Source: Candidatus Saccharimonadota bacterium (lineage in GTDB: Bacteria > Patescibacteriota > Saccharimonadia > Saccharimonadales > Saccharimonadaceae). Taken from it: a stretch of DNA of 64,000 nt. This document shows, one piece after another, positions 1 through 64,000 of this stretch. Numbering within the stretch: the stretch's first letter is position 1; every line of letters begins with the position of its first letter. Location: assembly GCA_017459705.1 (NCBI GenBank), contig JAFUCJ010000005.1, forward strand, positions 7,436 to 71,435, written 5' to 3'. Below the pieces are notes generated by a model. That model ran no database searches. It saw nothing but the letters and a program-made list of their open reading frames with translations, and was not told the DNA's origin. The translations under genes and the position numbers were made by a program.

Positions 1-234
1 GTCAAAGAAATGTGCAGCAAATCTCGCGTCTCCAATATTAAGACCGCTCGCCAAATCGCTATGTATATATTATCCAAAGAACTCTCTATGAGTACCACCA
101 AAATCGCCGCCGAAGTCGGTGTCAAAGACCATACTACCGTTATGCACGGCATCAACAAAATCGGTTCCGACCTCAAAACCAACTTCACCCTCCGCGACCA
201 ACTCGCCGAGATTAAGGAGTCCATCTATGACTAA
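1..234 (+). CDS. dnaA: Chromosomal replication initiator DnaA, C-terminal DNA-binding domain (5'-partial, gene starts before the window)
   Basis: Reading frame is open from nt 1. The translation ...ARQIAMYILSKELSMSTTKIAAEVGVKDHTTVMHGINKI... has the DnaA domain IV helix-turn-helix pattern. It is followed by the classical dnaN-recF synteny. Confidence 0.85.
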   Translation, partial: VKEMCSKSRVSNIKTARQIAMYILSKELSMSTTKIAAEVGVKDHTTVMHGINKIGSDLKTNFTLRDQLAEIKESIYD

Positions 235-509
235 CTATTTAACATATCCTCAACTTGTGGAAAACTTGTGCATAACTGCGTGTAAATCCTTGCGAATTAT
301 TCGCGAAAATCTCTGTGTATTTCTCCACCCATTCACGACCACATGTGGATTTCCGCACTTTCGCACACACTTTTCCTCACTTTCCCACTTACTTTTACAC
401 AGCCGATTTACCCCTACACATTATCAATCTTTTCCACTTTTCCACCCTCCCTACTATTACTACTACAAATATATTTTAATAATAATTAAATAATTAGAAA
501 GGACTATTT
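235..509. promoter_or_regulatory. Candidate oriC in the dnaA-dnaN spacer
   Basis: DnaA-box-like 9-mers: TGTGGAAAA 256-264, TGTGGATTT 344-352, TTTTCCACT 430-438 and TTTTCCACC 438-446. Each differs by 1-2 nt from TTATCCACA or its complement. A nearly pure A/T stretch follows at ~461-500, just before the dnaN RBS. Confidence 0.5.
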
Positions 510-1610
510 ATGGAAATTGAAGTTTCACAAGACAAATTAAGCAAAGCTCTGAATAATGTTAGTCGTATCGCCGTTGGACGTGTTACTTTACCAGTATTAA
601 ATAACGTCTTAATACGAGTTGATAATGGCAAAGTTTCTCTCGTTACCACCAATCTGGACATGGCAGTAGTAGATTATTTACCAGTATCCAGTAGCAAGGA
701 TGGCGTTACGACCGTCCCAGCCAAACTTTTCGCTGAATTTGTCAGTAATTTACCGAAAGGCGAAGTCATCAAAATCACTTCTGATGGCCCCAAAGTCACC
801 GTATCCGCAGGCAAATATCAGTCGTCGCTCAATGGTTCCCCAGCAGACGATTTTCCGGAACTCCCAGAACTGGACGAAACCAAGGCGGTCATTTTCAAAA
901 TAGGTATCGACGAGTTCAAACAAGGTATCTCTCAGGTTGCCATCGCTTCCAGTAACGATCTCACTCGGCCGGCACTTACTGGGATCTACTTCAATACTTA
1001 TGATAATATCCTCGCCATCGCCGCCACCGATGGATATCGTCTCGCCGAAAAGAAACTCGTCAAGAATGTTCAGAGTGAGATAAGTGTCATTGTCCCCACT
1101 AGCTCCCTGCAAGAAGTTCTTCGCTCCATTGGCGACGACATGGATGAAGTCGAGATTTCCTTTAATGATGACCTTGTCCGTTTTCGTCTGGGGGAAGTTG
1201 AAATTATCTCAAAACTCATCGATGCTAGCTTCCCTGATTATCGTCGCCTCATCCCTAAGGATAACAATATCCATATTTCACTTCGTCGCGACGAGCTTAT
1301 TCGTGTCACTAAATTAGCTGCACTCTTTGCTCGTTCTGTGTCCGGTTCTATCATTTGTGAGGCCAAAGCGCCTAATACATTTTCCGTCAAATCTGTCGCC
1401 AGTGAACTCGGAGAAAACGATTCTTCCATTGAAACAGAAGTCACCGAAGACACCAAGATCAACCTTAATTCTCGTTTTCTCATTGATGCCCTTAATTCCC
1501 TGGACGACAAAGAAGTCATCATTAGTCTCGCTAGTCGTATTGGTCCCGCAGTGCTTCAAAATAAAACAAATGACGACTACACTCATATCATCATGCCACT
1601 CAGCTCATAA
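510..1610 (+). CDS. dnaN: DNA polymerase III beta sliding clamp
   Basis: 366 aa, lying directly after dnaA. Clamp-like motifs are present (LTRPALTGIYF, ATDGYRLAEK, C-terminal IIMPL). RBS GAAAGGA lies upstream. Confidence 0.95.
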   Translation: MEIEVSQDKLSKALNNVSRIAVGRVTLPVLNNVLIRVDNGKVSLVTTNLDMAVVDYLPVSSSKDGVTTVPAKLFAEFVSNLPKGEVIKITSDGPKVTVSAGKYQSSLNGSPADDFPELPELDETKAVIFKIGIDEFKQGISQVAIASSNDLTRPALTGIYFNTYDNILAIAATDGYRLAEKKLVKNVQSEISVIVPTSSLQEVLRSIGDDMDEVEISFNDDLVRFRLGEVEIISKLIDASFPDYRRLIPKDNNIHISLRRDELIRVTKLAALFARSVSGSIICEAKAPNTFSVKSVASELGENDSSIETEVTEDTKINLNSRFLIDALNSLDDKEVIISLASRIGPAVLQNKTNDDYTHIIMPLSS

Positions 1611-1615
1611 TTACT

Positions 1616-2617
1616 ATGCTTATTAAAGATATCAGCCTCACTAATTTTCGTAACCACTCGCAGTATCATCTTGACTGCAAGCCAGATACCACGCTTATTT
1701 TAGGCGAGAATGGTTGCGGTAAAACTTCCGTTCTTGAAGCTATTTATATTTTGACGCGTGGCAAGAGTTTTCGTGCTACCGATTCAGACATCATCAAGCG
1801 TGGTGAACCTTTTTATCGCATAGCCATGAGTTATGACACCGGCGAACAAATCTCCGCTGCCTATGACGGCACCACGAAAACTTTTAAGACCGTCGACAAA
1901 ACTTCCAAGCGTCTCCCCTCTAAGAACAAATATCCAGTCATCCTATTTGAGCCACACGACCTAAACCTTGTCGGTGGACCTCCTTCTCGTCGACGTGATT
2001 ATTTTGACCGGATTTTTAGTGATATTAGCGAGGATTATGCTACTAGCCTTAGTAAATACAACAAAGCCCTTCGTCAACGCAATGAGCTTCTTAAATCTGA
2101 ACGGCTCTCTCCTACCGATTTGTTTGCTTGGAATCTTCTCCTTGCCGACCTCGGTACTACATTATCAAAATATCGTGATGTCTATACGGCACTCATCAAT
2201 CAAACCATTAATGTTGTCTATCATTCAATCGCCGACAACAATGATAGTGTCCACCTTGCATACTCTACCCCTGTTCCGCATATCACCAAAGAACAATATC
2301 TAAAATCCCTCGAATCCAGTTTTGAAAAAGACCGCATCCTCGGCTACACATCTTTCGGCGTTCAACGCGATACTATCGATTTTATATTCAATGACAACCT
2401 TGCGGGCGGCTCCGCCTCTCGTGGTGAAACTCGCTCGATTATTCTCGCACTTAAATTTGTCGAATCGAACATTATCACAGATAAATTAAACAAAAAACCC
2501 ATCATCCTTCTCGACGACGTTTTTTCCGAACTTGACGAATCTCGTCGCAAATGTCTTGTGAATAACTTCAAAAACAACCAAGTCATTATCACTAGCGTCG
2601 AGGACTTTACTTACTAG
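1616..2617 (+). CDS. recF: DNA replication/repair protein RecF
   Basis: 333 aa. N-terminal LTNFRNH...GENGCGKTSVLEAIY P-loop, SGGE-like GGSASRGETRS and Walker B PIILLDDVFSELD. dnaA-dnaN-recF gene order. Confidence 0.9.
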   Translation: MLIKDISLTNFRNHSQYHLDCKPDTTLILGENGCGKTSVLEAIYILTRGKSFRATDSDIIKRGEPFYRIAMSYDTGEQISAAYDGTTKTFKTVDKTSKRLPSKNKYPVILFEPHDLNLVGGPPSRRRDYFDRIFSDISEDYATSLSKYNKALRQRNELLKSERLSPTDLFAWNLLLADLGTTLSKYRDVYTALINQTINVVYHSIADNNDSVHLAYSTPVPHITKEQYLKSLESSFEKDRILGYTSFGVQRDTIDFIFNDNLAGGSASRGETRSIILALKFVESNIITDKLNKKPIILLDDVFSELDESRRKCLVNNFKNNQVIITSVEDFTY

Positions 2618-4772
2618 CAATCTTATAGTAATCATTGAGGAATGCTACGACTGGGTTTTCTTCCCCCTCGAAGAACTTCATGTTATTATACGCTGTCGGA
2701 TCACCGTCATACATCCTTAACGCTTCCGCAGCGCGTGCTAGTGACACATATCTCTGTGCATACTTATATTGTTCCCAATCCGGATTGTTCGCGGAGTTGA
2801 CGTACGCCGCCCCGGATGCTATTCTTTTGTCTGCATCAGAAGTTCCTAGGTATAGTTCAATCATTGATATTATGTCTGACACAAAAGGTATTGAACTGCC
2901 ATCTTTTATAGCACTTAGTATTCCGCCGTCGGTCACCCCATCAGGAGTCTTACGCTCATTGTTGTATTTAATAAAGTCCGCCAATGTTGAATCGTTTTTT
3001 ATTCTCCGTACCCCATTTTCGAGTGTGGTATTCTCCTCGACAAACTTTATAAAGTTTGAGTCACCGAATGGGTTATTTAGCGTGGTAGTGTCAAAAGTCA
3101 TCACCGACGAGCACCCAGCTGTCCCTACTGCACCGATATTGCCGAGCGTCTCACAATTGCCAAAACTCGTCAGATACCCATCCTCTTGATCATCCGCACT
3201 TGCGACGCCAATAAATCCGCTCATCGCGACTTTTGCCAAAGACTTTAGCATTCCCATTATGCCAGTATTTTTACTGGACAACACGGCTAGTTTGTAAACT
3301 ATGGACCCCAGGAACGTGTTACGCGAAGTTATATCAAACGGACTGCGGTTTTTCCTGTCCACCTCCGCATCTAATGCCAAGATTGTTTCTGTAGCTCGTG
3401 CGTAGTTGATAGCCGCCGTAGCGTCACCAGTAGTTGCTCCGCTTGCCCTCGCCAAAGCCTTGCCGACATTTACCGCTCCCTCGACTAGCAATTCGCCAGC
3501 GGCCACCCCTTTGATATTACTAAATCCATTTTCCACCATGGAACCATTGATGGTTGGAATCACCGTTTTAAGGGTATCCTGCGAAGCTGCCTCATTGCCA
3601 CTCACGTAGCGCCCCACTGTCCCCCGAATTCTGGAAGATGTTGATGTGACGGTTCCCCCAAGGGTTTCAGAAGGGGCGGTTGTCCCCAACTGATTCTCGA
3701 CAGTTCTCAGTACCCTATCCGACGCATAATCAGACACCGCGGCTTTATCAACTTTTTCACCTGACAGTATTGCATACAAGCTCGGTGACTCCACCATGCT
3801 TCCCTCAACTGTACGGACTTCGCCGGTCGTAGTGTCAACCACTGTGCTTACCTCCGGCTCGTATAAATAATTCATCGCCTCATTTATTTTAGAATCATTC
3901 CCTTCCCCAGCCTTCATCTTACTAATGTTTTCCATGAAAGCCAAAAAGAATATCGACGACTTCTGCTCTTTCGCCATAATATCCGATTTGTTTAGCGTGT
4001 CTGCGGCATTCAAGGTTGCCTCGGTTGCACTACCTGCCACATTTTTACTAGTCACCCCAGTCACGAATTCCGCCGCCTCACTCGACTTTATATTATCCCC
4101 AATCGCTTCGTAGACTTCTTCGCTACCATCTTCGGTGGTCCGCGTAGTCAGAGTTACATTATTTACGCTCACATTGCTACCCTCGCCAGTCAGTTTGCTC
4201 ATTACCTCGTCAAAATCCGAATCATCGCTATAATTATTCCGTTCTGTCCCGAGATTGCGGATAATCTTGCGCGCCGCATCGTCGTACCAGTATGCGGCTC
4301 GCGAATAAGTTGCATTGTTGAAAGCATCATATAATTCCGCATTACTCTTAACTGCCGCCACAAAATCTTTCGCATTTATGACTTGCCCACGAAAAAGTAA
4401 TGCGTATTCCCCATTTTCACCTTCCGCTAAATCCACGCCGCTGTTTTTCAGTCGTGTTATTGTGTTTTCTGGTATATCATGACTATAAAGTGCCTGTTGA
4501 AAAACCAACAACTTGCTTTCCACCGCATCCGCATATTGTACATCCGTCTCCTCGATTAGCCTCTCCGAGAAAGCAACCGGCACCAAGTTACCTGTCAAGA
4601 AAAACACCAATATCACACCAAGTATCAACGTGATGAACCCTCCCGCCGTAAGTGCACCAATTTTCTTCCCTCGCTTTTTAGCGAAATCCTTACCTACCAC
4701 ACGCGAAACAATCTGGTTTTCACCAGAAATCACTGATTTCTCATTGGAGCGTAAGACCTCTTCCGCTGACAT
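2607..4772 (-). CDS. Large N-terminally membrane-anchored extracellular protein, function unknown
   Basis: The long ORF is trimmed to the ATG at 4772 (MSAEEVLRS...), because the upstream part would overlap the divergent gene and its promoter. One TM helix (IGALTAGGFITLILGVILVFFL) is followed by ~680 aa of Ser/Thr/Asn/Gly-rich sequence. An extended -10 box lies 6 nt upstream. Confidence 0.6.
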   Translation of the reverse strand: MSAEEVLRSNEKSVISGENQIVSRVVGKDFAKKRGKKIGALTAGGFITLILGVILVFFLTGNLVPVAFSERLIEETDVQYADAVESKLLVFQQALYSHDIPENTITRLKNSGVDLAEGENGEYALLFRGQVINAKDFVAAVKSNAELYDAFNNATYSRAAYWYDDAARKIIRNLGTERNNYSDDSDFDEVMSKLTGEGSNVSVNNVTLTTRTTEDGSEEVYEAIGDNIKSSEAAEFVTGVTSKNVAGSATEATLNAADTLNKSDIMAKEQKSSIFFLAFMENISKMKAGEGNDSKINEAMNYLYEPEVSTVVDTTTGEVRTVEGSMVESPSLYAILSGEKVDKAAVSDYASDRVLRTVENQLGTTAPSETLGGTVTSTSSRIRGTVGRYVSGNEAASQDTLKTVIPTINGSMVENGFSNIKGVAAGELLVEGAVNVGKALARASGATTGDATAAINYARATETILALDAEVDRKNRSPFDITSRNTFLGSIVYKLAVLSSKNTGIMGMLKSLAKVAMSGFIGVASADDQEDGYLTSFGNCETLGNIGAVGTAGCSSVMTFDTTTLNNPFGDSNFIKFVEENTTLENGVRRIKNDSTLADFIKYNNERKTPDGVTDGGILSAIKDGSSIPFVSDIISMIELYLGTSDADKRIASGAAYVNSANNPDWEQYKYAQRYVSLARAAEALRMYDGDPTAYNNMKFFEGEENPVVAFLNDYYKIASK

Positions 4773-4778
4773 ATATAA

Positions 4779-4802
4779 ATTATAACATATTTCTGGTATA
4801 AT
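4779..4802. promoter_or_regulatory. Back-to-back extended -10 promoters in a 37-bp divergent spacer (both genes apparently leaderless)
   Basis: Minus strand: TGTTATAAT (hexamer at plus coordinates 4779-4784) lies 6 nt before the ATG at 4772. Plus strand: TGGTATAAT (hexamer 4797-4802) lies 7 nt before the ATG at 4810. No Shine-Dalgarno sequence on either side. Confidence 0.55.
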
Positions 4803-4809
4803 ATAAACT

Positions 4810-5967
4810 ATGATTAAGGTAGAAAAAATAATCCCAGGTGGACAATCTCTCGCCACTGCTGATGACGGCAAAAAGATTTTTTTCTGGAATGCGCTTCCCG
4901 GCGAGGAAGTCACCGATTTTTTAGTCACCAAAAACAAATCACACTACACCGAAGCCATCGCTACTGAAGTATCTCTCCATTCTCCATACCGTATATCTCC
5001 CTATGATGAATGCTTCCTCTCTACTTCACCATGGCAAATCATGGATTATGATTACGAATTATCCGAAAAACAATCTCTCGTCGTGGAAATGTTTCGCGAA
5101 CACGGTATTGAACTCCCCAGACCATCAATCTTTACCGATGGCAACCCATACTTTTATCGCAACAAAATGGAATATTCCCTCTATTGGGATAACGACGAAA
5201 ACCGTATCTCGCTTGCCTTCCATGCGCGCGGTTCTCACCGTAAAATCCCGGTTAAAAAATCCAGCATCGAACGCCCCGAGATTTTTGATACTGCTTGTCG
5301 CATCGTTGATGACCTCAATAGGCGTGGCGAGCAGGCGCGTAAATACCAATCACTCTTGCTTCGGTGCAATCAAGACGGCGAGGTTTCGGGTGGACTTTAT
5401 GAAAATGGCAAACCTCACCCTACTTTTTTACAGTTAACCGACACTATCCTGGGCCACACTTACTCATATTCACCCAATGGCTTCTTCCAAATCAATCTTC
5501 CAGTTTACGAAATGGCTCTTGAAGAAATGAAAAAGCATATTAACACCAGTAAAGTTCTAGACCTCTACTCTGGCGTCGGCACTATCGGTCTCTCCATCGC
5601 TCGTGACCACGAGCTTACTTTGGTGGAGGTAGATAAATATGCTTTTGATGAGGCGACTAAAAATATTGCCACTCTGAATGTCGGTAATATTCTCGGTATC
5701 CTATCACGTTCAGAGGATGTACTAGATCATATTGAAAGTAATCAAACCGTCATCCTCGATCCGCCTCGTGCTGGTTGTGATTCCAAGTTGATCGATAAAC
5801 TTCTCGCAGTCACCCCACCCACTATCATATATTTGTCTTGTAATCCCGCCACCCAGGCTCGCGACGTTAAAATGCTCTTAGACAAATATCACATTTCTAC
5901 CGCTATGACCTATAATTTCTTCCCACGAACACCTCATATCGAAAACTTAATTGTGTTATCATTATAG
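4810..5967 (+). CDS. SAM-dependent RNA (uracil-5)-methyltransferase, TrmA/RlmD (RumA) family
   Basis: 385 aa. Motifs LDLYSGVGTIGL (SAM binding), ILDPPRAGC and the catalytic YLSCNPATQARD are typical of the RumA/TrmA family. Confidence 0.85.
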   Translation: MIKVEKIIPGGQSLATADDGKKIFFWNALPGEEVTDFLVTKNKSHYTEAIATEVSLHSPYRISPYDECFLSTSPWQIMDYDYELSEKQSLVVEMFREHGIELPRPSIFTDGNPYFYRNKMEYSLYWDNDENRISLAFHARGSHRKIPVKKSSIERPEIFDTACRIVDDLNRRGEQARKYQSLLLRCNQDGEVSGGLYENGKPHPTFLQLTDTILGHTYSYSPNGFFQINLPVYEMALEEMKKHINTSKVLDLYSGVGTIGLSIARDHELTLVEVDKYAFDEATKNIATLNVGNILGILSRSEDVLDHIESNQTVILDPPRAGCDSKLIDKLLAVTPPTIIYLSCNPATQARDVKMLLDKYHISTAMTYNFFPRTPHIENLIVLSL

Positions 5968-5968
5968 T

Positions 5969-6628
5969 ATGAGTAGGCGCACCATTTTTATTATCAACAA
6001 TCTCTTCATCTTTATTACCACCGTTATTGCGACGGCAGTTGCTATGACCTACGGTTCACGAGGTACTCGTATTGACGGTACAGTTACTGAACATTGGCAG
6101 CAAATCGTTACTTTTACCGTCCTCAGCAATATTTTTCTCGCCATTGTAGCACTCGTTACCGCTATTCTCGCCATTCGGAAATCTTCTCTCTCCACTACCG
6201 CTGTATCTTGGTATCTTGTTGCCACCACTGCTACTAGCGTGACTTGTCTTACTGTTCTCTTCTTTCTCGCTCCAGCGCGCGCCATGCGTGGGCAAAACTA
6301 TTTTGATATGATTCTAGAACCAATGTTCTTCTTGCATTTCTTCAACCCAATTCTTGCGGCCATCACCTACATCTTCCTCACTGGCGACCGCCCTGTCGCG
6401 CGGCGAGCTCGTTTCCTCGCCACGTTGCCAGTAATCGTTTACGCGATACCATATATATTATTCGTTGTAATTATGCAAATCTGGCCAGACTTTTACGGTG
6501 TCACATTTGGCGGGCGATATTATCTCACTCCCCTCGTATTTGTAGCTTTCTGGCTTTTAGCATTTGGTTCTGCCTCGTTGCTTAATTTCTGTCGCACTCG
6601 CCAAATAAAATCTTCATTTTCATCCTAA
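5969..6628 (+). CDS. Integral membrane protein (about 6 TM, possibly Pr6Pr/AIG1-like)
   Basis: ATG at 5969, two nt after the upstream stop. Six hydrophobic segments. No catalytic motif recognised. Confidence 0.55.
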   Translation: MSRRTIFIINNLFIFITTVIATAVAMTYGSRGTRIDGTVTEHWQQIVTFTVLSNIFLAIVALVTAILAIRKSSLSTTAVSWYLVATTATSVTCLTVLFFLAPARAMRGQNYFDMILEPMFFLHFFNPILAAITYIFLTGDRPVARRARFLATLPVIVYAIPYILFVVIMQIWPDFYGVTFGGRYYLTPLVFVAFWLLAFGSASLLNFCRTRQIKSSFSS

Positions 6629-6652
6629 AATATGCTACAATAGTTCCAAGAC

Positions 6653-6742
6653 GGAAGTGTGTCCGAGTGGTTTAAGGAGCACGCTTGGAAAGCGTGTAAA
6701 GTCGCAAGGCTTTCACAGGTTCGAATCCTGCCACTTCCGCCA
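6653..6742 (+). tRNA. tRNA-Ser (anticodon GGA), CCA encoded
   Basis: Cloverleaf readable: acceptor GGAAGTG/CACTTCC, anticodon stem CACGC/GCGTG with loop TTGGAAA, long variable arm, T-arm CAGGTTCGAATCCTG, 3' GCCA. Confidence 0.9.
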
Positions 6743-6804
6743 AAATAGTCAAAGTTAAGCTTGCTTAACTTTGGGTAATTTGAAGGAATGGCCTAGGATA
6801 TCCT

Positions 6805-6824
6805 ATCCTGCCACTTCCGCCAAA
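6805..6824 (+). repeat. 20-bp direct duplicate of the tRNA-Ser(GGA) 3' end
   Basis: ATCCTGCCACTTCCGCCAAA occurs at 6725-6744 (inside the tRNA) and again at 6805-6824. The 60-bp spacer contains a perfect 11-bp-stem palindrome (6750-6773). Confidence 0.8.
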
Positions 6825-6836
6825 TTGGGTGCACAC

Positions 6837-7601
6837 ATGAACGAGGAAATAATAGAACTAAAAGGACTCACTAAGCGCTATGGTTATGGAGATACTGAAT
6901 CTTTCGCATTGAAAGATTTCAACCTAACCATCAGGCGCGGTGAGTTCATTATGATTATGGGGCCGTCCGGCTGTGGCAAGACGACTTTACTTAACATTAT
7001 TGGCCTACTCGATCGCGCCACTGATGGCGAATATACTCTAAATGGCGAGAACGTCGCCTCGATTAGTACTACTCGCCGCGCCAAGATTCGCGCCAAGAAA
7101 ATTGGCTTCGTATTTCAGAACTTCAACCTCATTGATAACTTGTCAATTTTAGAGAACGTTGCCCTGCCGCTGGTGTACATCAACCGTCCGCGAACAGTCC
7201 GACTCCAAAACGCCTCTGATGCCCTTGCACGCTTTCATCTCCAAGAAAAAGAATACTATCACCCCAGTCAGCTTTCTGGCGGCCAGCAGCAACGCGCCGC
7301 TATTGCTCGCGCTATTGTGAGTGACCCGGAGATTATCCTAGCCGATGAACCTACCGGCAATCTCGACTCCCGCGCGTCCAATGTTGTTATGGAAGAGCTA
7401 AAATCTATCCATGAGGAGGGTAATACTATCATTATGGTTACCCACAACCCCGCCCTTACTACTTATGCTACTCGCGTTATCAATATGCTAGATGGACAAA
7501 TTGATACCGACATTAAAACAGTCGCCGACCACAATCTTCCACAACCTATCGAGAAACGCAACAAAAAACGTAAACGTAGCCGCCGTAGGAGGAATAATTA
7601 A
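6837..7601 (+). CDS. ABC transporter ATP-binding protein (MacB/LolD-type)
   Basis: Walker [10 protein letters not shown], signature [14 protein letters not shown], Walker [12 protein letters not shown], and a basic C-terminal tail. Start set to the ATG at 6837 ([11 protein letters not shown]). Confidence 0.9.
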
Positions 7602-8830
7602 TGTCTACTCTCATTCGTACTCACATTAGACTTGCGCGCGCATCCATTCATGCCAACCGCACGCGCTCATTTCTTACCTGTCTTGGCATCGCCATTGGTA
7701 TTGCGAGTATTATTCTGATTTTGAGTCTCACGGGCAGTATTTCTCGGCTGATTAGTGATGAGCTGTCTAGTGCCGGCGCCGACCTTATCGTGGTTCGTCC
7801 GTCCATTTCCAAGGATACCGTTACTTCCGTAGTGGAGGAGTTGACCTCTTCTAATCTCTATCAGAAATCCAATCTCGCGATTTCGGATGTCGACCGCATC
7901 GCTCAAATACCCCAAGTTACCGCCGTTGCTCCCATCGCCCTTTCGGTAAATACTATCACCGACGAAGACAATACAGTTGCGAGCGCCACCGTCCTTGGTA
8001 CTACACCGGATTTTATTGATATTGAACCACTTGCCCTTCGTTATGGTACTTTCCTTTCCGACAACAATAAGAGCAATTCCGTTGTCGTCGGGCATATGTT
8101 GTCGCTTCTTTTGTTCAACACCTCTAACCCCGTTGGCCGCACGCTTACTTTTCATGGGCAACGTTTTATTGTAGTTGGCGTCCTCGAAGAAATCACCGAT
8201 ACCATCAATTTTAACAATATCGACTACAATAATACCCTAGTCATGGATCTTGGTGTCTTGTCGGAACTTCTCGGCGCGCCGCAAATTCAGCAGATCAATG
8301 TTCGCGTCACGAGTACTAGTGCCCTAAGCGAAGTTGCTTCAGGTATTACTGATTCCCTCCACCAGAATCACGCCGGCGACACTAATTTTGCCGTAGCCTA
8401 CGGCAATGATCTTACACACCCAGCAAGCAATCTTCTGAACATTATTTCTGGCATGCTCGCCATTGTCGCTGGTATTTCTCTCGTTGTGGGCGGCATTGGC
8501 ATTATGAATATCATGCTTGTATCGGTCGCCGAACGTACCCATGAGATAGGCATCAGAAAGGCTGTCGGAGCGTCTAGTCGCAATATTCTCATGCAATTTA
8601 TGTTTGAGTCGGTCATTCTTTCTCTCCTTGGTGGAGTCCTCGGCATTATCCTTGGCTATCTGTTTGCCTTTCTTGTCTCGGTCATTACACCTTTCACTCC
8701 GTATATTAGCTGGGAGATTATCGCGATCACTCTACTCACCTCTCTTGTTGTCGGTATTGTCTTCGGTACTTATCCTGCCCTGAAAGCTGCCTCGAAAGAC
8801 CCTATCGAATCTCTTAAACACTACCGCTAA
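7601..8830 (+). CDS. ABC transporter permease, MacB/FtsX family
   Basis: 409 aa. N-terminal TM, large periplasmic-type domain and a C-terminal FtsX-like 3-TM bundle (ERTHEIGIRKAVGAS motif). TAATG overlap with the ATPase gene. Confidence 0.9.
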   Translation: MSTLIRTHIRLARASIHANRTRSFLTCLGIAIGIASIILILSLTGSISRLISDELSSAGADLIVVRPSISKDTVTSVVEELTSSNLYQKSNLAISDVDRIAQIPQVTAVAPIALSVNTITDEDNTVASATVLGTTPDFIDIEPLALRYGTFLSDNNKSNSVVVGHMLSLLLFNTSNPVGRTLTFHGQRFIVVGVLEEITDTINFNNIDYNNTLVMDLGVLSELLGAPQIQQINVRVTSTSALSEVASGITDSLHQNHAGDTNFAVAYGNDLTHPASNLLNIISGMLAIVAGISLVVGGIGIMNIMLVSVAERTHEIGIRKAVGASSRNILMQFMFESVILSLLGGVLGIILGYLFAFLVSVITPFTPYISWEIIAITLLTSLVVGIVFGTYPALKAASKDPIESLKHYR

Positions 8831-8831
8831 T

Positions 8832-10109
8832 ATGAAAAAACTTCTTGAAAAACTCCCATTCTACAATCATGCCGTTCTTCCCTATCATTTTGCTCAAAGT
8901 ATAATCGCCACCGCAAAATATCGCCACCCGACCAAGCATCTCCGTGTGATTGGCGTTACTGGTACTAATGGTAAGACCACCACCTGTTTTATGATTTGGC
9001 ACATGCTTCGCGCCGCCGGATACAAGACTGGACTCATGACCACCGTCGCTCACGGTGTTGACAAGTTGGAGCCAGAATTAGGACACATGACTACTGTTGA
9101 TGCGATTACTCTGAACCGCCGCATCCGCTCCATCGCTGATTCTGGTGCCGAGTTTCTCGTTCTCGAAGTTACCTCTCACGCCCTTGCCGAGTACCGTACC
9201 TGGGGTATTTCCTTTGAGATAGCCGTCTTTACTAACCTCACGCATGACCATCTTGACTACCATAAGACTATCGATAATTATCGCCGGGCGAAAGGCAAAC
9301 TATTCAAAAAAGCCGCATTCAGTATCCTAAACGCTGACGATAATTCCTCAGAGTATTACCGTACTCTCGCGCACGATTATACCACATATGGTATAAAATC
9401 TGGCGACAACCGTGCAAAATCCATAAAACTCAACGTTTCCGGTGTGAGATATTCATACCATGATATAATTTCTGACACCGATTTCAAGATTTCTACTCAG
9501 ATTCCCGGCGAATTTAATGTTTATAATTCCCTCGCCGCCGCCATCGTAGGGAGCAAACTTGGTCTAACGAGGCAGCAAATCGAGGACGGCATCGCTTCCC
9601 TTTCTAGTGTCGAAGGGCGCATGAATCTTGTCGACGAAGGGCAGCCTTTTACAGTCATCGTGGACTACGCCCATGCTCCCGACGCCCTCGAAAAAGTTTA
9701 TGATAGTGTCAAGGGTCACAAGGGGCAGATTATCTCTGTTCATGGTGGCGCCGGACGTCGCGACCCCTCTACTCGCCCCATTCGTGGTCGCATCCTAGCC
9801 CACTATTCCGACATCGTCATCATTACGGAGGACGACTCCCGCGATGAAGACCCCGAGCTAATCGCCGCTGGCTTCATCGAGGGGGCCGAGAAAGAAGGCA
9901 AAACTCTCGGCAAGGACCTCTTTAAGGAATTGAATCGCGAAAAGGCAATCCGACTCGCCCTGTCAAAAGCCAAGCCTGGCGATCTGGTTCTTCTCCTCGG
10001 CAAAGGTCACGAGAAAACCATTCTCCGTGCTGACGGTGCTCATGATTTTGAAGATATCAAAGTCGCCGCTCGTTTGCTTCGTGACTTAGGCTACCACAAA
10101 TCCGCATAG
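8832..10109 (+). CDS. Mur ligase family protein, MurE-like (short N-terminus)
   Basis: P-loop GVTGTNGKTTT, TNLTHDHLDYH, DYAHAPDALEKV and GGAGRRD match the central and C-terminal Mur ligase domains. At 425 aa it is shorter than typical MurE. Confidence 0.8.
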   Translation: MKKLLEKLPFYNHAVLPYHFAQSIIATAKYRHPTKHLRVIGVTGTNGKTTTCFMIWHMLRAAGYKTGLMTTVAHGVDKLEPELGHMTTVDAITLNRRIRSIADSGAEFLVLEVTSHALAEYRTWGISFEIAVFTNLTHDHLDYHKTIDNYRRAKGKLFKKAAFSILNADDNSSEYYRTLAHDYTTYGIKSGDNRAKSIKLNVSGVRYSYHDIISDTDFKISTQIPGEFNVYNSLAAAIVGSKLGLTRQQIEDGIASLSSVEGRMNLVDEGQPFTVIVDYAHAPDALEKVYDSVKGHKGQIISVHGGAGRRDPSTRPIRGRILAHYSDIVIITEDDSRDEDPELIAAGFIEGAEKEGKTLGKDLFKELNREKAIRLALSKAKPGDLVLLLGKGHEKTILRADGAHDFEDIKVAARLLRDLGYHKSA

Positions 10110-10363
10110 CCAGACTAAGTACGTATTATATATTATGATATATTTACAACAAAAATCAAGACCTGCGTTCGTAAAAACATTATGCTAAACTAAAAATGTA
10201 TACATTTGACAAAAGCGTAACCAACAGATTATTTCTGTTCTAGTTAGACTGAAACAGCCCTATGCAGGTATTTTGTATTTTACCTTTACTAGACTTTCTA
10301 CGAAAAAATCCAAATACTAGGTAGGGGGTTGATTTTATCTTGCAGATATGCTAAGGTGAATGT

Positions 10364-10575
10364 GTGGGGCTGCAATTTAATAGCTAGAGTGGCAAGAAGA
10401 AAGGAGGTTTGGGATGCTTGAAATAAACCTACTCTTTGGTTTGCTCAAGATAAAAATTACTTTCGCACGCAAGCGAAAGTAATAAAATAAACCTAATTTA
10501 ATTCTACCACCCATGAGCCAAAATTACAAGACCCTTTTCGGGTATCTTGTCACCCATTAGGGTCAGCAGCCCCAC
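10364..10575 (+). ncRNA. Candidate structured transcript enclosing a small ORF (class unknown)
   Basis: GTGGGGCTGC (10364-10373) is the exact reverse complement of GCAGCCCCAC (10566-10575). A second stem pairs GTGGCAAG with CTTGTCAC, and there are internal hairpins (CTTTCGC/GCGAAAG, CTTGA..AAACC/GGTTT..TCAAG). A weak promoter-like TTGATT-17-TAAGGT lies just upstream. Confidence 0.3.
10414..10482 (+). CDS. Candidate 22-aa hydrophobic/basic peptide (MLEINLLFGLLKIKITFARKRK)
   Basis: Perfect SD AAGGAGG (10401-10407) lies 6 nt before the ATG. The ORF sits inside the folded region above. It is too short for the supplied ORF track. Confidence 0.3.
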   Translation: MLEINLLFGLLKIKITFARKRK

Positions 10576-10582
10576 CCAGTAG

Positions 10583-11332
10583 CTACTCTTCCGGCTCCCA
10601 GTTCGCTAACCCCTCAATCATATATTGTGAATCGACCCCTAGTGCTTTCGCAATAGTTACCGCGCACGCCATATACGATACGGCAGTTTCGCCTGGGATG
10701 AACGTCGCCACGTTCATCAGCTCGGACTGCACTGAGAGAGTCGCCTCAGTGCCCTTGGGATATAGTTTCGAGTTTAGTATCCGTACATCTTTCCCTGTCT
10801 GCCCATAGTCTAGCGTCTGACGCGTTCCCTTGAAATCCGCAAACTTGTCGTAATTTGTGTCGTCGTGGTTAAGCACTACAAACTCCGGCTTCATGTCAAA
10901 CAGCGTCTTTTCGGAATCCAAGAATTCGTCGGCGGTCATGTCTTTGAGCGATGATGTGACGAAATTCGTCATCGCCGCCACATGCACTGGCAGACCATAG
11001 AATATATTATCACGCAGTACGCCTGCTGGCACCGTCACAATCACGACATTTGCCCCTGCTTTCCATGCGTCAGACAAGAACTTATGTAGCATCCCCAACT
11101 TAAAAGGTTGATCGGATGCCAGCACGGCTACTTGCTCGCCAGATGCTTTCAATATTTCGTGTATATAGTGCGCCACCGTAGTCTTCCCTGTCGCGCCCGT
11201 AATTGCCACGAGCTTCATGTCTTTCGTCGGGTTCCCATAATAGGCTTTCAGCACTCCGGCCTTAATTTTTTGCGCTTTTCTCTTCAGCCCACCGTTTTTG
11301 TTTCCAGACCTTGACTTCTCACGCATACTCAT
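10583..11332 (-). CDS. Mur ligase-like protein, truncated and probably catalytically degenerate
   Basis: 249 aa. The P-loop AITGATGKTTV is retained, but the DHLD-type motif is replaced (AAMTNFVTSSLKD) and there is no C-terminal domain. Lys-rich N-terminus. Extended -10 TGTGATATAAT lies 6 nt before the ATG. Confidence 0.65.
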   Translation of the reverse strand: MSMREKSRSGNKNGGLKRKAQKIKAGVLKAYYGNPTKDMKLVAITGATGKTTVAHYIHEILKASGEQVAVLASDQPFKLGMLHKFLSDAWKAGANVVIVTVPAGVLRDNIFYGLPVHVAAMTNFVTSSLKDMTADEFLDSEKTLFDMKPEFVVLNHDDTNYDKFADFKGTRQTLDYGQTGKDVRILNSKLYPKGTEATLSVQSELMNVATFIPGETAVSYMACAVTIAKALGVDSQYMIEGLANWEPEE

Positions 11333-11389
11333 ATCTCTATTATATCACAAATCACCTCAATCTTACTAGTTCCTTAGGGCGAACTTTTG

Positions 11390-12472
11390 TCATTCTAGTA
11401 ACTTACACACCAGCGATACGATTAAGTGCTTCTCTTTTGGCTCACTTTCGGCGATAAGTAGCGCTATCGCAGTGAGTGCCCGGTCAGAAATCTTCGTCTC
11501 CCCCGCCTTAGTCAGATGGCAATCGTTTAGCGTTAAAAAGAAAATAAACAGTAGTGAGCCAATTCGTTTATTTCCGTCATAGAACGGATGGTCCTTGATG
11601 ATAAAATACAGCAAGTTCGCCGCTTTTTCCTGTACCGACGGATACAAATCCTTTCCGTCAAAACTCTGAAATATCGCGGCCAGACTCCCGTCAAACCCAC
11701 CACCGCGTTTCTTGCCAAACAAATCAGACCCGCGCACGCTACGTTTTAACTGAGCAACCGCCTGGTCGCACATTTCCGCCGTGAGTTCTTTCACCGACCG
11801 CGTCTTATTCAGAAAACGCAGATTAATCTTGCCGTCATCATATTCGGCCAAAGTCTTAAAGCTTCCCGCGTATCTCGAAATCACTTCCAGTACCCCATTC
11901 GCCTCGCCGGCGTCCAGTTCGCTCCGCGCCGTTAGTCGCCGCACTATGCCCATCATGTCCTCTACGTCGTGCAACTTCTTTATCTCTCGTCGCGCCGCAA
12001 GCTCCGCTACGCGCCGCTCGTTTACCACGACGCCAGTCGTGAGATACTTGCGAAGCACACTCGTCGCCCACACCCGAAACTGCGTCGCCTTCTTCGAATT
12101 CACCCGATATCCCACCGAGATAATCGCATCAAGATTATACACCCGTACCTTACGCTTTATCATACGGCCACCTTCGTTCTGAACTTGCAGTACTTCTTTA
12201 CAAGTCCGTTGCTGGACTATCAAATCTTCATCAGCAACTCCCCCAACTTGTTCCATTTTGGAACAAGTTCCATCCATACTGAGTTCCCCACTCTTGTATA
12301 TATTACCTAAGTGCTTCACGATTGCCGGACGTTGAACCCCGAAAATTTGTGCAATTTGTTCTGGCGTCGCCCAGACCGTCTCCCCGTCTGTATCTACATC
12401 AAAAACCACCTCGCCGGTTATTCCTCGGTATATCTCAATCTTCTTCTCTGTCGAGTTTGGGTCGCTCTCCAT
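11390..12472 (-). CDS. RhuM-like N-terminal domain fused to a Doc-type Fic domain
   Basis: The N-terminus (WATPEQIAQIFGVQRPAIVKHLGNIYKSGEL) is RhuM-like. The C-terminus carries HPFYDGNKRIG, matching the Doc motif HxFx(D/N)(A/G)NKR. Start set to the ATG at 12472 with an AAAGGAG RBS. Confidence 0.8.
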   Translation of the reverse strand: MESDPNSTEKKIEIYRGITGEVVFDVDTDGETVWATPEQIAQIFGVQRPAIVKHLGNIYKSGELSMDGTCSKMEQVGGVADEDLIVQQRTCKEVLQVQNEGGRMIKRKVRVYNLDAIISVGYRVNSKKATQFRVWATSVLRKYLTTGVVVNERRVAELAARREIKKLHDVEDMMGIVRRLTARSELDAGEANGVLEVISRYAGSFKTLAEYDDGKINLRFLNKTRSVKELTAEMCDQAVAQLKRSVRGSDLFGKKRGGGFDGSLAAIFQSFDGKDLYPSVQEKAANLLYFIIKDHPFYDGNKRIGSLLFIFFLTLNDCHLTKAGETKISDRALTAIALLIAESEPKEKHLIVSLVCKLLE

Positions 12473-12517
12473 CGCTTCTCCTTTCCCCAATTATATCATA
12501 TATGTTATAATAATCTC

Positions 12518-13249
12518 ATGAAACTAGATTTTATCCCAGTCAAGACTCGCATTGTTCACGCCCCGCAGGACGACATTACCGATATTATCGACGGCCTAGA
12601 CATACAGGACGGCGATATTGTCTTTATCACTTCTAAAATCATGGGGCTTCACGAAGGCCGCACCGCCAAAATCACCGACACCACGAAAGAAGCGCTCATT
12701 GAAAAAGAGGCCGATCGCTATCTTCCATACGTCAACGCTACTGGCGACTTCCATGTCAACCTCACCGTCACCCAGAATATCCTTATTCCCGCCGCCGGCA
12801 TCGACGAGTCAAACGCTGACGGTTACTATGTCATGTGGCCGCGCGATCCTGACGCCTCTTGCCGACGTATTCGCGACCATCTCATGAGCAGGCACCATAT
12901 CAAAAATCTCGGCATTATCGCTACCGATTCCCACACAACCCCGCTCCGTTGGGGCGTTACTGGTATTACTATTGGCTTAGCCGGTGTTGAGCCACTGAGG
13001 GATATTCGCGGCGAGCCGGACCTTTTCGGCCGCCCCATGCACATCACCAAGGTCGATCTTGTCGATCCGCTTACTAGTATGGCAGTTCTCCTCATGGGTG
13101 AAAGCAACGAGTGTACCCCGATCGTCATTCTTCGCGGTTACGACGGCATCCCATTTAGTGATACGGCCTCCATGCATGATTTCAAAATCAATCCTGCCAT
13201 TGATTTATATTCCCCTCTCATTGATGTTCTCCCTCAGACCACCCGATAG
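12518..13249 (+). CDS. CofE-like (F420-0:gamma-glutamyl ligase family) protein
   Basis: Start set to MKLDFIPVKTRIVH. Family-like segments are GDIVFITSKIMGLHEGR and IPAAGIDESNADGYYVMWP. TGTTATAAT lies 6 nt before the ATG. Confidence 0.7.
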   Translation: MKLDFIPVKTRIVHAPQDDITDIIDGLDIQDGDIVFITSKIMGLHEGRTAKITDTTKEALIEKEADRYLPYVNATGDFHVNLTVTQNILIPAAGIDESNADGYYVMWPRDPDASCRRIRDHLMSRHHIKNLGIIATDSHTTPLRWGVTGITIGLAGVEPLRDIRGEPDLFGRPMHITKVDLVDPLTSMAVLLMGESNECTPIVILRGYDGIPFSDTASMHDFKINPAIDLYSPLIDVLPQTTR

Positions 13250-13294
13250 TCTTGCGTCCACCGCATCAGCCACCAGCCCCACCATGCTAGTCGC

Positions 13295-13999
13295 CTATTT
13301 CACCAAAACTTTTCGCGGATTCTCTACTAGTACGTCGTGTAGCTCTGCTTCGCTATAATATTTCCGCATCCTTTTAAGTCCCTCATTCCATAACTCGCCA
13401 TGGCACCTATGCGCATCGCTCCCCATAGCAAAAATCCTCTTATCCCGCGCCAATTTCTCAACAGTTTTCTTTGCTCGCTTGCCATAGTGCCCGGCAAAAC
13501 TTCCTAGATTGCATTGCAATAGTACTCCCATATCGACCAAATCATCAACGATTCCATAATCTTTCTGCACGCTCGCATACCGTTCTGGGTGTGCCAAAAT
13601 CACTTGATGTCCCGCCTGAATCAGCGCCAGCAAAATATCTTCCCAATTCGGAAAATCTCCGTCCATTGGTAGCTCCACGAGCAGATGTTTGCTCCCCGCC
13701 ATTGGCGAAATCTCTCCTGCGGCAAGCAGCTTCAGAATCTCTCCGTTAATGTAGATTTCGTTTCCGAGGTAAATATTCACTCTCACGCCAGCGGCAGCGA
13801 GAGCCTTGCGGAGCTCGCGAATTAATTTCAGATTTTGCTTTCTAGGTGAAGTATAAATCGTTTCCTCGATATAATGCGGCGTCGCCACAATGTCGTTCAC
13901 TCCTGCCGCCGCCAGCTCTCGCACTACTTCCACTCCGTCCGCCAGAGTTTTTGCTCCGTCGTCTATTCCTGGTAAAATATGCGAGTGTAAGTCAATCAT
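13295..13999 (-). CDS. cpsB: Tyrosine-protein phosphatase, PHP-type (CpsB/YwqE family)
   Basis: The N-terminus MIDLHSHILPGIDDGA and conserved His/Asp positions are typical of CpsB. It lies next to the BY-kinase. Confidence 0.9.
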   Translation of the reverse strand: MIDLHSHILPGIDDGAKTLADGVEVVRELAAAGVNDIVATPHYIEETIYTSPRKQNLKLIRELRKALAAAGVRVNIYLGNEIYINGEILKLLAAGEISPMAGSKHLLVELPMDGDFPNWEDILLALIQAGHQVILAHPERYASVQKDYGIVDDLVDMGVLLQCNLGSFAGHYGKRAKKTVEKLARDKRIFAMGSDAHRCHGELWNEGLKRMRKYYSEAELHDVLVENPRKVLVK

Positions 14000-15360
14000 T
14001 ATTTCTCAGATTCGCTGTAATAGTAATAGTTGTAGTATTTTGATGAATTGCGGCTTACCATATTGAACACGATACCAGCAACCTTCGCATCAACTTTCAT
14101 GAGGGCATCTTTCGTCGCCATCAAATCGTTCTTCGCGGTATTAGCATCCTTCGTCACGATTAGAGTCTCATCCATCATGCTCGATAGGATTACCGAGTCG
14201 GCTAGTCCGCCTACTGGCGCCCCATCGAAAATCACAATATCGTACTTGTTGCGCAATTCTTTCACCAGCCGCCTATTTTTCTTCGACGCGAGAAGCTCGC
14301 TCGGGTTGGGTGGGTATGTTCCGCAAGTAATCACCTGCAAGTTGGCAATATTTGTATTGCGCACATATTCGTCAAGATATGCTAGGTCATCAGTCAGCAA
14401 ATTCGATAGACCGCTCGTGTTTGGGATGCGGAATAGTTTGTGGATGCGTCCTTTCCGGAGATCGCAGTCCACGAGTAGCACCCGCTTGTCGGCCTGTGCA
14501 AACGATACAGCGAGGTTCGACGACACGAAGCTTTTACCCTCACCCGCATTGGTACTGGTCACGAGAATTGTTTTCAAGTTTTTATCCACCGCGGTAAATT
14601 GGAGATTCGTTCTCAGGCTCTTAATGTTTTCGCTCACGATTGCCTTCGGGAATCTCTCGACTACCAATTCGTCGCCATCACGTTTCAATTTGGCGTCATT
14701 TTTCGAGATTCGCCCCGCCACCGGCAAACCGAAAATCTTTTCCACGTTGTCACCATGTTTCACGGTGTCGTCTAGATAGAATCTTAGGAACGCAAAACCG
14801 GCCACCGCCACTACTGCAATCACCCCCGCAAGTATAATATCGCGCGTCAAAGTATTGTTGGATGGCGCTTGTGGCGTCTCAGCGATACTTAGCTGACTCA
14901 CGTTGTCGAGCTTGTAAATCTTCGACACCTCTTTTGCGAAGACTTTCGCAATCTCGTTGGCAATCTTGGCTGACGTTTCAGCATCCAAATCCTTCACCGT
15001 CACGTTCAAAATCGACGTATCCGATACCGGGCTGACCGACACATTCTTGCCGAGTTCCTTTACAGATTCATCGAGTTTTAGATTATCCACTACTTGCCCT
15101 AGCACCAACTCACTTTTAGCAATCTCGCTATAAGTTGTCGTGAGTTTCTGGCTTGCATTTACGTCGTTCAACGTTGACGCCGCACTGCTATTATTTTCTG
15201 ATTGCGCGATGACAATCATCGTTTTTGCTTGATAAATTGGCTTTTTGATGGTTATATCATAAACCGCAATTCCCCCCACCGCCAGTATTATAGCGATAAT
15301 AAATAGAGCGATATATCGCTTCAAGTAGATAAAAAACTCTTTGATGTTGATTTCTTCCAT
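13999..15360 (-). CDS. Polysaccharide co-polymerase (Wzz) fused to a bacterial tyrosine autokinase
   Basis: Two TM segments flank a Wzz-like domain. Walker A TSTNAGEGKSFV, Walker A'/B VLLVDCDLRKG and IVIFDGAP. C-terminal Tyr cluster SSKYYNYYYYSE. Confidence 0.9.
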   Translation of the reverse strand: MEEINIKEFFIYLKRYIALFIIAIILAVGGIAVYDITIKKPIYQAKTMIVIAQSENNSSAASTLNDVNASQKLTTTYSEIAKSELVLGQVVDNLKLDESVKELGKNVSVSPVSDTSILNVTVKDLDAETSAKIANEIAKVFAKEVSKIYKLDNVSQLSIAETPQAPSNNTLTRDIILAGVIAVVAVAGFAFLRFYLDDTVKHGDNVEKIFGLPVAGRISKNDAKLKRDGDELVVERFPKAIVSENIKSLRTNLQFTAVDKNLKTILVTSTNAGEGKSFVSSNLAVSFAQADKRVLLVDCDLRKGRIHKLFRIPNTSGLSNLLTDDLAYLDEYVRNTNIANLQVITCGTYPPNPSELLASKKNRRLVKELRNKYDIVIFDGAPVGGLADSVILSSMMDETLIVTKDANTAKNDLMATKDALMKVDAKVAGIVFNMVSRNSSKYYNYYYYSESEK

Positions 15361-15393
15361 ATAAACCCTTCATTCCATTATACCATAAAATGC

Positions 15394-16539
15394 TTAGAAA
15401 GTAAATAGGTATTCTCTAATTTTGTCTTTTATGCTAGCAAGCGACTCCTCGTTAGCAATCATCACATATCGTGGGTCATCTGGCCCCATAGTATAGGTTG
15501 GTAGTAACGTCCCCTCGCCATCCAACGCGATTGATTCTATTTGCCATTTTGTCCCCTCCGCGAGCTGCCATTTGAGAAAATTCGTGATTTCATCCCGTGT
15601 GAAGCTCGTTTCGAAAGAGTCCGCCGCGATTTCCAAAATCGTCGGCAGTCTTAGTAGGTATTCTGACGAACTTGTCAACTTCTCTATGATACTGGTCAAA
15701 ATCTCCTGCTGGTTCGCCCCTCGGTGCAAGTCTCCCGTGCCGTAGGACTTGCGTTCCCGCGCGAATCTTAGCGCACATACACCGTCCACCACTTGTGTAC
15801 CCACCGAATAATAACATACACCCCCAGGCTTTGCCTTATTCTCCGCATTAAGTCGCATCGCTATATCGGAATATATCTCAATCCCGCCCAGTTGGTCCAC
15901 CACTCGAACCACCGTATCGAAGCTCACTTTCACCGTATAATCTATTGTAATATTCAGAAAATCTTCAAGTGTTGTCTTGCTCATTTCGATACCGTAGCGT
16001 CCCGCGTGGGTCAATTTATCGCGCAGTCCCGTCGTCCCATGTAGTTGCACATAAGTATCGCGCGGTATCGACGCTAGCAGAATCTTGTCCGTTTGCGGGT
16101 TCACCACTACGACGATATTCACGTCTGATAGTGCATCTGGGTTATCGATTCCTTCTCTTGAATCGCTCCCGGATATATATACAATAAATGGCGTCGTGGT
16201 GACGTCGAGTGCTTCCCCTGTGGTCTCCGTCACCGCCGGCGTCGTCACGCCATCAAGAAAGGTGTTAAATGCTGCCGTATAACGTAACCCCACCCCACTA
16301 ATTGTGATTGTGATGATTGTTGTCATTAGACAAATCACGCGCGTCACGACTGGAAACGCCCGCTTCCTCATGATTATTATGCCGTCAATCACTACAACTA
16401 GCAAAACTAGACCGCCCGCTAGCCAAAGCATCCATTGAGGGACGATCTGCATCCGCGCCGCCGCTACGATTGCCATACTGCCCACGACCGTCAGCGCCAG
16501 TGCTAGCACCCCACCGACGATTCGTTCTATTCGTGTCAT
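15394..16539 (-). CDS. LytR-CpsA-Psr (LCP) family phosphotransferase
   Basis: N-terminal TM segments followed by an LCP core (NIVVVVNPQTDKILLASIPRDTYV..., RFARERKSYGTGDLHRGANQQ). Confidence 0.9.
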   Translation of the reverse strand: MTRIERIVGGVLALALTVVGSMAIVAAARMQIVPQWMLWLAGGLVLLVVVIDGIIIMRKRAFPVVTRVICLMTTIITITISGVGLRYTAAFNTFLDGVTTPAVTETTGEALDVTTTPFIVYISGSDSREGIDNPDALSDVNIVVVVNPQTDKILLASIPRDTYVQLHGTTGLRDKLTHAGRYGIEMSKTTLEDFLNITIDYTVKVSFDTVVRVVDQLGGIEIYSDIAMRLNAENKAKPGGVCYYSVGTQVVDGVCALRFARERKSYGTGDLHRGANQQEILTSIIEKLTSSSEYLLRLPTILEIAADSFETSFTRDEITNFLKWQLAEGTKWQIESIALDGEGTLLPTYTMGPDDPRYVMIANEESLASIKDKIREYLFTF

Positions 16540-16549
16540 CCGTACTTCC

Positions 16550-16669
16550 CTAATCTCGTGTAAACAAATCCCTCGTGTAGACTTTGTTTCTTACGTCACC
16601 TAGTTCCTCAGTACAACGATTCGCCAGCGACAGCCCTACATAACCAGTCCCCGCAATTGCAATCTTCAT
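16550..16669 (-). pseudogene. Remnant of a UDP-glucose/nucleotide-sugar 6-dehydrogenase gene (first ~16 codons only)
   Basis: Translation is MKIAIAGTGYVGLSLA followed by unrelated residues and a stop after 39 codons. The start matches the Rossmann N-terminus of Ugd-type dehydrogenases. It keeps its own promoter and RBS. Confidence 0.6.
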
Positions 16670-16702
16670 TTTTCACAAACTCCGTTCTTATCACTTGTAC
16701 TT

Positions 16703-16731
16703 ATTTTACATCATTATTGACGTTATGTCAA
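16703..16731 (-). promoter_or_regulatory. Sigma70-type promoter TTGACA-17-TAAAAT upstream of the ugd remnant and LCP operon
   Basis: On the minus strand, TTGACA is at plus coordinates 16726-16731 with a 17-nt spacer and TAAAAT at 16703-16708. A GGAG-type RBS precedes the ATG at 16669. Confidence 0.6.
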
Positions 16732-16863
16732 CTTTCGTGCGATAAAACTATTCGTCCACACGGTTAGACGTATTTTTGTCAATATACGCTTAACCGTAGT
16801 ATTGTAGCGCAATATTCCAGCCGGAGTGAGATAATTCAGAACTTAACAAACGTAGCTTAGTAA

Positions 16864-18255
16864 TTATATGCCCACCCAGCCCTTCACTAACCACACTAAT
16901 AGCATTACTGCTAGATAAATTAAACAATACAATAGCATTTCACCAAAATACTGCTTATATGTCCTACCGAATAATTTCGTGTACACAAATTTAGGATAGC
17001 TATACAACCATAAAGCCAAACTGCTTACAAAAGTACCGATGAAAACGCCAGGAAGGCCGATCCACTGCACCAATAATACCGAAACCACAATGTTCAGTAG
17101 AGACTCTACTACTGGCACAAATCTATCCTCATGATAGATTCCAGCTGCCTCTTTGAATACCGCAAAACTCTCTCGCATCATTCTTTGAAAATGTACCATC
17201 AAAAGCGTAATTAATGTAAAACCAGACAACACATATTCACTGCCATACCAAAGTTTCACAAATAGATCAGCAAACAGTATAATGCCGGCAGAAGATATTA
17301 AGACCACGGCAAAATTTACGTTTCTTACCTTGCTAAAAACTTTAAAGTTCTTATCAGTATTTTTGTCTACGAGCATATTTCCCACCGTAGGCGTCAAAGC
17401 CTTAATAGTTTGCGTAAATACAGTCTCGACCGCCGAAAAGATCATATGATAGTTTGAATACAAGCCAACCGTAGATACGTTAATAAAAGCTGAGATAATA
17501 ATGTTATCGGTGCTAAAAATAACAAACGACGAGACCTTATGTATAAATATTGCTCGCATTTTTTTGAAGATATCTTTTTCAATCAGCTTATCGAGCCTCT
17601 TTATATCCTTATCTCGCAAGATTGGATGTCTCGTCTCGGCAATCTTATATAAACAGAAATTTTTTGCAAGCTGCGAAATAATTCCAATTACCAAATAGAT
17701 ATAATAATTATTAGTAAGTAACAGTAAAAGAATTTGGACTAGAACAGTTATTACATTGGTAACAGTTTGGATTCTAGTAATAATATGCCCCTGCTCCGTA
17801 GCGTATAGAATACTTTGCCGATATGACATCACATACGAAGCAATCGTACTCGCCAAGATCAAATTATATGCAATATACATGTTCACGCCAGGTACCGGTT
17901 CGCGCACAATAAAATGTAAGAACGGTAATAACATTACGCCAATACCAGCCGTAATCAGGGCAATTATATAATAAGCTTTCCTATAGAACCTTAATAGTGA
18001 CTTAATTACGTCAATTTTATTAGTTTTAATTGGCTCATATAGATTAAAAATGATAGCACTACTAATTCCTAATTCCACAATACTCAGCGCAGAAATAATA
18101 TTAGTAAGTACGCCATTAAGGCCTAGATATTCCACACCGAGACTATCAATGAATACTTTTTGGAGCACGAACTTCGTCAAAATGCTTGTCACGTTTCCGA
18201 TAAACGCACTTACTGAATTTTTTGCCGGAGCAGTTTTTCTGAACTTCTTGAACAT
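16864..18255 (-). CDS. Polysaccharide flippase (Wzx, MOP superfamily)
   Basis: 463 aa with ~12-14 TM segments. The sequence style is typical of oligosaccharide flippases, and the gene lies within the glycosyltransferase operon. Confidence 0.8.
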   Translation of the reverse strand: MFKKFRKTAPAKNSVSAFIGNVTSILTKFVLQKVFIDSLGVEYLGLNGVLTNIISALSIVELGISSAIIFNLYEPIKTNKIDVIKSLLRFYRKAYYIIALITAGIGVMLLPFLHFIVREPVPGVNMYIAYNLILASTIASYVMSYRQSILYATEQGHIITRIQTVTNVITVLVQILLLLLTNNYYIYLVIGIISQLAKNFCLYKIAETRHPILRDKDIKRLDKLIEKDIFKKMRAIFIHKVSSFVIFSTDNIIISAFINVSTVGLYSNYHMIFSAVETVFTQTIKALTPTVGNMLVDKNTDKNFKVFSKVRNVNFAVVLISSAGIILFADLFVKLWYGSEYVLSGFTLITLLMVHFQRMMRESFAVFKEAAGIYHEDRFVPVVESLLNIVVSVLLVQWIGLPGVFIGTFVSSLALWLYSYPKFVYTKLFGRTYKQYFGEMLLYCLIYLAVMLLVWLVKGWVGI

Positions 18256-18256
18256 G

Positions 18257-19291
18257 CTATTCCCCCCTCTTTATTATTTTGTGTAAAAATCGATATCGAC
18301 AGAAATTCTTCCAAACTACATTGCTATCCTTTTTTCCTATAGCTTTTACTGGTAGCCCGTTCTTTAATTTCTCCAAAACACCCATCTTTGCTACATAACA
18401 ATTTAATTTCTTTTCATCATCCTCCGATAAGCCTAATTGAGCAATGCAATCTTTAAAATCCGCTTCAAAATCTTCCTTTTTGTAGTCATCAATCAACGCC
18501 AAACGCTTCATCACCTCCCAGACCGCCTTCAACTGTTCATAAATCGCTATCTGCTTTGTTTCGTTATCAGAAACATTCTCGCTAACAAACCTCAACATTT
18601 CACATGTTACAAAAAGCCTATCTTTTATGTTTTGGGTAACACGCCATCGCTCTCTACTACGCGTTAAAGATTTGTTATTCATTCTATAATAATAAAACGA
18701 ATCATCAATCGCCAACATTTTGTCTAGGTCTTTGCAGGCTTCAACATTAATTAATAAATCTTCACCCAAACTCAAATCGTAATTAAACGATGGATTACCA
18801 TCCAATAATTCTCTTTTGTATATCTTTCCCCACAAACTATTTAGCTTATATCCAGTTACTAGTAGTGAGATAATTTCATCGTGTTCAATGATATTGTTGT
18901 CTTCAACGTTGGCAATTGGCATGACTATTCCACCGTCAGGATAATATTCTGCATTGAACCTAATGACGTCAACATCATATTTCTCCATTTTTTCTACAAG
19001 CGTCTTAATGGCACCGGATTTCAAAAAGTCGTCAGCATCAACAAACATTATGTAGTCGCCATTAGATTTTTGAAGTCCTAACTTTCTGGCTGCGTTTACG
19101 CCTAGGTGCTTCACGCTATGCACTTTTACGCAATCGGCATTCTTGGCAATATCAACAGATTTATCCGTCGAGCCATCATCCACAACGATAACCTCCTTCT
19201 CGGGGTAGTCTTGAGAAAGAACTGATTCTATACATCGTCCTATGTATTCTTCGCCATTGTAATTCGGAATTATTATGCTAACCTTCTTCAT
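18257..19291 (-). CDS. Glycosyltransferase family 2
   Basis: N-terminus VSIIIPNYNGEEYIGRCIESVLSQDY...IVVDDGSTD, with the DxD motif VDADD. Confidence 0.9.
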   Translation of the reverse strand: MKKVSIIIPNYNGEEYIGRCIESVLSQDYPEKEVIVVDDGSTDKSVDIAKNADCVKVHSVKHLGVNAARKLGLQKSNGDYIMFVDADDFLKSGAIKTLVEKMEKYDVDVIRFNAEYYPDGGIVMPIANVEDNNIIEHDEIISLLVTGYKLNSLWGKIYKRELLDGNPSFNYDLSLGEDLLINVEACKDLDKMLAIDDSFYYYRMNNKSLTRSRERWRVTQNIKDRLFVTCEMLRFVSENVSDNETKQIAIYEQLKAVWEVMKRLALIDDYKKEDFEADFKDCIAQLGLSEDDEKKLNCYVAKMGVLEKLKNGLPVKAIGKKDSNVVWKNFCRYRFLHKIIKRGE

Positions 19292-20585
19292 TGCTTACCC
19301 CCAGTTGCTGCCATTTTTCTTTCTCTTTGCTTTCAATATCATACGCAAGCTCTACAACGAAGATCAAAGGAAGCAATACGTAATATGCAGCGCCTTTGTA
19401 TTCAAACATCAGAAAAACAGTAAAAGCTTGAATCATTAGTACTTTACTTATTCGTCTAAGCCCCATAATTTCATACACTGTTAGCCCATAAGACAATATA
19501 AAACCTATCAACCCCCAAAATAGAATATTTCTCAAAAATCCAACGTCGGTATTCATGTAGTATAATCCATCATTTGTATACCGTCCATCGCCGTACATGA
19601 CCGTGTCTTCCGTAATATCAACCTGCCACATCTTTTGTAACTTATTAAAAGAACTGTCCCCCACATCACCAGTCGTTATTAAATTCGTAAACGGCGAACT
19701 CATCCACTCATACCAATCGCTCATTTCTGGAACTGTCTTTAATATGGCGCCACCTAAAGCCAGCAATATGACTAATGTAACCGTTGCAAATACTATATGT
19801 TTTATCCTATTTCTATTCCAATGTATAAAAGCGGCCGAACACGTGACTAAGGTTGCTACTAGGCCAACTCTACCATAAAACATATTCCCCAAAAAGCATA
19901 TCGTAAAAGCGGGCACGAACCATTTTGCACTTATTGCCGGCGAGCGTGTCCCGTATCTTAGATACATCAAAAACATAGCACTGAAAGTGCAACACAATGT
20001 TTCATGAAAACCCGCAAATCCCTGCCACCCAATACGAAACATATAACGGCTGGCATCCAAAGCACTCAAACTATCGAAAAAAGTTCCCTTGCTTGATATA
20101 GTAAACCACACGTCTTGCCATCCGGGCACAATAACTAAGAGAATCGTGCTTATCACGTATATCACGTGAGTTAAAGCAAAATAGAGCATAAAGTAATTCA
20201 TAACGTGCTCTCCTCCGTGTCTTTTAATCACCAAGCACAGTAATGCTACGTATGTTATGCCGCGCTTAAAGTAAAAAGCCAATGGCGTAAAATACGAAAA
20301 ATCCATCGTTTCATATAGTTGCGGGATCACAATAGACATTGCGATTAATAGCAACATAGCAATTACAGACATCCATTGCCTTGGTTTAAATTTTGTTAAA
20401 ATCTTTATATTCAAAATAATATAAAATAACGGAATCCCTATAGTTATTATATCCATTATTACGCCAGGTATTTTTAAGCTCGGAGTATATATAAAGAAAC
20501 AAAAAGCAATCAATGTTGCAAAACTTATTTTTGAAATCGATGGGTTATTAGAAGAGGCTATTATTTTCTGGAACATTTTTTTCAT
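19278..20585 (-). CDS. O-antigen/EPS polymerase-like membrane protein (Wzy-like)
   Basis: 435 aa, >10 TM segments with a large loop. It sits between the GT and flippase genes and overlaps both neighbours. Confidence 0.65.
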   Translation of the reverse strand: MKKMFQKIIASSNNPSISKISFATLIAFCFFIYTPSLKIPGVIMDIITIGIPLFYIILNIKILTKFKPRQWMSVIAMLLLIAMSIVIPQLYETMDFSYFTPLAFYFKRGITYVALLCLVIKRHGGEHVMNYFMLYFALTHVIYVISTILLVIVPGWQDVWFTISSKGTFFDSLSALDASRYMFRIGWQGFAGFHETLCCTFSAMFLMYLRYGTRSPAISAKWFVPAFTICFLGNMFYGRVGLVATLVTCSAAFIHWNRNRIKHIVFATVTLVILLALGGAILKTVPEMSDWYEWMSSPFTNLITTGDVGDSSFNKLQKMWQVDITEDTVMYGDGRYTNDGLYYMNTDVGFLRNILFWGLIGFILSYGLTVYEIMGLRRISKVLMIQAFTVFLMFEYKGAAYYVLLPLIFVVELAYDIESKEKEKWQQLGVSNEEG

Positions 20586-22873
20586 TTACCACCCCTCTCG
20601 TAGATCTTTTCCAACCTTTCGACTATTCGGTTTATAGAATAATCTTGTATTCTTAATGCTGGGACGACTCTTGACTTTTTAGCCTTATAAATATCATCTC
20701 GCCACTTTTTTGAATCTTCTGTTATATCTTCAAAAACAAAGTTCCGATTTATCTTAGTATTTGGCGAAATTGTCGAACTTGCGACAACTGGCAATCCATT
20801 TGCTTGAGCCTCGATCAAAGCCATGCTTAACCCTTCATACAACGAAGGAAACACAAATATGTCAAACATATTATATAAATAACAGACATCATTTCTATTA
20901 CCTAGGAATAAGACTCTTTCCGCAACACCTAATTCTCTCGCCACCTTTTTTAAATGCCCATTAAGATCCCCATCGCCAACGATAACCATCTTGTATTTAC
21001 TACTATCTAGTTCTTTAAGTATCCTCAATAAATGTTCTTGATTCTTTTCTTTCGAAAGTCGGCCAACGTGCCCTATTATTATGTCGTCATCAGAATATCC
21101 AAACTTCTTTCTATACTTCAATCTAATTTCCTCATCAAACAAATATTGATCAATCTCCACACCATTATATATTACTTCAAAATTATATCCCCTAAACAAG
21201 TTTTCTCCGGCTTCTTTTTCGCAAGCAATCAAATTCGTAGCATTTCTTTGCATCATGTTCGCCAAAAACTTATGATACATTTTTCTTCCAAATCTATCCG
21301 GGCAAGTCGTATGAGAGTGCGAAATTCGCACCCTGGCGGCATTTTTATTTGCTGCTTTCATCACTAAGGCATTTTCAAAAGCGACATTACCATGTACTAT
21401 ATCCGGCTTCTCCATCTTCATTATCTTGTTTAAATCCATATACCGTTTTATTGGGTTTCTCGTAGTCGGAATACGCAAGATCCTACACCCAAGTTTGATT
21501 ATCTCATCCTCATAATCGAACTTAAAATCCTTAAATGTAAGAAACACTATTTCATATTTCTGTTTGTTAGCAAGTATTCTAACTACATTCATTAAAAAGG
21601 TCTCTATGCCACCATAGTTCATCTTATTAGATACATACATTATTTTTTTCTTTTTTTGTGTTTCCGGAATGTGGTTGTTATTATTCGCAATTGCATTGTA
21701 GAGTCTTTCACAATTCCTAGCATCATGAAGGGTAAAAAAAATCTTCGCGCGCATACCATAGTCAACAGTTTTAGTAGCATTTATTAACTTTTTGATCGAT
21801 CGCAATATATCATCCATATTGTCAACAACTGGCCCAAAACCATCTTTTTTATAATCAAAGTATCCCTCTTGATGCTGCCGCGCACGATACTCCTTTAAAT
21901 CAAATTGGTAATAGATCACTGGTTTATTCAGAAATGCAAAATCAAACGCCACACTAGAATAATCTGTAACCATTAAATTACATTTGCTAAAGAACCTTTG
22001 AATATTATCGTCTGGCGATAGTATTTTGATATTCCTACTCGGTGAATTGAAAAACTTCAAGAACGAGCGCATATTTATATGAGGATAAAAATAAACTCTT
22101 ATATTATTTTCTTCAATATACTTTATAAAATCTTGATTTTTCAAAAACCCAGACCAACTCTTATAATAATCTGTACTTAAAAAATTTCTATTTTTAAACA
22201 TCTTGTTTTTATCTCCACCCAACCAATTTCTCCAAGTCGGCATAATAAGTATCGACTTTTGTTTTTGCTTCCTGCTAGCATCTTTTAAACTATCCCACCT
22301 AGGGAATCCGGTAAGTAGTAAACTATCCTTTTTATAGCCAAATTTTCCCAAAATATAATCATATTCCCGCTTTGCACCGCAAACAAAATATTTGAAACGA
22401 GTCTGATTATAGTAAATCCATTTTGAGTCATCCTTTGTAATTCCATGCTGCAGGAAGACGCGGTCCTTGTATAATCCGAGCTTCACATGTAAGATATACC
22501 AAAAAATCGGGGCAGGATTTCCAGATTTTTGACTGCTAATATTTAAGTTTGCAGACATATAAAATAGCCAGTGCTTCAAACCGCCCCATTTTATCACATT
22601 CCCTAATTTAGCCACCTTGTCATAGCCGGCAGAATCAAACGTCATCGCATAAAAACAATAATCCGACGGATGTTTTTCCCTCACATATTTATAGAAATAA
22701 TATCCATTATCACGCGCTTCTCCTTCTTCAGCAATTAGCCATAGATTGCGTTTTCTAAGTTTATTAACAACCCGGAATGCAGAAGATGGTACTAATAGCA
22801 ACAGAAAAACAAACGGCGCCAGCAAATCTCTCATTTTAAACTGTTTAATCGCATTAATAATCCGCCCCATCAC
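20582..22873 (-). CDS. Fusion: CDP-glycerol glycerophosphotransferase (TagB/TagF family) + GT4 glycosyltransferase
   Basis: The N-terminal half has ILIMPTWRNW and VTDYSSVAFDFAFLNKPVIYY (TagF family). The C-terminal half starts IMYVSNKMNYGGIETF and has FVFPSLYEGLSMALIEAQANGLPVV (GT4). Confidence 0.85.
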   Translation of the reverse strand: MMGRIINAIKQFKMRDLLAPFVFLLLLVPSSAFRVVNKLRKRNLWLIAEEGEARDNGYYFYKYVREKHPSDYCFYAMTFDSAGYDKVAKLGNVIKWGGLKHWLFYMSANLNISSQKSGNPAPIFWYILHVKLGLYKDRVFLQHGITKDDSKWIYYNQTRFKYFVCGAKREYDYILGKFGYKKDSLLLTGFPRWDSLKDASRKQKQKSILIMPTWRNWLGGDKNKMFKNRNFLSTDYYKSWSGFLKNQDFIKYIEENNIRVYFYPHINMRSFLKFFNSPSRNIKILSPDDNIQRFFSKCNLMVTDYSSVAFDFAFLNKPVIYYQFDLKEYRARQHQEGYFDYKKDGFGPVVDNMDDILRSIKKLINATKTVDYGMRAKIFFTLHDARNCERLYNAIANNNNHIPETQKKKKIMYVSNKMNYGGIETFLMNVVRILANKQKYEIVFLTFKDFKFDYEDEIIKLGCRILRIPTTRNPIKRYMDLNKIMKMEKPDIVHGNVAFENALVMKAANKNAARVRISHSHTTCPDRFGRKMYHKFLANMMQRNATNLIACEKEAGENLFRGYNFEVIYNGVEIDQYLFDEEIRLKYRKKFGYSDDDIIIGHVGRLSKEKNQEHLLRILKELDSSKYKMVIVGDGDLNGHLKKVARELGVAERVLFLGNRNDVCYLYNMFDIFVFPSLYEGLSMALIEAQANGLPVVASSTISPNTKINRNFVFEDITEDSKKWRDDIYKAKKSRVVPALRIQDYSINRIVERLEKIYERGGK

Positions 22874-23655
22874 ACCCTCCTCCTCACAGCGTTCACTGCA
22901 TATCCTGCAAAATTCACCGCACTAGCAAGCGCGTTAAGGCTTTCTTGTTTACGATACAATCTCCAAATGCGCAAAATCGCCACCACCTTATTTGCCGACA
23001 AAGTCCCATTGCTACGTCTATAGATCGCAAGCGGTTCATCAAGTCCATACGCACACTCGATTTTCTTCAATATCTTCCACCAAGTTGCCGTATCCTCACT
23101 TGCTATATTTGGCATTTCTATATCAACTTTACTTAGCTTTTTCATATCAAACATTACTGCAATAGTTGATATCGTCGTATTCCTTAGCGCCTGCTTGTAC
23201 GTAATCGTCGCCGGCACATGTACGACCTTCCCATTCGGTCGACCTTCCGCATCCGCAAACTCATACCCAGTAAACGAAAACTCGCAATCCTTCTCCTGCA
23301 TGAACTTGACCTGTCGCTCCAGCTTCTCTGGCAACCATAAATCATCCGCATCAAGAAATGCCAAATAATCACCCCGCGCCTCTTTCGTGCCGGTATTTCT
23401 GGCAATTGCGGCACCCTGATTTTTGTTCAAGCAAACTAATTTTACCTGCTCAGAAGCATGCTTACTGATAACGCCCACCGTATCATCAGCAGAACAGTCG
23501 TCAACAATAATCAGCTCCCAGTTATGATAGGTCTGGCCTTGTACCGAGCCTATCGTCTGCGCAATATATTTTGCAGAATTATGCGTTGGTATCACAATGC
23601 TCACTAATGGCGATCGTTGCTCCTGCGACTTCTTTTTCATCTCTTCTTCCAACAA
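22870..23655 (-). CDS. Glycosyltransferase family 2
   Basis: VSIVIPTHNSAKYIAQTIGSVQGQTYHNWELIIVDDCSADDT, with DxD motif LDADD. Confidence 0.9.
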   Translation of the reverse strand: MLEEEMKKKSQEQRSPLVSIVIPTHNSAKYIAQTIGSVQGQTYHNWELIIVDDCSADDTVGVISKHASEQVKLVCLNKNQGAAIARNTGTKEARGDYLAFLDADDLWLPEKLERQVKFMQEKDCEFSFTGYEFADAEGRPNGKVVHVPATITYKQALRNTTISTIAVMFDMKKLSKVDIEMPNIASEDTATWWKILKKIECAYGLDEPLAIYRRSNGTLSANKVVAILRIWRLYRKQESLNALASAVNFAGYAVNAVRRRV

Positions 23656-23771
23656 AAACTTCCTAATACTCCAATTATATCACACTTCCCACTCTTCGTC
23701 AAGTGCGCGTAATAGTCCGGCGCCCTTGCGGTAAAGGGGATGTTAGTGAGTTATCTGCTGAAACGATCCTG

Positions 23772-24347
23772 TCAGAGTTCAATTAAGCTGACAATTCGTC
23801 CGTTATCGTATTCGGCGAGGGCGTTTTGATATTTCCTGAATTCAGGAGTTTCGCGCTTTACGGCGGTATCTACTAATGGTAAGTCAAAACGCATTAGAAG
23901 TTCGGACAAAATAGCACGGATGGTGCGGCCATTGAAATCTTGGAACGGATGAACATGCAAGAATTCACCCTCGGCATAGGCTAAGGTTTCAATCTGTAAA
24001 TCTAGGGTGACAGATTTGTCTAGCCGAGCTTGCATATTGGCGACATACTCGTGCATTTTAATTGGTATCTCGTATGGTTCGGGCGGGAGCCAGTTGCCAA
24101 CCTGAACTGGCACATTGCGCCACTTACCTGCAATTCCGGGTATAATATCACCGATAATGCGAAAATGGAAGTTTTTGATTAAATCTTCATCAAAAGAATG
24201 GTTTATGAACTTGCAATCCGTAATGTCATCCAGTAACTGCAACAATTTCGGAGCAATTAAATCTGAAAGTTCGGCATAAGTAAGTTTGCCTTTGGTGGTA
24301 TCAAAAGTACGGGTAGTACTTTCTAGCGAGCGTTCTTCTGTAGCCAT
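23772..24347 (-). CDS. Fic domain protein (class I FicT-like toxin candidate)
   Basis: 191 aa with Fic motif HVHPFQDFNGRTIR. This matches the canonical HxFx(D/E)GNGRxxR except for G to F at position 6. Confidence 0.8.
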   Translation of the reverse strand: MATEERSLESTTRTFDTTKGKLTYAELSDLIAPKLLQLLDDITDCKFINHSFDEDLIKNFHFRIIGDIIPGIAGKWRNVPVQVGNWLPPEPYEIPIKMHEYVANMQARLDKSVTLDLQIETLAYAEGEFLHVHPFQDFNGRTIRAILSELLMRFDLPLVDTAVKRETPEFRKYQNALAEYDNGRIVSLIEL

Positions 24348-24493
24348 AAGTCGGAAACTGGCTCTCCCTCCATCGCCATCGAACTTGCGACCTGCTTAAC
24401 ATTTAGAGTGCGCAAAACTGAACGACGCTCTGACTTAGGCAGACTGCGCCATTTTTCTATATTTGCATACATTCTTTTTTCTTTGGTTGTCAT
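24323..24493 (-). CDS. Candidate VbhA-like antitoxin (56 aa)
   Basis: Unlisted ORF MTTKEKRMYANIEKWRSLPKSERRSVLRTLNVKQVASSMAMEGEPVSDLWLQKNAR. It contains SMAMEG, matching the inhibitory (S/T)xxxE(G/N) motif. It overlaps the Fic start by 25 nt. TGGTAAAAT lies 6 nt before its ATG. Confidence 0.55.
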   Translation of the reverse strand: MTTKEKRMYANIEKWRSLPKSERRSVLRTLNVKQVASSMAMEGEPVSDLWLQKNAR

Positions 24494-24549
24494 AAGTGTA
24501 TTTTACCATTTTTGAGCTAAAAAAACAACAGGGCGCGTAAAAGCCCCCC

Positions 24550-25260
24550 CTACACCCCCTCATTCCTCCGCGCCAAGTCGTTCAAATCATTATGCACCGC
24601 CGCCTTCCCTGCATCCGCCCCACTCTGCGCCAGCACCATCTTTACGGTCAGTAGTACTACTTTTATATCCTGCCTCAGCGAATAATTCCTCACATATTCC
24701 AGATCATAATCAATTTTCTGAAAAATCGTTAGCCCATTCCGCCCCTTCGCCTGCGCCAGCCCGGTAATCCCCGGTAGTACCTTCACGCGTCCGCGCTCCC
24801 GCTCGTTCATCCTCTCATAATACTCTGGTATCCACGGCCGCGGCCCGATAAACGCCATCTGCCCGAGCGCCACATTGATCAGCTGCGGCAGCTCATCAAT
24901 CGACGTCCGCCGTAGCACCCCGCCTACACGCGTGTATTTATCCGCACACGAATTATCTCGTATATCATTGTCTGCCGTCATGCTCCGGAACTTCATAATT
25001 TCAAACTCGCGCCCATTCTTTCCAGTCCGTTTTTGTCTGAAAAACACCGGCCCCGGGCTATCAATCTTGATAATTGCTGCAACTACCAAAAACAATGGTG
25101 ACAGCAAAATCAAGAACACGCTCGCTAGCGCAAAATCCAATCCCCGCTTGAACGCGCCATATATGGCGACCCTGATTGAATGTAGTCTTTCGTACCACAA
25201 GCCGTACGAAAGTGTTAATGACCCCTGATACGAGGAGTCTGCCTCGATTTTCTTTGGCAT
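24550..25260 (-). CDS. Undecaprenyl-phosphate sugar phosphotransferase (bacterial sugar transferase, WbaP/EpsL-like)
   Basis: 236 aa. One TM segment then PGPVFFRQKRTGKNGREFEIMKFRSM...RPWIPEY...GITGLAQ, typical of the priming transferase family. Confidence 0.9.
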   Translation of the reverse strand: MPKKIEADSSYQGSLTLSYGLWYERLHSIRVAIYGAFKRGLDFALASVFLILLSPLFLVVAAIIKIDSPGPVFFRQKRTGKNGREFEIMKFRSMTADNDIRDNSCADKYTRVGGVLRRTSIDELPQLINVALGQMAFIGPRPWIPEYYERMNERERGRVKVLPGITGLAQAKGRNGLTIFQKIDYDLEYVRNYSLRQDIKVVLLTVKMVLAQSGADAGKAAVHNDLNDLARRNEGV

Positions 25261-25337
25261 CTAATCTCTCCCTGATGCCCACCATAAATACCTACACTCT
25301 ATCCTACCATACCACCGCCGATTAGTCAAGCATAAAC

Positions 25338-25427
25338 ATCATCCCTCCGCCGTCAGCCATCCCCCCGCCGTCATCCCCCGCCGTCAACTCTCATCCCCCG
25401 CCATCAACTCCCACCGCCCGCCACCCC
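25338..25427. repeat. Imperfect tandem C-rich repeats (CATCCCCCGCCGTCA-like; G-rich on the minus strand)
   Basis: 4-5 degenerate ~16-18-nt units in the spacer upstream of the sugar transferase. The minus strand carries many GGG-GGGGGG runs. Confidence 0.7.
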
Positions 25428-25505
25428 AACTATCATAACTACCAACTATCGCCAAAACCGACTAAGTGTGATACAATATATCATATACATTTTTGAAAGG
25501 GTGTT

Positions 25506-26483
25506 ATGAACAATACGCAAATCTATAAAAAGACTATTAAGTTCTCTCTCTGGCGTTTGCTGTGGGACTTCCTCGCCATAGTGGCGTTCGTTGGTTTCTC
25601 GGCTGCCGGTTTCGTCGTGGCCAATCAATCTTCCGGTAATGGGCTTATCGGCCTAGCCATTGGCGCCGTGCTCGGCGGTATTTCAGCCTATCTGATTCTC
25701 CACTTCCTAGCCTACACCTATACTGCCGGTCAGATCGCCATGATGACCGAGGGTGTCACCACTGGCAAACTCCCAGACAACCCAGTCGCCGCTGGTCGCA
25801 AAATCGTCAAGGAACGCTTTGCTACCGTCGCCGCCTACTATGCTGTTACTGGCATTATCAAGGGTATCTTCTCTCAAATCGGCCAAGGCATCACTGCTGT
25901 CGGCAAGGCTGTTGGTGGCGATACTGGTGGTGCTGTCGGTGGCACAATTTCTAGCGCTATCCAGACCGTCGTCGCTTATCTCTGCGATTGCTGTCTTGGC
26001 TGGGTCTTTTATCGCAAGGACGAGAAGGCTACTCGCGCCACTCTCGAAGGTGCCGTCATCTTCTTCAAACATGGCAAAACTCTCGCCAAGAACCTCGGCC
26101 GCGTATTCGGTATGGGTGCCCTCTCGCTTCTTATCATCGGAGGTATCTTTGCGGGCATTACTTATCTCATATTGCAAGCCATGCCTGATGTCATGGGTAG
26201 CCTGAGCGCCGAAGTTGCCGAAGCTATCGCCCGCAACGGCAATAGTGTCCCCGAGCTCGTCTCGAATCCTACTACGTTCACCGTCATCTGCTCTCTGATT
26301 AGCGGCGTCATCATCTGGTCGACGATTCACTCAACCTTTGTTCGTCCGTTCATCCTCGTCGGCGTTCTTCGCAATTTCATGAAGTCCGGTATCGAAAATA
26401 TTCCAAAAGAATCCGAATTCGCCGAACTTGACAAGAAATCCGCCAAGTTCAAGAAACTCCATTCCGAAGTCGCCGCCGAATAA
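25506..26483 (+). CDS. Multi-pass membrane protein, function unknown
   Basis: 325 aa with several Gly/Ala-rich TM segments. RBS AAAGGG. No motif recognised. Confidence 0.6.
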   Translation: MNNTQIYKKTIKFSLWRLLWDFLAIVAFVGFSAAGFVVANQSSGNGLIGLAIGAVLGGISAYLILHFLAYTYTAGQIAMMTEGVTTGKLPDNPVAAGRKIVKERFATVAAYYAVTGIIKGIFSQIGQGITAVGKAVGGDTGGAVGGTISSAIQTVVAYLCDCCLGWVFYRKDEKATRATLEGAVIFFKHGKTLAKNLGRVFGMGALSLLIIGGIFAGITYLILQAMPDVMGSLSAEVAEAIARNGNSVPELVSNPTTFTVICSLISGVIIWSTIHSTFVRPFILVGVLRNFMKSGIENIPKESEFAELDKKSAKFKKLHSEVAAE

Positions 26484-26484
26484 T

Positions 26485-26703
26485 ATGCCTGTCCACCAAG
26501 TTACCGTCAAACCAGGCTCTTCGCAGGAGAAAATCATAGAGCTCGCTCCTGGCGAGCTCGTGGTCTATCTTCGCGCCAAACCTCACGATGGCGAGGCCAA
26601 CGAAGCTCTCGTGAAGCTCCTCTCCAAACATTTCGGCGTTCCGAAGACCACCATCAGGATCATTCACGGCGGTAAATCGCGCGTCAAGACTATTGAGTTC
26701 TAA
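26485..26703 (+). CDS. DUF167 (YggU) family protein
   Basis: Start set to MPVHQVTVKPGSSQ. The pattern ...YLRAKPHDGEANEALVKLLSKHFGVPKTTIRIIHGGKSRVK fits YggU-like proteins. Confidence 0.8.
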   Translation: MPVHQVTVKPGSSQEKIIELAPGELVVYLRAKPHDGEANEALVKLLSKHFGVPKTTIRIIHGGKSRVKTIEF

Positions 26704-27290
26704 ACACTACTCCCAGCAACTTCGCAGGTGTAGATTCCCTTCTCCATGTCGCGGTTGATTTGTTTCCTGTATCTATCTTCCTCAGAAAATACACAACCAC
26801 AGTATTTTTGCATATACATTCCGAGCTCTCGGGCTTTCGCTTGCCCTTCACGGAACCCCACGCGAAAATCTCGGTACACAAATTCCACGCCCGACATCGC
26901 CGCCAGCTCCTCGCACACCATTTTCAGCTCATCATGCTTCTGATATGGCGATACCAGTAGCGTTGTCGTGAAAGCGTCGTAGCCGTTTTTCGCCGCATAA
27001 CGCACCGTCTCAGTGAGCCGCTTGCGGTAGCAATAATTCACGCATCTATTCGGGATGTCATTTGCCACGTTACGGCAAAATTCGTCTAGTCCGTAATCCT
27101 CATCAAAAATCGCCTTCACGGAAATTGCCGCACAATAATCTTTCAAGCAATCTCGTCGCGCCTTATATTCCTGATACGGATGAATGTTCGGGTTGTACCA
27201 AAAAACCGTCGGCCTAGTTCCCTCTCCGCGGAGCGCGTCAATACAATACACCGAACACGGCGCACAACACGTGTGCATCAATAGCTTCAT
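26700..27290 (-). CDS. queH: Epoxyqueuosine reductase QueH (DUF208)
   Basis: N-terminus MKLLMHTCCAPCSVY with conserved Cys pattern. Length 196 aa. Confidence 0.9.
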   Translation of the reverse strand: MKLLMHTCCAPCSVYCIDALRGEGTRPTVFWYNPNIHPYQEYKARRDCLKDYCAAISVKAIFDEDYGLDEFCRNVANDIPNRCVNYCYRKRLTETVRYAAKNGYDAFTTTLLVSPYQKHDELKMVCEELAAMSGVEFVYRDFRVGFREGQAKARELGMYMQKYCGCVFSEEDRYRKQINRDMEKGIYTCEVAGSSV

Positions 27291-27292
27291 CC

Positions 27293-27586
27293 CTATATTA
27301 TACCATCAAAATACTTCTTCGCGATTGCTAAAATACTGGCGATAAATGACGCAGTCAAAACTACAATTCCGCCCGTTGAAATAGATAGCGCAGGCCCGAC
27401 ATTGGGATTATAAACGCCAGTATCCGGAGTGGACACTACGACCCGTTCATTTTCAGACTCGCTCCACGCAACCTCTCCCACCGTAGCATCCACGGCATAG
27501 CTCGTGGCACCCACGCTATTAACGTTCTCGCCTAGAACCAGACATATGATACCAAATAATATACAAAACAGCCTTTTCTTTTTCAT
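27293..27586 (-). CDS. Small secreted protein with a C-terminal membrane anchor
   Basis: Signal peptide MKKKRLFCILFGIICLVLG. A C-terminal TPDTG segment is followed by a hydrophobic helix and KKYF. Confidence 0.5.
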   Translation of the reverse strand: MKKKRLFCILFGIICLVLGENVNSVGATSYAVDATVGEVAWSESENERVVVSTPDTGVYNPNVGPALSISTGGIVVLTASFIASILAIAKKYFDGII

Positions 27587-27594
27587 GGCACTCC

Positions 27595-28086
27595 TTATTT
27601 CACCAAAACGCTCATCGCAATCTCTGAGCCTATGATTTCTTCTTTGCCCTGTTCATTATAAAAATAAACAACGTATTTTCCCTTATACTTACCATACGGG
27701 ATTTTGCGACCGAGACTATATCTCAATTCCTGTATTTTATATCCAGGATGCACTATTCCGCTTCTCCCAATGATTACCTCTTCGCCGTCGATATTGGCAA
27801 CGAGCTCCAAGGCAAGGCTCTTTCTGGATGTTGATGGATTGGTGAAATTGAGCACAATCTTTTCTTCATCATGAAGAAGTGTGACGTATCCAGCATATCT
27901 CAGCGATACATCCGCTCCGCCCTTCGCCTCGTTTGTTTCCGGTTCAACTTTGACTATCACAAAATCGGGATCACTATCGTTATTCAGATGTTTTATGATA
28001 AGCCCCCCTATGACCATTATCGCCACGAGAGCAACAACGGTCACAATTACCAAGGGATATTTCTTTTTCTTCTCAATACGTAGCAT
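27595..28086 (-). CDS. N-terminally anchored extracytoplasmic protein, unknown function
   Basis: 163 aa. A single TM helix (PLVIVTVVALVAIMVIGGLII) is followed by a beta-rich domain. Tightly packed with its neighbours. Confidence 0.5.
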   Translation of the reverse strand: MLRIEKKKKYPLVIVTVVALVAIMVIGGLIIKHLNNDSDPDFVIVKVEPETNEAKGGADVSLRYAGYVTLLHDEEKIVLNFTNPSTSRKSLALELVANIDGEEVIIGRSGIVHPGYKIQELRYSLGRKIPYGKYKGKYVVYFYNEQGKEEIIGSEIAMSVLVK

Positions 28087-28087
28087 T

Positions 28088-28858
28088 TTATTCCATGTCA
28101 GGTTCGATGTTAATAGTCACCCTGCCTATACTATCATGAGTGGCTATATCGACATTGGATAAATCCGTTTCAGCTTTTGTTCGCAACATTAAATGCGCGT
28201 AATGCATGCCATCAACACCTGCGCGCGCACTATCCAATGTCGGGATAACGCCATCGCCATAAGATTCTCCAAAGTAATAATACAAATCATTCCCGACTTC
28301 CAAATAATTATCTTTCGAAATGTTCATATGGGCAAGGGAGCTTCCATCTGTAAAGCTACCACCAGCCACAAACTCACCAGTAACCCAGTCATATTTCTGT
28401 GTAGGCGTAAAGCTCGCAAGCACTTTTACTTTGCCATTTGTGGAATTATCTTTTACAGATACCCAACTCCCCGGATTTTCTTTGACATGCACGATGGTGC
28501 CATCGGCAGGCTCATCTTCTATTACGGTGGTACAATTTGCGTCGGAATATATTCCTCCCGTTTCAAATTGTTTGCCAGTACTGTTATCGTCATGCTTGTA
28601 GATAACGCCATCGCAAGTTCGAGAAGATTCAAATCTGTACCTGTTGAGATCTTTTGCGTACTTCCAGTCAAAAGTCATACTGCCCCAATTAAGGTCCACC
28701 GAATAAACCGTTTCATCAATTTCTCCTACATAAGCGTCACGTGTGCCTGTGAAATACCCAGTATCGGGATCTCCGCCGAACGTCGCAGCGAACGCTCCAA
28801 AAGTCGGCATACTTGCCATGCTTAGGCAGGCGAGCCCACAAATAATAGTTTTTTTCAT
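28088..28858 (-). CDS. Secreted protein, unknown function
   Basis: Signal peptide MKKTIICGLACLSMASMPTFGAFA. RBS GAAAGGAGAAAC. First gene of a 3-gene operon. Confidence 0.55.
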   Translation of the reverse strand: MKKTIICGLACLSMASMPTFGAFAATFGGDPDTGYFTGTRDAYVGEIDETVYSVDLNWGSMTFDWKYAKDLNRYRFESSRTCDGVIYKHDDNSTGKQFETGGIYSDANCTTVIEDEPADGTIVHVKENPGSWVSVKDNSTNGKVKVLASFTPTQKYDWVTGEFVAGGSFTDGSSLAHMNISKDNYLEVGNDLYYYFGESYGDGVIPTLDSARAGVDGMHYAHLMLRTKAETDLSNVDIATHDSIGRVTINIEPDME

Positions 28859-28918
28859 GTTTCTCCTTTCTGAGAATTGTTATGTTTGTCTTAGAAGTAT
28901 GACCTTCTAATAACCTCA

Positions 28919-28941
28919 ATTATATATATATATATTGTCAA
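28919..28941 (-). promoter_or_regulatory. TTGACA-(TA)n-TATAAT promoter-like element with an 11-nt spacer made of TA repeats
   Basis: The minus strand reads TTGACA (plus 28936-28941), then ATATATATATA, then TATAAT (plus 28919-24). The (TA)7 run is 28921-28934. It lies ~55 nt upstream of the ATG at 28858. Confidence 0.5.
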
Positions 28942-28975
28942 GCATGTTATGTTGAAACTAAAAAAAAAGCATTGA

Positions 28976-29008
28976 GCAAATTTGAAGCAAATTTGAAGCA
29001 AATTTGAA
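28976..29008 (+). repeat. Three tandem 11-bp repeats GCAAATTTGAA overlapping the -35 of the downstream promoter
   Basis: Exact copies at 28976-28986, 28987-28997 and 28998-29008. The last supplies TTGAAT (29004-29009). Confidence 0.85.
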
Positions 29009-29032
29009 TAAAACATTCTTTTGTGCTACAAT
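29004..29032 (+). promoter_or_regulatory. Promoter TTGAAT-17-TACAAT (TGC-extended), 7 nt before the ATG at 29040
   Basis: -35 at 29004-29009, 17-nt spacer, TGCTACAAT with hexamer 29027-29032. No SD, so a leaderless start is likely. Confidence 0.55.
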
Positions 29033-29039
29033 ATCATGT

Positions 29040-30545
29040 ATGGAAGATGGACTTTCGAATCAAAAAATAGCACAAATCATTTTTAACTTCTCTAAAATGG
29101 ATAGCGAGCTAGAACACGTTGAGTTTAAAGTAAATCAGGCCGACTCAGAAATGATCGCAAAGAATATCTCTGCCATTACAAACTCAATGACCCGTCGCAA
29201 TTCTCCAAGAGGCTATATGGTTTGGGGGATCGATAATGCCAGCCATGAATTTGTTGGGACAAGCTTTAAGCCATATTCGGCGAAAGTTAGAAATAAAACC
29301 AAAGATAAGGAAAGTAATGAAGAGCTACTGGTGTGGTTATCTAAATATGTTAAGCCGTCTCCGAAGTTAGATGTTAGAGAGCTCGAAATAAACGGGAAGA
29401 GGGTCGTTGTTTTTATAATTACGTCAAATCCGTTGGAGCTCTCAAAGTTTCGAGGCAACGCTTTTATCCGCATCGGCGCTAATACTAGGCCACTTAATGA
29501 ATATCCATCCATCGAAAAAGAAGTCTGGTGCGAAATCCTCTCCAGGGAATTCGAGACAATTTCAGCAAAATCAAATTTATCAAAGGATGAAGTCGTTTCA
29601 CTGCTTGATTTTGATACTTTTTATACCATGCGACAAAATAGAGTGCACGTAGAACGTAGTCTTTTATTTACGGAGGCAATAAAATGTGGCATGATTAGGG
29701 ATAACCAAGATACGACCTACGATATAACCAATCTTGGTGCACTGTTATACGCCAAGAAATTAGATGACTTCTCGCAACTTTCTTCTAAAACTATGCGAAT
29801 TGTCCTATATCGAGGAAACTCGAAGCTCAACTTGATAAACGAAGAACGAAGCATAGGTGGGTATGTTGTTGAATTTAATCGTATTCATAACTATATTATG
29901 AACAAAGTTATTTCCGAGGATGTAATTGGTGAAGATGGGATACGGAGAGAAAAATATCTGTACCCGACGCTCACTGTACGCGAGTTACTCGCCAATACAA
30001 TCGTCCATCAGGACCTCTCCACAAACGTCATGCATCCCATGATAGAAATTTATTCAGATCGGATAGAATTCATCAATCCTGGCGCACCGCTAGTCCCAGA
30101 AGACAGATTTTTGGATTACCCGCCTCAGACCAGAAACCAAAGAATGGCCGAGGAATTTTATAGGGTAGGACTTTGTGAAATACAGGGATCCGGCTGGGAT
30201 AAGGTTGCTATCGAAGCAAGCGAGTTGAGCTTCCCCGCACCAAAGCCAGAAGTTACTCAGGATACGACCAGAATAATCCTGATGCAAGAAAAAACGCTCG
30301 CTAATATGACGAACGAAGAGCGTATGTGGTCACTTTATACGTTCGCATGCTTGCTGTGGGTCAAAAAGCAATTTCTTACGAACACCCTTGTAAGACAGCT
30401 TTTTCATATTCCAGACAATAATCTCTCTATGGCTTCTACTCTATTATCGCAAGCCGTAAAATCTGGACTGATTGTCGTTTTTGACGAACAGGCTGGCACG
30501 CGTAGCCGTAAATACATGCCGAAATACGTAAACGATGCATTCTAG
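29040..30545 (+). CDS. AlbA_2 (Schlafen-like) DNA-binding domain + HATPase_c_4-type ATPase-like domain protein, putative regulator
   Basis: N-terminus ELEHVEFKVNQ... (AlbA_2-like). The central TVRELLANTIVHQDL...IEFINPG pattern matches the family often annotated as a putative transcriptional regulator or RecG-like ATP-binding protein. Start set to MEDGLSNQ. Confidence 0.7.
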   Translation: MEDGLSNQKIAQIIFNFSKMDSELEHVEFKVNQADSEMIAKNISAITNSMTRRNSPRGYMVWGIDNASHEFVGTSFKPYSAKVRNKTKDKESNEELLVWLSKYVKPSPKLDVRELEINGKRVVVFIITSNPLELSKFRGNAFIRIGANTRPLNEYPSIEKEVWCEILSREFETISAKSNLSKDEVVSLLDFDTFYTMRQNRVHVERSLLFTEAIKCGMIRDNQDTTYDITNLGALLYAKKLDDFSQLSSKTMRIVLYRGNSKLNLINEERSIGGYVVEFNRIHNYIMNKVISEDVIGEDGIRREKYLYPTLTVRELLANTIVHQDLSTNVMHPMIEIYSDRIEFINPGAPLVPEDRFLDYPPQTRNQRMAEEFYRVGLCEIQGSGWDKVAIEASELSFPAPKPEVTQDTTRIILMQEKTLANMTNEERMWSLYTFACLLWVKKQFLTNTLVRQLFHIPDNNLSMASTLLSQAVKSGLIVVFDEQAGTRSRKYMPKYVNDAF

Positions 30546-30553
30546 CATTTTGC

Positions 30554-30689
30554 AATTTGCTTTGTGGTTGCTTCAAAAACATAAACGGAATTGGGAATTA
30601 ACAGAGGTAATTTGCTTTGTGGTTGCTTCAAAAACATAAACGGAATTGGGAATTAACAGAGGTAATTTGCTTTGTGGTTGCTTCAAAAC
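30554..30689 (+). repeat. 55-bp tandem repeat, 2.5 copies
   Basis: The unit AATTTGCTTTGTGGTTGCTTCAAAAACATAAACGGAATTGGGAATTAACAGAGGT occurs at 30554-30608 and 30609-30663, with a partial copy at 30664-30689. Each unit contains TTGCTTCAAA, the reverse complement of the upstream TTTGAAGCAA motif. Confidence 0.9.
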
Positions 30690-30759
30690 TACAAAGTATA
30701 GAAAACAATTTGATGGTACTTAAAACAACGATCTATGGAGAAAAACGCCGCACCAAAAT

Positions 30760-32649
30760 CTACCTACCACCCAAAATCCATTGAATCACTTGCCTTTTAA
30801 TTTCAAAATATTCATCTTTTTCAAATTGCATGTTGGCGATGCAGTATCTCTTATTAGTAATATGCGAGCAAAACATACATTCATGGAGCGAATTCGCATC
30901 TTGGATAAAAAACGAATTTGAGATTTTTCCAGAGCAAATCACATTGTATGAATTTGTACAATTCGCCGAGTCATCCACCCTGAGACAATAAGCACAGGCC
31001 CCGGACCGTTGTGATGCTACTGTATATTCCGAAGCGTGGCAAGAATCACAAAATGCGATGTTTTTGCAACGATTACAATTTGCACTGCGCCAGACTTTTT
31101 CACTTTCGTATACCGTGTCACTCTGTGCCACGTCCACCGAATTGAAATTTCTCTCAGTCGTCGTAAAGTTTGTTTCCCGCCAAATTTCAATTATGTCGTC
31201 TATGGATTCAACTTTTCGTTTCGGCAACATCCACGTTTCACGCTCGCTTTCATTTCTTTGCGTAATATACCTCGTAGAGTTCATGCTTTCCGCCCACGTT
31301 TCTTCACCGCTAATTGAATCATAAACCATCACTGCCGGCATCAACATTCCGCATCGCGACAACCTCGCCACTACATGACGATCCGGCAAAATTGCCAGCA
31401 ATCGCGCCTTTTCTCTCTGCGACGTATTGCCATCCTGAAATGTCGTCAACTTCGCGTCTGCAAATTCCGTCTGTTCCCCGCTACACAATTCTATATCCAA
31501 ATAATCCACCAGATGCTCCGCGTCATCATAATTCAGCCGAAAACAGAAATAATTCGCCACATTGGCATAGATTGCAGTTTTTAGTTCGTTGGAAATCTGT
31601 GTGTAATATTGTCCAGCTAGCACTACGGAAATATTATATTTTCGCGCTTCCGCCAAAAATCTCGTTAGCACTGGGTTTTCAACCACCGCAACTTCATCTA
31701 CTACGAGTATAATGTGCTCACTCAGTCTGCGTTGCATGCCCAGTGCAAAAAGTTGGTTCATAATGAGGCCAGCCAGGGTTTTTACCGCGCGCTCGCCATG
31801 CTTTGCGATATTTAGTGACACCAGAGTTACTTTATTCGTTACAATTTCGTATTCTAGCCGCCGACTATTTTGTCGGTAAATCGCCGGTGTCAGTTGTAGT
31901 TCATCTATCAGCGTCACCATGAGTGCAAAAGTCGCATCATGATATCGGGTTCTCAGTTCGTTGTAGTCCTGCCCAAAAAATTCTTGCAAACTTTCTGGCA
32001 GATATTTCTCCACACTCGCGAGCGTGATATTTTTGTATTGCGTATCAGTGAGCATTCTTCTGAGATTCTGTAAACTCAGCTCGCCTTTTTCTATCAGCGC
32101 ATATAAACAAGCCCGCGCCAAACGCTCCGCCATAGGATTCCAGCTCGTCGCAAGGGATTTCAATAGTCCTAGCATCATCTCTACGCTGTTTACGATATTT
32201 TCGCCATTCACAACGAACAGATCAAGTCCCCGGTCGCTATTTGTGTAGTCGAAAACTTTTACCTTGTCGCACCCGCCAATCTCATCTCTGAGCGCATCGT
32301 GCGGGTCTATCACGAGAAAATGATATTTGTCACCATAGTTTTCCATTGTTTCGCAGATAAAACTCGCTAAAAATTTGCTTTTCCCCGCCCCACTTGCTCC
32401 AAATACCGCTGTATGTTTATAAAAATCAATATCTTTTAATACAAGATAATGTTTTTCGTTGAAATACGGAAATTGCCTTAATTCCAAAATTGCTCCATTA
32501 GTTTCCGACGAGAACAACGACAAAGTTTTGGCCACGTTCAGATACTTCGGCGGCTTGGCCAGCACAAAAGCCTTCCGAAAGTCCAGATTTAGTATATCCG
32601 GCGTCGCGCCATGCAATCTCAGAATCTTTACGGAGCCGTTTTTCTCCAT
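30760..32649 (-). CDS. P-loop ATPase of the HerA/FtsK/VirD4-like (DUF87-type) class with a Cys-rich C-terminal domain
   Basis: Walker A FGASGAGKSKF and Walker B HIILVVDEVAV. The last ~125 aa carry many CxxC-like pairs and end ...KRYCIANMQFEKDEYFEIK. Confidence 0.7.
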   Translation of the reverse strand: MEKNGSVKILRLHGATPDILNLDFRKAFVLAKPPKYLNVAKTLSLFSSETNGAILELRQFPYFNEKHYLVLKDIDFYKHTAVFGASGAGKSKFLASFICETMENYGDKYHFLVIDPHDALRDEIGGCDKVKVFDYTNSDRGLDLFVVNGENIVNSVEMMLGLLKSLATSWNPMAERLARACLYALIEKGELSLQNLRRMLTDTQYKNITLASVEKYLPESLQEFFGQDYNELRTRYHDATFALMVTLIDELQLTPAIYRQNSRRLEYEIVTNKVTLVSLNIAKHGERAVKTLAGLIMNQLFALGMQRRLSEHIILVVDEVAVVENPVLTRFLAEARKYNISVVLAGQYYTQISNELKTAIYANVANYFCFRLNYDDAEHLVDYLDIELCSGEQTEFADAKLTTFQDGNTSQREKARLLAILPDRHVVARLSRCGMLMPAVMVYDSISGEETWAESMNSTRYITQRNESERETWMLPKRKVESIDDIIEIWRETNFTTTERNFNSVDVAQSDTVYESEKVWRSANCNRCKNIAFCDSCHASEYTVASQRSGACAYCLRVDDSANCTNSYNVICSGKISNSFFIQDANSLHECMFCSHITNKRYCIANMQFEKDEYFEIKRQVIQWILGGR

Positions 32650-32821
32650 GGCGGCATAGTAATTCCCGCCGTGACTTCACGAAAATCCGTGCCAATATCC
32701 CATCAAAGCTAATTATAATCTCTGTCCGCTCGCCTTGATGATGCAGTCGAGCCAGTCTATCCAAAAAATCCCGCCAAGCATTTGCACTTACCACCTTTCG
32801 TGCCAAAAACACCTCATACAT
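32498..32821 (-). CDS. Upstream ORF, possibly the frameshifted N-terminal segment of the ATPase gene
   Basis: MYEVFLARKVV...ERTEIIISFDGILARIFVKS... then a tail that is just the ATPase N-terminus read out of frame (150-nt overlap, ATPase frame is +1). TGATATGAT lies 6 nt before its ATG. Confidence 0.4.
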   Translation of the reverse strand: MYEVFLARKVVSANAWRDFLDRLARLHHQGERTEIIISFDGILARIFVKSRRELLCRHGEKRLRKDSEIAWRDAGYTKSGLSEGFCAGQAAEVSERGQNFVVVLVGN

Positions 32822-32899
32822 AAAACAATCATATCATATTGCAATAACCTTGGGAACCCATATAAAAACAAACGTTCGTCCTCAGCGATTCCCCCAGAA

Positions 32900-32924
32900 A
32901 CAAAATAAGAGAGCTAACTCTCTT
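32900..32924 (-). terminator. Hairpin plus U-tract downstream of tRNA-Ser(CGA) and its duplicated 3' end
   Basis: AAGAGAG-CTAA-CTCTCTT (32907-32924), followed on the minus strand by ATTTTG. Confidence 0.5.
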
Positions 32925-32934
32925 CTTTCATTCT

Positions 32935-32955
32935 TGGCGGAAGCGAGAGGATTCG
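32935..32955 (-). repeat. 21-bp direct duplicate of the tRNA-Ser(CGA) 3' end
   Basis: TGGCGGAAGCGAGAGGATTCG occurs at 33010-33030 (tRNA 3' end, plus-strand notation) and again at 32935-32955. The 54-bp spacer contains small hairpins. Confidence 0.8.
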
Positions 32956-33009
32956 CATTGAGCGAAGCGATATACGAGTCTCGCTTTTTGATGCGTTGCG
33001 TAAGCAACG

Positions 33010-33099
33010 TGGCGGAAGCGAGAGGATTCGAACCTCCGAGACGGTCACCCGCCCACACGATTTCGAGTCGTGCGCCTTCAACCACTCGGCCACGCTTCC
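33010..33099 (-). tRNA. tRNA-Ser (anticodon CGA), CCA encoded
   Basis: The reverse complement reads GGAAGCGTGGCCGAGTGGTTGAAGGCGCACGACTCGAAATCGTGTGGGCGGGTGACCGTCTCGGAGGTTCGAATCCTCTCGCTTCCGCCA. Anticodon loop CTCGAAA, long variable arm. Confidence 0.9.
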
Positions 33100-33274
33100 A
33101 CTTATCATTCTATCACAAAATCTCATAAAAATCCACACAAATCTTAAAAATATGTTATAATAGTACTGTCACTACAAAAGTGATGCTCATTTAATTTCTA
33201 GGTGGATGTTCGTTAACTAAACATCCACATTTGTACCGCACGACCCTAAAGGTCCGCCGGTGCATCGAAAGTGT

Positions 33275-33351
33275 GTGCCCGTAGCTCAGCTGGATAGAGC
33301 GTTTGCTTGCGGAGCAAAAGGTCGTAGGTTCGAATCCTGTCGGGCATACCA
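33275..33351 (+). tRNA. tRNA-Arg (anticodon GCG as read), CCA encoded
   Basis: GTGCCCGTAGCTCAGCTGGATAGAGCGTTTGCTTGCGGAGCAAAAGGTCGTAGGTTCGAATCCTGTCGGGCATACCA. Anticodon stem TTTGC/GCAAA with loop TTGCGGA. Confidence 0.85.
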
Positions 33352-33444
33352 AATAAAAGAAGACCCACCAGGGCCTTATTTTATTTCGCCAAATCACCAC
33401 CTAGCCTTATTTTTATTTTCCGTTAAATATGATAAAATAATATC

Positions 33445-33927
33445 ATGAATTGGGATACAATCACTAATATCATTCTTATTGCTGCTATTGCCGTTCTCGG
33501 TGTTTTTGGCTTGCTCGGCATCTATCAATGGGCCACGCGCAAAAGATTCACCAAAATCGACCGCAACCTCCGCTTCGCCATCATCCCTACCGCCCTCATG
33601 GTGATCACTTATTTCGTTTTTGATCATTTTCTCATTTGGAACACCCGCCCGAACGGCACCGGCGAGCCGTCTTTCCCTTCTAGCCATACGATGCTCGTCG
33701 CCACCGTTTTTGCCCTCGCCGCCATCAACCTGCCGAAGTACATCAGGAGCAAACCTCTCCTCATTATCCTCGACTGTCTTATGTTCATCCTTGTCGCCTT
33801 GACTGCCGTCGGCCGCGTCCTCGCGAACCAGCATTGGGCCTCCGACGTCGTTGGCGCCTTCATCTTCTCCGCCATCTTTATCGCCATATATTATATAACT
33901 CTCAGAAAGGAGCCCACCCATGCCTAG
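33445..33927 (+). CDS. PAP2 family phosphatase (membrane)
   Basis: PAP2 motifs PSSHT and GRVLANQHWASDVVGA, with 4-5 TM segments. TGATAAAAT lies 6 nt before the ATG. Confidence 0.85.
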   Translation: MNWDTITNIILIAAIAVLGVFGLLGIYQWATRKRFTKIDRNLRFAIIPTALMVITYFVFDHFLIWNTRPNGTGEPSFPSSHTMLVATVFALAAINLPKYIRSKPLLIILDCLMFILVALTAVGRVLANQHWASDVVGAFIFSAIFIAIYYITLRKEPTHA

Positions 33928-34297
33928 TATTTTTACTAAAATCGTAAACGGCGAGATCCCCGCCTACAAAATCTACGAGGATGACACAGTCCTCGCCTTC
34001 CTCGATATTCATCCCGAGACAAAGGGCCACACGCTCGTCATCCCTAAAAAAGAAGTCGACAAAATCTACGACCTGGACGACGCCACCTACGATTCCCTCA
34101 TGCACGTCGCCAAAAAACTCGCCGTCCATATGGAACAAAAGCTCGGTCACCGCACTCTCTGGAAAATCATCGGCACTGACGTTCCTCACGCCCATATCCA
34201 TCTCATGCCCCAGGATGACAACTGGCAATACGGCAAAACTCTCGAACTCACCCCCGAGGAGTTTGAGGAAATTCGCTCAAAACTTGAATATAAATAA
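33920..34297 (+). CDS. HIT family (histidine triad) protein
   Basis: 125 aa, IFTKIVNGEIPAYKIYEDD... with histidine triad HAHIHLMP. Confidence 0.9.
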   Translation: MPSIFTKIVNGEIPAYKIYEDDTVLAFLDIHPETKGHTLVIPKKEVDKIYDLDDATYDSLMHVAKKLAVHMEQKLGHRTLWKIIGTDVPHAHIHLMPQDDNWQYGKTLELTPEEFEEIRSKLEYK

Positions 34298-34315
34298 TAT
34301 CACAAAGAGGACAAT

Positions 34316-37246
34316 ATGAAATTTGCATCGAGCTACGAACCGAGTCAGTTTGAACCAGATATTTACGCCGCCTGGGAGACGAGCGGTGCCTTCAAACCCA
34401 CCACACCCACAGTTCCCATTGATAACAATGACGACGGCATCGACGATCGATTTGAGACTGATGTGATACTAGCCGATTCGAGCGCATTTGCGACAACGGG
34501 AGCAAGCGACGAAGCGAGCCCCGTAACGACGGGCGCGAGCGAGGAGGCGCGAGAATCGGCTAGTATCACATCCAGGGACACCTATTCGATCGTTATGCCA
34601 CCACCCAATGCCAACGGCAATCTCCATATCGGCCACGGCCTTACTGTCGCCCTAGAAGATTCCCTTACTCGTTTCTATCGCTTGAATGGTAAATCCTCTT
34701 GGTACATTCCCGGCGCCGACCATGCCGGCTTTGAAACTTGGGTCGTCTACGAACGCACCCTAGAAAAAGACGGTCATACCCGTTTTGAATTCGACCGCGA
34801 CACTCTCTATGCGCGCGTCTGGGATTTCGTTGCCATGCAGCGTGGCAACATGGAGTTGCAACTCCGTGCTCTCGGCGCTTCTTGCTCCTGGGGTGACCTC
34901 ACCTTTACCCTGGACGAAAACGTCATCGATCGCGTTTACACCACTTTCGAAAAAATGTGGAACGACGGCCTTATCTATCGCGGCGAAAAACTCGTTAATT
35001 TCTGCCCCAAGCACCAAACCGCCTTCGCCGACATCGAAGTCGAGCATAAAGACGAAAAAGGCACCCTCTGGGAGATTGAGTATCCACTGATGAAAAATGA
35101 CGATGCGGACATTTTGCGAGCATTTGCAACAACGGAAGCAAACAACGAAGCTAGCCCCGTAACGACGGGTGTGAGCGAGGAGGCGAGCGAAATGCCTGTA
35201 TCGTCATGTATTATCGTAAGCACCACTCGCCCCGAAACCCTTTTCGGTGACATGGCTATCGCCGTCAACCCAGCCGATGACCGCTACAAACCTCTGATTG
35301 GTAAGCATGTCCACCTACCTCTCACCGACAGGACGATTCCTATTATCGCCGACGAACACGCCGACCCCGAGTATGGCACCGGCGCCGTCAAGATTACCCC
35401 TGCCCACGATTTCGATGATTTTGAAGTCGGCACCAGGCACGATTTAGATCGCCTCCAAGTCATAAGTGAGGACGGCCATATGATCAACGTTCCTGATAAA
35501 TACATAAGCCTCACCCCCACCGAATGTCGCAAACAAGTTCTAAAAGACCTCGAATCCGCAGGTCTGCTCCGCGGCGAACAAAAAATCACTCACAGCGTCG
35601 CTCATTGCTACAAGTGCGGCACCGTTCTCGAGCCAACCCTGAAAGAACAGTGGTTTGTCGACGTTAAGCGCCTGGCGAGTGATGCTATTAGGCACCTAGA
35701 ACAGGGCGAAATCACTTTCTACCCCGAAAACAAACAACGTGTCCTTATCAATTATCTCGAAAACTTAAAAGATTGGAACATTTCTCGTCAAATCCCTTGG
35801 GGTATTGCGATTCCTATGTTCAGAAAGGTTACAGAGGAAGCCACCGACGAGCCCGAATGGATTTTTGACCGCCGCACCAATCTCAAAACCATCGAGAAAT
35901 CCGGCGTTACCTACGTCCGCGACGAAGACACCTTTGATACTTGGTTCTCCTCTTCCCATTGGCCAATCGTCTGCACCGACTGGTCTGAGGACAATCCCAC
36001 TCCTTACTACCCACTCAATGTCATGGAAACCGGCGCCGACATCCTTTTTGCTTGGGTCGCCCGGATGATTATGATGGGGCTTTACGTTACCGGCGAAGTT
36101 CCATTCAAGGAAGTCTATCTCCATGGCCTTGTCCTCGACGCCCACGGCCAGAAAATGAGCAAATCCAAAGGTAACGTCATCAATCCGATGGACATGGTGG
36201 CAAGATATGGCTCAGATGCTTTCCGCCTAGGTATTCTCCGCGGTCGCTCGGCTGGCATGAACCAAGCATTTAGCGAAAACTCCGTTGTCTCTGGCCGCAA
36301 CCTCTGTAACAAACTCTGGAACATCTCTCGTCTCATTCAATCTGTGGTTGACGAAGACGAGGAAACAGAGCCACGAGGCGCATTTGCGACAACGGGAGCA
36401 AACGACGAAGCAAGCCCCGTAACGACGGGCGCGAGCGAGGAGGCGACGAGGGGCTCCGTTTCCTCATCTTATACGACCAACAACCAGGGCGAAGACTGGA
36501 TTTGCCGCGAGATTAACCAGTGTCTAGCAGACGTCGCGTCCGGCATGCACTCCTACCGCTTCTCTGAGGCCGTCGAGACCTTATACCAGACCATCTGGGA
36601 CAAATACGCCGATTGGTTCCTCGAATCCCAAAAAATCTACCGTAACGTCCCGCTTCTCAAAACCACGTTGGAGCACCTTCTGATTGCTCTCCATCCCTTT
36701 GCTCCCTTTGTCACCGAGGCTATCTGGCAAAACCTCAGTTGGACTTCCGGTATGATAATTAACGCCAAATGGCCCGGAGAGCTCATATACGACCCGATAA
36801 GCGCAACCGAATTCGAAAGCCTTATCTCAGTCGTCTCCGAAGTCAGGACCACCTTGCAGGCCCTACCAGGCACCAATAACGCCAAAAAATACGCACTACT
36901 ATTCGATAACGATAGTCTTGTTGAGGATAACCTGCTCCTTATCAAGGCTCTTACTAAGGTCCCCGCTGTCACCGCTTTAAACGGCGCCCCACGCGGCCTC
37001 CGCCTTGCCCTAGCCAACCACGAGCTTTACCTCGACGTCCCCGAGAAGGTCGTCAAGGACTACAAGGACGCCTTGACCGACAAAATCCTAGCCGTTGGTC
37101 GCGAGCTGGACGGTCTGAATGCCCGTATGCTAAATCCAAATTATGTCGATAAGGCCCCTGCCCACCTCGTCAAGGAAACCCAGGACGCCATCAAGGAAAA
37201 ATCCGACCTCATCTCCCGCCTGAAAACCCAACTTGAACTCATCTAG
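34316..37246 (+). CDS. valS: Valine--tRNA ligase, with three in-frame repeat insertions
   Basis: Class I motifs PPPNANGNLHIGH and KMSKSKGN, TTRPETLFGDMAIAVNP, and a C-terminal coiled coil. 976 aa. Confidence 0.95.
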   Translation: MKFASSYEPSQFEPDIYAAWETSGAFKPTTPTVPIDNNDDGIDDRFETDVILADSSAFATTGASDEASPVTTGASEEARESASITSRDTYSIVMPPPNANGNLHIGHGLTVALEDSLTRFYRLNGKSSWYIPGADHAGFETWVVYERTLEKDGHTRFEFDRDTLYARVWDFVAMQRGNMELQLRALGASCSWGDLTFTLDENVIDRVYTTFEKMWNDGLIYRGEKLVNFCPKHQTAFADIEVEHKDEKGTLWEIEYPLMKNDDADILRAFATTEANNEASPVTTGVSEEASEMPVSSCIIVSTTRPETLFGDMAIAVNPADDRYKPLIGKHVHLPLTDRTIPIIADEHADPEYGTGAVKITPAHDFDDFEVGTRHDLDRLQVISEDGHMINVPDKYISLTPTECRKQVLKDLESAGLLRGEQKITHSVAHCYKCGTVLEPTLKEQWFVDVKRLASDAIRHLEQGEITFYPENKQRVLINYLENLKDWNISRQIPWGIAIPMFRKVTEEATDEPEWIFDRRTNLKTIEKSGVTYVRDEDTFDTWFSSSHWPIVCTDWSEDNPTPYYPLNVMETGADILFAWVARMIMMGLYVTGEVPFKEVYLHGLVLDAHGQKMSKSKGNVINPMDMVARYGSDAFRLGILRGRSAGMNQAFSENSVVSGRNLCNKLWNISRLIQSVVDEDEETEPRGAFATTGANDEASPVTTGASEEATRGSVSSSYTTNNQGEDWICREINQCLADVASGMHSYRFSEAVETLYQTIWDKYADWFLESQKIYRNVPLLKTTLEHLLIALHPFAPFVTEAIWQNLSWTSGMIINAKWPGELIYDPISATEFESLISVVSEVRTTLQALPGTNNAKKYALLFDNDSLVEDNLLLIKALTKVPAVTALNGAPRGLRLALANHELYLDVPEKVVKDYKDALTDKILAVGRELDGLNARMLNPNYVDKAPAHLVKETQDAIKEKSDLISRLKTQLELI
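34461..34571 (+). mobile_element. Family-A in-frame hairpin element, copy 1 (111 nt)
   Basis: Arm ATGTGATACTAGCCGATTC...GAATCGGCTAGTATCACAT is perfectly complementary over 19 nt. The 66-nt core (34484-34549) encodes AFATTGASDEASPVTTGASEEA. Confidence 0.75.
35097..35207 (+). mobile_element. Family-A in-frame hairpin element, copy 2 (111 nt)
   Basis: Arms ATGACGATGCGGACATTT / AAATGCCTGTATCGTCAT are imperfectly complementary. The core (35120-35185) encodes AFATTEANNEASPVTTGVSEEA. Confidence 0.7.
36354..36470 (+). mobile_element. Family-A in-frame hairpin element, copy 3 (117 nt)
   Basis: Arms AAGACGAGGAAACAGAGCC / GGCTCCGTTTCCTCATCTT. The core (36380-36445) encodes AFATTGANDEASPVTTGASEEA. Confidence 0.7.
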
Positions 37247-37264
37247 GGCGTTAATCCAGCATGC

Positions 37265-37293
37265 AAAGCCCCCGGCATTCGCCGGGGGCTTTT
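37265..37293 (+). terminator. Intrinsic terminator after valS
   Basis: GCCCCCGGC-ATTC-GCCGGGGGC followed by TTTT. A-rich on the 5' side, so possibly bidirectional. Confidence 0.8.
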
Positions 37294-37304
37294 CCATGAT
37301 TCCC

Positions 37305-37514
37305 TTATTTTTTATTAAACCGATTCAGATCAAACATCGGCGTTCCCTTTTCTGCATCGATAATTCCCTGCGCCTTGCGCAGGAGTTTTACTAGACCTTT
37401 TTCACTTGACGCCGACCCGACGTGCACCGTCCGCACTACATGGTTCCCTTCCTTGTAGCATACCTGCACCCCAGTCGCCCCCGACGTCGTTTTGAACTTC
37501 CGTATATAAGCCAT
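37305..37514 (-). pseudogene. Probable N-terminal fragment of a transposase (69 codons)
   Basis: MAYIRKFKTTSGATGVQVCYKEGNHVVRTVHVGSASSEKGLVKLLRKAQ... resembles, from memory, the conserved N-terminus of an actinobacterial IS family. No catalytic domain follows. Confidence 0.4.
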
Positions 37515-37663
37515 ATAGCAATTATACCACGCGGCGATTAGAATCTGCCCTATCGGGGGCGACGATTTTCCACCGCTTCCCCACCGACTTGTCCACAACC
37601 AGCTTGTGGTAAAAATAACCATAACACCTTCTGGCTAGCACCCGCGTCTGCTAGCAACCGCAC

Positions 37664-37692
37664 TTGACAAACGAAACCGCCTGCGCTAAAAT
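37664..37692 (+). promoter_or_regulatory. Consensus promoter TTGACA-17-TAAAAT followed by a ~190-nt structured leader
   Basis: TTGACA 37664-37669, TAAAAT 37687-37692. Downstream hairpins are CAATCGC/GCGATTG, GAGATCC/GGATCT and CCAGCAG/CTGTTGG. Confidence 0.6.
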
Positions 37693-37889
37693 TGAACTAA
37701 CAATCGCCCACCTCACACAGCGATTGGGAGATCCCGCAAGGATCTGTTTGATGAACCGCCAGCAGACAACGCTGTTGGCAACCGAAATCAAGTCGACCCG
37801 GACAGCAAAACGCTTCACGGAAAATATGGCTATGTACTAAAAAACATAAGCAGTCAAATTTTTGCATGTCGGGCGGGGCAGGAAAACAG

Positions 37890-38969
37890 ATGAAAATACC
37901 AATTACGCAGACGAAAAAATGGCAAAAATTACAGCAGGATTTAGGCAATAAAACTTTTTTTGAGAAAAAATCAGACTTCGAGTATTTAGCCATCGAGAAG
38001 CACACCCCAGTAGGGAATTACCTTTTTCTTCCTTATGGACCAGTGGCGAAAAGTGACCAAGGATTTCTAGATGCGATTAATTCGCTGATTGATTTAGCGA
38101 GGAATCATCGCTGCATTTTTATCCGCCTCGAACCGCAAGACGCCGCTTATCGCGCCCTCCTTCCTATGAACAGCAAAAAAGTCAAAGATGTCGAACCGGC
38201 AGAGACCTGGGTACTAGATTTGCCAGATATTTCCACCGCGGACCCGCTGGATGATCAATCCATAAAAGCCCTCCTCCCGTCACGCCTACTTCGCTATTAC
38301 AAGAACATGGCAAAGCAGGGAATCACCATCGAAAAATCCCACGACCCAGCCGATATTCACTACCTTGTCGAGCTCCAATCTGCCCTCGCCGCCGAGAAAG
38401 GCATCACGACTTTCACCGCGGACTACTTAAAAACCGAGCTCGAGCAAGACTTCGCAACCCTCTACCTATTGTTGCAGCATATGTCGCCCGCAATGCTTGC
38501 ATCGACGGGTGACGCCGCTTGGGGGACCCCCACGCCAGCGCGCGTGGGGGAAAATGCGGCGACAGGACCCGTCGAGTGTAGCGACGACAGGACCCGTCAG
38601 GATGCTCCCTCGGCGGCAGGACCCGTCGAGACTGACGTTGATCATGTCCTTGCCGCCGGCCTCGTTTTTGACGACGCCACCACCCGTTACAATCTTCAAG
38701 GCGCCCAATCCGAAACCGGCAGGAAACTGCACGCCACCGGCATCCTTACCATCGAGCTCATCCTCGACGCCGTACAGAACGGTCAAAAAACCTTCGATTT
38801 CTGGGGTATTGCTCCCGAGGGGGCGCCAGCTACGCACCCCTGGGCTGGCTTCACCGCCTTTAAGAAAACTTTCGCTGGCCGCGAGGTCAAATACGCCGGC
38901 ACTTACGATTTACCCACCGACCCTTTGAGATATCGCCTTTATCAGTTCCTTCGCAGATTCCGCCATTAG
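37890..38969 (+). CDS. FemAB family peptidoglycan aminoacyltransferase (FemX-like), with a GC-rich in-frame insertion
   Basis: Start set to MKIPITQTKKWQKLQQ...YLFLPYGP (typical FemX-like N-terminus). The C-terminus FDFWGIAP...FKKTFAG is family-like. Confidence 0.8.
   Translation: MKIPITQTKKWQKLQQDLGNKTFFEKKSDFEYLAIEKHTPVGNYLFLPYGPVAKSDQGFLDAINSLIDLARNHRCIFIRLEPQDAAYRALLPMNSKKVKDVEPAETWVLDLPDISTADPLDDQSIKALLPSRLLRYYKNMAKQGITIEKSHDPADIHYLVELQSALAAEKGITTFTADYLKTELEQDFATLYLLLQHMSPAMLASTGDAAWGTPTPARVGENAATGPVECSDDRTRQDAPSAAGPVETDVDHVLAAGLVFDDATTRYNLQGAQSETGRKLHATGILTIELILDAVQNGQKTFDFWGIAPEGAPATHPWAGFTAFKKTFAGREVKYAGTYDLPTDPLRYRLYQFLRRFRH
38503..38631 (+). mobile_element. Family-B in-frame GC-rich hairpin element (one full unit plus two extra right-arm copies)
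   Basis: TCGACGGGTGACGCCGC...GGGGGACCCCC...GCGGCGACAGGACCCGTCG (38503-38575), followed by GACGACAGGACCCGTCA and GGCGGCAGGACCCGTCG. Confidence 0.65.
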
Positions 38970-39123
38970 TGATGCCCGCTATGTTTATCACCGCCGGATA
39001 TTACCACAATTACATCCTCGCAAGAAAAAGGCCCGTCCAAATGGACGAGCCAATTTTAATGGTTTAGTTGTAGTCTATACCGCCAAGACGACGCTTCACC
39101 GCAAGTCATAGCCTGGGCGACGC

Positions 39124-40407
39124 TTAGATATAGGCCATCGTCTGAGCGACGCTAATAGCCTCTGCCTTGTCGCAGAAGAAATGGATGCCTTCTCCCTCGC
39201 CGCCAGCACAGTAGTCGAAGCACTGGTCGAGCAGCTTGCTACCACAGGTGCAAATCGGGAAGCCGGGTTCGCGCAGTACGCCGTGGTTGCCTCCACCGAA
39301 CCCCCGGTAGACGTGCGCCACTCGCGCTTCATTCGTCCGGCACATTCCGCCGTTTGCCTTGCCGCGTACTTCCGCCGTTTCCGGAATCTCCACCGTGAGA
39401 ATCGTCCCGTAAAGGCACGGGATGTACCCCACATTCGGCGCCACCGCTTCGTATACCGGACCGAAAGTCCGCCCCTTGCTAGCATACATTGCCGCCTTGC
39501 GAACTTCCGCGTTTCTGTCGTGCAGGGCTTTCAGAATATAGCTGTCCGCGATTCCGCTCCGACCCCTCGACGCATACATCGCTGCAGTGCGCAGAGTGGC
39601 CTCACCAGAATCGCACCACATCTTGATCAGCGAATCCGGTGAATTCGTCATCGCTACCCAGCGCGCCGCCGTCAGTCTTACGATCCGGGACTCATTATAA
39701 AGCCCATAATGCACCGCCCAGGACCCCGCACCGGTCTGCACCGTAATCTTGATCACGGCGCTTTTCAGATGCTCATCTCCGTCCTCCCAGAGGCGTTTCA
39801 GAATCTTTTCCGGCATCTTGTGCCGCACGCAAATACTGATTGCGGCTTCTTCCACCATAGGACTCGGATCATTCAACGCCCTCTCGAACCGCGTCCAATC
39901 GCGCAGGAACCAACCCTTCCGTCGGCGCGCGTTGATACGCGCTTCCAAGGCGAAAATCCCCGCCGTCCTTTCCTCGGCCGCCGCCGATGCAAGCAACGCC
40001 CTGATCTCGCGGTGCGGAATCTCATCGCACATCGACACCAGCGTCTGAATTGCCTGCCAATCTTCAAGCCCACAAAGCGACCGCCGAAAGGCCGTCAATG
40101 AGATTTTGCGCTTGCTGACCACTTCGATAACCTTCGCTCGAATCCGCGGTTCCGCACCGAAGAGCGCCGTGATTACGAGTCCGATCTCGGCCTTCTCAAC
40201 TCCATCGACCATCACCGCCGCGAGCACATATGCCCAGTCCGCCGAGAAACGCCATTTCGTATTGAGGTGGTGCGGCACCAGCTCGGGCGAACAATGTGTC
40301 GCCGCCACGAACCGCGTCTCATCCTTCTGGATAAAATCAATCCCCCTCTCGATCTCCGGCAGCGTCAATCCGCCTCCACAGTAGTCACAATAGATGTTGC
40401 CAGTCAT
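39124..40407 (-). CDS. HEAT-like repeat protein with Cys-containing termini, unknown function
   Basis: 427 aa with repeated ...EVRKAAMYASKGR / LRTAAMYASRGR motifs. The C-terminus carries ...CRTNEARVAHVY...GIHFFCDKAEAISVAQ. G+C is visibly high, with many shadow ORFs. Confidence 0.55.
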   Translation of the reverse strand: MTGNIYCDYCGGGLTLPEIERGIDFIQKDETRFVAATHCSPELVPHHLNTKWRFSADWAYVLAAVMVDGVEKAEIGLVITALFGAEPRIRAKVIEVVSKRKISLTAFRRSLCGLEDWQAIQTLVSMCDEIPHREIRALLASAAAEERTAGIFALEARINARRRKGWFLRDWTRFERALNDPSPMVEEAAISICVRHKMPEKILKRLWEDGDEHLKSAVIKITVQTGAGSWAVHYGLYNESRIVRLTAARWVAMTNSPDSLIKMWCDSGEATLRTAAMYASRGRSGIADSYILKALHDRNAEVRKAAMYASKGRTFGPVYEAVAPNVGYIPCLYGTILTVEIPETAEVRGKANGGMCRTNEARVAHVYRGFGGGNHGVLREPGFPICTCGSKLLDQCFDYCAGGEGEGIHFFCDKAEAISVAQTMAYI

Positions 40408-40589
40408 AGGATAACCCCCTAAACCATAATAGAAAATTACGAGGCCGCAATGCGACCTAGCCTAACCATTATACCCTATTTGTTTAGCATAGTCAAGTTC
40501 ATAGCCGGGCCGACGCACAAAGCTCACCCTAATCTGTGGCTCACACCGGTTGCCACGGCAATTGCCGCCAAGGGGTCAGGTTAAAGGTC

Positions 40590-40618
40590 TTGACATTTTA
40601 TCCCGCTTGTGCTATACT
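40590..40618 (+). promoter_or_regulatory. Consensus promoter TTGACA-17-TATACT (TGC-extended), 7 nt before the ATG at 40626
   Basis: TTGACA 40590-40595, TATACT 40613-40618, no SD. Confidence 0.6.
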
Positions 40619-40625
40619 GGGGTCA

Positions 40626-41303
40626 ATGACAACCAAAACAAACACCAAATCAAAATCCACCAAAACCAACTCTAAATCGCCCGCGCCTACTCGTGGCAAG
40701 TCCACCACATCCACGCCCTGCGTGCCATGTATCGCCGCAGTCTGTATCGGCGTGGTCGGCGCCGCACTTGGTGCTTGCGCTGTTGGCGCCCTTACACTCA
40801 CTAATATCGGCAAATTCCACGCCCTCACCGAGACCCCGACTTTGGCCCGCGCTCAGGCCGTCTGTGCCGAATACAACGGCGCCGATTACTATGCCAGCGC
40901 CGAATACTGGCTTGCCGGCTATGGGGTAGATTCCGAGCAATCCTCCCGCCCCGAGGACTACGACGTACTCCTGTCCTATACCTGCGGCTACAACGGCAAT
41001 CCGCACACTACCGGCATCGAGTTTAGCGAACTTTACCTCGACGACGGCGAACATTACCTCGCCCACGCCAAATCCAATCTCGCCACCATTCTTGAAAGCT
41101 CCTCGTCCTCCAACGCCCCCATCGTCCTCGAAAATTCCTCTACCTACCTCAAATACTACCAAGCTTTCCCAGATGAGCAAAACGTCTACTATGTTGCTAC
41201 CAATGGAGACGTTGCGGTCAGTCTTTACGCCCCCTCTACCGACATCGCCGAGAAAGTCCTCGTGAGCCTCGGCTTCCCAAATCGCTCCCGTGCGTCAGAA
41301 TAA
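40626..41303 (+). CDS. Membrane-anchored protein with a Lys/Thr/Ser-rich N-terminus, unknown function
   Basis: Start set to MTTKTNTKSKSTKTNSK. One TM helix (IAAVCIGVVGAALGACAVGAL). A terminator follows at 41332-41354. Confidence 0.55.
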   Translation: MTTKTNTKSKSTKTNSKSPAPTRGKSTTSTPCVPCIAAVCIGVVGAALGACAVGALTLTNIGKFHALTETPTLARAQAVCAEYNGADYYASAEYWLAGYGVDSEQSSRPEDYDVLLSYTCGYNGNPHTTGIEFSELYLDDGEHYLAHAKSNLATILESSSSSNAPIVLENSSTYLKYYQAFPDEQNVYYVATNGDVAVSLYAPSTDIAEKVLVSLGFPNRSRASE

Positions 41304-41380
41304 TCCGATAAATACAGATTGTCCCTCTCTGAACCCCAGCTCGTCTGGGGTTTTCTCTGCCGAAGTGTTATAATATTCCT

Positions 41381-43483
41381 ATGAAACACTCCATCGCTAA
41401 GATTATCTTCAAAAACACTTTCACTCTCTTCAATCTCGTCAACGTCATCCTTGCCGTCATGGTCCTTATCGTTGGTTCTCCGAAAAACGCCCTTTTTCTC
41501 GGCGTCGCTATCGCGAACACCCTGATTAGCATTATCAACGAAGTCCGTGCCAAGAAAATCGTCGATAAATTAAAACTCCTTTCCGAGAAACAACCCACCA
41601 TCTTGAAAAATGGCCAACCTACCGAAGTTCCCCTAGATGAGGTTTCAAAAGGCGACATTCTTATCCTCAAATTGGGCGACCAGATTCCTCTCGACGCCCG
41701 TCTGAAACAGGGAACTATCGAAGTAAACGAGTCATTCGTTACTGGCGAGCAAGACAACATCGAAAAACACCCAGGCGATCGCCTCATCTCCGGTTCATTC
41801 GTTGTTGCTGGCTCCGCCGAAGCTCTCGTCGAAAGCACTACCGCCGACAGCTTCATCAGCAAACTCCAATCCGAGGCTTCCGCCATCAAGACTGCCGACA
41901 GCAAGCTCTTTCGCCTCATGAACAATATCGTCAAGTATATCAGTTACGCTCTCATCCCGATTGGCGCCCTACTTTTGTGGAGCCGCTTCCGGACCGAGCC
42001 CGACGGCACTACCGCAGTCACCAGCACCGTAGCCGCTCTGATCAACATGATTCCAGAGGGACTCATTCTCCTCACCTCGTCCGTCCTAGCCCTCGCCACT
42101 GTTCGTCTTAGCCGCAAGAAAGTCCTCGTCCAGGACCTCTACGCCACCGAAACTCTCGCGCGCGTCGATTGCTTCTGTCTGGACAAAACCGGCACCCTTA
42201 CGACCGGCAAAATGACCGTCCACGACTACAAATCCCGCGATGAATCCTTCTACAAGGCCATCAAGTCAATTCTAAGCACCACCGAGGCCGACAACGCCAC
42301 CACTAGCGCCTTGAAAAAATCTCTTGCGCTAGACCCCAAATTTCAAGCCACAAGCGAATTTACTAAAATCACCGAAGTCATTCCGTTTTCCTCTGACCGC
42401 AAATATTCTGGCATCCGCGTTGGTGATACTAAATATCTCCTTGGCGCTATCGATTTTCTCACCAGCGATAAAAAAATCATCAATAAAATCAAATCCGAAT
42501 CCAGTGGCTACCGCACTCTGGTAGTCATGCGCGACGGAACTGATTTGCTTGGCGTCATTCACCTGACCGACGAAATACGCTCCACTGCCCACGACATCAT
42601 TAAGTACTTCTACGATAATAATATCGACATCAAAATCATCTCCGGCGACGATTTGGGCGCTGTCACCGAGATCGCTAATCGGGTCGGGGTCAAAGATTTA
42701 CATGGCGTCAATCTCTCTGAACTCAAATCCAAAAACTACACCAAATTAGTTAAAGATTACGGCATCTTTACTCGCGTCACGCCGTCTGAGAAAAAACAGC
42801 TCGTCGCTGCCCTCAGAAAAGAAGGTCGCACTGTTGCTATGACTGGCGATGGGGTTAACGATATTCTCGCCATGAAAGAAGCCGACGTGTCTATCGCTAT
42901 CGGTGAAGGTGCTGATGCTGCCCGCCGCGCCGCCAAGTTCGTTTTGCTGGACTCCGGCTACGAAGCTGTCCCTGCCATCATCGACGAGGGTCGCCAGTCC
43001 ATCAACAACCTTGAACGCTCCACGACGCTTTTCCTAGCCAAGACCGTCTATGCTTCTATCCTCGCCGTTCTTTTCGTAGTGCTACCCCTCAGCTACCCAT
43101 ACAGCCCAATCGAAATGTCGCTCCTCAACTTCCTCTGCATTGGCGCCCCCGGCGTTATCCTCGCCTTGGAGAAAAACACCGCTCGCCCCAAAGACAAATT
43201 CAAATACAACATTACTCACTATTCCATCCCCATAGGCATCACCGTCTCTATCGCCATGCTCGTTCTGTCCATCGTCGCACGTTTTGCAAATCTAGAACAT
43301 TCATACTTAATTACGCTCTCGTATTTTATTACTTTCGTCATCGACGTCGTTCTCGTATATCTCATCTCTCGCCCTCTCAACAAACTCCGCTTCGCCCTCC
43401 TCGCCGGCATTATCATTATTGCCCTCGCCGCCCTCTTTATCCCATTCTCGCGGACTTTCTTCGAGTTTGCCCTTCCGTTCTAA
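41381..43483 (+). CDS. Cation-transporting P-type ATPase (HAD-IC family)
   Basis: Phosphorylation motif CLDKTGTLT, TGDGVNDILAMKEADV, and TM bundles at both ends. TGTTATAAT lies 6 nt before the ATG. Confidence 0.9.
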   Translation: MKHSIAKIIFKNTFTLFNLVNVILAVMVLIVGSPKNALFLGVAIANTLISIINEVRAKKIVDKLKLLSEKQPTILKNGQPTEVPLDEVSKGDILILKLGDQIPLDARLKQGTIEVNESFVTGEQDNIEKHPGDRLISGSFVVAGSAEALVESTTADSFISKLQSEASAIKTADSKLFRLMNNIVKYISYALIPIGALLLWSRFRTEPDGTTAVTSTVAALINMIPEGLILLTSSVLALATVRLSRKKVLVQDLYATETLARVDCFCLDKTGTLTTGKMTVHDYKSRDESFYKAIKSILSTTEADNATTSALKKSLALDPKFQATSEFTKITEVIPFSSDRKYSGIRVGDTKYLLGAIDFLTSDKKIINKIKSESSGYRTLVVMRDGTDLLGVIHLTDEIRSTAHDIIKYFYDNNIDIKIISGDDLGAVTEIANRVGVKDLHGVNLSELKSKNYTKLVKDYGIFTRVTPSEKKQLVAALRKEGRTVAMTGDGVNDILAMKEADVSIAIGEGADAARRAAKFVLLDSGYEAVPAIIDEGRQSINNLERSTTLFLAKTVYASILAVLFVVLPLSYPYSPIEMSLLNFLCIGAPGVILALEKNTARPKDKFKYNITHYSIPIGITVSIAMLVLSIVARFANLEHSYLITLSYFITFVIDVVLVYLISRPLNKLRFALLAGIIIIALAALFIPFSRTFFEFALPF

Positions 43484-43558
43484 TACCAGCGCCGCGACGA
43501 CGATATACTTCATCAAAGCAAGCCGCCACAATTTTTCAGCCCTCCATTATGCTTATCA

Positions 43559-43588
43559 TTGACAAATAATCAATAAAAATGTTATAAT
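43559..43588 (+). promoter_or_regulatory. Consensus promoter TTGACA-18-TATAAT upstream of the AdSS-like gene
   Basis: TTGACA 43559-43564, TGTTATAAT with hexamer 43583-43588, ~75-nt leader. Confidence 0.6.
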
Positions 43589-43662
43589 TAAATTAAGTGC
43601 TCTATGATTCGCCACAAGAATCCTCGTGAGCATTGTATTTTACGTGTTAGGAGTGATGCGCT

Positions 43663-44733
43663 ATCAACAAGATTTATATTGTGACCGATCTCGGTCCTGG
43701 CAACAGTGGCAAGGGAAGCATCGTTCATGCCCTGAACCACCGCGTGAAACCCGACATCATCATGAAACGTGGCGGCGCCCAGGGTTCCCACACTGTTTAT
43801 TTGCGGGGCGGTAGAGTTTTTAACTTTACCCAATGGGGCTGCGGTACTTTTGAGGGGACTCACACCTACCTTACGCCCCAAATGGTCATCTCGCCCGTAG
43901 AACTTGCCAGCGAGGCTGCTGTCCTGAAAGATTATGGCGTTTTGGCACCATACGAGTTACTCACATGCGACGCTGGATGTCTGGTTGTCACCAGTTATCA
44001 CCGACTCGCTTCGGAGATCGAGGAGTATCTGCTCTGTGGCCGTCCATGCGGCGTTGCCGGTTCTGGCGTTGGTCGGGCCTATCGCATGCAGACCACCCAT
44101 CCCGAGCTCTGCATTTACGCCAAGGATCTTCGCTCGCGCGATCGAGTGAAACAACTTCTGACGGCGCAGGCCGACTATTACCGTGAGCGTTATCGTAATG
44201 TCGGTGCTGGGTCAGTACTTCCCGGCGATATTGGACTCTTGCGCAGTGCGCGCGATTTTCTCTACAGTGACAGATATCTCGACTCGCTCGTCGAACAATT
44301 TGTCAACGTCGGTGGCAAATTGCGTCTTTGCAGTCTCAAATCTGTACTCGCCAAGCACCAGACCGCCATCCTGGAATGTTCGTACGGCGTCTTGACCGAT
44401 TCCGTAACTGGCCTCAGCCCCTCTGATCTGGCTATTCGCACCCTGCCCATCATTTCAGTCCAGATGCTAGAAGAAACCGGCTTCACGGGCGATATTGCCC
44501 ATCTGGCGGTCCATCGTGCTAGCGAACTTAACCGCACCCGTATCAATCACGCCCTGAGTAGCTGCAGTGATATCGAGTGGCACGGCCTTTGCCTCACCCA
44601 TCTCGACCAGATCGGCAGCGTAGTCGGCGCCTACGAGCGTGCCAAATCCATCGCGGAACGATATTTCCATATGCCACTCGCAGTCGTCTCTTTCGGTCCC
44701 GCCCTTCGTGACAAGATTTTTACTCTGTTCTAA
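43663..44733 (+). CDS. Short, divergent adenylosuccinate synthetase (PurA) superfamily protein; start codon uncertain (ATC 43663 or GTG 43681)
   Basis: (I)NKIYIVTDLGPGNSGKGSIV...KRGGAQGSHTV...GVAGSGVGRAY parallels the PurA motifs GDEGKGK, GGxNAGHT and TTGRGIGPAY. SD AGGAG (43649-43653) lies 9 nt before the in-frame ATC. About 350-356 aa. Confidence 0.55.
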   Translation: MNKIYIVTDLGPGNSGKGSIVHALNHRVKPDIIMKRGGAQGSHTVYLRGGRVFNFTQWGCGTFEGTHTYLTPQMVISPVELASEAAVLKDYGVLAPYELLTCDAGCLVVTSYHRLASEIEEYLLCGRPCGVAGSGVGRAYRMQTTHPELCIYAKDLRSRDRVKQLLTAQADYYRERYRNVGAGSVLPGDIGLLRSARDFLYSDRYLDSLVEQFVNVGGKLRLCSLKSVLAKHQTAILECSYGVLTDSVTGLSPSDLAIRTLPIISVQMLEETGFTGDIAHLAVHRASELNRTRINHALSSCSDIEWHGLCLTHLDQIGSVVGAYERAKSIAERYFHMPLAVVSFGPALRDKIFTLF

Positions 44734-44764
44734 CAGCCATCTTCCTCCTAATTCTCGCACCTTT

Positions 44765-44789
44765 AAGCCCCCTGATGAAGGGGGCTTTT
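44765..44789 (+). terminator. Intrinsic terminator
   Basis: GCCCCC-TGATGAA-GGGGGC followed by TTTT. Confidence 0.75.
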
Positions 44790-44894
44790 CCATGCGCGGT
44801 GTTAGCTCGCTTGCGTCACCACTGTTTTCGTGCTATAATCATCAAAGGTAGGTCAAAGGGTGGTACACCTAAGTATTTTAGAGGAGGAATCAAT

Positions 44895-46001
44895 ATGCAT
44901 AATGCATGGGAAGCACCGAGAGGCTCGCGTGCTAGTCTCGACTACGGCATCCTGCCCGCCAAAATGATCAAGGCCTGGGCGACTGATCAAGCAAATCTTT
45001 CCGATTGTTATCAGACCGGCCGCGTTACCGCCGTCTCTGCCGACGAGATGGGGCGCGCCCGCAAAAGCGAAATGATGCACCGCGTCGAGGAAGCATTGAC
45101 GACTCGTAGCAGTTTCTCGTCGGACGAAATCAAATACCGTCTCGGCGAGGTCGAGGAGCACCTCGAAGACCCCGGCCTGCTCCGCAACTTCGAATATTTC
45201 GACGTGCCGAGCAGTGACTTCATGTTGCAGTTTTACTTCGCTGTCTGGGATCGCCGTATCGCCGAGGTTATGGGCTATTTGCACAACTACGGCAAAGATT
45301 TGCACGGCATTTCCCGCAAAGTCCCCCAGAATGACGTCTGGTACCAAATGTCTTTCTTCGAGGGGATGAATATCAACGAGCGTAAGAAATCCCGCGACAT
45401 TGTCGAATTTGTCCGTACGCACCACATCGAGCGCGCCACCTCTTTCGGTGGCGGCAACATTCCCGAACGGTTGCATGGTCTGCCGGTCAGTATGCCACTC
45501 ACGGTTTTCGACGACGGCCCGGTCAGTCCCCTGGAAGAGCTTTTCCCGGATCCCGCCTATCGGCATATGGTCAATTATATTCACGAACCGCTGAGTCAGG
45601 CACCGTTCCACAGGGAACTCCTGGGTAGTCAGCAATTAGTCTGGATGTACGGCGTGAGCATGTACTTGGACGAAGCTAATCAGCATCAGATGACCGGCGC
45701 AATTCTTTGTGGTGCCGCTCTGTTGAAACTTGGCGGCTACATGAAGTACGACTATTTGCTCTGGAATGAATCCATCCGTCGTGTCATCAAGACCCAGAAC
45801 TGGCCCTACGACCCGAATCATCCGATGGTGATTTTCGATTCTGTCGACGCCGCTATCAAGCAGGGGCGCGCCACCGTTGCCGCCGTCAATCAGCAGCTCA
45901 GTGGCAGATCCCACATGGAGATTCTTGATCCGCAAATCACCATTGTCGAGCCGTGGGGCTGCACCAGCGTCCGCTTCACTCTGCGTAAATATCTCGGCTA
46001 A
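44895..46001 (+). CDS. Hypothetical protein with a possibly class I methyltransferase-like fold
   Basis: Start set to MHNAWEAPRGS, with strong RBS AGAGGAGG 7 nt upstream. Weak MTase-like pattern (ATSFGGGNIPE, LTVFDDGP, LKLGGYMKYDY). Confidence 0.5.
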   Translation: MHNAWEAPRGSRASLDYGILPAKMIKAWATDQANLSDCYQTGRVTAVSADEMGRARKSEMMHRVEEALTTRSSFSSDEIKYRLGEVEEHLEDPGLLRNFEYFDVPSSDFMLQFYFAVWDRRIAEVMGYLHNYGKDLHGISRKVPQNDVWYQMSFFEGMNINERKKSRDIVEFVRTHHIERATSFGGGNIPERLHGLPVSMPLTVFDDGPVSPLEELFPDPAYRHMVNYIHEPLSQAPFHRELLGSQQLVWMYGVSMYLDEANQHQMTGAILCGAALLKLGGYMKYDYLLWNESIRRVIKTQNWPYDPNHPMVIFDSVDAAIKQGRATVAAVNQQLSGRSHMEILDPQITIVEPWGCTSVRFTLRKYLG

Positions 46002-46062
46002 ACCTCCACATTTTTACCCCGGACATCACGCCCGGGGTATTTCATGTCCACAATGCTTACGC

Positions 46063-47424
46063 TTACAACAAATGTTTCTTGATTCTATGGTCGCCTGGCT
46101 TAATTACCACCGGTACTATCTGCATGATTATCTCGATTGGCACCAAATCACGATTTTCCATGCTAATCCGACCGCTGGGCCGTCCGAGCAATACTTGTCC
46201 CACGATTCGCCCCTTACTGTCACGAAGCTCCGCTACTGCCGCGATTTCTAGCTTTTTTAGTGCTGCCGCGAGTTCGGCGTCGGGTTCTAGCCAAATCCCA
46301 CCACTGCTCTTTTTCAGCGACGATATTTTACGGACCACATCCTCCGAAATCCGCACCTTTTTTGAACCGTATACCTCATCTCCCATCACTATTCCCACAT
46401 ATTGAAAATGCAAATGATCCGACAAGAACGAAGCTAGTTCCGTCAGATTCACGTCATATCCTACCAGCCCTGTCATCTTTTTGACGATATACGACACATC
46501 TACTTCGTCCATCGACGATAGCGACCCAATGAACGTGCTTAGTTCATTGAGTGCAGGGAAGAGCAGCAGTACCGCCATTATCATTAGTATATTTAATACA
46601 ATGACCTGCACCGACGGCGACGGTACCTTAAATAATGCCGAGAAAATGATAAAGAATATCACGAGGTATGTCGTCGCAGCAAGCGACATTACGATTATAT
46701 GCGAAAACCCTTTTAGCCATGGACTAGACAAATCCAGCAATCTATACCGCAAGATTGCGTAGTAATGAAAAATCCACGCGATTGACATCGCTAGTATACC
46801 TACCCAGATTGTATCGTACTTGCCAAAATACGGTAGAATAAAATCAAACACTAACGCTAGCACCCCAGTAATAGTAAAGCCTATCAGTACCATGATGTTA
46901 GCCTTCTTTACGCGCGCCAATTTCGCCGAGTGGGCCGCCCACCATAGCCCCACCATGTATAGTCCTACCGCCACGAAATGATACACACCATATAATATAT
47001 AGAACGCATCTTGCTTGACATGGACGATATTACCAGTCGCCTCACTTAGATTATAACTACTATACAGCAGCTCCGGCTTCGATAGTACCAGTACCACAAA
47101 TACAGCACAGATTACTCCCAGTATCCCCATGCCAATCTTCCCGGGCAGGTATTTGTGACAGGTGTACGCCATCAGTCCCCAGCACATTATCGGCGCCGAA
47201 ACGTAAATAGTCGCAATAAAACCTTTCGCCACCTCCGGAGTCGTATCTACCGGTAGGGAAAGAAACACCCCAATACCTACCGCCCACGCGAGCGCCGCCA
47301 TAGTCGTAAAGAAAAACAAGAATGCCTGCACTCGGTCGCCTTTATGCGCCCCAGAAATCACCGCAATCCCCGACAACGCCGTCAATATCGCAACGATAAT
47401 TAAGAGTAATGTGATTAACTGCAC
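46063..47424 (-). CDS. Membrane protein with an N-terminal 7-8 TM bundle and a cytoplasmic C-terminal domain (sensor-like)
   Basis: GTG start with AAGGAGG RBS. 453 aa. TM-rich for the first ~290 aa. Confidence 0.55.
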   Translation of the reverse strand: MQLITLLLIIVAILTALSGIAVISGAHKGDRVQAFLFFFTTMAALAWAVGIGVFLSLPVDTTPEVAKGFIATIYVSAPIMCWGLMAYTCHKYLPGKIGMGILGVICAVFVVLVLSKPELLYSSYNLSEATGNIVHVKQDAFYILYGVYHFVAVGLYMVGLWWAAHSAKLARVKKANIMVLIGFTITGVLALVFDFILPYFGKYDTIWVGILAMSIAWIFHYYAILRYRLLDLSSPWLKGFSHIIVMSLAATTYLVIFFIIFSALFKVPSPSVQVIVLNILMIMAVLLLFPALNELSTFIGSLSSMDEVDVSYIVKKMTGLVGYDVNLTELASFLSDHLHFQYVGIVMGDEVYGSKKVRISEDVVRKISSLKKSSGGIWLEPDAELAAALKKLEIAAVAELRDSKGRIVGQVLLGRPSGRISMENRDLVPIEIIMQIVPVVIKPGDHRIKKHLL

Positions 47425-47489
47425 AGGTCACCTCCTTGATAATTATAGTATAGCATAGGTATTATCCGTTTTCAACTCCCATTTCATCC

Positions 47490-48449
47490 CTAGAAATTTG
47501 AAAAATACTGCGACCAGTGTGTCTTATATTTTGATGTCGGGTCAAAGTAGAACCCCACCGCCAATTTGGTGAAGTTTGGGTTCAAGATATTTTCACGGTG
47601 TTTCTCCGAGTTCATCCAGGCTGCCACTGTCGTCTCCGGTGATACAGCCGAATTTCCTACTACTAAATTTTCGCCCTCTACATATACTGCCGCTTCTGAC
47701 GGCTCTACGCATGCCGTACTCCACGATGAGCCATCCGGCCGCGTATGGGAATATAACGTCACCAATTCCTCCGCGCGTATCTCCGCCGCCTCAGTGCATG
47801 TATCGCCCCAGCTCAGTTTGTCCAGTCCATTTCGCACCCGCTCCTGATTTACTAGCGACAAGATTTCGTACTCCCACTTGATTTTTGGTATTTCCGCCAC
47901 GACCACCTCGATTGAATCACGTCGCGCCCCATCATAAGTACCCGCCGTAATCACCGTGCGTCCCGTTCCTACGATAACCGGAAACCTGCATGTGTCGTCC
48001 GAATATCCGAGCCACGTTCTTGCCCCCGAGAAAAACCCCGATATCACCTCTGTATTGCTCGTCTGCCAGTACATATCCCCCAGCCCCGACAGCTCTCCAC
48101 CTACGCAAATATCGAAATTCGCCGACTCGTATATCGTAATTGTGTCCTCCGCCCACAATTCGCCATCCGGTACTGGCGCCGAATCAACACCTGCCGCCGT
48201 CCGTACGGACGTTATGTAATCTTTCTGTGCCTCGGTTAGTGCTACTTCGTCGTTGCTTTCGGCGTCAATTAGCGTCGGCTCTTCGACCGCTCCGCCATTG
48301 TCGTCGCTCCGCTCGCCAACTACACGAAAATCCACCCCTCCATTCAGCATGATTGCTCCCGCTATCAGCACCCCCGCAATCAAAATCGCCGCCGCATTCA
48401 GCGATAGAAGCACCTTTATCTTCGTCTGTCTTAAACTCGCGGCCGCCAT
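47490..48449 (-). CDS. CAP/SCP (PR-1-like, YkwD-type) domain secreted protein
   Basis: N-terminal TM/signal segment. C-terminal CAP pattern LVNQERVRNGLDKLSW...HTRPDGS...AWMNSEKHRENILNPNFTKLAVG. Confidence 0.8.
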   Translation of the reverse strand: MAAASLRQTKIKVLLSLNAAAILIAGVLIAGAIMLNGGVDFRVVGERSDDNGGAVEEPTLIDAESNDEVALTEAQKDYITSVRTAAGVDSAPVPDGELWAEDTITIYESANFDICVGGELSGLGDMYWQTSNTEVISGFFSGARTWLGYSDDTCRFPVIVGTGRTVITAGTYDGARRDSIEVVVAEIPKIKWEYEILSLVNQERVRNGLDKLSWGDTCTEAAEIRAEELVTLYSHTRPDGSSWSTACVEPSEAAVYVEGENLVVGNSAVSPETTVAAWMNSEKHRENILNPNFTKLAVGFYFDPTSKYKTHWSQYFSNF

Positions 48450-48508
48450 CTAACTGCTATTTACCTCCAACAATACTACAATTATAGCACAAATACTATC
48501 CGCCGCAC

Positions 48509-48535
48509 AAAAATCCCCCGACCATGGGTCGGGGG
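48509..48535 (-). terminator. Intrinsic terminator for the 48543-49067 gene
   Basis: The minus strand reads CCCCCGACC-CAT-GGTCGGGGG followed by ATTTTT. Confidence 0.7.
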
Positions 48536-48542
48536 AGTGCGT

Positions 48543-49067
48543 TTATTCTACTTTCATCATCTCCTTAATGGAAGCATCGAGCTCCCGGACTTTCTCCTTG
48601 ACATCGTCCAGAGATCCCTCCTCGTTGGTGTATTTCAACACCTCAATCAACGTTTCCTTCGTCTGCTCCACGAGGCGATACCCCTCGATAGTCACTTTCG
48701 GCGCGTACGCCAACAAGAGCTCCTCGCCCCCCAGGACGTAATCACTGATTAACTGCTTCATGCCGTGCATGCAGAGCGCCCTCTCGGCATCTTGGAGCAG
48801 TTTTCTGATCTCGCCAAATTTAGTAATGTGACTTATCCGGAATAATTCCTCGACGCCCACCTGTGCCGTCCTCAATTCGTCAACCTGTCCCAGTAGTCCG
48901 ATTAACGTCACCTGCACGCTGAGCGAGCGATTTCTCGCCCGTAAGTTATCCAAATAGGTATACACACCCTCTGGCGTGTCCAGGTCGACTTCTTGCTCCG
49001 TTTTGCTGGGCACCGGCCGACTTTTCCTCTTGGTCGACACTCTGGCCAGTATCCTTTTCAGAATCAT
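48543..49067 (-). CDS. Hypothetical protein (helical, basic N-terminus)
   Basis: 174-aa ORF with RBS AAGGGGGA. No motif recognised. Confidence 0.5.
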   Translation of the reverse strand: MILKRILARVSTKRKSRPVPSKTEQEVDLDTPEGVYTYLDNLRARNRSLSVQVTLIGLLGQVDELRTAQVGVEELFRISHITKFGEIRKLLQDAERALCMHGMKQLISDYVLGGEELLLAYAPKVTIEGYRLVEQTKETLIEVLKYTNEEGSLDDVKEKVRELDASIKEMMKVE

Positions 49068-49201
49068 CTTTTATCCCCCTTTTAGAATAAACTTTCAAGG
49101 TACAATTTTTGGGTACAAAACCCACTCTTAGCTATATTCTAGCACATTTTAGTATAATAGTCAAGAATAAATGTTATGATAGTCTATGCTATAATGTAGT
49201 T

Positions 49202-49720
49202 ATGATATTTATATTCGGTCCGGCAGGTTCCGGCAAATCCACCCAAACCAAACTCCTAGCAGATGCTCTCGGTCGAGAGTGGCGCTCTGTTGGTGAACTC
49301 TGCCGTGAGCAGTTTGCAGATTACACTCGTGACGGCAGTATGGTGCCAGAAGCCGAACTCGCGGCGGCTATCAAGCAGGAAATTGATGCAGTTCGTGCCA
49401 CTGGTAAGGACCTCGTTTTTGACGGTCAACCATGGAGTAGCGCAGGCGCCGAAATCATGCTTCGCACCGGCATATTTGACAATGTCGAATCCATCGTTCT
49501 CCTCGATGTTCCACGGGACGAACTCCTTTCTCGTCTCGCCGTTCGTGGCCGCGCTGACGACCGCCCCGAAGTTTGGGAGAAAAAGATTGACATGTATGAC
49601 TCCCGCATAGCCGATTTTCTCGCGCCCCTCCGCGCCGCCGGCATCCCCATCATCTCCGTCTCCGGTCTCGGCACCCCCACCGAAGTCTCCGCCCGTCTCC
49701 TCGCTACATTGGGCTTATGA
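49202..49720 (+). CDS. Adenylate kinase family / nucleoside monophosphate kinase (short, lid-less)
   Basis: Start set to MIFIFGPAGSGKSTQTKLLA (P-loop). TGCTATAAT lies 6 nt before the ATG. Confidence 0.75.
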   Translation: MIFIFGPAGSGKSTQTKLLADALGREWRSVGELCREQFADYTRDGSMVPEAELAAAIKQEIDAVRATGKDLVFDGQPWSSAGAEIMLRTGIFDNVESIVLLDVPRDELLSRLAVRGRADDRPEVWEKKIDMYDSRIADFLAPLRAAGIPIISVSGLGTPTEVSARLLATLGL

Positions 49721-49730
49721 CGCGACGCAA

Positions 49731-49759
49731 AATCGCCCCCGACCTTGGTCGGGGGCTTT
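49731..49759. terminator. Bidirectional hairpin between convergent adk-like and tsaD
   Basis: GCCCCCGAC-CTTG-GTCGGGGGC flanked by AAAA and TTT. Confidence 0.7.
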
Positions 49760-49777
49760 CAACTATCTAACTACGAG

Positions 49778-50836
49778 CTACGAAATCGCCACCCGCGGAT
49801 AAATGTTGAGCGTATACGGATTTGTCGGTTTTACGCCCGACATTATCTCATAGTAACACGCCGCCGCTACCATCGCCCCATTGTCGCCCGACAGGGAGGG
49901 GGCAGGGAAATACGCTTCTGGCAAAGCCTCGCGTAGTGCCTTGTTCGCGCTCACTCCTCCGGCCACCACCACCGACTGTACGTCCGGATACTCACATAGT
50001 GCCGCGGAAACTTTTTCACACAAAATCTCCACTGCCGTTTTCTGAAAAGATGCTGCAAAGTCCGCCACCTGTTGCGGTGTGAGAAGTTCCGCCAACTTAT
50101 GCGACGGATACGAAATCGGCACCCCCACCTCTTTTTGTACTGCGCGTAGCACCGCCGTTTTGAGTCCCGAAAACGAAAAGTCGAGCCCCGCCACTTTCGG
50201 GTGCGGTAAGCGATATTTGCGTGGGTCGCCAGGAAATTCGCCACCCGCCGCCTTCGCAATCGCCGGCCCTCCCGGATATGGCAACCCCAGAATCTTCGCT
50301 ACCTTATCAAAACACTCTCCCACCGCATCATCATGCGTTGTCCCAACAATCTGAAAACTATTATGCCCCGGCATATATAATATCTGCGTATGTCCACCGC
50401 TCACTACGAGCGCCAGCAAAGGGAACTGCGGCGTGTGGCAATCGGAAACACTATTTTGACTGCCATCATGGCAGAGCCAATTCGCGTACACATGTGATTT
50501 CAAATGGTGCACTGCGTATAGCGGTTTATCATGCAAAATCGCCAAAGTCCGCGCAGTCAAAGTTCCAATTAGTAGTGATCCCAGTAGTCCCGGCGCATGC
50601 GTCACCGCGATTGCATCAATTTCCGCCCACCCCACACCAGCATCAGCGAGCGCTTTGTCAATTACGGGAAGTACTACTTCGAGATGGCTCCTTGCCGCCA
50701 CCTCAGGAATCACGCCCCCATACTCGGCAAAAATATCAATCTGGGAAACTACCACGTTTGATAAAATCTCCTGACCATCTCGCACTACCGCGGCGGCAGT
50801 CTCATCGCAGCTTGTCTCAATCCCGAGTATTAACAT
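49778..50836 (-). CDS. tsaD: tRNA N6-adenosine threonylcarbamoyltransferase
   Basis: MLILGIETSCDETAAAVV..., VSGGHTQ, GGVSAN. 352 aa. TGTGATATAAT lies 6 nt before the ATG. Confidence 0.95.
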   Translation of the reverse strand: MLILGIETSCDETAAAVVRDGQEILSNVVVSQIDIFAEYGGVIPEVAARSHLEVVLPVIDKALADAGVGWAEIDAIAVTHAPGLLGSLLIGTLTARTLAILHDKPLYAVHHLKSHVYANWLCHDGSQNSVSDCHTPQFPLLALVVSGGHTQILYMPGHNSFQIVGTTHDDAVGECFDKVAKILGLPYPGGPAIAKAAGGEFPGDPRKYRLPHPKVAGLDFSFSGLKTAVLRAVQKEVGVPISYPSHKLAELLTPQQVADFAASFQKTAVEILCEKVSAALCEYPDVQSVVVAGGVSANKALREALPEAYFPAPSLSGDNGAMVAAACYYEIMSGVKPTNPYTLNIYPRVAIS

Positions 50837-50921
50837 ATCTATATTATATCACACCACGCATATTTTTCACAGCCAACCACGACTGCCCACACAGATTTGC
50901 CGCATCTTCGCCAGGCGATTT

Positions 50922-51356
50922 CTACTCGTGGTGATACGCTGATCCCTTTACAATCTCCGATGCTCTATATATCTGCTCCGCAACAATCAACCTCGCAATC
51001 ATATGTGGGAACACTAGTCTCGAAAACCCCCATACGAAATCCGCCTTTTCTCGTACTTCCGCATCAAAACCATACGCGCCGCCAATCAAGATTACCACCT
51101 CACGACCACCCACTAGCGCACCGGACAGCATTTCGGAATATTCACCCGATGATATATTTTTGCCGCGCTCATCACAACAAATTACAAAGTGTCGCCCTTT
51201 CTCAAATGGCCATTCAGCGAGCCGTCGTGACAACTTTTCCTCATCAACAAACTCCCATGTTATATTCCACGGCTTCCTCAGCCGTTTTTCGTACTCGGCA
51301 CAGGCTTCCTTGCACCACGCTGCATGTTTCTTGCCGCCAGCTATTATTCGTATCAT
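50922..51356 (-). CDS. rlmH: 23S rRNA (pseudouridine1915-N3)-methyltransferase RlmH (SPOUT)
   Basis: 144 aa, IIAGGKK...ILIGGAYGF...SRLVFPHMIARLIVAEQIYRA pattern. Confidence 0.9.
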   Translation of the reverse strand: MIRIIAGGKKHAAWCKEACAEYEKRLRKPWNITWEFVDEEKLSRRLAEWPFEKGRHFVICCDERGKNISSGEYSEMLSGALVGGREVVILIGGAYGFDAEVREKADFVWGFSRLVFPHMIARLIVAEQIYRASEIVKGSAYHHE

Positions 51357-51395
51357 GATATATTTATTATATCATATTGACGCCCCTTTCGCACC

Positions 51396-51420
51396 GGCAC
51401 CCCACTCGGGGTGCCTTTTT
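51396..51420 (+). terminator. Plus-strand hairpin plus T5 with no upstream plus-strand gene
   Basis: GGCACCCC-ACTC-GGGGTGCC followed by TTTTT. Confidence 0.5.
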
Positions 51421-51508
51421 ACGCTGCCGTATTTTTTTAGATTTTTTCATTTAATGCTTGTGTTTAAAAACAAAGTGGTTTATAATTATATAAACACACG
51501 GAGGTAAA

Positions 51509-52363
51509 ATGTCTCAGGGCAACAGTCCAGAGAAAAGTCATGCAAAATCTACATCTGAGCACGTCGCCGATAAAGGTGACGTCACAGAAAAAGTAGTTTG
51601 TGCTGCGAAAACGATAAAAGTCGAAATGTACGACGAAGTGTACTATCCAATAGTCACCATGATGGACGCGGTCAAGACGGCAGAAGCTATTAAAATCGTC
51701 GATACCACCAAAACCGCCGAAGTCGTCGAAGCTACCAAAACCCCCGAAACCATCAAAACTGTCGAAATCGCCGAACCAACCACCCCGAGAATTACCTCAA
51801 TCATCAGTACTCCAAAGAAAGCAGTACACCGAAAACGCGGCATCAAAGTCTTCTTCTCGAAGATCACGACCATAACGGTTGTGGTAGTAGCGGTGGTCGC
51901 CGTGGCTCTCGTGGGGCTGAGATTATTTGGCTTCCGAACTTTTACTGTAATGTCCGGCTCCATGGAGCCTAATTATCCAGTTGGGGCATTGATTTATGTC
52001 AAGCCGGTAGACTATCAAAATTTGAAAGCAGGTGACGTGATTTCCTATGTTGCAAACGATGACAAAACCGTAGTCACACACCGTATCGCCAAAATCGAAA
52101 TCGACGAGGCTGATCCTAGCGTGTGGCGTTTCCAGACCAAAGGCGATGCTAACGCCGTGGCCGACTCGAAACTAGTACATTACAAAAATGTACTAGGCAC
52201 ACCCATTGTTACTATTCCGTATATTGGCTATATCGCACGCGGTATTCAACAGCCGCCAGGGATATATATCGCACTAGTGGTGGGTACTCTCCTGCTAGCG
52301 TGGACGTTTTTACCAAGAACCCTTGGCGAAAGGAGGAGATTACAACAAAAGAGTGTGGCATAG
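51509..52363 (+). CDS. Signal peptidase I, SipW (archaeal/ER) type, with a ~130-aa N-terminal extension
   Basis: Catalytic region TVMSGSMEPNYPVGALIYVKP...VTHRI...FQTKGDAN. The N-terminal part has KTAE/KTPE repeats. RBS GGAGG. Confidence 0.85.
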   Translation: MSQGNSPEKSHAKSTSEHVADKGDVTEKVVCAAKTIKVEMYDEVYYPIVTMMDAVKTAEAIKIVDTTKTAEVVEATKTPETIKTVEIAEPTTPRITSIISTPKKAVHRKRGIKVFFSKITTITVVVVAVVAVALVGLRLFGFRTFTVMSGSMEPNYPVGALIYVKPVDYQNLKAGDVISYVANDDKTVVTHRIAKIEIDEADPSVWRFQTKGDANAVADSKLVHYKNVLGTPIVTIPYIGYIARGIQQPPGIYIALVVGTLLLAWTFLPRTLGERRRLQQKSVA

Positions 52364-52405
52364 TGGATAAAATAACAATATTAATAATACAAAGAAAGGA
52401 GGCAA

Positions 52406-53140
52406 ATGTATCACAAGATTAGAATCACAGTGGCGTCGCTGGCTGTCATGTCTATTTGCTTGATAAGCTCGGCCGGAACATTGTCGTACTTTACAGATTC
52501 CGATAGCAAATCTAACGACTTCGTCGTCGGTAATGCTTCGACAAATCTCATCATCTACAACGATCAGGCTGGCGGTAGCGATCATGTCTTTAACGCTAGC
52601 GACTACAAGTTGGTCGATGGCTATGCGGTTCGCGATTGCGAAACGGCCGACTCACCTTGCACTGCGGTCGATAACATCCCGTTCTATCCGCAAGCTGAGA
52701 ACAACGGCAACATCCCAGTTTACCAGAGATTCCGTGTAGTGGTTCCAATCGTACTGAGAGATGTGCTCAGTCTCGCACTACCTTGTGATTTGCCCGACGT
52801 AGACGATACTGGGAAAAGCACCTGTGAAAACGACAATTATAGTATAACCTATAATCAGTCCGTGTCGGTGGACGACACGCCAACCTACGCTGAATATTAT
52901 ATCGTAGGTAAGGCGGCACTAGGCATGGGGCGCACAACTGCCGCGTGGCCGGTAACAGCAATCGAGATTGGCAATCTCTCCACTGTGGCTAATTTAGCAG
53001 AAAACATGACATGTGAAAGTGGAGACGAAAACACAAACAATTGTTCGTTGGGCATCAAGACCTATTCCGACGTAATTCAGACCACCGGGTTTAGCGATGC
53101 AAATTCCGCCTTTACGGGATTTGCCGAAACATATAATTAA
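52406..53140 (+). CDS. TasA/camelysin-like protein with a SipW-dependent-type signal peptide
   Basis: N-terminus ...LISSAGTLSYFTDSDSKSNDFVVGN (the (A/S)YFTD signature of SipW substrates). Confidence 0.75.
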   Translation: MYHKIRITVASLAVMSICLISSAGTLSYFTDSDSKSNDFVVGNASTNLIIYNDQAGGSDHVFNASDYKLVDGYAVRDCETADSPCTAVDNIPFYPQAENNGNIPVYQRFRVVVPIVLRDVLSLALPCDLPDVDDTGKSTCENDNYSITYNQSVSVDDTPTYAEYYIVGKAALGMGRTTAAWPVTAIEIGNLSTVANLAENMTCESGDENTNNCSLGIKTYSDVIQTTGFSDANSAFTGFAETYN

Positions 53141-53176
53141 TTTCGTTTAACATTAAATAATAATAAAGGAGAAAAA

Positions 53177-54151
53177 ATGAAACTAAATCGAAAAGTTGTA
53201 CTATCAACCGCAGTCGTCCTCGGAGCTTCGGCTTTGGTGGCAGGCGGAACGATCGCGTACTTCACGGATCATGAATCCAAAACAAATAACTTTACGGCAG
53301 GCGATGTCGAAATCGAGATGTATGAATCGCAACTTCATCGTGAAAACTCTGGACGGGCCGCAACCTTCGCTGCTTTAGCGTCGGATCCTTACTACTGTGA
53401 TTACAATACGAACCCTACGACCTACTTCGGCAACGCTAGCCTGATTTCTGGGTCCTACAACAACGCTCGCTACTGTACGCCAGGTATGGCACAAAATACC
53501 TATAGTGACAACGAAAATGATATCTCTGCCATCAAGAACGGCCACACGGCGCCGAACCGCTATTGGGGCTTTACTGACCAAGTGATCAAAAGTGACGCCG
53601 CGACCTACGCAACTAACTACCTAGCTAATGCAGCAGCCGACATCGTCCCGGGTGAATGGATCCGTAAGTTTACCTACGTTGAGAATACCAGTACTACTGA
53701 ACCAGCCTATGTCCTCATCCGCTACAAAGTCCCAGCTAATGTAGCAGACTATGTCACCTTGAAGGTCCCTGGCACTCCGTACGAAGAGGATACCAACACT
53801 ACGCTCGATGGTGTCCAGCCATACTTCACCGCAGTAACAGCCTCCACCGATGCGACCAGCGGCAACACGACCTACACCGCCTACGCCTTGACCGCCAATG
53901 GTATTGATGACTACGCCGGTTACACCGAGGGTGACTACAAAGTTTATGCCGCCGTCACGACTCAGCCGCTCAACGCTGGCGAAATGAGCTTCTGGAGTCC
54001 AATCAACACGGTCAAAATCAATAACGATGCCACCGAGGCGCAAATCACGGCACTTGGTCTTACCGATAACACCTTCGGCATTATCGTCGAAGCCGATGCC
54101 ATTCAGGCCAAGACCTTCAATAACGCTATCGAGGCCATCAACAACCTCTAA
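53177..54151 (+). CDS. TasA/camelysin-like protein with a SipW-dependent-type signal peptide
   Basis: N-terminus ...ASALVAGGTIAYFTDHESKTNNFTAGDVEI. RBS AAGGAG. Confidence 0.8.
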   Translation: MKLNRKVVLSTAVVLGASALVAGGTIAYFTDHESKTNNFTAGDVEIEMYESQLHRENSGRAATFAALASDPYYCDYNTNPTTYFGNASLISGSYNNARYCTPGMAQNTYSDNENDISAIKNGHTAPNRYWGFTDQVIKSDAATYATNYLANAAADIVPGEWIRKFTYVENTSTTEPAYVLIRYKVPANVADYVTLKVPGTPYEEDTNTTLDGVQPYFTAVTASTDATSGNTTYTAYALTANGIDDYAGYTEGDYKVYAAVTTQPLNAGEMSFWSPINTVKINNDATEAQITALGLTDNTFGIIVEADAIQAKTFNNAIEAINNL

Positions 54152-54223
54152 ACATAAACACTACGGAGCTGGTACCCATGGTGCCAGCTCCACCATATCA
54201 GCAGGGAAAGGAGAGCCAACAAA

Positions 54224-54901
54224 ATGAGTAAGCGCCAAATAATCAGTCTTGCTATCACTAGTGGCATTGTCGCTAGCAGTTTTGTTGTCTGTCCTGTCTT
54301 TGCTGAGGAAACAGTGGATATCGAAATTGTCGAGGTGGTAGATGATGGCAATGGTAATTTCAGTCCATGGCAGGACATCACAGGGGCCATGCCGGGAGAA
54401 ACTTATAGTGCGATACCACGGGTGAGAAATGACGGCACAGTGCCGACCGAAGTGTCAATGTGTCTCTCGGAATCAGTAGTTTATGCTTCTGGCGAAACGC
54501 ACGTCTTGACGACCAACGCCTTTGAGATTGAAATTGACCCGAACTGGACGCTAGACCATGAAGCAAATCAGCCAGGCATAACCTTGGGAGATTGTTATAA
54601 ATATAATTCGGCTATCAACGCCGGCAACGTGAGCGAACCACTGTTTCGCGAAGTTAAATTAAACGCTTCGCTCGGCAACGAGTACGAAAGCGCCACTTTC
54701 ACCTTGCACCTAGACGCCAGGGGCATCAGTAGTGAGGCTATACCGGTACCAGATTCCGGTGCCGAGGATACTGGCGCCCCGGACACCGGCAGAAACACCT
54801 CGTCCTATCTCGAAATCGTCAGCCCGGTATTCTATACCGCTGGTATTTTAGCTTTTCTCGCGGCATTATCTTTCTTATGTCGCCGCCTCCTCCGCAAGTA
54901 G
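54224..54901 (+). CDS. Surface protein with a Sec signal peptide and a C-terminal anchor (sorting-signal-like)
   Basis: Signal peptide ending VFAEE. Camelysin-like core (GAMPGETYSAIPRVRNDGTVP). C-terminus EDTGAPDTG...hydrophobic helix...CRRLLRK. Confidence 0.6.
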   Translation: MSKRQIISLAITSGIVASSFVVCPVFAEETVDIEIVEVVDDGNGNFSPWQDITGAMPGETYSAIPRVRNDGTVPTEVSMCLSESVVYASGETHVLTTNAFEIEIDPNWTLDHEANQPGITLGDCYKYNSAINAGNVSEPLFREVKLNASLGNEYESATFTLHLDARGISSEAIPVPDSGAEDTGAPDTGRNTSSYLEIVSPVFYTAGILAFLAALSFLCRRLLRK

Positions 54902-55179
54902 TCTAAATCCTCAACCAAAAAACGCCCGTTGGTGGAGATAATCGGGTCTGACCGGACATCCGTCAACGACTAGAGGATTTCAACCCAGGAAGCTAAAATC
55001 TAAGCTCCCAGTAAGTTAATTATATTACAAAAATGCCGTTTTGTCCGTTTTTCCGTTTGCTAATTATATTAAGGGTGTCATGTGGGGGATAATTATTTTA
55101 ATTATGCCAGATACTAAAGCGCATGGTTTTGCAATAATCTAATATTGACTTTCTGCATATCGTATGATAAGATTAGAGT

Positions 55180-55287
55180 ACCGGAGCGAAAGCTCCAACG
55201 TCGGGGATACCACTTCGGTGCTATCTTCATGAGGACCCGCCAGAAATGGCGGGTGGCTCGATTCCAGAGGACTTTGTCCTCTTTCTT
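55180..55287 (+). ncRNA. Candidate ~110-nt small RNA (class unknown)
   Basis: Promoter TTGACT (55145-50), 17 nt, TGATAAGAT (hexamer 55168-73). Then hairpins GGAGC-GAAA-GCTCC, CAC-TTCG-GTG and ACCCGCC-AGAAAT-GGCGGGT. Terminator AGAGGAC-TTT-GTCCTCT followed by TTCTT (55266-55287). Confidence 0.35.
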
Positions 55288-55293
55288 ATTGAC

Positions 55294-55941
55294 CTAATCC
55301 TCTAGCCGCTCTCGGGGAGGCTGAGAGACATAGTCTCTGATGTTATTGATGTTTGATAGTTTATAATTGTCGCGATTAAGCTCACGGCTGAGGTGTTTTA
55401 ATCTGACAGATAAACAATTATTTGTTTCTGTCATTGGTGTAGCTAGGACAGTTACGCAAGAATCTGGGCTAAGTCGAAGGGCGGCTTTGATTGCTTCGGC
55501 GTAATCTCCGTCACAAGAAAGAATCACAACGTTTATTGGCTCCTTGGCTCTTGCGGCGCACTCTAGCAAATCAGAAGTTAGATAAACGTCGACATTCGAT
55601 TTTAGTTTTATGCTTTCTGAAAGCACTTTTACTTTATTCGGGAATTTACAGTTTTTGCACTCGAAAGTTTCGTATCTTGGTGGCTCAACATACCCTTTTC
55701 GGGTGAGTGAACAAATCTTGTATCCTATCTTTTCGCTTAAGAAACGGAAGTGCTTCAGTTTCTTTTTGTCACTAGAAGATACACCCTCATAGTAACGAAC
55801 CTCTTGAACATTTGGGTATTTTTCCTTTAGATAGCTGTAAAGCTTGATAAAATTGAGGTTGAAGCCACAGCTCCAAAGACAGGCATGACGAATATTACTG
55901 ACGTCAATGTAAATATAGGTCTTGGCTTCTAATAAACTCAT
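55294..55941 (-). CDS. NYN (LabA/DUF88-like) domain protein with an inserted CxxC zinc-ribbon-like segment
   Basis: IYIDVSNIRH..., NVDVYLTSDLL, VVILSCDGDYAEAI (NYN/PIN-like acidic residues), plus FECKNCKFPNK. Confidence 0.75.
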   Translation of the reverse strand: MSLLEAKTYIYIDVSNIRHACLWSCGFNLNFIKLYSYLKEKYPNVQEVRYYEGVSSSDKKKLKHFRFLSEKIGYKICSLTRKGYVEPPRYETFECKNCKFPNKVKVLSESIKLKSNVDVYLTSDLLECAARAKEPINVVILSCDGDYAEAIKAALRLSPDSCVTVLATPMTETNNCLSVRLKHLSRELNRDNYKLSNINNIRDYVSQPPRERLED

Positions 55942-56030
55942 ATTACTTAGATTATATCAATTTTGAGTAAGGGACTTACTAATGCCTTACAGGGGGGGGA
56001 ATTGGGGCTAAAAACGATTTATACAGCGTT

Positions 56031-56105
56031 TGGCTGGACCGGCAGGATTCGAACCTGCGAATGCTGGGACCAAAACCCAGTGCCTTACCGCTTGGCGACG
56101 GTCCA
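56031..56105 (-). tRNA. tRNA-Gln (anticodon UUG), CCA encoded
   Basis: The reverse complement reads TGGACCGTCGCCAAGCGGTAAGGCACTGGGTTTTGGTCCCAGCATTCGCAGGTTCGAATCCTGCCGGTCCAGCCA. U1-A72 pair, anticodon loop TTTTGGT. Confidence 0.9.
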
Positions 56106-56186
56106 ATACCATCCCCATTTTACCACACACCCACCGTAAAAACAACCCCCCACCTGCTCGCGCACTTATTTCTCGCGGGTAGGGGG

Positions 56187-56216
56187 TTGACTTTTGTCTT
56201 GCGCTGTGCCTATAAT
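56187..56216 (+). promoter_or_regulatory. Promoter TTGACT-18-TATAAT driving a structured ~270-nt transcript
   Basis: TTGACT 56187-56192, TATAAT 56211-56216. Confidence 0.6.
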
Positions 56217-56349
56217 GCACCAGGTTGGCCTGCGAGTTTAGTGGACTTGGCATATCACAAATGCACCAGCGACCGAAGTGTGGCATTTGCGAGAGGGTGG
56301 AGGTTCATTAAACGGTATCCTAGACATCCAGAACCTCAGAAAGGAAAAT

Positions 56350-56442
56350 CATGTTGAAGATTACTCTTCTCACGATTACTCTCGGTAGGAGTAGTAAACG
56401 CGAGAAAAAAGAGACCCCCAGCACAGAAATTATTCTGAGCTA
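56350..56442 (+). CDS. Candidate 30-aa hydrophobic/charged peptide (MLKITLLTITLGRSSKREKKETPSTEIILS)
   Basis: SD AAGGA lies 5 nt before the ATG. The ORF sits in a structured RNA that ends at the hairpin GACATAATTT-CTAGGA-AAATTATGTC (56462-56487). Confidence 0.3.
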
Positions 56443-56604
56443 GGGGACGCTCTAACCAACCGACATAATTTCTAGGAAAATTATGTCCTTATGTCTATTC
56501 TACCGCAAATTGCGAAAGTTGTAAACCCCACCAACGATACCGCGCAAATTGCGGTAGACAGCATAAGATTCCTCAATAACCACAGAATATGATATAATAT
56601 ATAC

Positions 56605-59600
56605 ATGAAATACAGAGCCGGAGAGCGCCTTAGGGCCATAGAGTACGAGAAGTCACTCACTGAGTGGTGGAAAAAGAACAAAACTTTTGAGAAATCTATC
56701 GAGAATCGTCCGATTGATAAATCTTACGTCTTCTATGATGGCCCCCCGTTCATTACCGGTATGCCGCACCACGGCACACTTCTCAGCTCTATTGTAAAAG
56801 ACGCCGTCCCACGTTACTGGACCATGCAAGGCTGCCGCGTTGAGCGTCGTTGGGGCTGGGATTGCCACGGTCTCCCCGCCGAGAACTTCGTCGAGAAGCA
56901 GCTCGGCATTACTGACCGTCGCGACATTGGCACCAAATGGTCCCTCGAAGATTACATCATCAAGGCTCGCGAATCCATGGTCGCGAACTCCGAACTCTGG
57001 CGCGCCACCATCGACCGCGTCGGCCGTTGGGTGGATTTCGACAACTGCTACCGCACCATGAACAAGGATTTTATGGAGTCCGTCTGGTGGGCCTTCAAGA
57101 AATTATACGAAGCAGGGAAGATCTACGAGGGTCGCAAAGTCCTGATGTACGACACGAAATTTGCCACCCCGGTCAGCAAAGCCGAAGTCACTATGGACAA
57201 CGATGCCTACCAAACCGTCACCGACCCATCCGCCTACGTCAAATTCAAACGCCAGGATGCCGACGAGTATTTCTTGGCCTGGACCACTACCCCCTGGACT
57301 CTCATGGCCAACCGCGCTTTGGCTGTGAGTCCCGACATGGACTACGTCAAAGTCAAAGTTGGCGACGAGATCTACATTGTGGCAAAATCCCGCCTCGAAG
57401 CAGTTTTTGGCGACGCGGAGTATACCTTATTATCCGGGCGGGTGACGGCTGCGGAGGGGGACCCCCGCCGAGCCTGCGAGGTGGGGGAGGACAGCAGCCG
57501 GCAGGACCCGCCCTATATATTAAAGGGTAGCGACCTCGCCGGCCTCAAATACAAATCTATCGACGGCACTATTTGCCAGGTTTTCACCGCTGATTTTGTA
57601 GGCAATGAAGAGGGTACCGGCATCGTCCATATCGCCCCCGCCTACGGCGAAGACGACTACGATCTGTATCTGAAACATGCCGCAACGGACGACAAAACCA
57701 TGTCCGGGCAGGTGACGGCTGCGGAGGGGGAGGGCGTCACTCGGCAGGACCCGCCCCGTATTTCGTTTGTCGACACTCTCGACGAGAACGGCTATTATCT
57801 ACCAGAGTACGCCGCCAAGCTCCATGCCCTCGGCGTCCGCGACACCGACGAACACGGCATCCAGATTTGGGCCGCCAACAAGTTTATCGCGAAATGCCTT
57901 GAAGAACAGAGAATCATTTACAAAATCGAATACATCCAGCACGAATATCCATTTAATCCACGTTCCAAGGAACGCATTATGTACCGCGCTTTCCCAAGCT
58001 GGTTCTTTGACATAGAGGGGCAAAAACCTCTCATGCTAGCCGAGAACGAAAACATCAACTGGTTCCCAGCCTACTTGAAGCACGGCCGCTTCGCGAAGAA
58101 CATCGAAGCCGCCCCTGATTGGAACCTCTCCCGCGACCGTTTCTGGGCTACCGCCATGCCGGTCTGGAAAGGCGAAAAAACCGGCGCTATCAAAGTATTT
58201 GGCTCCTACGCAGAGCTTAAAGAATACTCCGGCAAAGAGCTAGATGACTACCACCGCCCATGGGTAGACGAGATAGAATTCGACGCTTATGTTGAGAATG
58301 GAAAGGTTATCTCAAAAAATGCCTTATCTGCAACTTTTGAGACCGTGTCCCGAAATCCTCACGAGGATTTCGAAGTGAGCGAGCCCCGTGACGACGGGCG
58401 CGAGCGAACGGGGTCGAAAAAGTTACAGGAAGGCATTTCCGAGTTAGACCATTTCACTCGTATCGAAAAAGTCCTCGACTGTTGGTTCGAGTCCGGCTCC
58501 ATGCCTTTCGCTCAGCTTCATTACCCATTTGAAAACAAGGACAAATTCGAGCGAAATTACCCCGCCGACTTCATCGTCGAATACGTCGGCCAAGTCCGCG
58601 CTTGGTTCTATTATGTTCATACGGTCAACACAGCCCTCGCCGAAATCGGCGCTTTTGGTGAAAAAGCAAAGCGCGGCCACAAGAACGCCTACAAAAACGT
58701 CATTACTACTGGTACCCTCGCAGGGAACGACGGCCGCAAAATGAGCAAATCTCTTGGCAACTACACCGACCCGAATGTCCTGATGGACACCTACTCGGCC
58801 GACGCCCTTCGCTTCCTCCTCCTCAGCAGCCCAGTCCTCTCTGGCGAAGATTTCGCCCTGCTCGACAAGGATGTCTCTGATGTCAACCGCAAGCTCGCTA
58901 TGCTCTGGAATGTTTACGACTTCTTCGTGACTTACGCCGAGATTGAGGGCTGGGATTCTGAGAATTCATGGCGTCCAGCTACCAAAGGTTTAGATTCACT
59001 CAAAAACCCGCTCGATGTCTGGATTATCTCGCGCTTGCATCAGACCAAGGCCAAAATCATTAACGGCATGTCCGAATACAATATCCCCAAAGCGCTAGAA
59101 GACGTCCTGCCGTTTATAGATGATCTCAGCAACTGGTTTGTTCGCCGCTCGCGCCGCCGCTTCAGCAAAAACGACGATCAAGAAGACAAAAACGAGGCTT
59201 TCTGGACTCTTTATACCGTTCTTGTAAAAACTGCTCAAGTTCTCGCTCCGTTTACCCCATTTCTTTCGGAGGAACTTTACCAAAAAATGACCGGCTCTAG
59301 CGAGTCAGTCCACCTTCTAGATTATCCTCAGGCAACCGAAGTAGATAGCGAGGTTCTGGAGAACATGACTCGCACTCGCACCATCATTACCGATGCACTC
59401 GCTCTCCGTATGCACAAGTCCGACACCGAGGCCCAGATTAAAGTCCGTCAACCCCTAAGTAGGCTCACCTACCTAGGCGACAAACTCGACGATTTCTACG
59501 AGCGGATCATTGCCGACGAAGTCAACGTGAAACAGGTCGAAAACGGCGATTCGCTCACACTCGACAAAACTATCACCCCCGAACTAGCCAAAGAGGGCTA

Positions 59601-59826
59601 CGCTCGCGATCTTGTTCGCGCAATTCAATCTGCTCGCAAGAATGCCAAACTTATGATGGACGACCGCATTAAGCTGTCCCTCTCGGTTGCTCTCCCCGAA
59701 GGCTACGAAGATTACGTCCTCACCGAATCCCAGGCCGACTCGTTCGAGCTTGGCGCCAACTACGCCCACGACGAAATCGCCAAAGTAAACGGCGAAAACC
59801 TCACTATCTCACTGGAAAAATCGTAA
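56605..59826 (+). CDS. ileS: Isoleucine--tRNA ligase, with three in-frame GC-rich insertions
   Basis: Class I motifs PPFITGMPHHGT and KMSKSLGN. 1073 aa. TGATATAAT (hexamer 56593-98) lies 6 nt before the ATG, with no SD. Confidence 0.95.
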   Translation: MKYRAGERLRAIEYEKSLTEWWKKNKTFEKSIENRPIDKSYVFYDGPPFITGMPHHGTLLSSIVKDAVPRYWTMQGCRVERRWGWDCHGLPAENFVEKQLGITDRRDIGTKWSLEDYIIKARESMVANSELWRATIDRVGRWVDFDNCYRTMNKDFMESVWWAFKKLYEAGKIYEGRKVLMYDTKFATPVSKAEVTMDNDAYQTVTDPSAYVKFKRQDADEYFLAWTTTPWTLMANRALAVSPDMDYVKVKVGDEIYIVAKSRLEAVFGDAEYTLLSGRVTAAEGDPRRACEVGEDSSRQDPPYILKGSDLAGLKYKSIDGTICQVFTADFVGNEEGTGIVHIAPAYGEDDYDLYLKHAATDDKTMSGQVTAAEGEGVTRQDPPRISFVDTLDENGYYLPEYAAKLHALGVRDTDEHGIQIWAANKFIAKCLEEQRIIYKIEYIQHEYPFNPRSKERIMYRAFPSWFFDIEGQKPLMLAENENINWFPAYLKHGRFAKNIEAAPDWNLSRDRFWATAMPVWKGEKTGAIKVFGSYAELKEYSGKELDDYHRPWVDEIEFDAYVENGKVISKNALSATFETVSRNPHEDFEVSEPRDDGRERTGSKKLQEGISELDHFTRIEKVLDCWFESGSMPFAQLHYPFENKDKFERNYPADFIVEYVGQVRAWFYYVHTVNTALAEIGAFGEKAKRGHKNAYKNVITTGTLAGNDGRKMSKSLGNYTDPNVLMDTYSADALRFLLLSSPVLSGEDFALLDKDVSDVNRKLAMLWNVYDFFVTYAEIEGWDSENSWRPATKGLDSLKNPLDVWIISRLHQTKAKIINGMSEYNIPKALEDVLPFIDDLSNWFVRRSRRRFSKNDDQEDKNEAFWTLYTVLVKTAQVLAPFTPFLSEELYQKMTGSSESVHLLDYPQATEVDSEVLENMTRTRTIITDALALRMHKSDTEAQIKVRQPLSRLTYLGDKLDDFYERIIADEVNVKQVENGDSLTLDKTITPELAKEGYARDLVRAIQSARKNAKLMMDDRIKLSLSVALPEGYEDYVLTESQADSFELGANYAHDEIAKVNGENLTISLEKS
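57433..57513 (+). mobile_element. Family-B in-frame hairpin element, long form (81 nt)
   Basis: TCCGGGCGGGTGACGGCTGC...GGGGGACCCCC...GCAGCCGGCAGGACCCGCCC with nested stems GGGCGGGT/ACCCGCCC and CGGCTGC/GCAGCCG. Encodes SGRVTAAEGDPRRACEVGEDSSRQDPP. Confidence 0.7.
57703..57756 (+). mobile_element. Family-B in-frame element, short form (54 nt)
   Basis: TCCGGGCAGGTGACGGCTGCGGAGGGGGAGGGCGTCACTCGGCAGGACCCGCCC. Encodes SGQVTAAEGEGVTRQDPP. Confidence 0.65.
58351..58419 (+). mobile_element. Family-A-related in-frame element (partial core) read in a different frame
   Basis: 10-bp hairpin CGAAATCCTC-AC-GAGGATTTCG, then CGAAGTGAGCGAGCCCCGTGACGACGGGCGCGAGCGA (about 90% identical to the right half of the valS core), then ACGGGGTCGAAA pairing back. 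Encodes ...VSEPRDDGRERTG. Confidence 0.6.
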
Positions 59827-59838
59827 TATTTGAGGATG

Positions 59839-60074
59839 GAGGCCTGGTAACCCATTTTTGGGGCATTAAATAGATTTGGGTCGTTGTAGTTTTTACAATG
59901 GCCCAGTCATGCGGGCGGAACTGCTGTATTATATAAGCAGTTCTTTTTTTCGTGTGCGTGGAATGATGTATTAATAGGAATATAGCCATTACCGGCTAGG
60001 GAGCCCGCATCTGACGGACCTTGTAAAAACCACAACTCTCCAAGTCCAGCTCCAAAAATGGGTTGCTAGGCCTC
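59839..60074. repeat. 236-bp imperfect inverted repeat (MITE-like or long RNA hairpin) enclosing the ileS terminator
   Basis: The left arm (59839-59916) and right arm (60003-60074) are complementary in blocks of 23 nt (2 mismatches) and 16 nt (1 mismatch) plus TGCGGGC/GCCCGCA. Confidence 0.7.
59918..59950 (+). terminator. Intrinsic terminator of ileS
   Basis: GAACTGC-loop-GCAGTTC followed by T7. Confidence 0.8.
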
Positions 60075-60114
60075 TGTTATTTTGACTTTTTGTGACTTTT
60101 TAGCATAAACACTA

Positions 60115-60143
60115 TTGACATTTTTGTTAATGTGTGCTATACT
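60115..60143 (+). promoter_or_regulatory. Consensus promoter TTGACA-17-TATACT (TGC-extended)
   Basis: TTGACA 60115-60120, TATACT 60138-60143. Followed by an A/C-rich leader. Confidence 0.65.
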
Positions 60144-60224
60144 CAAAATAAGTTAGAACACAAAACAAACATTCTAACAAACAAACAACAACACAAAAAC
60201 AACAAAAACACAAAAAGGAGCAAA

Positions 60225-60434
60225 ATGGCTACAACAAAAGAAATCATCAACTTTAAAACACAATTTGAAGATATTGATGAAAATGCCTGGCCAGCAAACA
60301 GAAAACAGAACAATGAGCCGCTATCCAGAGCGACCATAGAAAGGATAGAAGAGTTTCGCCTCCGGCAGTTCCGTAAACTGGGTAAAGCTGCTATCGGCAA
60401 ACTCGACATAGACAATATCAGGCTCGCAGCCTAA
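60225..60434 (+). CDS. Small hypothetical protein (69 aa)
   Basis: Start set to MATTKEIINFK with RBS AAGGAG. Confidence 0.6.
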   Translation: MATTKEIINFKTQFEDIDENAWPANRKQNNEPLSRATIERIEEFRLRQFRKLGKAAIGKLDIDNIRLAA

Positions 60435-60658
60435 ACAACCTAGAAAGAACTAAAAAGCAGTCTAAACAATAGACTAAAATAACAACTAACCATGCCATAA
60501 AATTACACCAAAACCAAAAAGAAAGTCAAAATAACATGAAAGGAATCATTTATAAGATAGACCCCCTCTACTTTAATTTAGTATATGAGGCCGCAACAAT
60601 GCTTCTATGCTTTGTCTAAAACGACCTCGCTCATATCAATACAGTTAGAAAGGCAAAG

Positions 60659-60685
60659 AACCGAACACTATGTTCGGTTTTTTGT
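60659..60685 (+). terminator. Intrinsic terminator
   Basis: AACCGAAC-ACTAT-GTTCGGTT followed by TTTT. Confidence 0.75.
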
Positions 60686-60741
60686 TATGTTGACTTCGCT
60701 AAAATCCTATGCTAAGATATTCCTAGAAAGGTCATCATATC

Positions 60742-61071
60742 ATGGAAAAACAAATACAGGCTGCGGACTATCAGCAGCTCGCGGAGTTTGTAGACGCACT
60801 GATTGCTCGCAAATTCCCGGAAAACACAGAGAATCACGCGGAGCTTCGTGAGGAGTCTATCGCGAAGTTGAGCGATCACATTAATCAGCGAATTTTTGAA
60901 CAGCTAAGCGAGGAACAAATCGTTCGCCTAGGCGACATCGCTGATGCTCACTCCGACGACCCCGCGGCATTTTCCAAGTTTTTCATGGATGCCGGCATTG
61001 ACCTAAGCCGCACCGTCAAGGATGCCATGATTGAGTTTGGTAACCAATTCCTGGGAGGCGACAATGAATAA
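60742..61071 (+). CDS. Small acidic helical hypothetical protein (109 aa)
   Basis: Promoter TTGACT-17-TAAGAT (60691-60719) and RBS GAAAGG. Overlaps the next gene by 8 nt (60742-61071 vs 61064-63166). Confidence 0.6.
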   Translation: MEKQIQAADYQQLAEFVDALIARKFPENTENHAELREESIAKLSDHINQRIFEQLSEEQIVRLGDIADAHSDDPAAFSKFFMDAGIDLSRTVKDAMIEFGNQFLGGDNE

Positions 61072-63166
61072 TTTTGAACGCCCCCACACCAACAACGATG
61101 ACCTATATACTTCTTACGAGGATGCTGTCGGCTATACCTTCGACGCTCCTGACACGCCCAGTACGCCAAATATAATTGACGAGTTAGACAATACCGCCGA
61201 GCTATCCGAGGAGGCCCGCGCGACGTACGGCGATCGTGGTGAGAAAACTCTCAAATCCACCATCGAGCGCCTGCCGAATAAGATAGGGGAAGCTATCAAT
61301 AAAATCAAAAAATCACCAGCTTTCCAGCGCGCACTCGCACTCGTCGCTACCGGCGTTGCCGTAGTTGCTCTTACTGGTTGCAACGGCGACAAGCAGGAAC
61401 CCGAGGCCTCTACCACTCCTACCGAGACCACTCAGGCCGTCGAACCAGAGGCTCCAAAATATAATCCGGAGAACCGCACCAATAAAACCGAATCCCTTAC
61501 TGGCTCCGAGTTTCTCGACGAACTCATCGACGGCAGTTTTGAGCAGTACTCCAACCCGGGCGGCCATGATCGTAGCTATGCGAAGGATCCATCCTTGGCG
61601 GCCAAGGGCATGCCAGACATCTTTTCCGCCGGGTCCGTTGCTAACGTCGGCGAAACCCTTACCATGATGATTAAAAACGGCCTTATCGCCGACCCATATA
61701 ACCCTACTCCTGAGGAATGGGGCGAAGCGTATAAATATATCGCGTTTAGCGAGAAAGAACCAGCCGCTTTTGTCGCGATTGCTACCGGTTTGCCAGGGTT
61801 CAAGGACCTCTCTTACCGTGACGCCTCGGCCAAGATTGCTGCGATGACCGACGACGAGAAAAAAGATTTCCAGGACATGCTGCATCGCATTTTCGACCGC
61901 GCCACTTTTGAAAAAGGCACCGTCAGCGGCAATGTGAAGAACTATTATATCGTCGACCAGGGCAATGGCGACAAGATTGGTGAATCCAGCGATACTTATC
62001 TCTCTGAGGAAACCAGCACTTTGATTATGCATGTCTCTGACAAGGATCTCTACGACGACGATACCTATATGGTCACCAGCGACGGCCGTGTCGTGCTTGC
62101 CTCGGAATATGCTAATCCGACCGGCACCACTACGACGATAAGCGCACTCTTGCGTTGCTTCAACAACGACGTGGTCGTCACCTACACGAATAACACCACT
62201 GGCGAATCTGACAAAGTCACCATCAACGACAACACTCCTCCATCCGATGAAATCCCGACCAGCAACATCACTGATGATGAGGGTAATTCCGGCGATCATC
62301 AAGACGACAATGGGGGTCAAGGCTATGGCGGTGGTGGCCCTGCCAGTTCAGAAGATAATGGTTACGGTGGTGGCGGCCCTGCTAATCCAGACCCAACCCC
62401 AGACAACGACGGCTATGGTGGCGGTGGCCCCGCCAATCCGGATCCGACCCCAGAGCCGACTCCGGAACCCACCCCTGAGCCAACTCCGGAGCCTACTCCC
62501 ATTCCAACTCCAACCCCAACGCCGACACCCACACCTACGCCTACACCTACCCCCACGCCAGCACCGACCAATCAGCCCAAGAACGAACGAGCCGAAAGAG
62601 AGAACGCTGGTGGCGCAGGCGTTACCGAGCAGCCTATCAACAACAACGTAACACCAGTCACACCTGTTTCGGCGGACCGCGATAACGCCGATAGGACTCG
62701 TCGCGCCGAGGAAGATCGTCGCCAACAGGAAGAAGCCGATGCCCGTCGTCGCGCCGAAGAGCAGGCTGCGGCCGAGCGCAGAGCCGCCGAAGAAGCTGCC
62801 GCCCGTCGTCGTGCCGAGGAACAGGCCGAGGCCGAGCGTCAGGCTGCCGCTCGCCGCGCCGCCGAACAAGCCGCCTCCGAAGCCGAACGCCAACGTCTCG
62901 AAGAGCAAGAACGCCAGCGTCAGGCCGCCGAAGCCGAAGCTCGTCGTCTAGCTGATGAAGCCGCCGCTCGTGCCGAAGCTGAAGCACGTGCTCGCCAAGA
63001 AGAAGCCGCTGCTGCTGAGCGGCAACGCGCTGAGGAGCAGGCCGCCCGCGAACGCGCCCAGGCCGAGGCCGATGCCGCCGCCGCGGCGGCTGCTGCCGAA
63101 GCTGCGAGCCACGTCGATGACACCGCCGGCGAACGTGCCAATATATTTAATAGTGGCGACTTCTAG
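61064..63166 (+). CDS. Probable surface lipoprotein with low-complexity regions (GYGGGGPA repeats, PT/PE repeats, Ala/Glu/Arg-rich coiled coil)
   Basis: Start set to MNNFERPH. Lipobox-like ...VVALTGCNG. (PEPT)n/(PT)n tract and a long AEE(Q/R)AAA region. Confidence 0.7.
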
Positions 63167-63195
63167 AATCAAACATTACAACAAAGGAAAAGGAA

Positions 63196-64000
63196 ATGAG
63201 CAAACTATCCACTCTACTTACCAAAACCGTTAAACCGCTATCCGCACTTGCCTTAACCGCAACCCTAATCGCCATTTTCGGCATTTCCTCGGGGCAATTT
63301 ACGAAGCAGGCTAGTGCCTGGGGTCCCGCTGATCGCCCCACTTACACCAATGCGAAGCCAGCTAGTTTTGCCACTTTCAATTCCATCACCGACAACGTGG
63401 CGGTTGGCGATGAGCGCAACTTCGTCCGTGTCCGCGAGGCCGGCACCAACAATGAATTTGTCGACGAGCTCGAGGTTGTTCCCGGCAAAGAGTACGAAGT
63501 CTATATCTACTACCACAACGACGCCGCGAGCAACACGAATTCCACCGGCTACGGGATTGCCACTGACACTCGTGTCTCCTCTGGCTACCCCACCACCATC
63601 AATCCGGGCGAACGGGGCATGGTCAGCGGCATCATCTATTGGAGTTACGTCATGCCCGGCGATGGCGACCGCCCGCGCGACGGCAAAGTCTGGGACGAGG
63701 CCTATTTCACAACCAAATCTCCCAATACGGTCCTGACTTACAAGACCGGCACCGCCACCATTCACAATGCCGGCGCCATGAACGGCTCAGTTCTCAGCAC
63801 GGCACTCTTTTCCGCAGACGGCACCTATATCGGGTTCAATAAATTAACCGGCGTGATACCGGGTTGCGCCGAGTACTCCGGATATATCACCTATACCCTG
63901 ATTGCCGAGTCCACTACCTCCGAGCTCACCAAGGAAGTTTCCGCCGACGGCGAAAATTGGAGCAACAGCGTCACTGTCAATGCCGGCGATTATGTCACTT
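63196..64000 (+). CDS. Secreted protein, 3'-partial (runs off the window)
   Basis: RBS AAAGGAAAAGGAA before the ATG at 63196. Signal peptide ...IAIFGISSGQFTKQASAWGP. The frame is open to nt 64000. Not in the ORF track because it has no stop. Confidence 0.7.
   Translation, partial: MSKLSTLLTKTVKPLSALALTATLIAIFGISSGQFTKQASAWGPADRPTYTNAKPASFATFNSITDNVAVGDERNFVRVREAGTNNEFVDELEVVPGKEYEVYIYYHNDAASNTNSTGYGIATDTRVSSGYPTTINPGERGMVSGIIYWSYVMPGDGDRPRDGKVWDEAYFTTKSPNTVLTYKTGTATIHNAGAMNGSVLSTALFSADGTYIGFNKLTGVIPGCAEYSGYITYTLIAESTTSELTKEVSADGENWSNSVTVNAGDYVT

Follow-up and report, generated by a model that had tools for sequence, protein, structure and literature searches.

A GC-rich hairpin repeat lying in frame in ileS and other genes of Saccharibacteria

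Copies of the repeat in the window

The ileS gene in the 64,000-nucleotide stretch of Saccharibacteria DNA analysed here (the window) holds two segments with common ends. The initial annotation described them as nested-hairpin insertions of one family, B, and both segments were found where it had placed them, B1 with 81 nt and B2 with 54 nt, each of them in frame and stop-free in the ORF at 56605-59826. Their common ends are equally real: the 29-nt 5′ end TCCGGGCRGGTGACGGCTGCGGAGGGGGA has exactly two occurrences in the window with 0 expected (100 shuffles), and the 15-nt 3′ end CGGCAGGACCCGCCC also has exactly two, where ~0.09 matches are expected by chance, together with a third near-match at 38614. 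We also found a third, divergent copy in a FemAB-family gene. The features discussed below are the following.

56605..59826, + strand: ileS (IleRS, 1073 aa), with Pfam domains tRNA-synt_1, Anticodon_1 and DUF5915
57433..57513, + strand: B1, intact family-B element of 81 nt inside ileS
57436-57443 with 57506-57513: stem P1 of B1
57444-45: 5′ loop GA of B1
57446-57452 with 57494-57500: stem P2 of B1
57453-61: internal loop GGAGGGGGA of B1
57462-57469 with 57480-57487: stem P3 of B1
57501-05: 3′ loop GCAGG of B1
57703..57756, + strand: B2, internally deleted family-B copy of 54 nt inside ileS
37866..38969, + strand: gene of a FemAB-family peptidoglycan bridge-formation protein of 367 aa, host of the third copy
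38499..38578, + strand: third family-B copy, divergent, with the same three-stem architecture as B1
38582..38630, + strand: two extra tandem 3′-arm copies, CGACGACAGGACCCGTCAGG and CGGCGGCAGGACCCGTCGAG (repeat family D4), downstream of the third copy

B1 reads SGRVTAAEGDPRRACEVGEDSSRQDPP in the ileS frame and is matched by the covariance model at 57432-57517 (70 bits, E = 7e-14). Its RNA fold has an energy of -48.5 kcal/mol (z = -2.3; 5 of 200 shuffles were equal or better) and its DNA fold one of -25.9 kcal/mol (z = -2.1); taken alone, the folding energy of B1 gives only modest support for a structure. Of the nested stems proposed earlier, the three-stem fold stands for B1, and the apical stem assigned to GGGGGACCCCC does not: CCCCCGCC pairs with the downstream GGTGGGGG and the 5′ GGGGGA forms an internal loop. 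B2, which reads SGQVTAAEGEGVTRQDPP in the ileS frame, retains both ends, has lost the apical P3 hairpin between two GGGGGA repeats, and carries mutations in the 3′ arm of P2. It is matched by the model at 57702-57760 (36.8 bits, E = 2.7e-6), with 5 nt replacing 33 model positions, and its folding is no better than that of shuffles (z = +0.5 for RNA, +0.8 for DNA). The third copy has compensatory changes in all three stems, uses the other open frame (translation STGDAAWGTPTPARVGENAATGPVE), scores 75.6 bits in the covariance model (E = 4e-15), and folds at z = -4.3 (RNA) and z = -4.9 (DNA) relative to shuffles. The tandem 3′-arm copies next to it add 26 aa with no counterpart in the 90%-identical orthologue P0121. 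Four findings go beyond the initial annotation: this third copy, the occurrence in several phyla, the connection of orientation with the replication strand, and the lost folding of B2.

In the protein, B1 corresponds to aa 277-303 and B2 to aa 367-384; aa 568-617 form a third insert, which includes a fragment of family A. The proposal that the segments sit where IleRS proteins have loops agrees with the structural comparison, in which both sites are breaks in the alignment to the solved PDB IleRS 8c8u and the AlphaFold model gives a pLDDT <50 to residues 278-301 and 361-383, with the rest of the editing domain at 80-90. As the model is moderate overall (mean pLDDT 62), its use was restricted to the well-predicted editing domain. 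These two editing-domain loops lack, carry or have replaced the element among IleRS orthologues, and FemAB orthologues have a hypervariable loop where the third copy sits.

Family size, folding and orientation

B1 and B2 belong to one repeat family, whose numerous copies are spread over many genomes. When genomes chosen to represent single species were scanned with a sequence pattern, at least 128 copies turned up at no fewer than 116 loci in at least 62 assemblies, in line with the earlier expectation of further copies; among the matches listed, at least 48 assemblies, and as many species, are Saccharibacteria, and the others come from Solirubrobacterales, other Actinomycetota, Vicinamibacteria and Nitrospirales. 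The covariance-model search found 132 copies in 100 loci, ~20 of them beyond the strict pattern. The element is ~80-95 nt long with the consensus ACAT-SGRC-GGGT-GA-[P2]-nnGGGGGA-[P3 hairpin]-Arrrn-[P2']-GCAGG-ACCC-GYCS-AGAR, where the invariance of a 26-nt core is imposed by the search pattern. The flank profile shows ACAT-SGRC...GYCS-AGAR, and no conserved target lies past ACAT...AGAR. Against Rfam 15 (4227 covariance models) only tRNAs in the window and six loci matched at the gathering score, and only spurious miRNA and snoRNA matches appeared at E up to 10. No match was found in the plasmid collection, nor in viral contigs with the strict pattern; a looser pattern gave two viral matches, which have no hairpin architecture and were rejected as chance. 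We found no description of family B in the literature on palindromic, in-frame, MITE or hairpin elements of Saccharibacteria or Patescibacteria, or on the motif GGCAGGACCC. It resembles the Rickettsia palindromic elements (RPEs).

The strongest evidence for the structure is covariation over 126 copies, ahead of the folding energy of B1. In every one of the 126 aligned copies the minimum-energy fold is a single unbranched three-stem hairpin, and 94.1% of cells are paired, compared with 78.1% in shuffles (none of 500 as high) and 38-50% with the partners slid. The covariation score is 0.396 vs at most 0.089 in the slid controls; at columns 8/110, for example, CG occurs 50 times, GC 47, AU 8 and UA 7. 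This strong stem covariation surrounds conserved asymmetric loops, and compensatory change maintains the stems of family B.

The stems contain 102 G.T pairs vs 34 A.C pairs, and with DNA parameters the top-strand hairpin is the more stable one in 125 of 126 copies. Of 110 Saccharibacteria copies, 93 have this top strand on the strand of negative GC skew (p = 7e-14), and the bias is seen in sense (32:6), antisense (22:2) and intergenic copies (39:9) as well as among diverged ones (15/18), whereas sense and antisense copies stand at only 38:24. Copy orientation follows the local GC skew and is not set by the direction of transcription; to read this as replication strand assumes that GC skew has the standard polarity in Saccharibacteria. 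The bias could come from strand-specific insertion; alternatively, stable hairpins could be lost more readily when they lie on the lagging-strand template.

Genes contain around 60% of the copies, which may run in either direction and use several frames; copies also occur in intergenic DNA. The frames used are sense 1, sense 2 and antisense, with 0 copies in the frame that reads GGG-TGA-CG, and all intragenic copies keep the host frame and are stop-free. That the segments are not conserved as protein, as the initial annotation implied, is borne out by IleRS, where most orthologues are without them and the carriers read different frames of the same DNA (GRVTAAEGDP..RQDP or TGDAAWGTP..AAGPV). 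Peptides vary from copy to copy, remaining rich in Gly/Ala/Pro/Asp/Glu, while the DNA core is retained; family B is a nucleotide element as opposed to a protein element. Conservation of the reading frame suggests that translation proceeds through it. Of the Actinomycetota copies, 14 were examined; they occupy linkers or N-terminal extensions in E2/OdhA, DnaX, GrpE, GuaA and S9, or the start of an NAD-GDH ORF. The possibility of an intron or a split gene was also tried by in-silico excision. No split gene was recovered in this way, and the 15 ORFs that seemed 'restored' are neighbour-gene fusions, such as one of an upstream gene C-terminus with a P-loop (GPTGSGKT) N-terminus.

Turnover and competing explanations

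Sites of the element differ between close relatives. B1 is identical in L098, L117 and L118, and L119 is without it. Across four genomes it is 100% identical despite flanks that have diverged by 12-14%, which hints at a constraint on the resident copy that a purely selfish reading does not predict. B1 is an exception, however, as other orthologous pairs diverge about as much as their flanks after discounting the 26 pattern-fixed bases, and we therefore claim no host-level constraint. At the second ileS site, where the window carries B2, L117 contains a complete element from a different subfamily, read in the other frame, and L118 contains one from a third subfamily; the site is empty in L098 and L119, and the 75-nt stretch holding B2 is missing from L098. 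The FemAB loop and further IleRS loops are similarly polymorphic, and identical cores lie 250-1100 nt apart within one genome at L027, L081, L078 and L097. The suggestion that the short form derives from the long one by deletion proved right: B2 lacks the entire apical stem between the GGGGGA direct repeats, and the same deletion recurs independently at L059:4546-4605 and L081:3166-3224. Resident copies decay via in-frame internal deletion, and B2 is one product of it.

Several traces of mobility were sought. No IS200/IS608-type TnpA was found among 4086 ORFs in 0.95 Mb of loci, with an IS608 TnpA probe, which is a weak test. Around the copies at 38.5 kb and 57.5 kb, no transposase domain occurs within ten ORFs in either direction. 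The 108 Saccharibacteria copies have no consistent direct repeat at any offset that would mark a target-site duplication; a few Solirubrobacterales copies alone have a possible 5-7 bp repeat at offset 18. The data contain no long 'autonomous' element bounded by the 5′ and 3′ motifs, which are nearly always paired within 110 nt. Inspection by eye of L037, between two inverted Vicinamibacteria copies, and of the surroundings of the L014 pair gave no obvious transposase, where high-GC ORF calls are noisy.

Taken together, we consider that family B is probably non-autonomous and dispersed, a hairpin element of the RPE/MITE/REP kind, which acts at the DNA level and is translated as a disordered loop. 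Multiplication would take place as DNA, with the top strand folding as single-stranded DNA at or near the replication fork, where a putative trans-acting enzyme may recognise the element by its foot, conserved as CGGGT/ACCCG, and by its asymmetric loops (GA facing GCAGG; GGGGGA). Given such gene-dense genomes, the survivors would be in-frame, stop-free landings in permissive surface loops or linkers, presumably transcribed and translated as disordered peptides rich in Gly/Ala/Pro/Asp/Glu, and residence in an essential gene may protect them from sloppy deletion. A bolder reading, which we put forward only tentatively, is that family B marks an undescribed cross-phylum system, in which a dedicated putative enzyme would recognise a three-stem DNA hairpin with fixed asymmetric loops on one replication strand and copy or paste it with a preference for coding DNA; the hairpin may instead have been domesticated as a chromosomal signal with a strand orientation. 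Under both versions family B would form a new class of structure-defined element common to Saccharibacteria and Actinomycetota.

The identity of B1 in four genomes with 12-14% diverged flanks also bears on another explanation, one that we hold to be unlikely: a host-beneficial structured element kept by selection, such as a protein binding site in RNA or DNA, a K-turn-like motif, or a signal for replication or chromosome organisation. The recurrence of one 26-nt core and of the loop sequences in at least four phyla would fit it, as would the strong stem covariation and an orientation tied to the replication strand like that of KOPS or Chi-type signals, and the T-runs after some intergenic copies resemble intrinsic terminators. 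The 26-nt invariance comes from the search pattern, however, and close relatives lack the element at the same sites, copies decay through deletion, orthologous pairs evolve at about the flank rate with the fixed bases allowed for, and there is no Rfam family. The occurrence of both orientations relative to transcription further argues against a role in mRNA. It is very improbable that the segments are intervening sequences absent from the protein, through intron-like removal or through ribosome bypass like that of the mitochondrial 'byp' or T4 gene 60. A compact and stable GC-rich hairpin in essential genes does recall yeast mitochondrial byp and GC-cluster elements, yet all intragenic copies are in frame and stop-free with the TGA frame unused, deletion derivatives stay in frame (27 nt between B1 and B2; 26 aa between the window FemAB and P0121), and an antisense copy is a different RNA.

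Hardly any chance is left to the view of the inserts as ordinary lineage-specific protein loops or low-complexity linkers under protein-level selection, in which the hairpin is incidental. It is true that the inserts occupy loops and linkers and that their peptides, with much Gly, Ala, Pro, Asp and Glu, resemble natural linkers, but this view is already contradicted by the observations: the same DNA gives unrelated peptides in at least four frame and orientation combinations, intergenic copies exist too, what is conserved is the nucleotide core and stem complementarity and not the peptides, and the number of matches expected by chance is close to 0 for the 29-nt and 15-nt ends common to B1 and B2. 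The window being a metagenomic contig (ERZ27256825 k141_239711), an assembly or binning artefact, for instance through chimeric joining of GC-rich repeats, was also weighed; with the same insertions at the same codons in independent ENA, NCBI, Logan and JGI assemblies, on contigs up to 1.7 Mb and with reading frames intact, its probability is very low.

On our preferred reading of a dispersed hairpin element, 'selfish DNA inside proteins', known mainly from Rickettsia, extends to CPR/Saccharibacteria. Family B accounts for much of the length variation of Saccharibacteria housekeeping proteins, as in IleRS, whose orthologues, at 66-86% identity, vary in length between 953 and 1280 aa. The >120 covarying copies of family B make it an alignable, structure-defined marker, with which the mechanism of an intragenic hairpin becomes testable in terms of strand choice at the fork, target choice and slippage decay. 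Known hosts of Saccharibacteria belong to Actinomycetota, and the same core in this phylum points to a possible exchange of elements between epibiont and host. For annotation, family-B inserts can be masked or modelled, and need not be taken as novel protein domains.

Comparison with known elements

Integron attC sites conserve structure while their stem sequence varies; asymmetric extrahelical bases mark the active strand, one folded strand is the substrate, and orientation relative to replication matters. Family B is alike in its conserved structure, variable stems, asymmetric unpaired bases and strand orientation, but it has no RYYYAAC/GTTRRRY ends and is dispersed and intragenic, without cassette arrays beside an integrase. 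Mitochondrial GC clusters, double-hairpin elements and byps are mobile GC-rich hairpins of AT-richer genomes that invade coding regions. They are organellar, and byps are out of frame and bypassed by the ribosome, whereas family-B copies are always in frame. Nor does family B look like an intron or a translational bypass, with no frame interruption, no stops and no ORF restored on removal.

REP and IS200/IS605 elements, in the work of Ton-Hoang et al. of 2010 and 2012, reportedly have imperfect hairpins recognised as a folded single strand, are linked to the fork and leave no target-site duplication (TSD). Family B shares with REP/REPIN-RAYT, IS200/IS605 and PATE elements a strand-specific imperfect hairpin with conserved unpaired bases and no TSD. 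REPs are extragenic, 20-40 nt long and begin with 5′ GTAG, whereas family B is ~60% intragenic, ~85 nt long, has ACAT as its 5′ flank consensus and has three stems; no Y1 transposase was found in the weak TnpA test. With IS200/IS605 (PATE) it has in common an orientation bias and strand-specific folding (93/110; G.T 102 vs A.C 34), the skew polarity being assumed standard; it differs as a single hairpin without left and right subterminal hairpins or a tetra-/pentanucleotide target, and TnpA was not detected in what is a weak test.

Bacterial MITEs such as Coxiella QMITE1/2, ERIC, BOX and the Anabaena MITEs are non-autonomous and hairpin-forming, and sometimes lie in frame in ORFs or give C-termini or stop codons (PMC5896051; PMC10969869). 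Family B is likewise non-autonomous and hairpin-forming. MITEs are mostly intergenic, however, and are defined by the terminal inverted repeats (TIRs) of a parent IS and by TSDs. No TSD was found for the Saccharibacteria copies, and the ~1 Mb inspected showed neither a longer element with the same ends nor a transposase next to the copies; because the whole family-B element is the hairpin, P1 serves as its inverted repeat.

Ogata et al. are said to have found in 2000 that RPEs lie in frame in genes of Rickettsia, whose genomes are reduced, and are translated as extra surface segments. RPEs are short palindromic repeats, in frame in housekeeping genes as well as intergenic, which are translated and have no transposase, clear TIR or TSD (PMC10969869). 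Family B matches them as a dispersed palindromic repeat lying in frame in unrelated protein-coding genes. Nevertheless, RPEs are ~100-150 bp long, AT-rich (PMC10969869) and confined to Rickettsia, while family B is ~85 nt and GC-rich in a genome of 45-50% GC, and it further differs by its conserved asymmetric internal loops, massive stem covariation, occurrence in several phyla and orientation by GC skew. The two seem to have no evident relationship in sequence. Since its size and base composition are unlike those of RPEs, we describe family B as RPE-like in its working and do not file it as an RPE.

Family-B copies in the window

Family B is a GC-rich hairpin repeat with an outer, a middle and an apical stem (P1, P2 and P3), whose copies in the window lie inside ileS and a FemAB-family gene:

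56605-59826, + strand: ileS host ORF, a 1073-aa class I tRNA synthetase (Pfam tRNA-synt_1, Anticodon_1, DUF5915)
57433-57513, + strand: copy B1, 81 nt, inside the ileS ORF
57703-57756, + strand: copy B2, 54 nt, inside the ileS ORF
38499-38578, + strand: third, divergent copy, inside the FemAB-family gene

The closest relatives of the ileS product are isoleucine--tRNA ligases of Candidatus Saccharibacteria (66-86% identity); an NYN-domain gene (55294-55941, -) and a tRNA-Gln gene (56031-56105, -) lie immediately upstream. B1 and B2 match the window exactly in sequence and coordinates as initially annotated, and the ends they were said to share, 29 nt at the 5′ side and 15 nt at the 3′ side, each occur exactly twice in the window, where about 0 and 0.09 chance matches are expected. 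The nested folding proposed for the long form holds: B1 forms three nested stems (-48.5 kcal/mol as RNA, z = -2.3; -25.9 kcal/mol as DNA, z = -2.1, against shuffles). The folding energy of B2 is no better than that of shuffles as either RNA or DNA. The apical stem had been misassigned to GGGGGACCCCC; the downstream partner of CCCCCGCC is GGTGGGGG, and GGGGGA makes up an internal loop.

The third copy, to which a near-match of the B1/B2 3′ end led, retains the architecture of B1, and each of its three stems differs from that of B1 in a compensatory way: GGGCGGGT/ACCCGCCC in B1 becomes CGACGGGT/ACCCGTCG in the outer stem, CGGCTGC/GCAGCCG becomes CGCCGC/GCGGCG in the middle stem, and CCCCCGCC/GGTGGGGG becomes CCCCCACGC/GCGTGGGGG in the apical stem. 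Its fold is far more stable than those of shuffles (z = -4.3 as RNA, -4.9 as DNA), it uses another reading frame (GGT GAC vs GTG ACG), and it is followed by two extra tandem 3′ arms, which its 90%-identical FemAB orthologue (P0121) does not have. The FemAB loop is hypervariable across orthologues and carries element-derived peptides in several frames. A covariance-model search of the 64 kb recovers the third copy, B1 and B2 and no others, all on the + strand, at 75.6, 70 and 36.8 bits respectively.

Other repeats also occur in the window. Family A, a separate repeat family, has three copies in a ValRS-like ORF at 34316-37246 (34477-34555, 35113-35191 and 36373-36451) and a partial copy in ileS (58378-58420), all four on the + strand like those of family B; its fold is branched, with two hairpins, and the outer stems vary by copy (z = -4.7, -2.6, -1.2 and -0.8). 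A perfect 55-nt tandem repeat of 2.5 copies followed by a third degenerate unit (30554-30688) separates ORFs 29004-30545 (+) and 30760-32649 (-), and 2.7 copies of the C-rich 20-nt repeat TCATCCCCCGCCATCAACTC (25339-25427) lie between ORFs 24550-25260 (-) and 25506-26483 (+). ORF 61031-63166, without a Pfam match, holds Pro/Thr-rich repeats of 12-24 nt (62432-62569) and then a GC-rich stretch (62.7-63.1 kb).

Distribution, structure and insertion sites

That family B would have further copies elsewhere proved right: scanning one genome per species with the pattern GGGTGACG N4-10 GGGGGACCCC N15-45 CAGGACCC, which fixes 26 bases, so that these cannot vary, and leaves all other positions free, gave at least 128 copies at at least 116 loci. 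The listed loci come from at least 62 assemblies, assigned by accession prefix.

Assemblies carrying family-B copies
Saccharibacteria or Nanosyncoccus: at least 48, mostly ruminant or human gut MAGs
Solirubrobacterales: at least 9
Other Actinomycetota: at least 2
Vicinamibacteria: at least 1 (3 copies, contigs of 0.34 and 1.7 Mb)
Nitrospirales: at least 1
MAG labelled Gammaproteobacteria: at least 1

The minimum-energy fold is a single unbranched hairpin in 126/126 aligned copies. Paired alignment cells reach 94.1%, against 78.1% in shuffles (0/500 as high) and 38-50% with slid partners, and covariation scores 0.396, where slid controls reach no more than 0.089, with pairs exchanging freely at columns 8/110 (CG 50, GC 47, AU 8, UA 7), 10/108 (GC 66, AU 53) and 22/93 (GC 54, CG 24, UA 19, AU 8). 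Conservation continues for 8 nt past either edge of the core (ACAT-SGRC...GYCS-AGAR) and no further. The covariance model added about 20 copies outside the strict pattern, all keeping CGGGTGRCG and GGCAGGACCCG. No Rfam family matched, no real copy appeared in the viral and plasmid collections searched, and our literature search found no paper describing the element. Several intergenic copies in other Saccharibacteria have a T-run directly 3′ (e.g., ...ACCCGTCTTTTTTGTG) and look like intrinsic terminators, and in some the outer stem carries long copy-specific extensions (cataaaggac/gtcctttatg); loci with such features are L049:6171-6275, L095:7114-7220, L063, L060 and L074:3236-3325.

About 74 of the 128 copies listed lie inside long open frames, 42 in sense (13 in frame 1, 29 in frame 2) and 32 in antisense, and none of these 42 uses the GGG-TGA-CG frame; the remaining listed copies are intergenic or at gene edges, often right behind the upstream stop codon. 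In the IleRS orthologues both loops are empty in most sequences and filled in about 25, with the DNA read as GRVTAAEGDPRRA..VGEDSSRQDP or as TGDAAWGTPDGASATAGENAAAGPV. Family B is a nucleotide element rather than a protein segment. The suggestion that the ileS inserts occupy normally short loops is upheld by the phmmer alignment to the solved IleRS structure 8c8u, which is interrupted exactly at the inserts, with query residues 356-386 opposite chain residues 329-333, residues 568-617 opposite one residue, and a shorter loop opposite ileS site 1. The AlphaFold model has a moderate mean pLDDT of 62 with an editing domain that is confident (80-90) except at residues 278-301 and 361-383, where pLDDT drops under 50 and secondary structure is lacking; residues 576-608 are alike in this. 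Relative to 8c8u, a third ileS insert (58306-58455, aa 568-617) holds the family-A fragment; the orthologues have no fewer than six additional insertion hotspots and vary in length between 953 and 1280 aa.

In Actinomycetota, each of the 14 copies examined falls in a disordered part of a housekeeping protein, in frame or right at the beginning of the reading frame. For eight of these the site is a lipoyl-PSBD or PSBD-catalytic linker of 2-oxoacid dehydrogenase E2/OdhA, with both orientations represented and one gene (L014) carrying two copies; other sites are the DnaX tau linker, the N-terminal regions of GrpE, ribosomal protein S9 and GMP synthase (two orthologous loci, L023 and L104), and the frame start of NAD-GDH. 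The MAG labelled Gammaproteobacteria carries its copy in LepA (L056). The E2/OdhA linker copies were noted at L101, L115, L042, L028, L030, L014 and L053 (Solirubrobacterales and other Actinomycetota), and L101 and L115 show apparent 7-bp direct repeats (CGTCTGC, CGTCAAC) about 18 nt outside the core.

Insertion polymorphism, decay and strand orientation

We compared ileS DNA among the window and four close relatives (L098, L117, L118 and L119). At site 1, B1 is 100% identical in the window, L098, L117 and L118, and L119 has only CCAACGGGTGAATTG, probably the deletion remnant of a frame-b copy like that in the IleRS orthologue P0008. Site 2 holds B2 in the window, a full copy of another subfamily in L117 (P2 CGCCGC/GCGGCG, frame b) and a third subfamily in L118 (P2 CAGGCGC/GCGCCTG, frame a), and is empty in L098 and L119. 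Compared with the model, B2 has lost the entire P3 hairpin between two GGGGGA direct repeats, leaving it 27 nt shorter than B1 and in frame, and two independent copies bear a like deletion (L059:4546-4605, L081:3166-3224); the short form thus arose by a slippage-type deletion, as had been suspected. Identical cores 250-1100 nt apart in one genome (L027, L081, L078, L097) show recent local copying. Such perfect identity of B1 in four genomes is unusual; elsewhere, when the bases fixed by the pattern are discounted, orthologous copies evolve at roughly the pace of their flanks, and we therefore infer no host-level function from the identity of B1. In our judgement B1 and B2 are likely to be in-frame copies of a hairpin repeat that is dispersed and is, or once was, mobile.

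The top strand lies on the negative-GC-skew strand in 93/110 Saccharibacteria copies (p = 7e-14), and this orientation recurs among sense (32:6), antisense (22:2) and intergenic (39:9) copies, in 15/18 diverged copies and in all three window copies. Since the bias is equal across classes and sense exceeds antisense by only 38:24 in Saccharibacteria, the determinant is replication, not transcription. The + strand has negative skew over the whole window (1-64000), so that no origin or terminus lies inside it, and the skew is independent of gene orientation and thus mainly not transcriptional. In the stems G.T pairs are commoner than A.C pairs (102 against 34), the top strand forms the more stable hairpin in 113/126 copies by RNA and 125/126 by DNA parameters, and folding and selection appear to concern one particular DNA strand. 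Assuming the usual GC-skew polarity, the element may insert into, or be excised from, single-stranded DNA at the fork in a strand-specific manner, as IS200/IS605 elements do. Alternatively, and equally in keeping with the data under the same assumption, copies with the more stable strand on the lagging-strand template may be lost more quickly, an effect of the kind reportedly described by Trinh and Sinden in 1991. A single-stranded DNA mechanism with a trans-acting enzyme is a serious possibility for family B, if somewhat short of probable.

Comparison with known elements

No transposase, reverse transcriptase or recombinase was found adjoining family-B copies, no mobile-element gene occurred by Pfam among ten ORFs on each side of the scanned window copies, and no long cargo-bearing version was found. 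Intron-like behaviour was also tested, with no sign of it. Coxiella QMITEs and other MITEs likewise insert in frame occasionally (PMC5896051); family B differs from MITEs, having no target-site duplication in its Saccharibacteria copies and no parent IS found, and from REPs in being intragenic, without GTAG and with no RAYT found. Like ssDNA-hairpin systems such as IS200/IS605, REP-RAYT and attC, it folds strand-specifically and is linked to replication. The functionally nearest known system is the Rickettsia palindromic element (RPE), a palindromic repeat inserted in frame in many housekeeping genes (PMC10969869), a habit common to both. We do not file family B as RPE, and class it as RPE-like: a hairpin element defined by its structure, which occurs in Saccharibacteria and, beyond them, in Actinomycetota and other phyla.

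Follow-up and report, generated by a model that had tools for sequence, protein, structure and literature searches.

The window (the whole stretch of DNA analysed, 64,000 nt, from a Candidatus Saccharimonadota contig) carries related hairpin elements inside two aminoacyl-tRNA synthetase genes. The genes, the elements and their parts are as follows.

56605..59826, + strand: ileS, isoleucyl-tRNA synthetase (type 2), 1073 aa, from the ORF list and its translation
58285..58446, + strand: aa 561-614 of IleRS, an extra segment that orthologs without an insertion lack, from a MAFFT alignment of 121 IleRS
~58306-58446, + strand: main inserted block of IleRS, 141 nt, 47 aa, from comparison of the DNA with the L119 empty site
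58317..58438, + strand: S3-type hairpin element in ileS, 122 nt, from arm alignment, folding and covariation
58351..58372, + strand: S3 left hairpin CGAAATCCTC-AC-GAGGATTTCG, specific to the S3 sub-family
58379..58405, + strand: right hairpin GCGAGCCCCGTGACGACGGGCGCGAGC, which holds the matching core and is common to the 3 valS copies and all sub-families
34316..37246, + strand: valS, valyl-tRNA synthetase, 976 aa, with three S1-type elements
34460..34572, + strand: valS element 1, 113 nt hairpin before the HIGH motif, encoding DVILADSSAFATTGASDEASPVTTGASEEARESASITS; fold z -6.8
35089..35215, + strand: valS element 2, 127 nt hairpin, encoding NDDADILRAFATTEANNEASPVTTGVSEEASEMPVSS
36354..36470, + strand: valS element 3, 117 nt hairpin, encoding EETEPRGAFATTGANDEASPVTTGASEEATRGSVSS

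The ileS orthologs are annotated as isoleucine--tRNA ligase of Candidatus Saccharibacteria, and P0121, which is 100% identical to the window ValRS, is named valine--tRNA ligase of Candidatus Saccharibacteria bacterium. The best solved relative of IleRS is structure 8C8U. The window copies are 113-127 nt in length, and no further copies were found in the window by nhmmer profile searches.

The preliminary description reported that a core segment of valS recurs in ileS, and this match was confirmed, with CGAAGTGAGCGAGCCCCGTGACGACGGGCGCGAGCGA at 58371-58407 in ileS and CGAAGCGAGCCCCGTAACGACGGGCGCGAGCGA at 34510-34542 in valS. It exceeds chance, as the degenerate 27-mer GAGCCCCGTRACGACGGGCGCGAGCGA (<=3 mismatches allowed) gives 4 matches in the window, compared with 0.00 in 100 dinucleotide shuffles. 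These matches start at 34516, 35152 and 36412 (valS) and 58381 (ileS), all on the + strand. As had been proposed, the two genes read the core one frame apart: GCG AGC CCC GTA ACG ACG GGC GCG AGC GAG gives EASPVTTGASE in valS, while GAG CCC CGT GAC GAC GGG CGC GAG CGA gives EPRDDGRER in ileS. The A/G difference between the copies also has the effect described previously: as ileS reads it, the codon AAC (N) becomes GAC (D), and PRNDGRER is found in other S3 copies. The unused third frame contains a stop, which is TAA or, where the G is present, TGA. The statement that ileS carries part of the valS core holds for the right-hand hairpin module, which is the only one in common with the valS type. 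The ileS copy, however, is not a fragment: it is a whole element, belongs to a sister sub-family (S3) and has a covarying left hairpin of its own.

Each copy consists of an outer stem of ~25 bp, whose sequence is copy-specific and which is closed by tandem G.A pairs. Beyond these pairs there are a short inner stem, a conserved three-way junction and two small hairpins with NACG loops. Three sub-families have the right hairpin in common and are told apart by the left one (S1 in valS, S3 in ileS). In the ileS element, the tandem G.A pairs are UGAG/CGAA; they close the outer stem and are followed by the three-way junction. The perfect 10-bp hairpin reported before (58351-58360 pairs with 58363-58372) is present. 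The closing segment had been given as ACGGGGTCGAAA, pairing with both CCCCGT and TTTCGA, and this needs correction: the true partners are GACCGTGT and AACTTTT upstream, and 58320-58348 pairs with 58408-58435 according to folding and to covariation in nine copies.

The S3 fold is strongly supported by covariation in these nine copies, in which 91% of the cells are paired, compared with 34-45% in slid controls, and both sides have changed in 27 of 42 pairs. In the outer stem, both sides have changed in 20 of 24 pairs. The left hairpin (helix 2) shows covariation in 5 of 9 pairs, and its variants in other copies are AAATTCTT/GAGAATTT, GGACGGCT/AGCCGTCC and CGAGCC/GGCGAG. The right hairpin (helix 3) reads CCCGU/ACGGG in 4 copies and CCCGC/GCGGG in 5 copies. 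The predicted RNA fold of the ileS element reaches -55.4 kcal/mol (z -6.6), and its DNA fold has a z-score of -5.8. For the elements folded, z-scores range from -4.5 to -6.8 and mRNA structures from -51 to -67 kcal/mol. No Rfam family matched anywhere in the window at gathering thresholds, and none matched valS or the ileS element at permissive E-values. A hammerhead-like core was sought by eye (CUGAUGA occurs in one stem) and rejected, as it lies off the junction and is not conserved. A self-splicing or self-cleaving RNA was also rejected, in view of the missing Rfam match and the strict frame constraint.

The comparison with orthologs shows that the ileS segment is an insertion. In 82 of 121 IleRS relatives the segment is absent and the site reads EIEFDIDGEHFTRIEKV, and the other 39 carry different hairpin families (at least 4 families) at this site. 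The peptide itself is shared only by orthologs that carry the element (IleRS P0012 and P0060; ValRS P0172 and P0177). The preliminary description suspected the zinc-binding region, and alignment with 8C8U indeed puts the insertion site at the tip of its CxxC zinc knuckle (TCPVCSGE). The predicted peptide FETVSRNPHEDFEVSEPRDDGRER of IleRS would span an insert junction. An AlphaFold2 model of IleRS built on 44 close orthologs was of poor quality (mean pLDDT 56).

Over the whole IleRS there are 6 recurrent sites, and 72 of 121 orthologs have at least one insertion. Close relatives have an IleRS of between 953 and 1184 aa, and essential enzymes contain up to five inserts each. The ileS site is empty in P0003 and filled in P0001 and P0002; the IleRS of P0003 has an identity of 80% by BLASTP and 89% over aligned columns. 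The flank DAYVxDG.V is common to all family A to D IleRS insertions and is absent from empty sites. No target-site duplication is visible at the IleRS site, where the nearest empty site (L119) is too diverged, and no conserved terminal inverted repeat could be defined among the elements.

In ValRS, the element 1 site is empty in more than half of the orthologs and the element 2 site in 55 of 121, and the sites show the same pattern of vacancy and occupation by different families as that of IleRS. At a single ValRS site, the valS-type element is found in either frame among orthologs, as AFATTGANDEASPVTTGASEEA or ETVRDNGSGMSEEPRNDGRDEA. The net insertion in ValRS is 37-45 aa, which equals the whole hairpin, and inserts in IleRS and ValRS together measure 37-51 aa. 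In Obg, at least 6 families occupy the site, which is empty in only 6 of 120 orthologs (114 filled), and recognisably similar stems there hold an S3 apex (L017) or S1 apices (L094, L070, L099). The net insertion in Obg is 28-31 aa, shorter than the hairpin. The outer part of the right stem there consists of native LIAD codons, and the left stem of their complement. Obg also contains short fragments of another family that have long direct duplications on either side.

The core was found in more than 117 stretches of genome contigs, nearly all labelled Candidatus Saccharibacteria or Nanosyncoccus, and the carriers are gut and rumen Saccharibacteria genomes. A pattern scan of metagenomes gave 3 loci only. 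An assembly artefact is unlikely because the hairpins recur at orthologous positions in independent assemblies. About 77% of the copies (96 of 125) lie inside open frames of at least 600 nt, and their hosts are real genes, including IleRS, ValRS, LeuRS, LepA, MnmA, TsaD, Obg, LysRS and others. The remaining copies are intergenic or at gene ends, none mid-gene.

Every genic copy is free of stops and keeps the phase of its host gene. Of these copies, 45 use sense frame 1, 28 use sense frame 2 and 23 use the three antisense frames, while frame 0, which contains TAA or TGA, is used by 0 of 125. The idea that one DNA module is tolerated in two frames was borne out by PVTTGASE in valS and PRDDGRER in ileS, and more frames are used among the 125 copies. 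The S3 apex is stop-free in one sense frame only, and all known S3 copies (9 of 9) use that frame. We rejected a sequence designed for many frames, since an apex has no more stop-free frames than shuffled sequence does.

The orientation of the elements follows the DNA strand. The top strand lies on the C-rich strand in 99 of 125 copies, and this is also the case for 22 of the 23 copies that are antisense to their gene. Stem mismatches are G:T in 67 cases and A:C in 38 (p = 0.006), and RNA-parameter folds prefer one strand in 96 of 118. DNA folding showed no difference between strands in the two copies tried, so the strand preference in folding rests on the RNA-parameter folds and on the excess of G:T over A:C.

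The apex and the stems evolve differently. The apex is conserved at the nucleotide level whatever its frame or orientation in the host gene, while stems differ in every non-orthologous copy yet stay complementary. Orthologous Obg copies have an apex identity of 0.90-0.95, compared with 0.62-0.83 for their stems and 0.57-0.70 for third codon positions in the flanks. Among 113 copies, stems are shared only between orthologous copies, with the exception of one S3 pair, L120 (IleRS) and L123 (ValRS), whose stems are 70-85% alike and whose left hairpins differ. All four combinations of left-hairpin and right-hairpin types occur among S3 copies, and at the IleRS site and at ValRS site 2 the stems of one sub-family are unrelated to those of another. 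As a general rule, an origin of stems by fold-back from the host flank was rejected, because both arms are extra in comparison with empty ValRS and IleRS sites; the right arm coding LIAD in Obg is an exception. An origin from nearby DNA was rejected as well, since arm matches within 3 kb either side do not exceed the control level.

From the above, the ileS segment is a copy of a large superfamily of hairpin elements of ~115-120 bp. It is probably selfish DNA, non-autonomous and comparable in kind to the Rickettsia palindromic elements (RPEs). The elements are dispersed multi-copy repeats with a predicted stable hairpin, and they are in-frame in ORFs and absent from orthologs, as is typical of the RPE kind. 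The superfamily is apparently new and undescribed; we found no relevant description of such elements in Saccharibacteria or Patescibacteria in the open-access literature. Under this explanation, copies would persist in essential genes only if their length is a multiple of three bases, if they are stop-free in frame and if they fall in a permissive surface loop, and the surviving copies would be translated as a hydrophilic extra loop. Such frame-filtered survival and translation would account for the same DNA being PVTTGASE in ValRS and PRDDGRER in IleRS. The in-frame and stop-free state of the genic copies is a direct observation, and their open frames suggest that the inserts are translated. 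During spread, the element is probably active in the form of a folded single strand. Its conserved apex may be the part recognised by a putative enzyme, or it may be kept uniform through gene conversion between copies, and stems, which would need only to pair, could drift as fast as neutral sequence, with compensatory changes. The window has no gene for a transposase, HUH nuclease or recombinase, and no such gene was linked to the element.

Several observations fit the selfish-element explanation less well. Decay is expected after insertion, yet orthologous apices are near constant, and the synonymous sites around them are close to saturated; this combination calls for gene conversion at high frequency or else for selection that acts on all copies. 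The turnover at hot spots looks recent, yet stems are alike at different loci only in L120/L123, which speaks against plain copy-and-paste. The Obg stem made of native LIAD codons and their complement, with a net insertion smaller than the hairpin, is also at odds with a selfish element.

There is some room for an apex that is an active single-stranded DNA or RNA module maintained in every copy, not a mere transposon relic. It would be either the homing site of a putative hairpin-specific recombinase or nuclease that moves or converts apices, or a strand-oriented chromosomal signal; we regard this as a tentative idea that is probably incorrect. If true, it would mean a mechanism of mobility or maintenance without terminal repeats or target duplications inside essential genes, and surface loops in the core proteome of an ultra-small episymbiont would be continually remodelled. 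According to a rival explanation, the apex would be a functional single-stranded nucleic-acid signal under host-level selection in every copy, for example a strand-oriented DNA hairpin for replication, repair or chromosome handling, or a protein-binding site. Stems would then serve only to extrude the apex, and the location inside genes would be incidental. The orthologous apex is indeed far more conserved than neighbouring synonymous sites, beside stems that are about neutral but complementary; it is kept in any frame or orientation, its orientation tracks the C-rich strand and not the gene strand, and some sites, such as that of Obg, are filled in nearly all relatives. However, presence and absence vary freely among close relatives (P0003 versus P0001 and P0002), unrelated hairpin families occupy the same sites, and a host signal is expected mainly between genes rather than in essential enzymes. 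Gene conversion among dozens of copies could equally fix the apex, and the mosaic modules point to such exchange, so that we consider a host signal unlikely.

It is less likely still that only the apex of ~70 nt is mobile and homes into, or converts, the tips of existing hairpins, older elements included. This would explain the locus-specific stems and the different apex types in the same stems, as with the S3 and S1 apices at the Obg site, and it agrees with stems in common only between orthologous copies, with modules in all combinations and with the DAYVxDG.V flank that accompanies all family A to D IleRS insertions. But stems are unrelated across sub-families at the IleRS site and ValRS site 2, and the ValRS net insertion of a whole hairpin indicates that stems came with the element; moreover, L120 and L123 have similar stems although they lie in different genes, and stems were not copied from sequence within 3 kb. 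The hairpins might also be absent from the protein, through intron-like excision from mRNA or ribosomal bypassing, given their very stable local mRNA structures and inserted peptides without conserved function across frames. This is very improbable, as every genic copy keeps the host frame open (S3 only in its single stop-free sense frame) and the frame with TAA or TGA is never used, a constraint that a skipped or spliced element would not face. Besides, the 23 copies antisense to their gene could not all have the same RNA signal, and Rfam ribozyme and intron families gave no match. A protein-level module or low-complexity linker of aminoacyl-tRNA synthetases, instead of a DNA element, is hardly credible: the two hosts in the window do belong to the class I synthetases, with their inserts in loops, but the frame difference refutes it by giving unrelated peptides from shared DNA, the same DNA is present in Obg, LepA, MnmA, LysRS, intergenic DNA and antisense orientation, and most orthologs are without the element.

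The RPEs remain the closest comparison for the selfish-element explanation. They are likewise hairpin repeats of ~100-150 bp in several families, in a host-dependent bacterium with a reduced genome; many are in-frame in unrelated essential genes and apparently translated as surface loops, and they encode no transposase. The Saccharibacteria elements are probably another sequence family, in another phylum, and membership in RPE-1 to RPE-10 proper is unlikely given the different phylum and G+C content. For RPE-1 to RPE-10 (Ogata et al. 2000, as summarised in PMC10969869), a conserved peptide is reported for each family. In contrast, two sense and three antisense frames are in use for the Saccharibacteria module, and only the three-way-junction apex is conserved, with stems that differ in every copy. 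In addition, the Saccharibacteria hot spots are refilled by different families, and the orientation is biased to one DNA strand.

Translated gene-invading repeats were formerly thought to be largely peculiar to Rickettsia and a few organelles. The same phenomenon would now extend to Saccharibacteria, members of the candidate phyla radiation with genomes of ~1 Mb, on a larger and more dynamic scale, where the same loop positions are repeatedly struck by different families and one DNA module is used in up to five frames. Proteins become longer and more varied in length through the inserts, which can also mislead gene calling in metagenome-assembled genomes as well as alignments and phylogenies. 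Known transposition schemes fail for the combination of a conserved branched apex, copy-unique stems and strand-following orientation, which may point to an undescribed hairpin-based mechanism.

Other known systems resemble the elements in part. MITEs such as Correia, ERIC, RUP and Nezha are small, non-autonomous, multi-copy and foldable, with occasional in-frame ORF fusions, and they are defined by conserved terminal inverted repeats, target-site duplications and a parent IS (PMC10969869). In the Saccharibacteria elements, the two arms of a copy complement each other, yet they show no relationship to the arms of non-orthologous copies (113 copies). No duplication was visible at the IleRS site, where the nearest empty site is too diverged, and the window has no transposase gene that would belong to a parent IS. 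REPs are 20-40 nt, lie outside genes and have a GTAG or CGTC tag (PMC3733652). Like our elements, REP/BIME with RAYT (TnpA-REP) and IS200/IS605 have a hairpin as the functional unit, probably as folded single-stranded DNA, and they show a replication-related orientation bias and a structure conserved more than its sequence. An identity with REP/BIME was rejected, since the elements are 113-127 nt long, have a branched apex and are 77% inside genes. Coding palindromes of Nematomorpha mitochondria are long perfect repeats with both arms translated, and they encode conserved protein regions (PMC6649704). These palindromes and the GC clusters and byp elements of yeast mitochondria are likewise located in protein-coding genes of reduced genomes, but the Saccharibacteria elements differ from the Nematomorpha palindromes as dispersed repeats with a common apex.

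Inteins do not fit, as the inserts have 37-51 aa, compared with at least ~130 aa and splicing blocks in inteins, and are read in several frames. The byp elements break the frame and are bypassed by the ribosome, as is T4 gene 60; such a bypass element was rejected because the genic copies are stop-free and in phase. The T-shaped terminal hairpins of parvoviruses (AAV ITR) cap a linear viral genome and are conserved in sequence. Their likeness to our elements is one of shape only (a long stem with two small hairpin arms at a three-way junction, ~120-145 nt overall), with no evidence of relationship. The attC sites of integrons are imperfect palindromes of mostly variable sequence, which are recognised as folded single strands with a strand preference; they have a conserved base and a variable tip, and they flank gene cassettes rather than lying inside ORFs. 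The Saccharibacteria elements are alike in the conservation of structure, but the arrangement is reversed, with a conserved apex and a variable stem.

The core of the valS repeat recurs in ileS:

34510-34542, + strand: core segment in valS, CGAAGCGAGCCCCGTAACGACGGGCGCGAGCGA
58371-58407, + strand: core segment in ileS, CGAAGTGAGCGAGCCCCGTGACGACGGGCGCGAGCGA

Four sites in the window, all on the + strand, match GAGCCCCGTRACGACGGGCGCGAGCGA with at most 3 mismatches. Three of them (34516, 35152 and 36412) lie inside ORF 34316-37246, the valyl-tRNA synthetase (ValRS), and the fourth (58381) is inside ORF 56605-59826, the isoleucyl-tRNA synthetase (IleRS), with 0 matches in 100 dinucleotide-preserving shuffles. 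The shared DNA is read as ..EASPVTTGASEEA.. in ValRS and, one base offset, as ..EVSEPRDDGRERTGSKK.. in IleRS. In the IleRS frame the A/G variant of the core codes for Asn or Asp, and a stop (TAA or TGA) blocks the third frame. These results confirm the preliminary description, which had reported part of the valS core in another frame of ileS and an A/G difference that removes no stop in the frame used there. Profile searches revealed no further copy of the element in the window.

All four core copies are located at the tip of a long hairpin (113–127 nt), delimited by folding and arm alignment:

34460-34572, + strand: valS hairpin 1
35089-35215, + strand: valS hairpin 2
36354-36470, + strand: valS hairpin 3
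58317-58438, + strand: ileS hairpin

Their folding energies are 4.5 to 6.8 standard deviations below those of shuffled sequence. The outer stems differ in sequence in each of the four copies and terminate in tandem G.A pairs (UGAG/CGAA or CGAG/CGAG), beyond which a three-way junction carries two small hairpins with NACG loops; we call this part the apex. The right hairpin, GCGA-GCCCCGU-RACG-ACGGGCGC-GAGC, is the part that had been matched between the two genes. The left hairpin is not the same in both: it is UUUGCGACAACGGGAGCAAA in valS and CGAAAUCCUC-AC-GAGGAUUUCG in ileS, the latter being the perfect 10-bp hairpin noticed before. The pairing proposed earlier for ACGGGGTCGAAAAAG, with CCCCGT and TTTCGA, is wrong, as its partners are the upstream GACCGTGT and AACTTTT.

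An exact scan with a 25-nt core over one genome per prokaryotic species found at least 117 stretches. Among the matches listed, nearly all come from Candidatus Saccharibacteria or Nanosyncoccus, in ruminant and other gut metagenome assemblies. Two element-bearing short contigs (L011 and L038) are binned in Firmicutes genomes (Acutalibacteraceae, Faecalibacterium); since L038 is orthologous to a Saccharibacteria locus (L014), both appear to be misbinned, rather than to show the element spreading beyond the phylum. Sorted by their flanks, the copies fall into sub-families with a common right hairpin and different left modules: S1 (the valS type), S2 (left module carrying CGGAGGUUACGACCGAGG) and S3 (the ileS type). 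The S3-specific pattern is found in nine copies, hosted by IleRS (twice), ValRS, Obg, a Der-like GTPase, AspRS-like and LysRS-like genes and two other genes. When the ungapped alignment of these nine copies was scored on the structure predicted for the window copy, 91.3% of cells were paired, against 34–45% with the partners slid. Both sides had changed in 27 of 42 pairs, including 20 of 24 in the outer stem and 5 of 9 in the left hairpin, and the right hairpin switches between CCCGU/ACGGG and CCCGC/GCGGG, again on both sides. From the specific left module and this covariation, what ileS carries is a whole element belonging to a sister sub-family rather than a piece torn off the valS repeat.

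In 82 of 121 IleRS sequences that share 66% identity or more with that of the window, the site reads ..EIEFDIDGEHFTRIEKV.. and holds no insert, while the remaining 39 have 23 to 74 additional residues at exactly the insertion place of the window. In an alignment with a solved IleRS2 structure (8C8U), this site falls on the CxxC zinc knuckle (TCPVCSGE), just before the strand DVWFDSG, as the preliminary description had expected. Inserts from at least four different hairpin families occur there. Orthologs P0012 and P0060 carry the S3 element as in the window, and P0001, which is the closest relative, carries an S1 variant with the reading ..SEVPPVTTGGHERVE..; the others are a family ending in GGGCGGGT/ACCCGCCC (..GRVTAAEGD...RQDP..) and two more families. 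What ileS carries here is an insertion, and its position is a hot spot. Six such recurrent sites occur in IleRS, with at least one insert in 72 of 121 orthologs, and the three valS sites behave in the same way, carrying in orthologs the S1 element in two frames one base apart (AFATTGANDEASPVTTGASEEA or ETVRDNGSGMSEEPRNDGRDEA), as well as S3, S2 and antisense copies. One Obg loop has an insert in 114 of 120 orthologs, with at least six families represented.

That the same module is tolerated in two frames holds across the family. Among the 125 copies listed, 96 fall within open frames 600 nt or longer; the others lie between genes or at gene ends. Reading is in sense frame 1 (..PRNDGRER..) for 45 copies, in sense frame 2 (..PVTTGASE..) for 28, in frame 0 for none, and in one of the three antisense frames for 23, these last in genuine genes such as ValRS, LeuRS, LepA, MnmA and TsaD. 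S3 is open in one sense frame only, which all nine copies use. Design of the apex for multi-frame use was rejected, because its stop-free frames are no more numerous than in shuffled sequence; multi-frame use is a filter. That copies keep so strictly to the host frame speaks for translation of the inserts and against splicing or ribosomal bypass. Neither the window as a whole nor valS and the ileS element on their own matched a known RNA family.

Between orthologous Obg copies, identity is 0.90–0.95 in the apex, 0.62–0.83 in the stems and 0.57–0.70 at flanking third codon positions. Similarly, the window copy and that at locus L120 differ at 7.5% of apex positions and at about half of stem positions. 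In 113 distinct copies with near-identical apices, stems resemble each other between orthologous copies only, and they are not copies of DNA within 3 kb on either side. S3 stems of one IleRS copy and one ValRS copy are 70–85% alike, which means that a stem can move together with its apex. The copies are also mosaic: all four combinations of left- and right-hairpin type are present in S3, and the Obg site holds S3 and S1 apices within similar stems. In Obg, the native LIAD codons form the outer right arm, to which the left arm is complementary, and the hairpin is longer than the net insertion.

Element orientation follows composition. The drawn strand is the C-rich strand of the locus in 99 of the 125 copies listed, and in 22 of the 23 copies antisense to their gene. 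It is the better fold under RNA parameters in 96 of 118 cases, and its stems contain 67 G:T against 38 A:C mismatches (p = 0.006); DNA-parameter folds of two copies gave no strand difference. The start of the window is a classical origin region:

1-231: 3' end of dnaA, followed by an AT-rich spacer
510-1610: dnaN
1616-2617: recF

The + strand is C-rich across all 64 kb (GC skew -0.28 to +0.01, negative in 31 of 32 sub-windows), and the cumulative skew drops in all but one of them, which beside an origin is the reverse of what is usual, a G-rich leading strand. For some Microgenomates, a comparable disparity over the whole chromosome has been reported (PMC7143001).

The best-supported explanation is that the ileS and valS repeats are copies of a non-autonomous, selfish hairpin, a type of element known first from Rickettsia (PMC10969869). 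In essential genes, a copy would survive only if it keeps the phase, has no stop and falls in a permissive loop; it would then be translated as an additional hydrophilic loop, and such a filter would leave the same module in two frames. The conserved apex, free complementary stems, mosaicism and strand bias fit an element that may act in the form of a folded single strand and whose copies would often exchange sequence; the same four features also agree with a role of the apex at host level, or with an apex that alone is mobile. No candidate mobility enzyme was found within the window. Compared with the Rickettsia palindromic elements, those of Saccharibacteria are alike in behaviour but belong to another sequence family, have a branched conserved apex with stems unique to each copy, occur in several frames and both orientations, and show recurrent hot spots and strand bias. 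Searches of the open-access literature turned up no earlier account of elements like these, whether in Saccharibacteria or in other candidate-phyla bacteria.

Another hairpin family, not related to the first, is marked by the conserved ends GGGCGGGT...ACCCGCCC and by the motif GGCAGGACCCG:

57436-57513 and 57706-57756: two more, in-frame insertion sites in ileS
38502-38630: partly in triplicate, in a FemAB-like ORF (37866-38969)
62686-62705: a further occurrence

The ileS inserts read ..GRVTAAEGDPRRACEVGEDSSRQDPP.. and ..GQVTAAEGEGVTRQDPP.., and both sites are vacant in most orthologs. In Obg, short fragments of this family, e.g. EAVSAGPVE, lie between long direct duplications of 18–36 nt of Obg sequence (KKNLIA-EAVSAGPVE-KKNLIADL), at times in three copies (L054:5615-5804, - strand; P0242, P0243, P0265, P0282, P0298 and P0301). 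The duplications could be the footprint of the insertion mechanism.

Directly downstream of ileS, the spacer contains a long imperfect inverted repeat (59873-60046; 44-nt arms 86 nt apart), unrelated to the A family, as the valS repeat was named. An intergenic tandem 55-nt unit at 30554-30718 (two identical copies and a diverged third) is flanked by a Schlafen/AlbA_2-HATPase gene and a HerA-like (DUF87) gene. Moreover, 16000-24000 is a low-G+C island (35–41% versus 45–55% elsewhere) of polysaccharide and teichoic-acid-type genes (glycosyltransferases, CDP-glycerol glycerophosphotransferase, Polysacc_synt transporter), a region probably acquired horizontally. Its neighbours are:

11390-12490: Fic/DOC genes, just upstream of the next three
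13295-13999: CpsB, just upstream of the island
13999-15360: Wzz/ParA-like tyrosine kinase, just upstream of the island
15394-16539: LytR-CpsA-Psr gene, just upstream of the island
23772-24347: Fic/DOC gene at the other end

The part of the window from 12 to 16 kb, with CpsB, the kinase and LytR-CpsA-Psr, has 46–50% G+C. Finally, a 711-aa ORF (61031-63166; G+C 58%) has no Pfam match and contains internal 60-nt repeats (62729-63064) rich in Ala, Glu and Arg codons.
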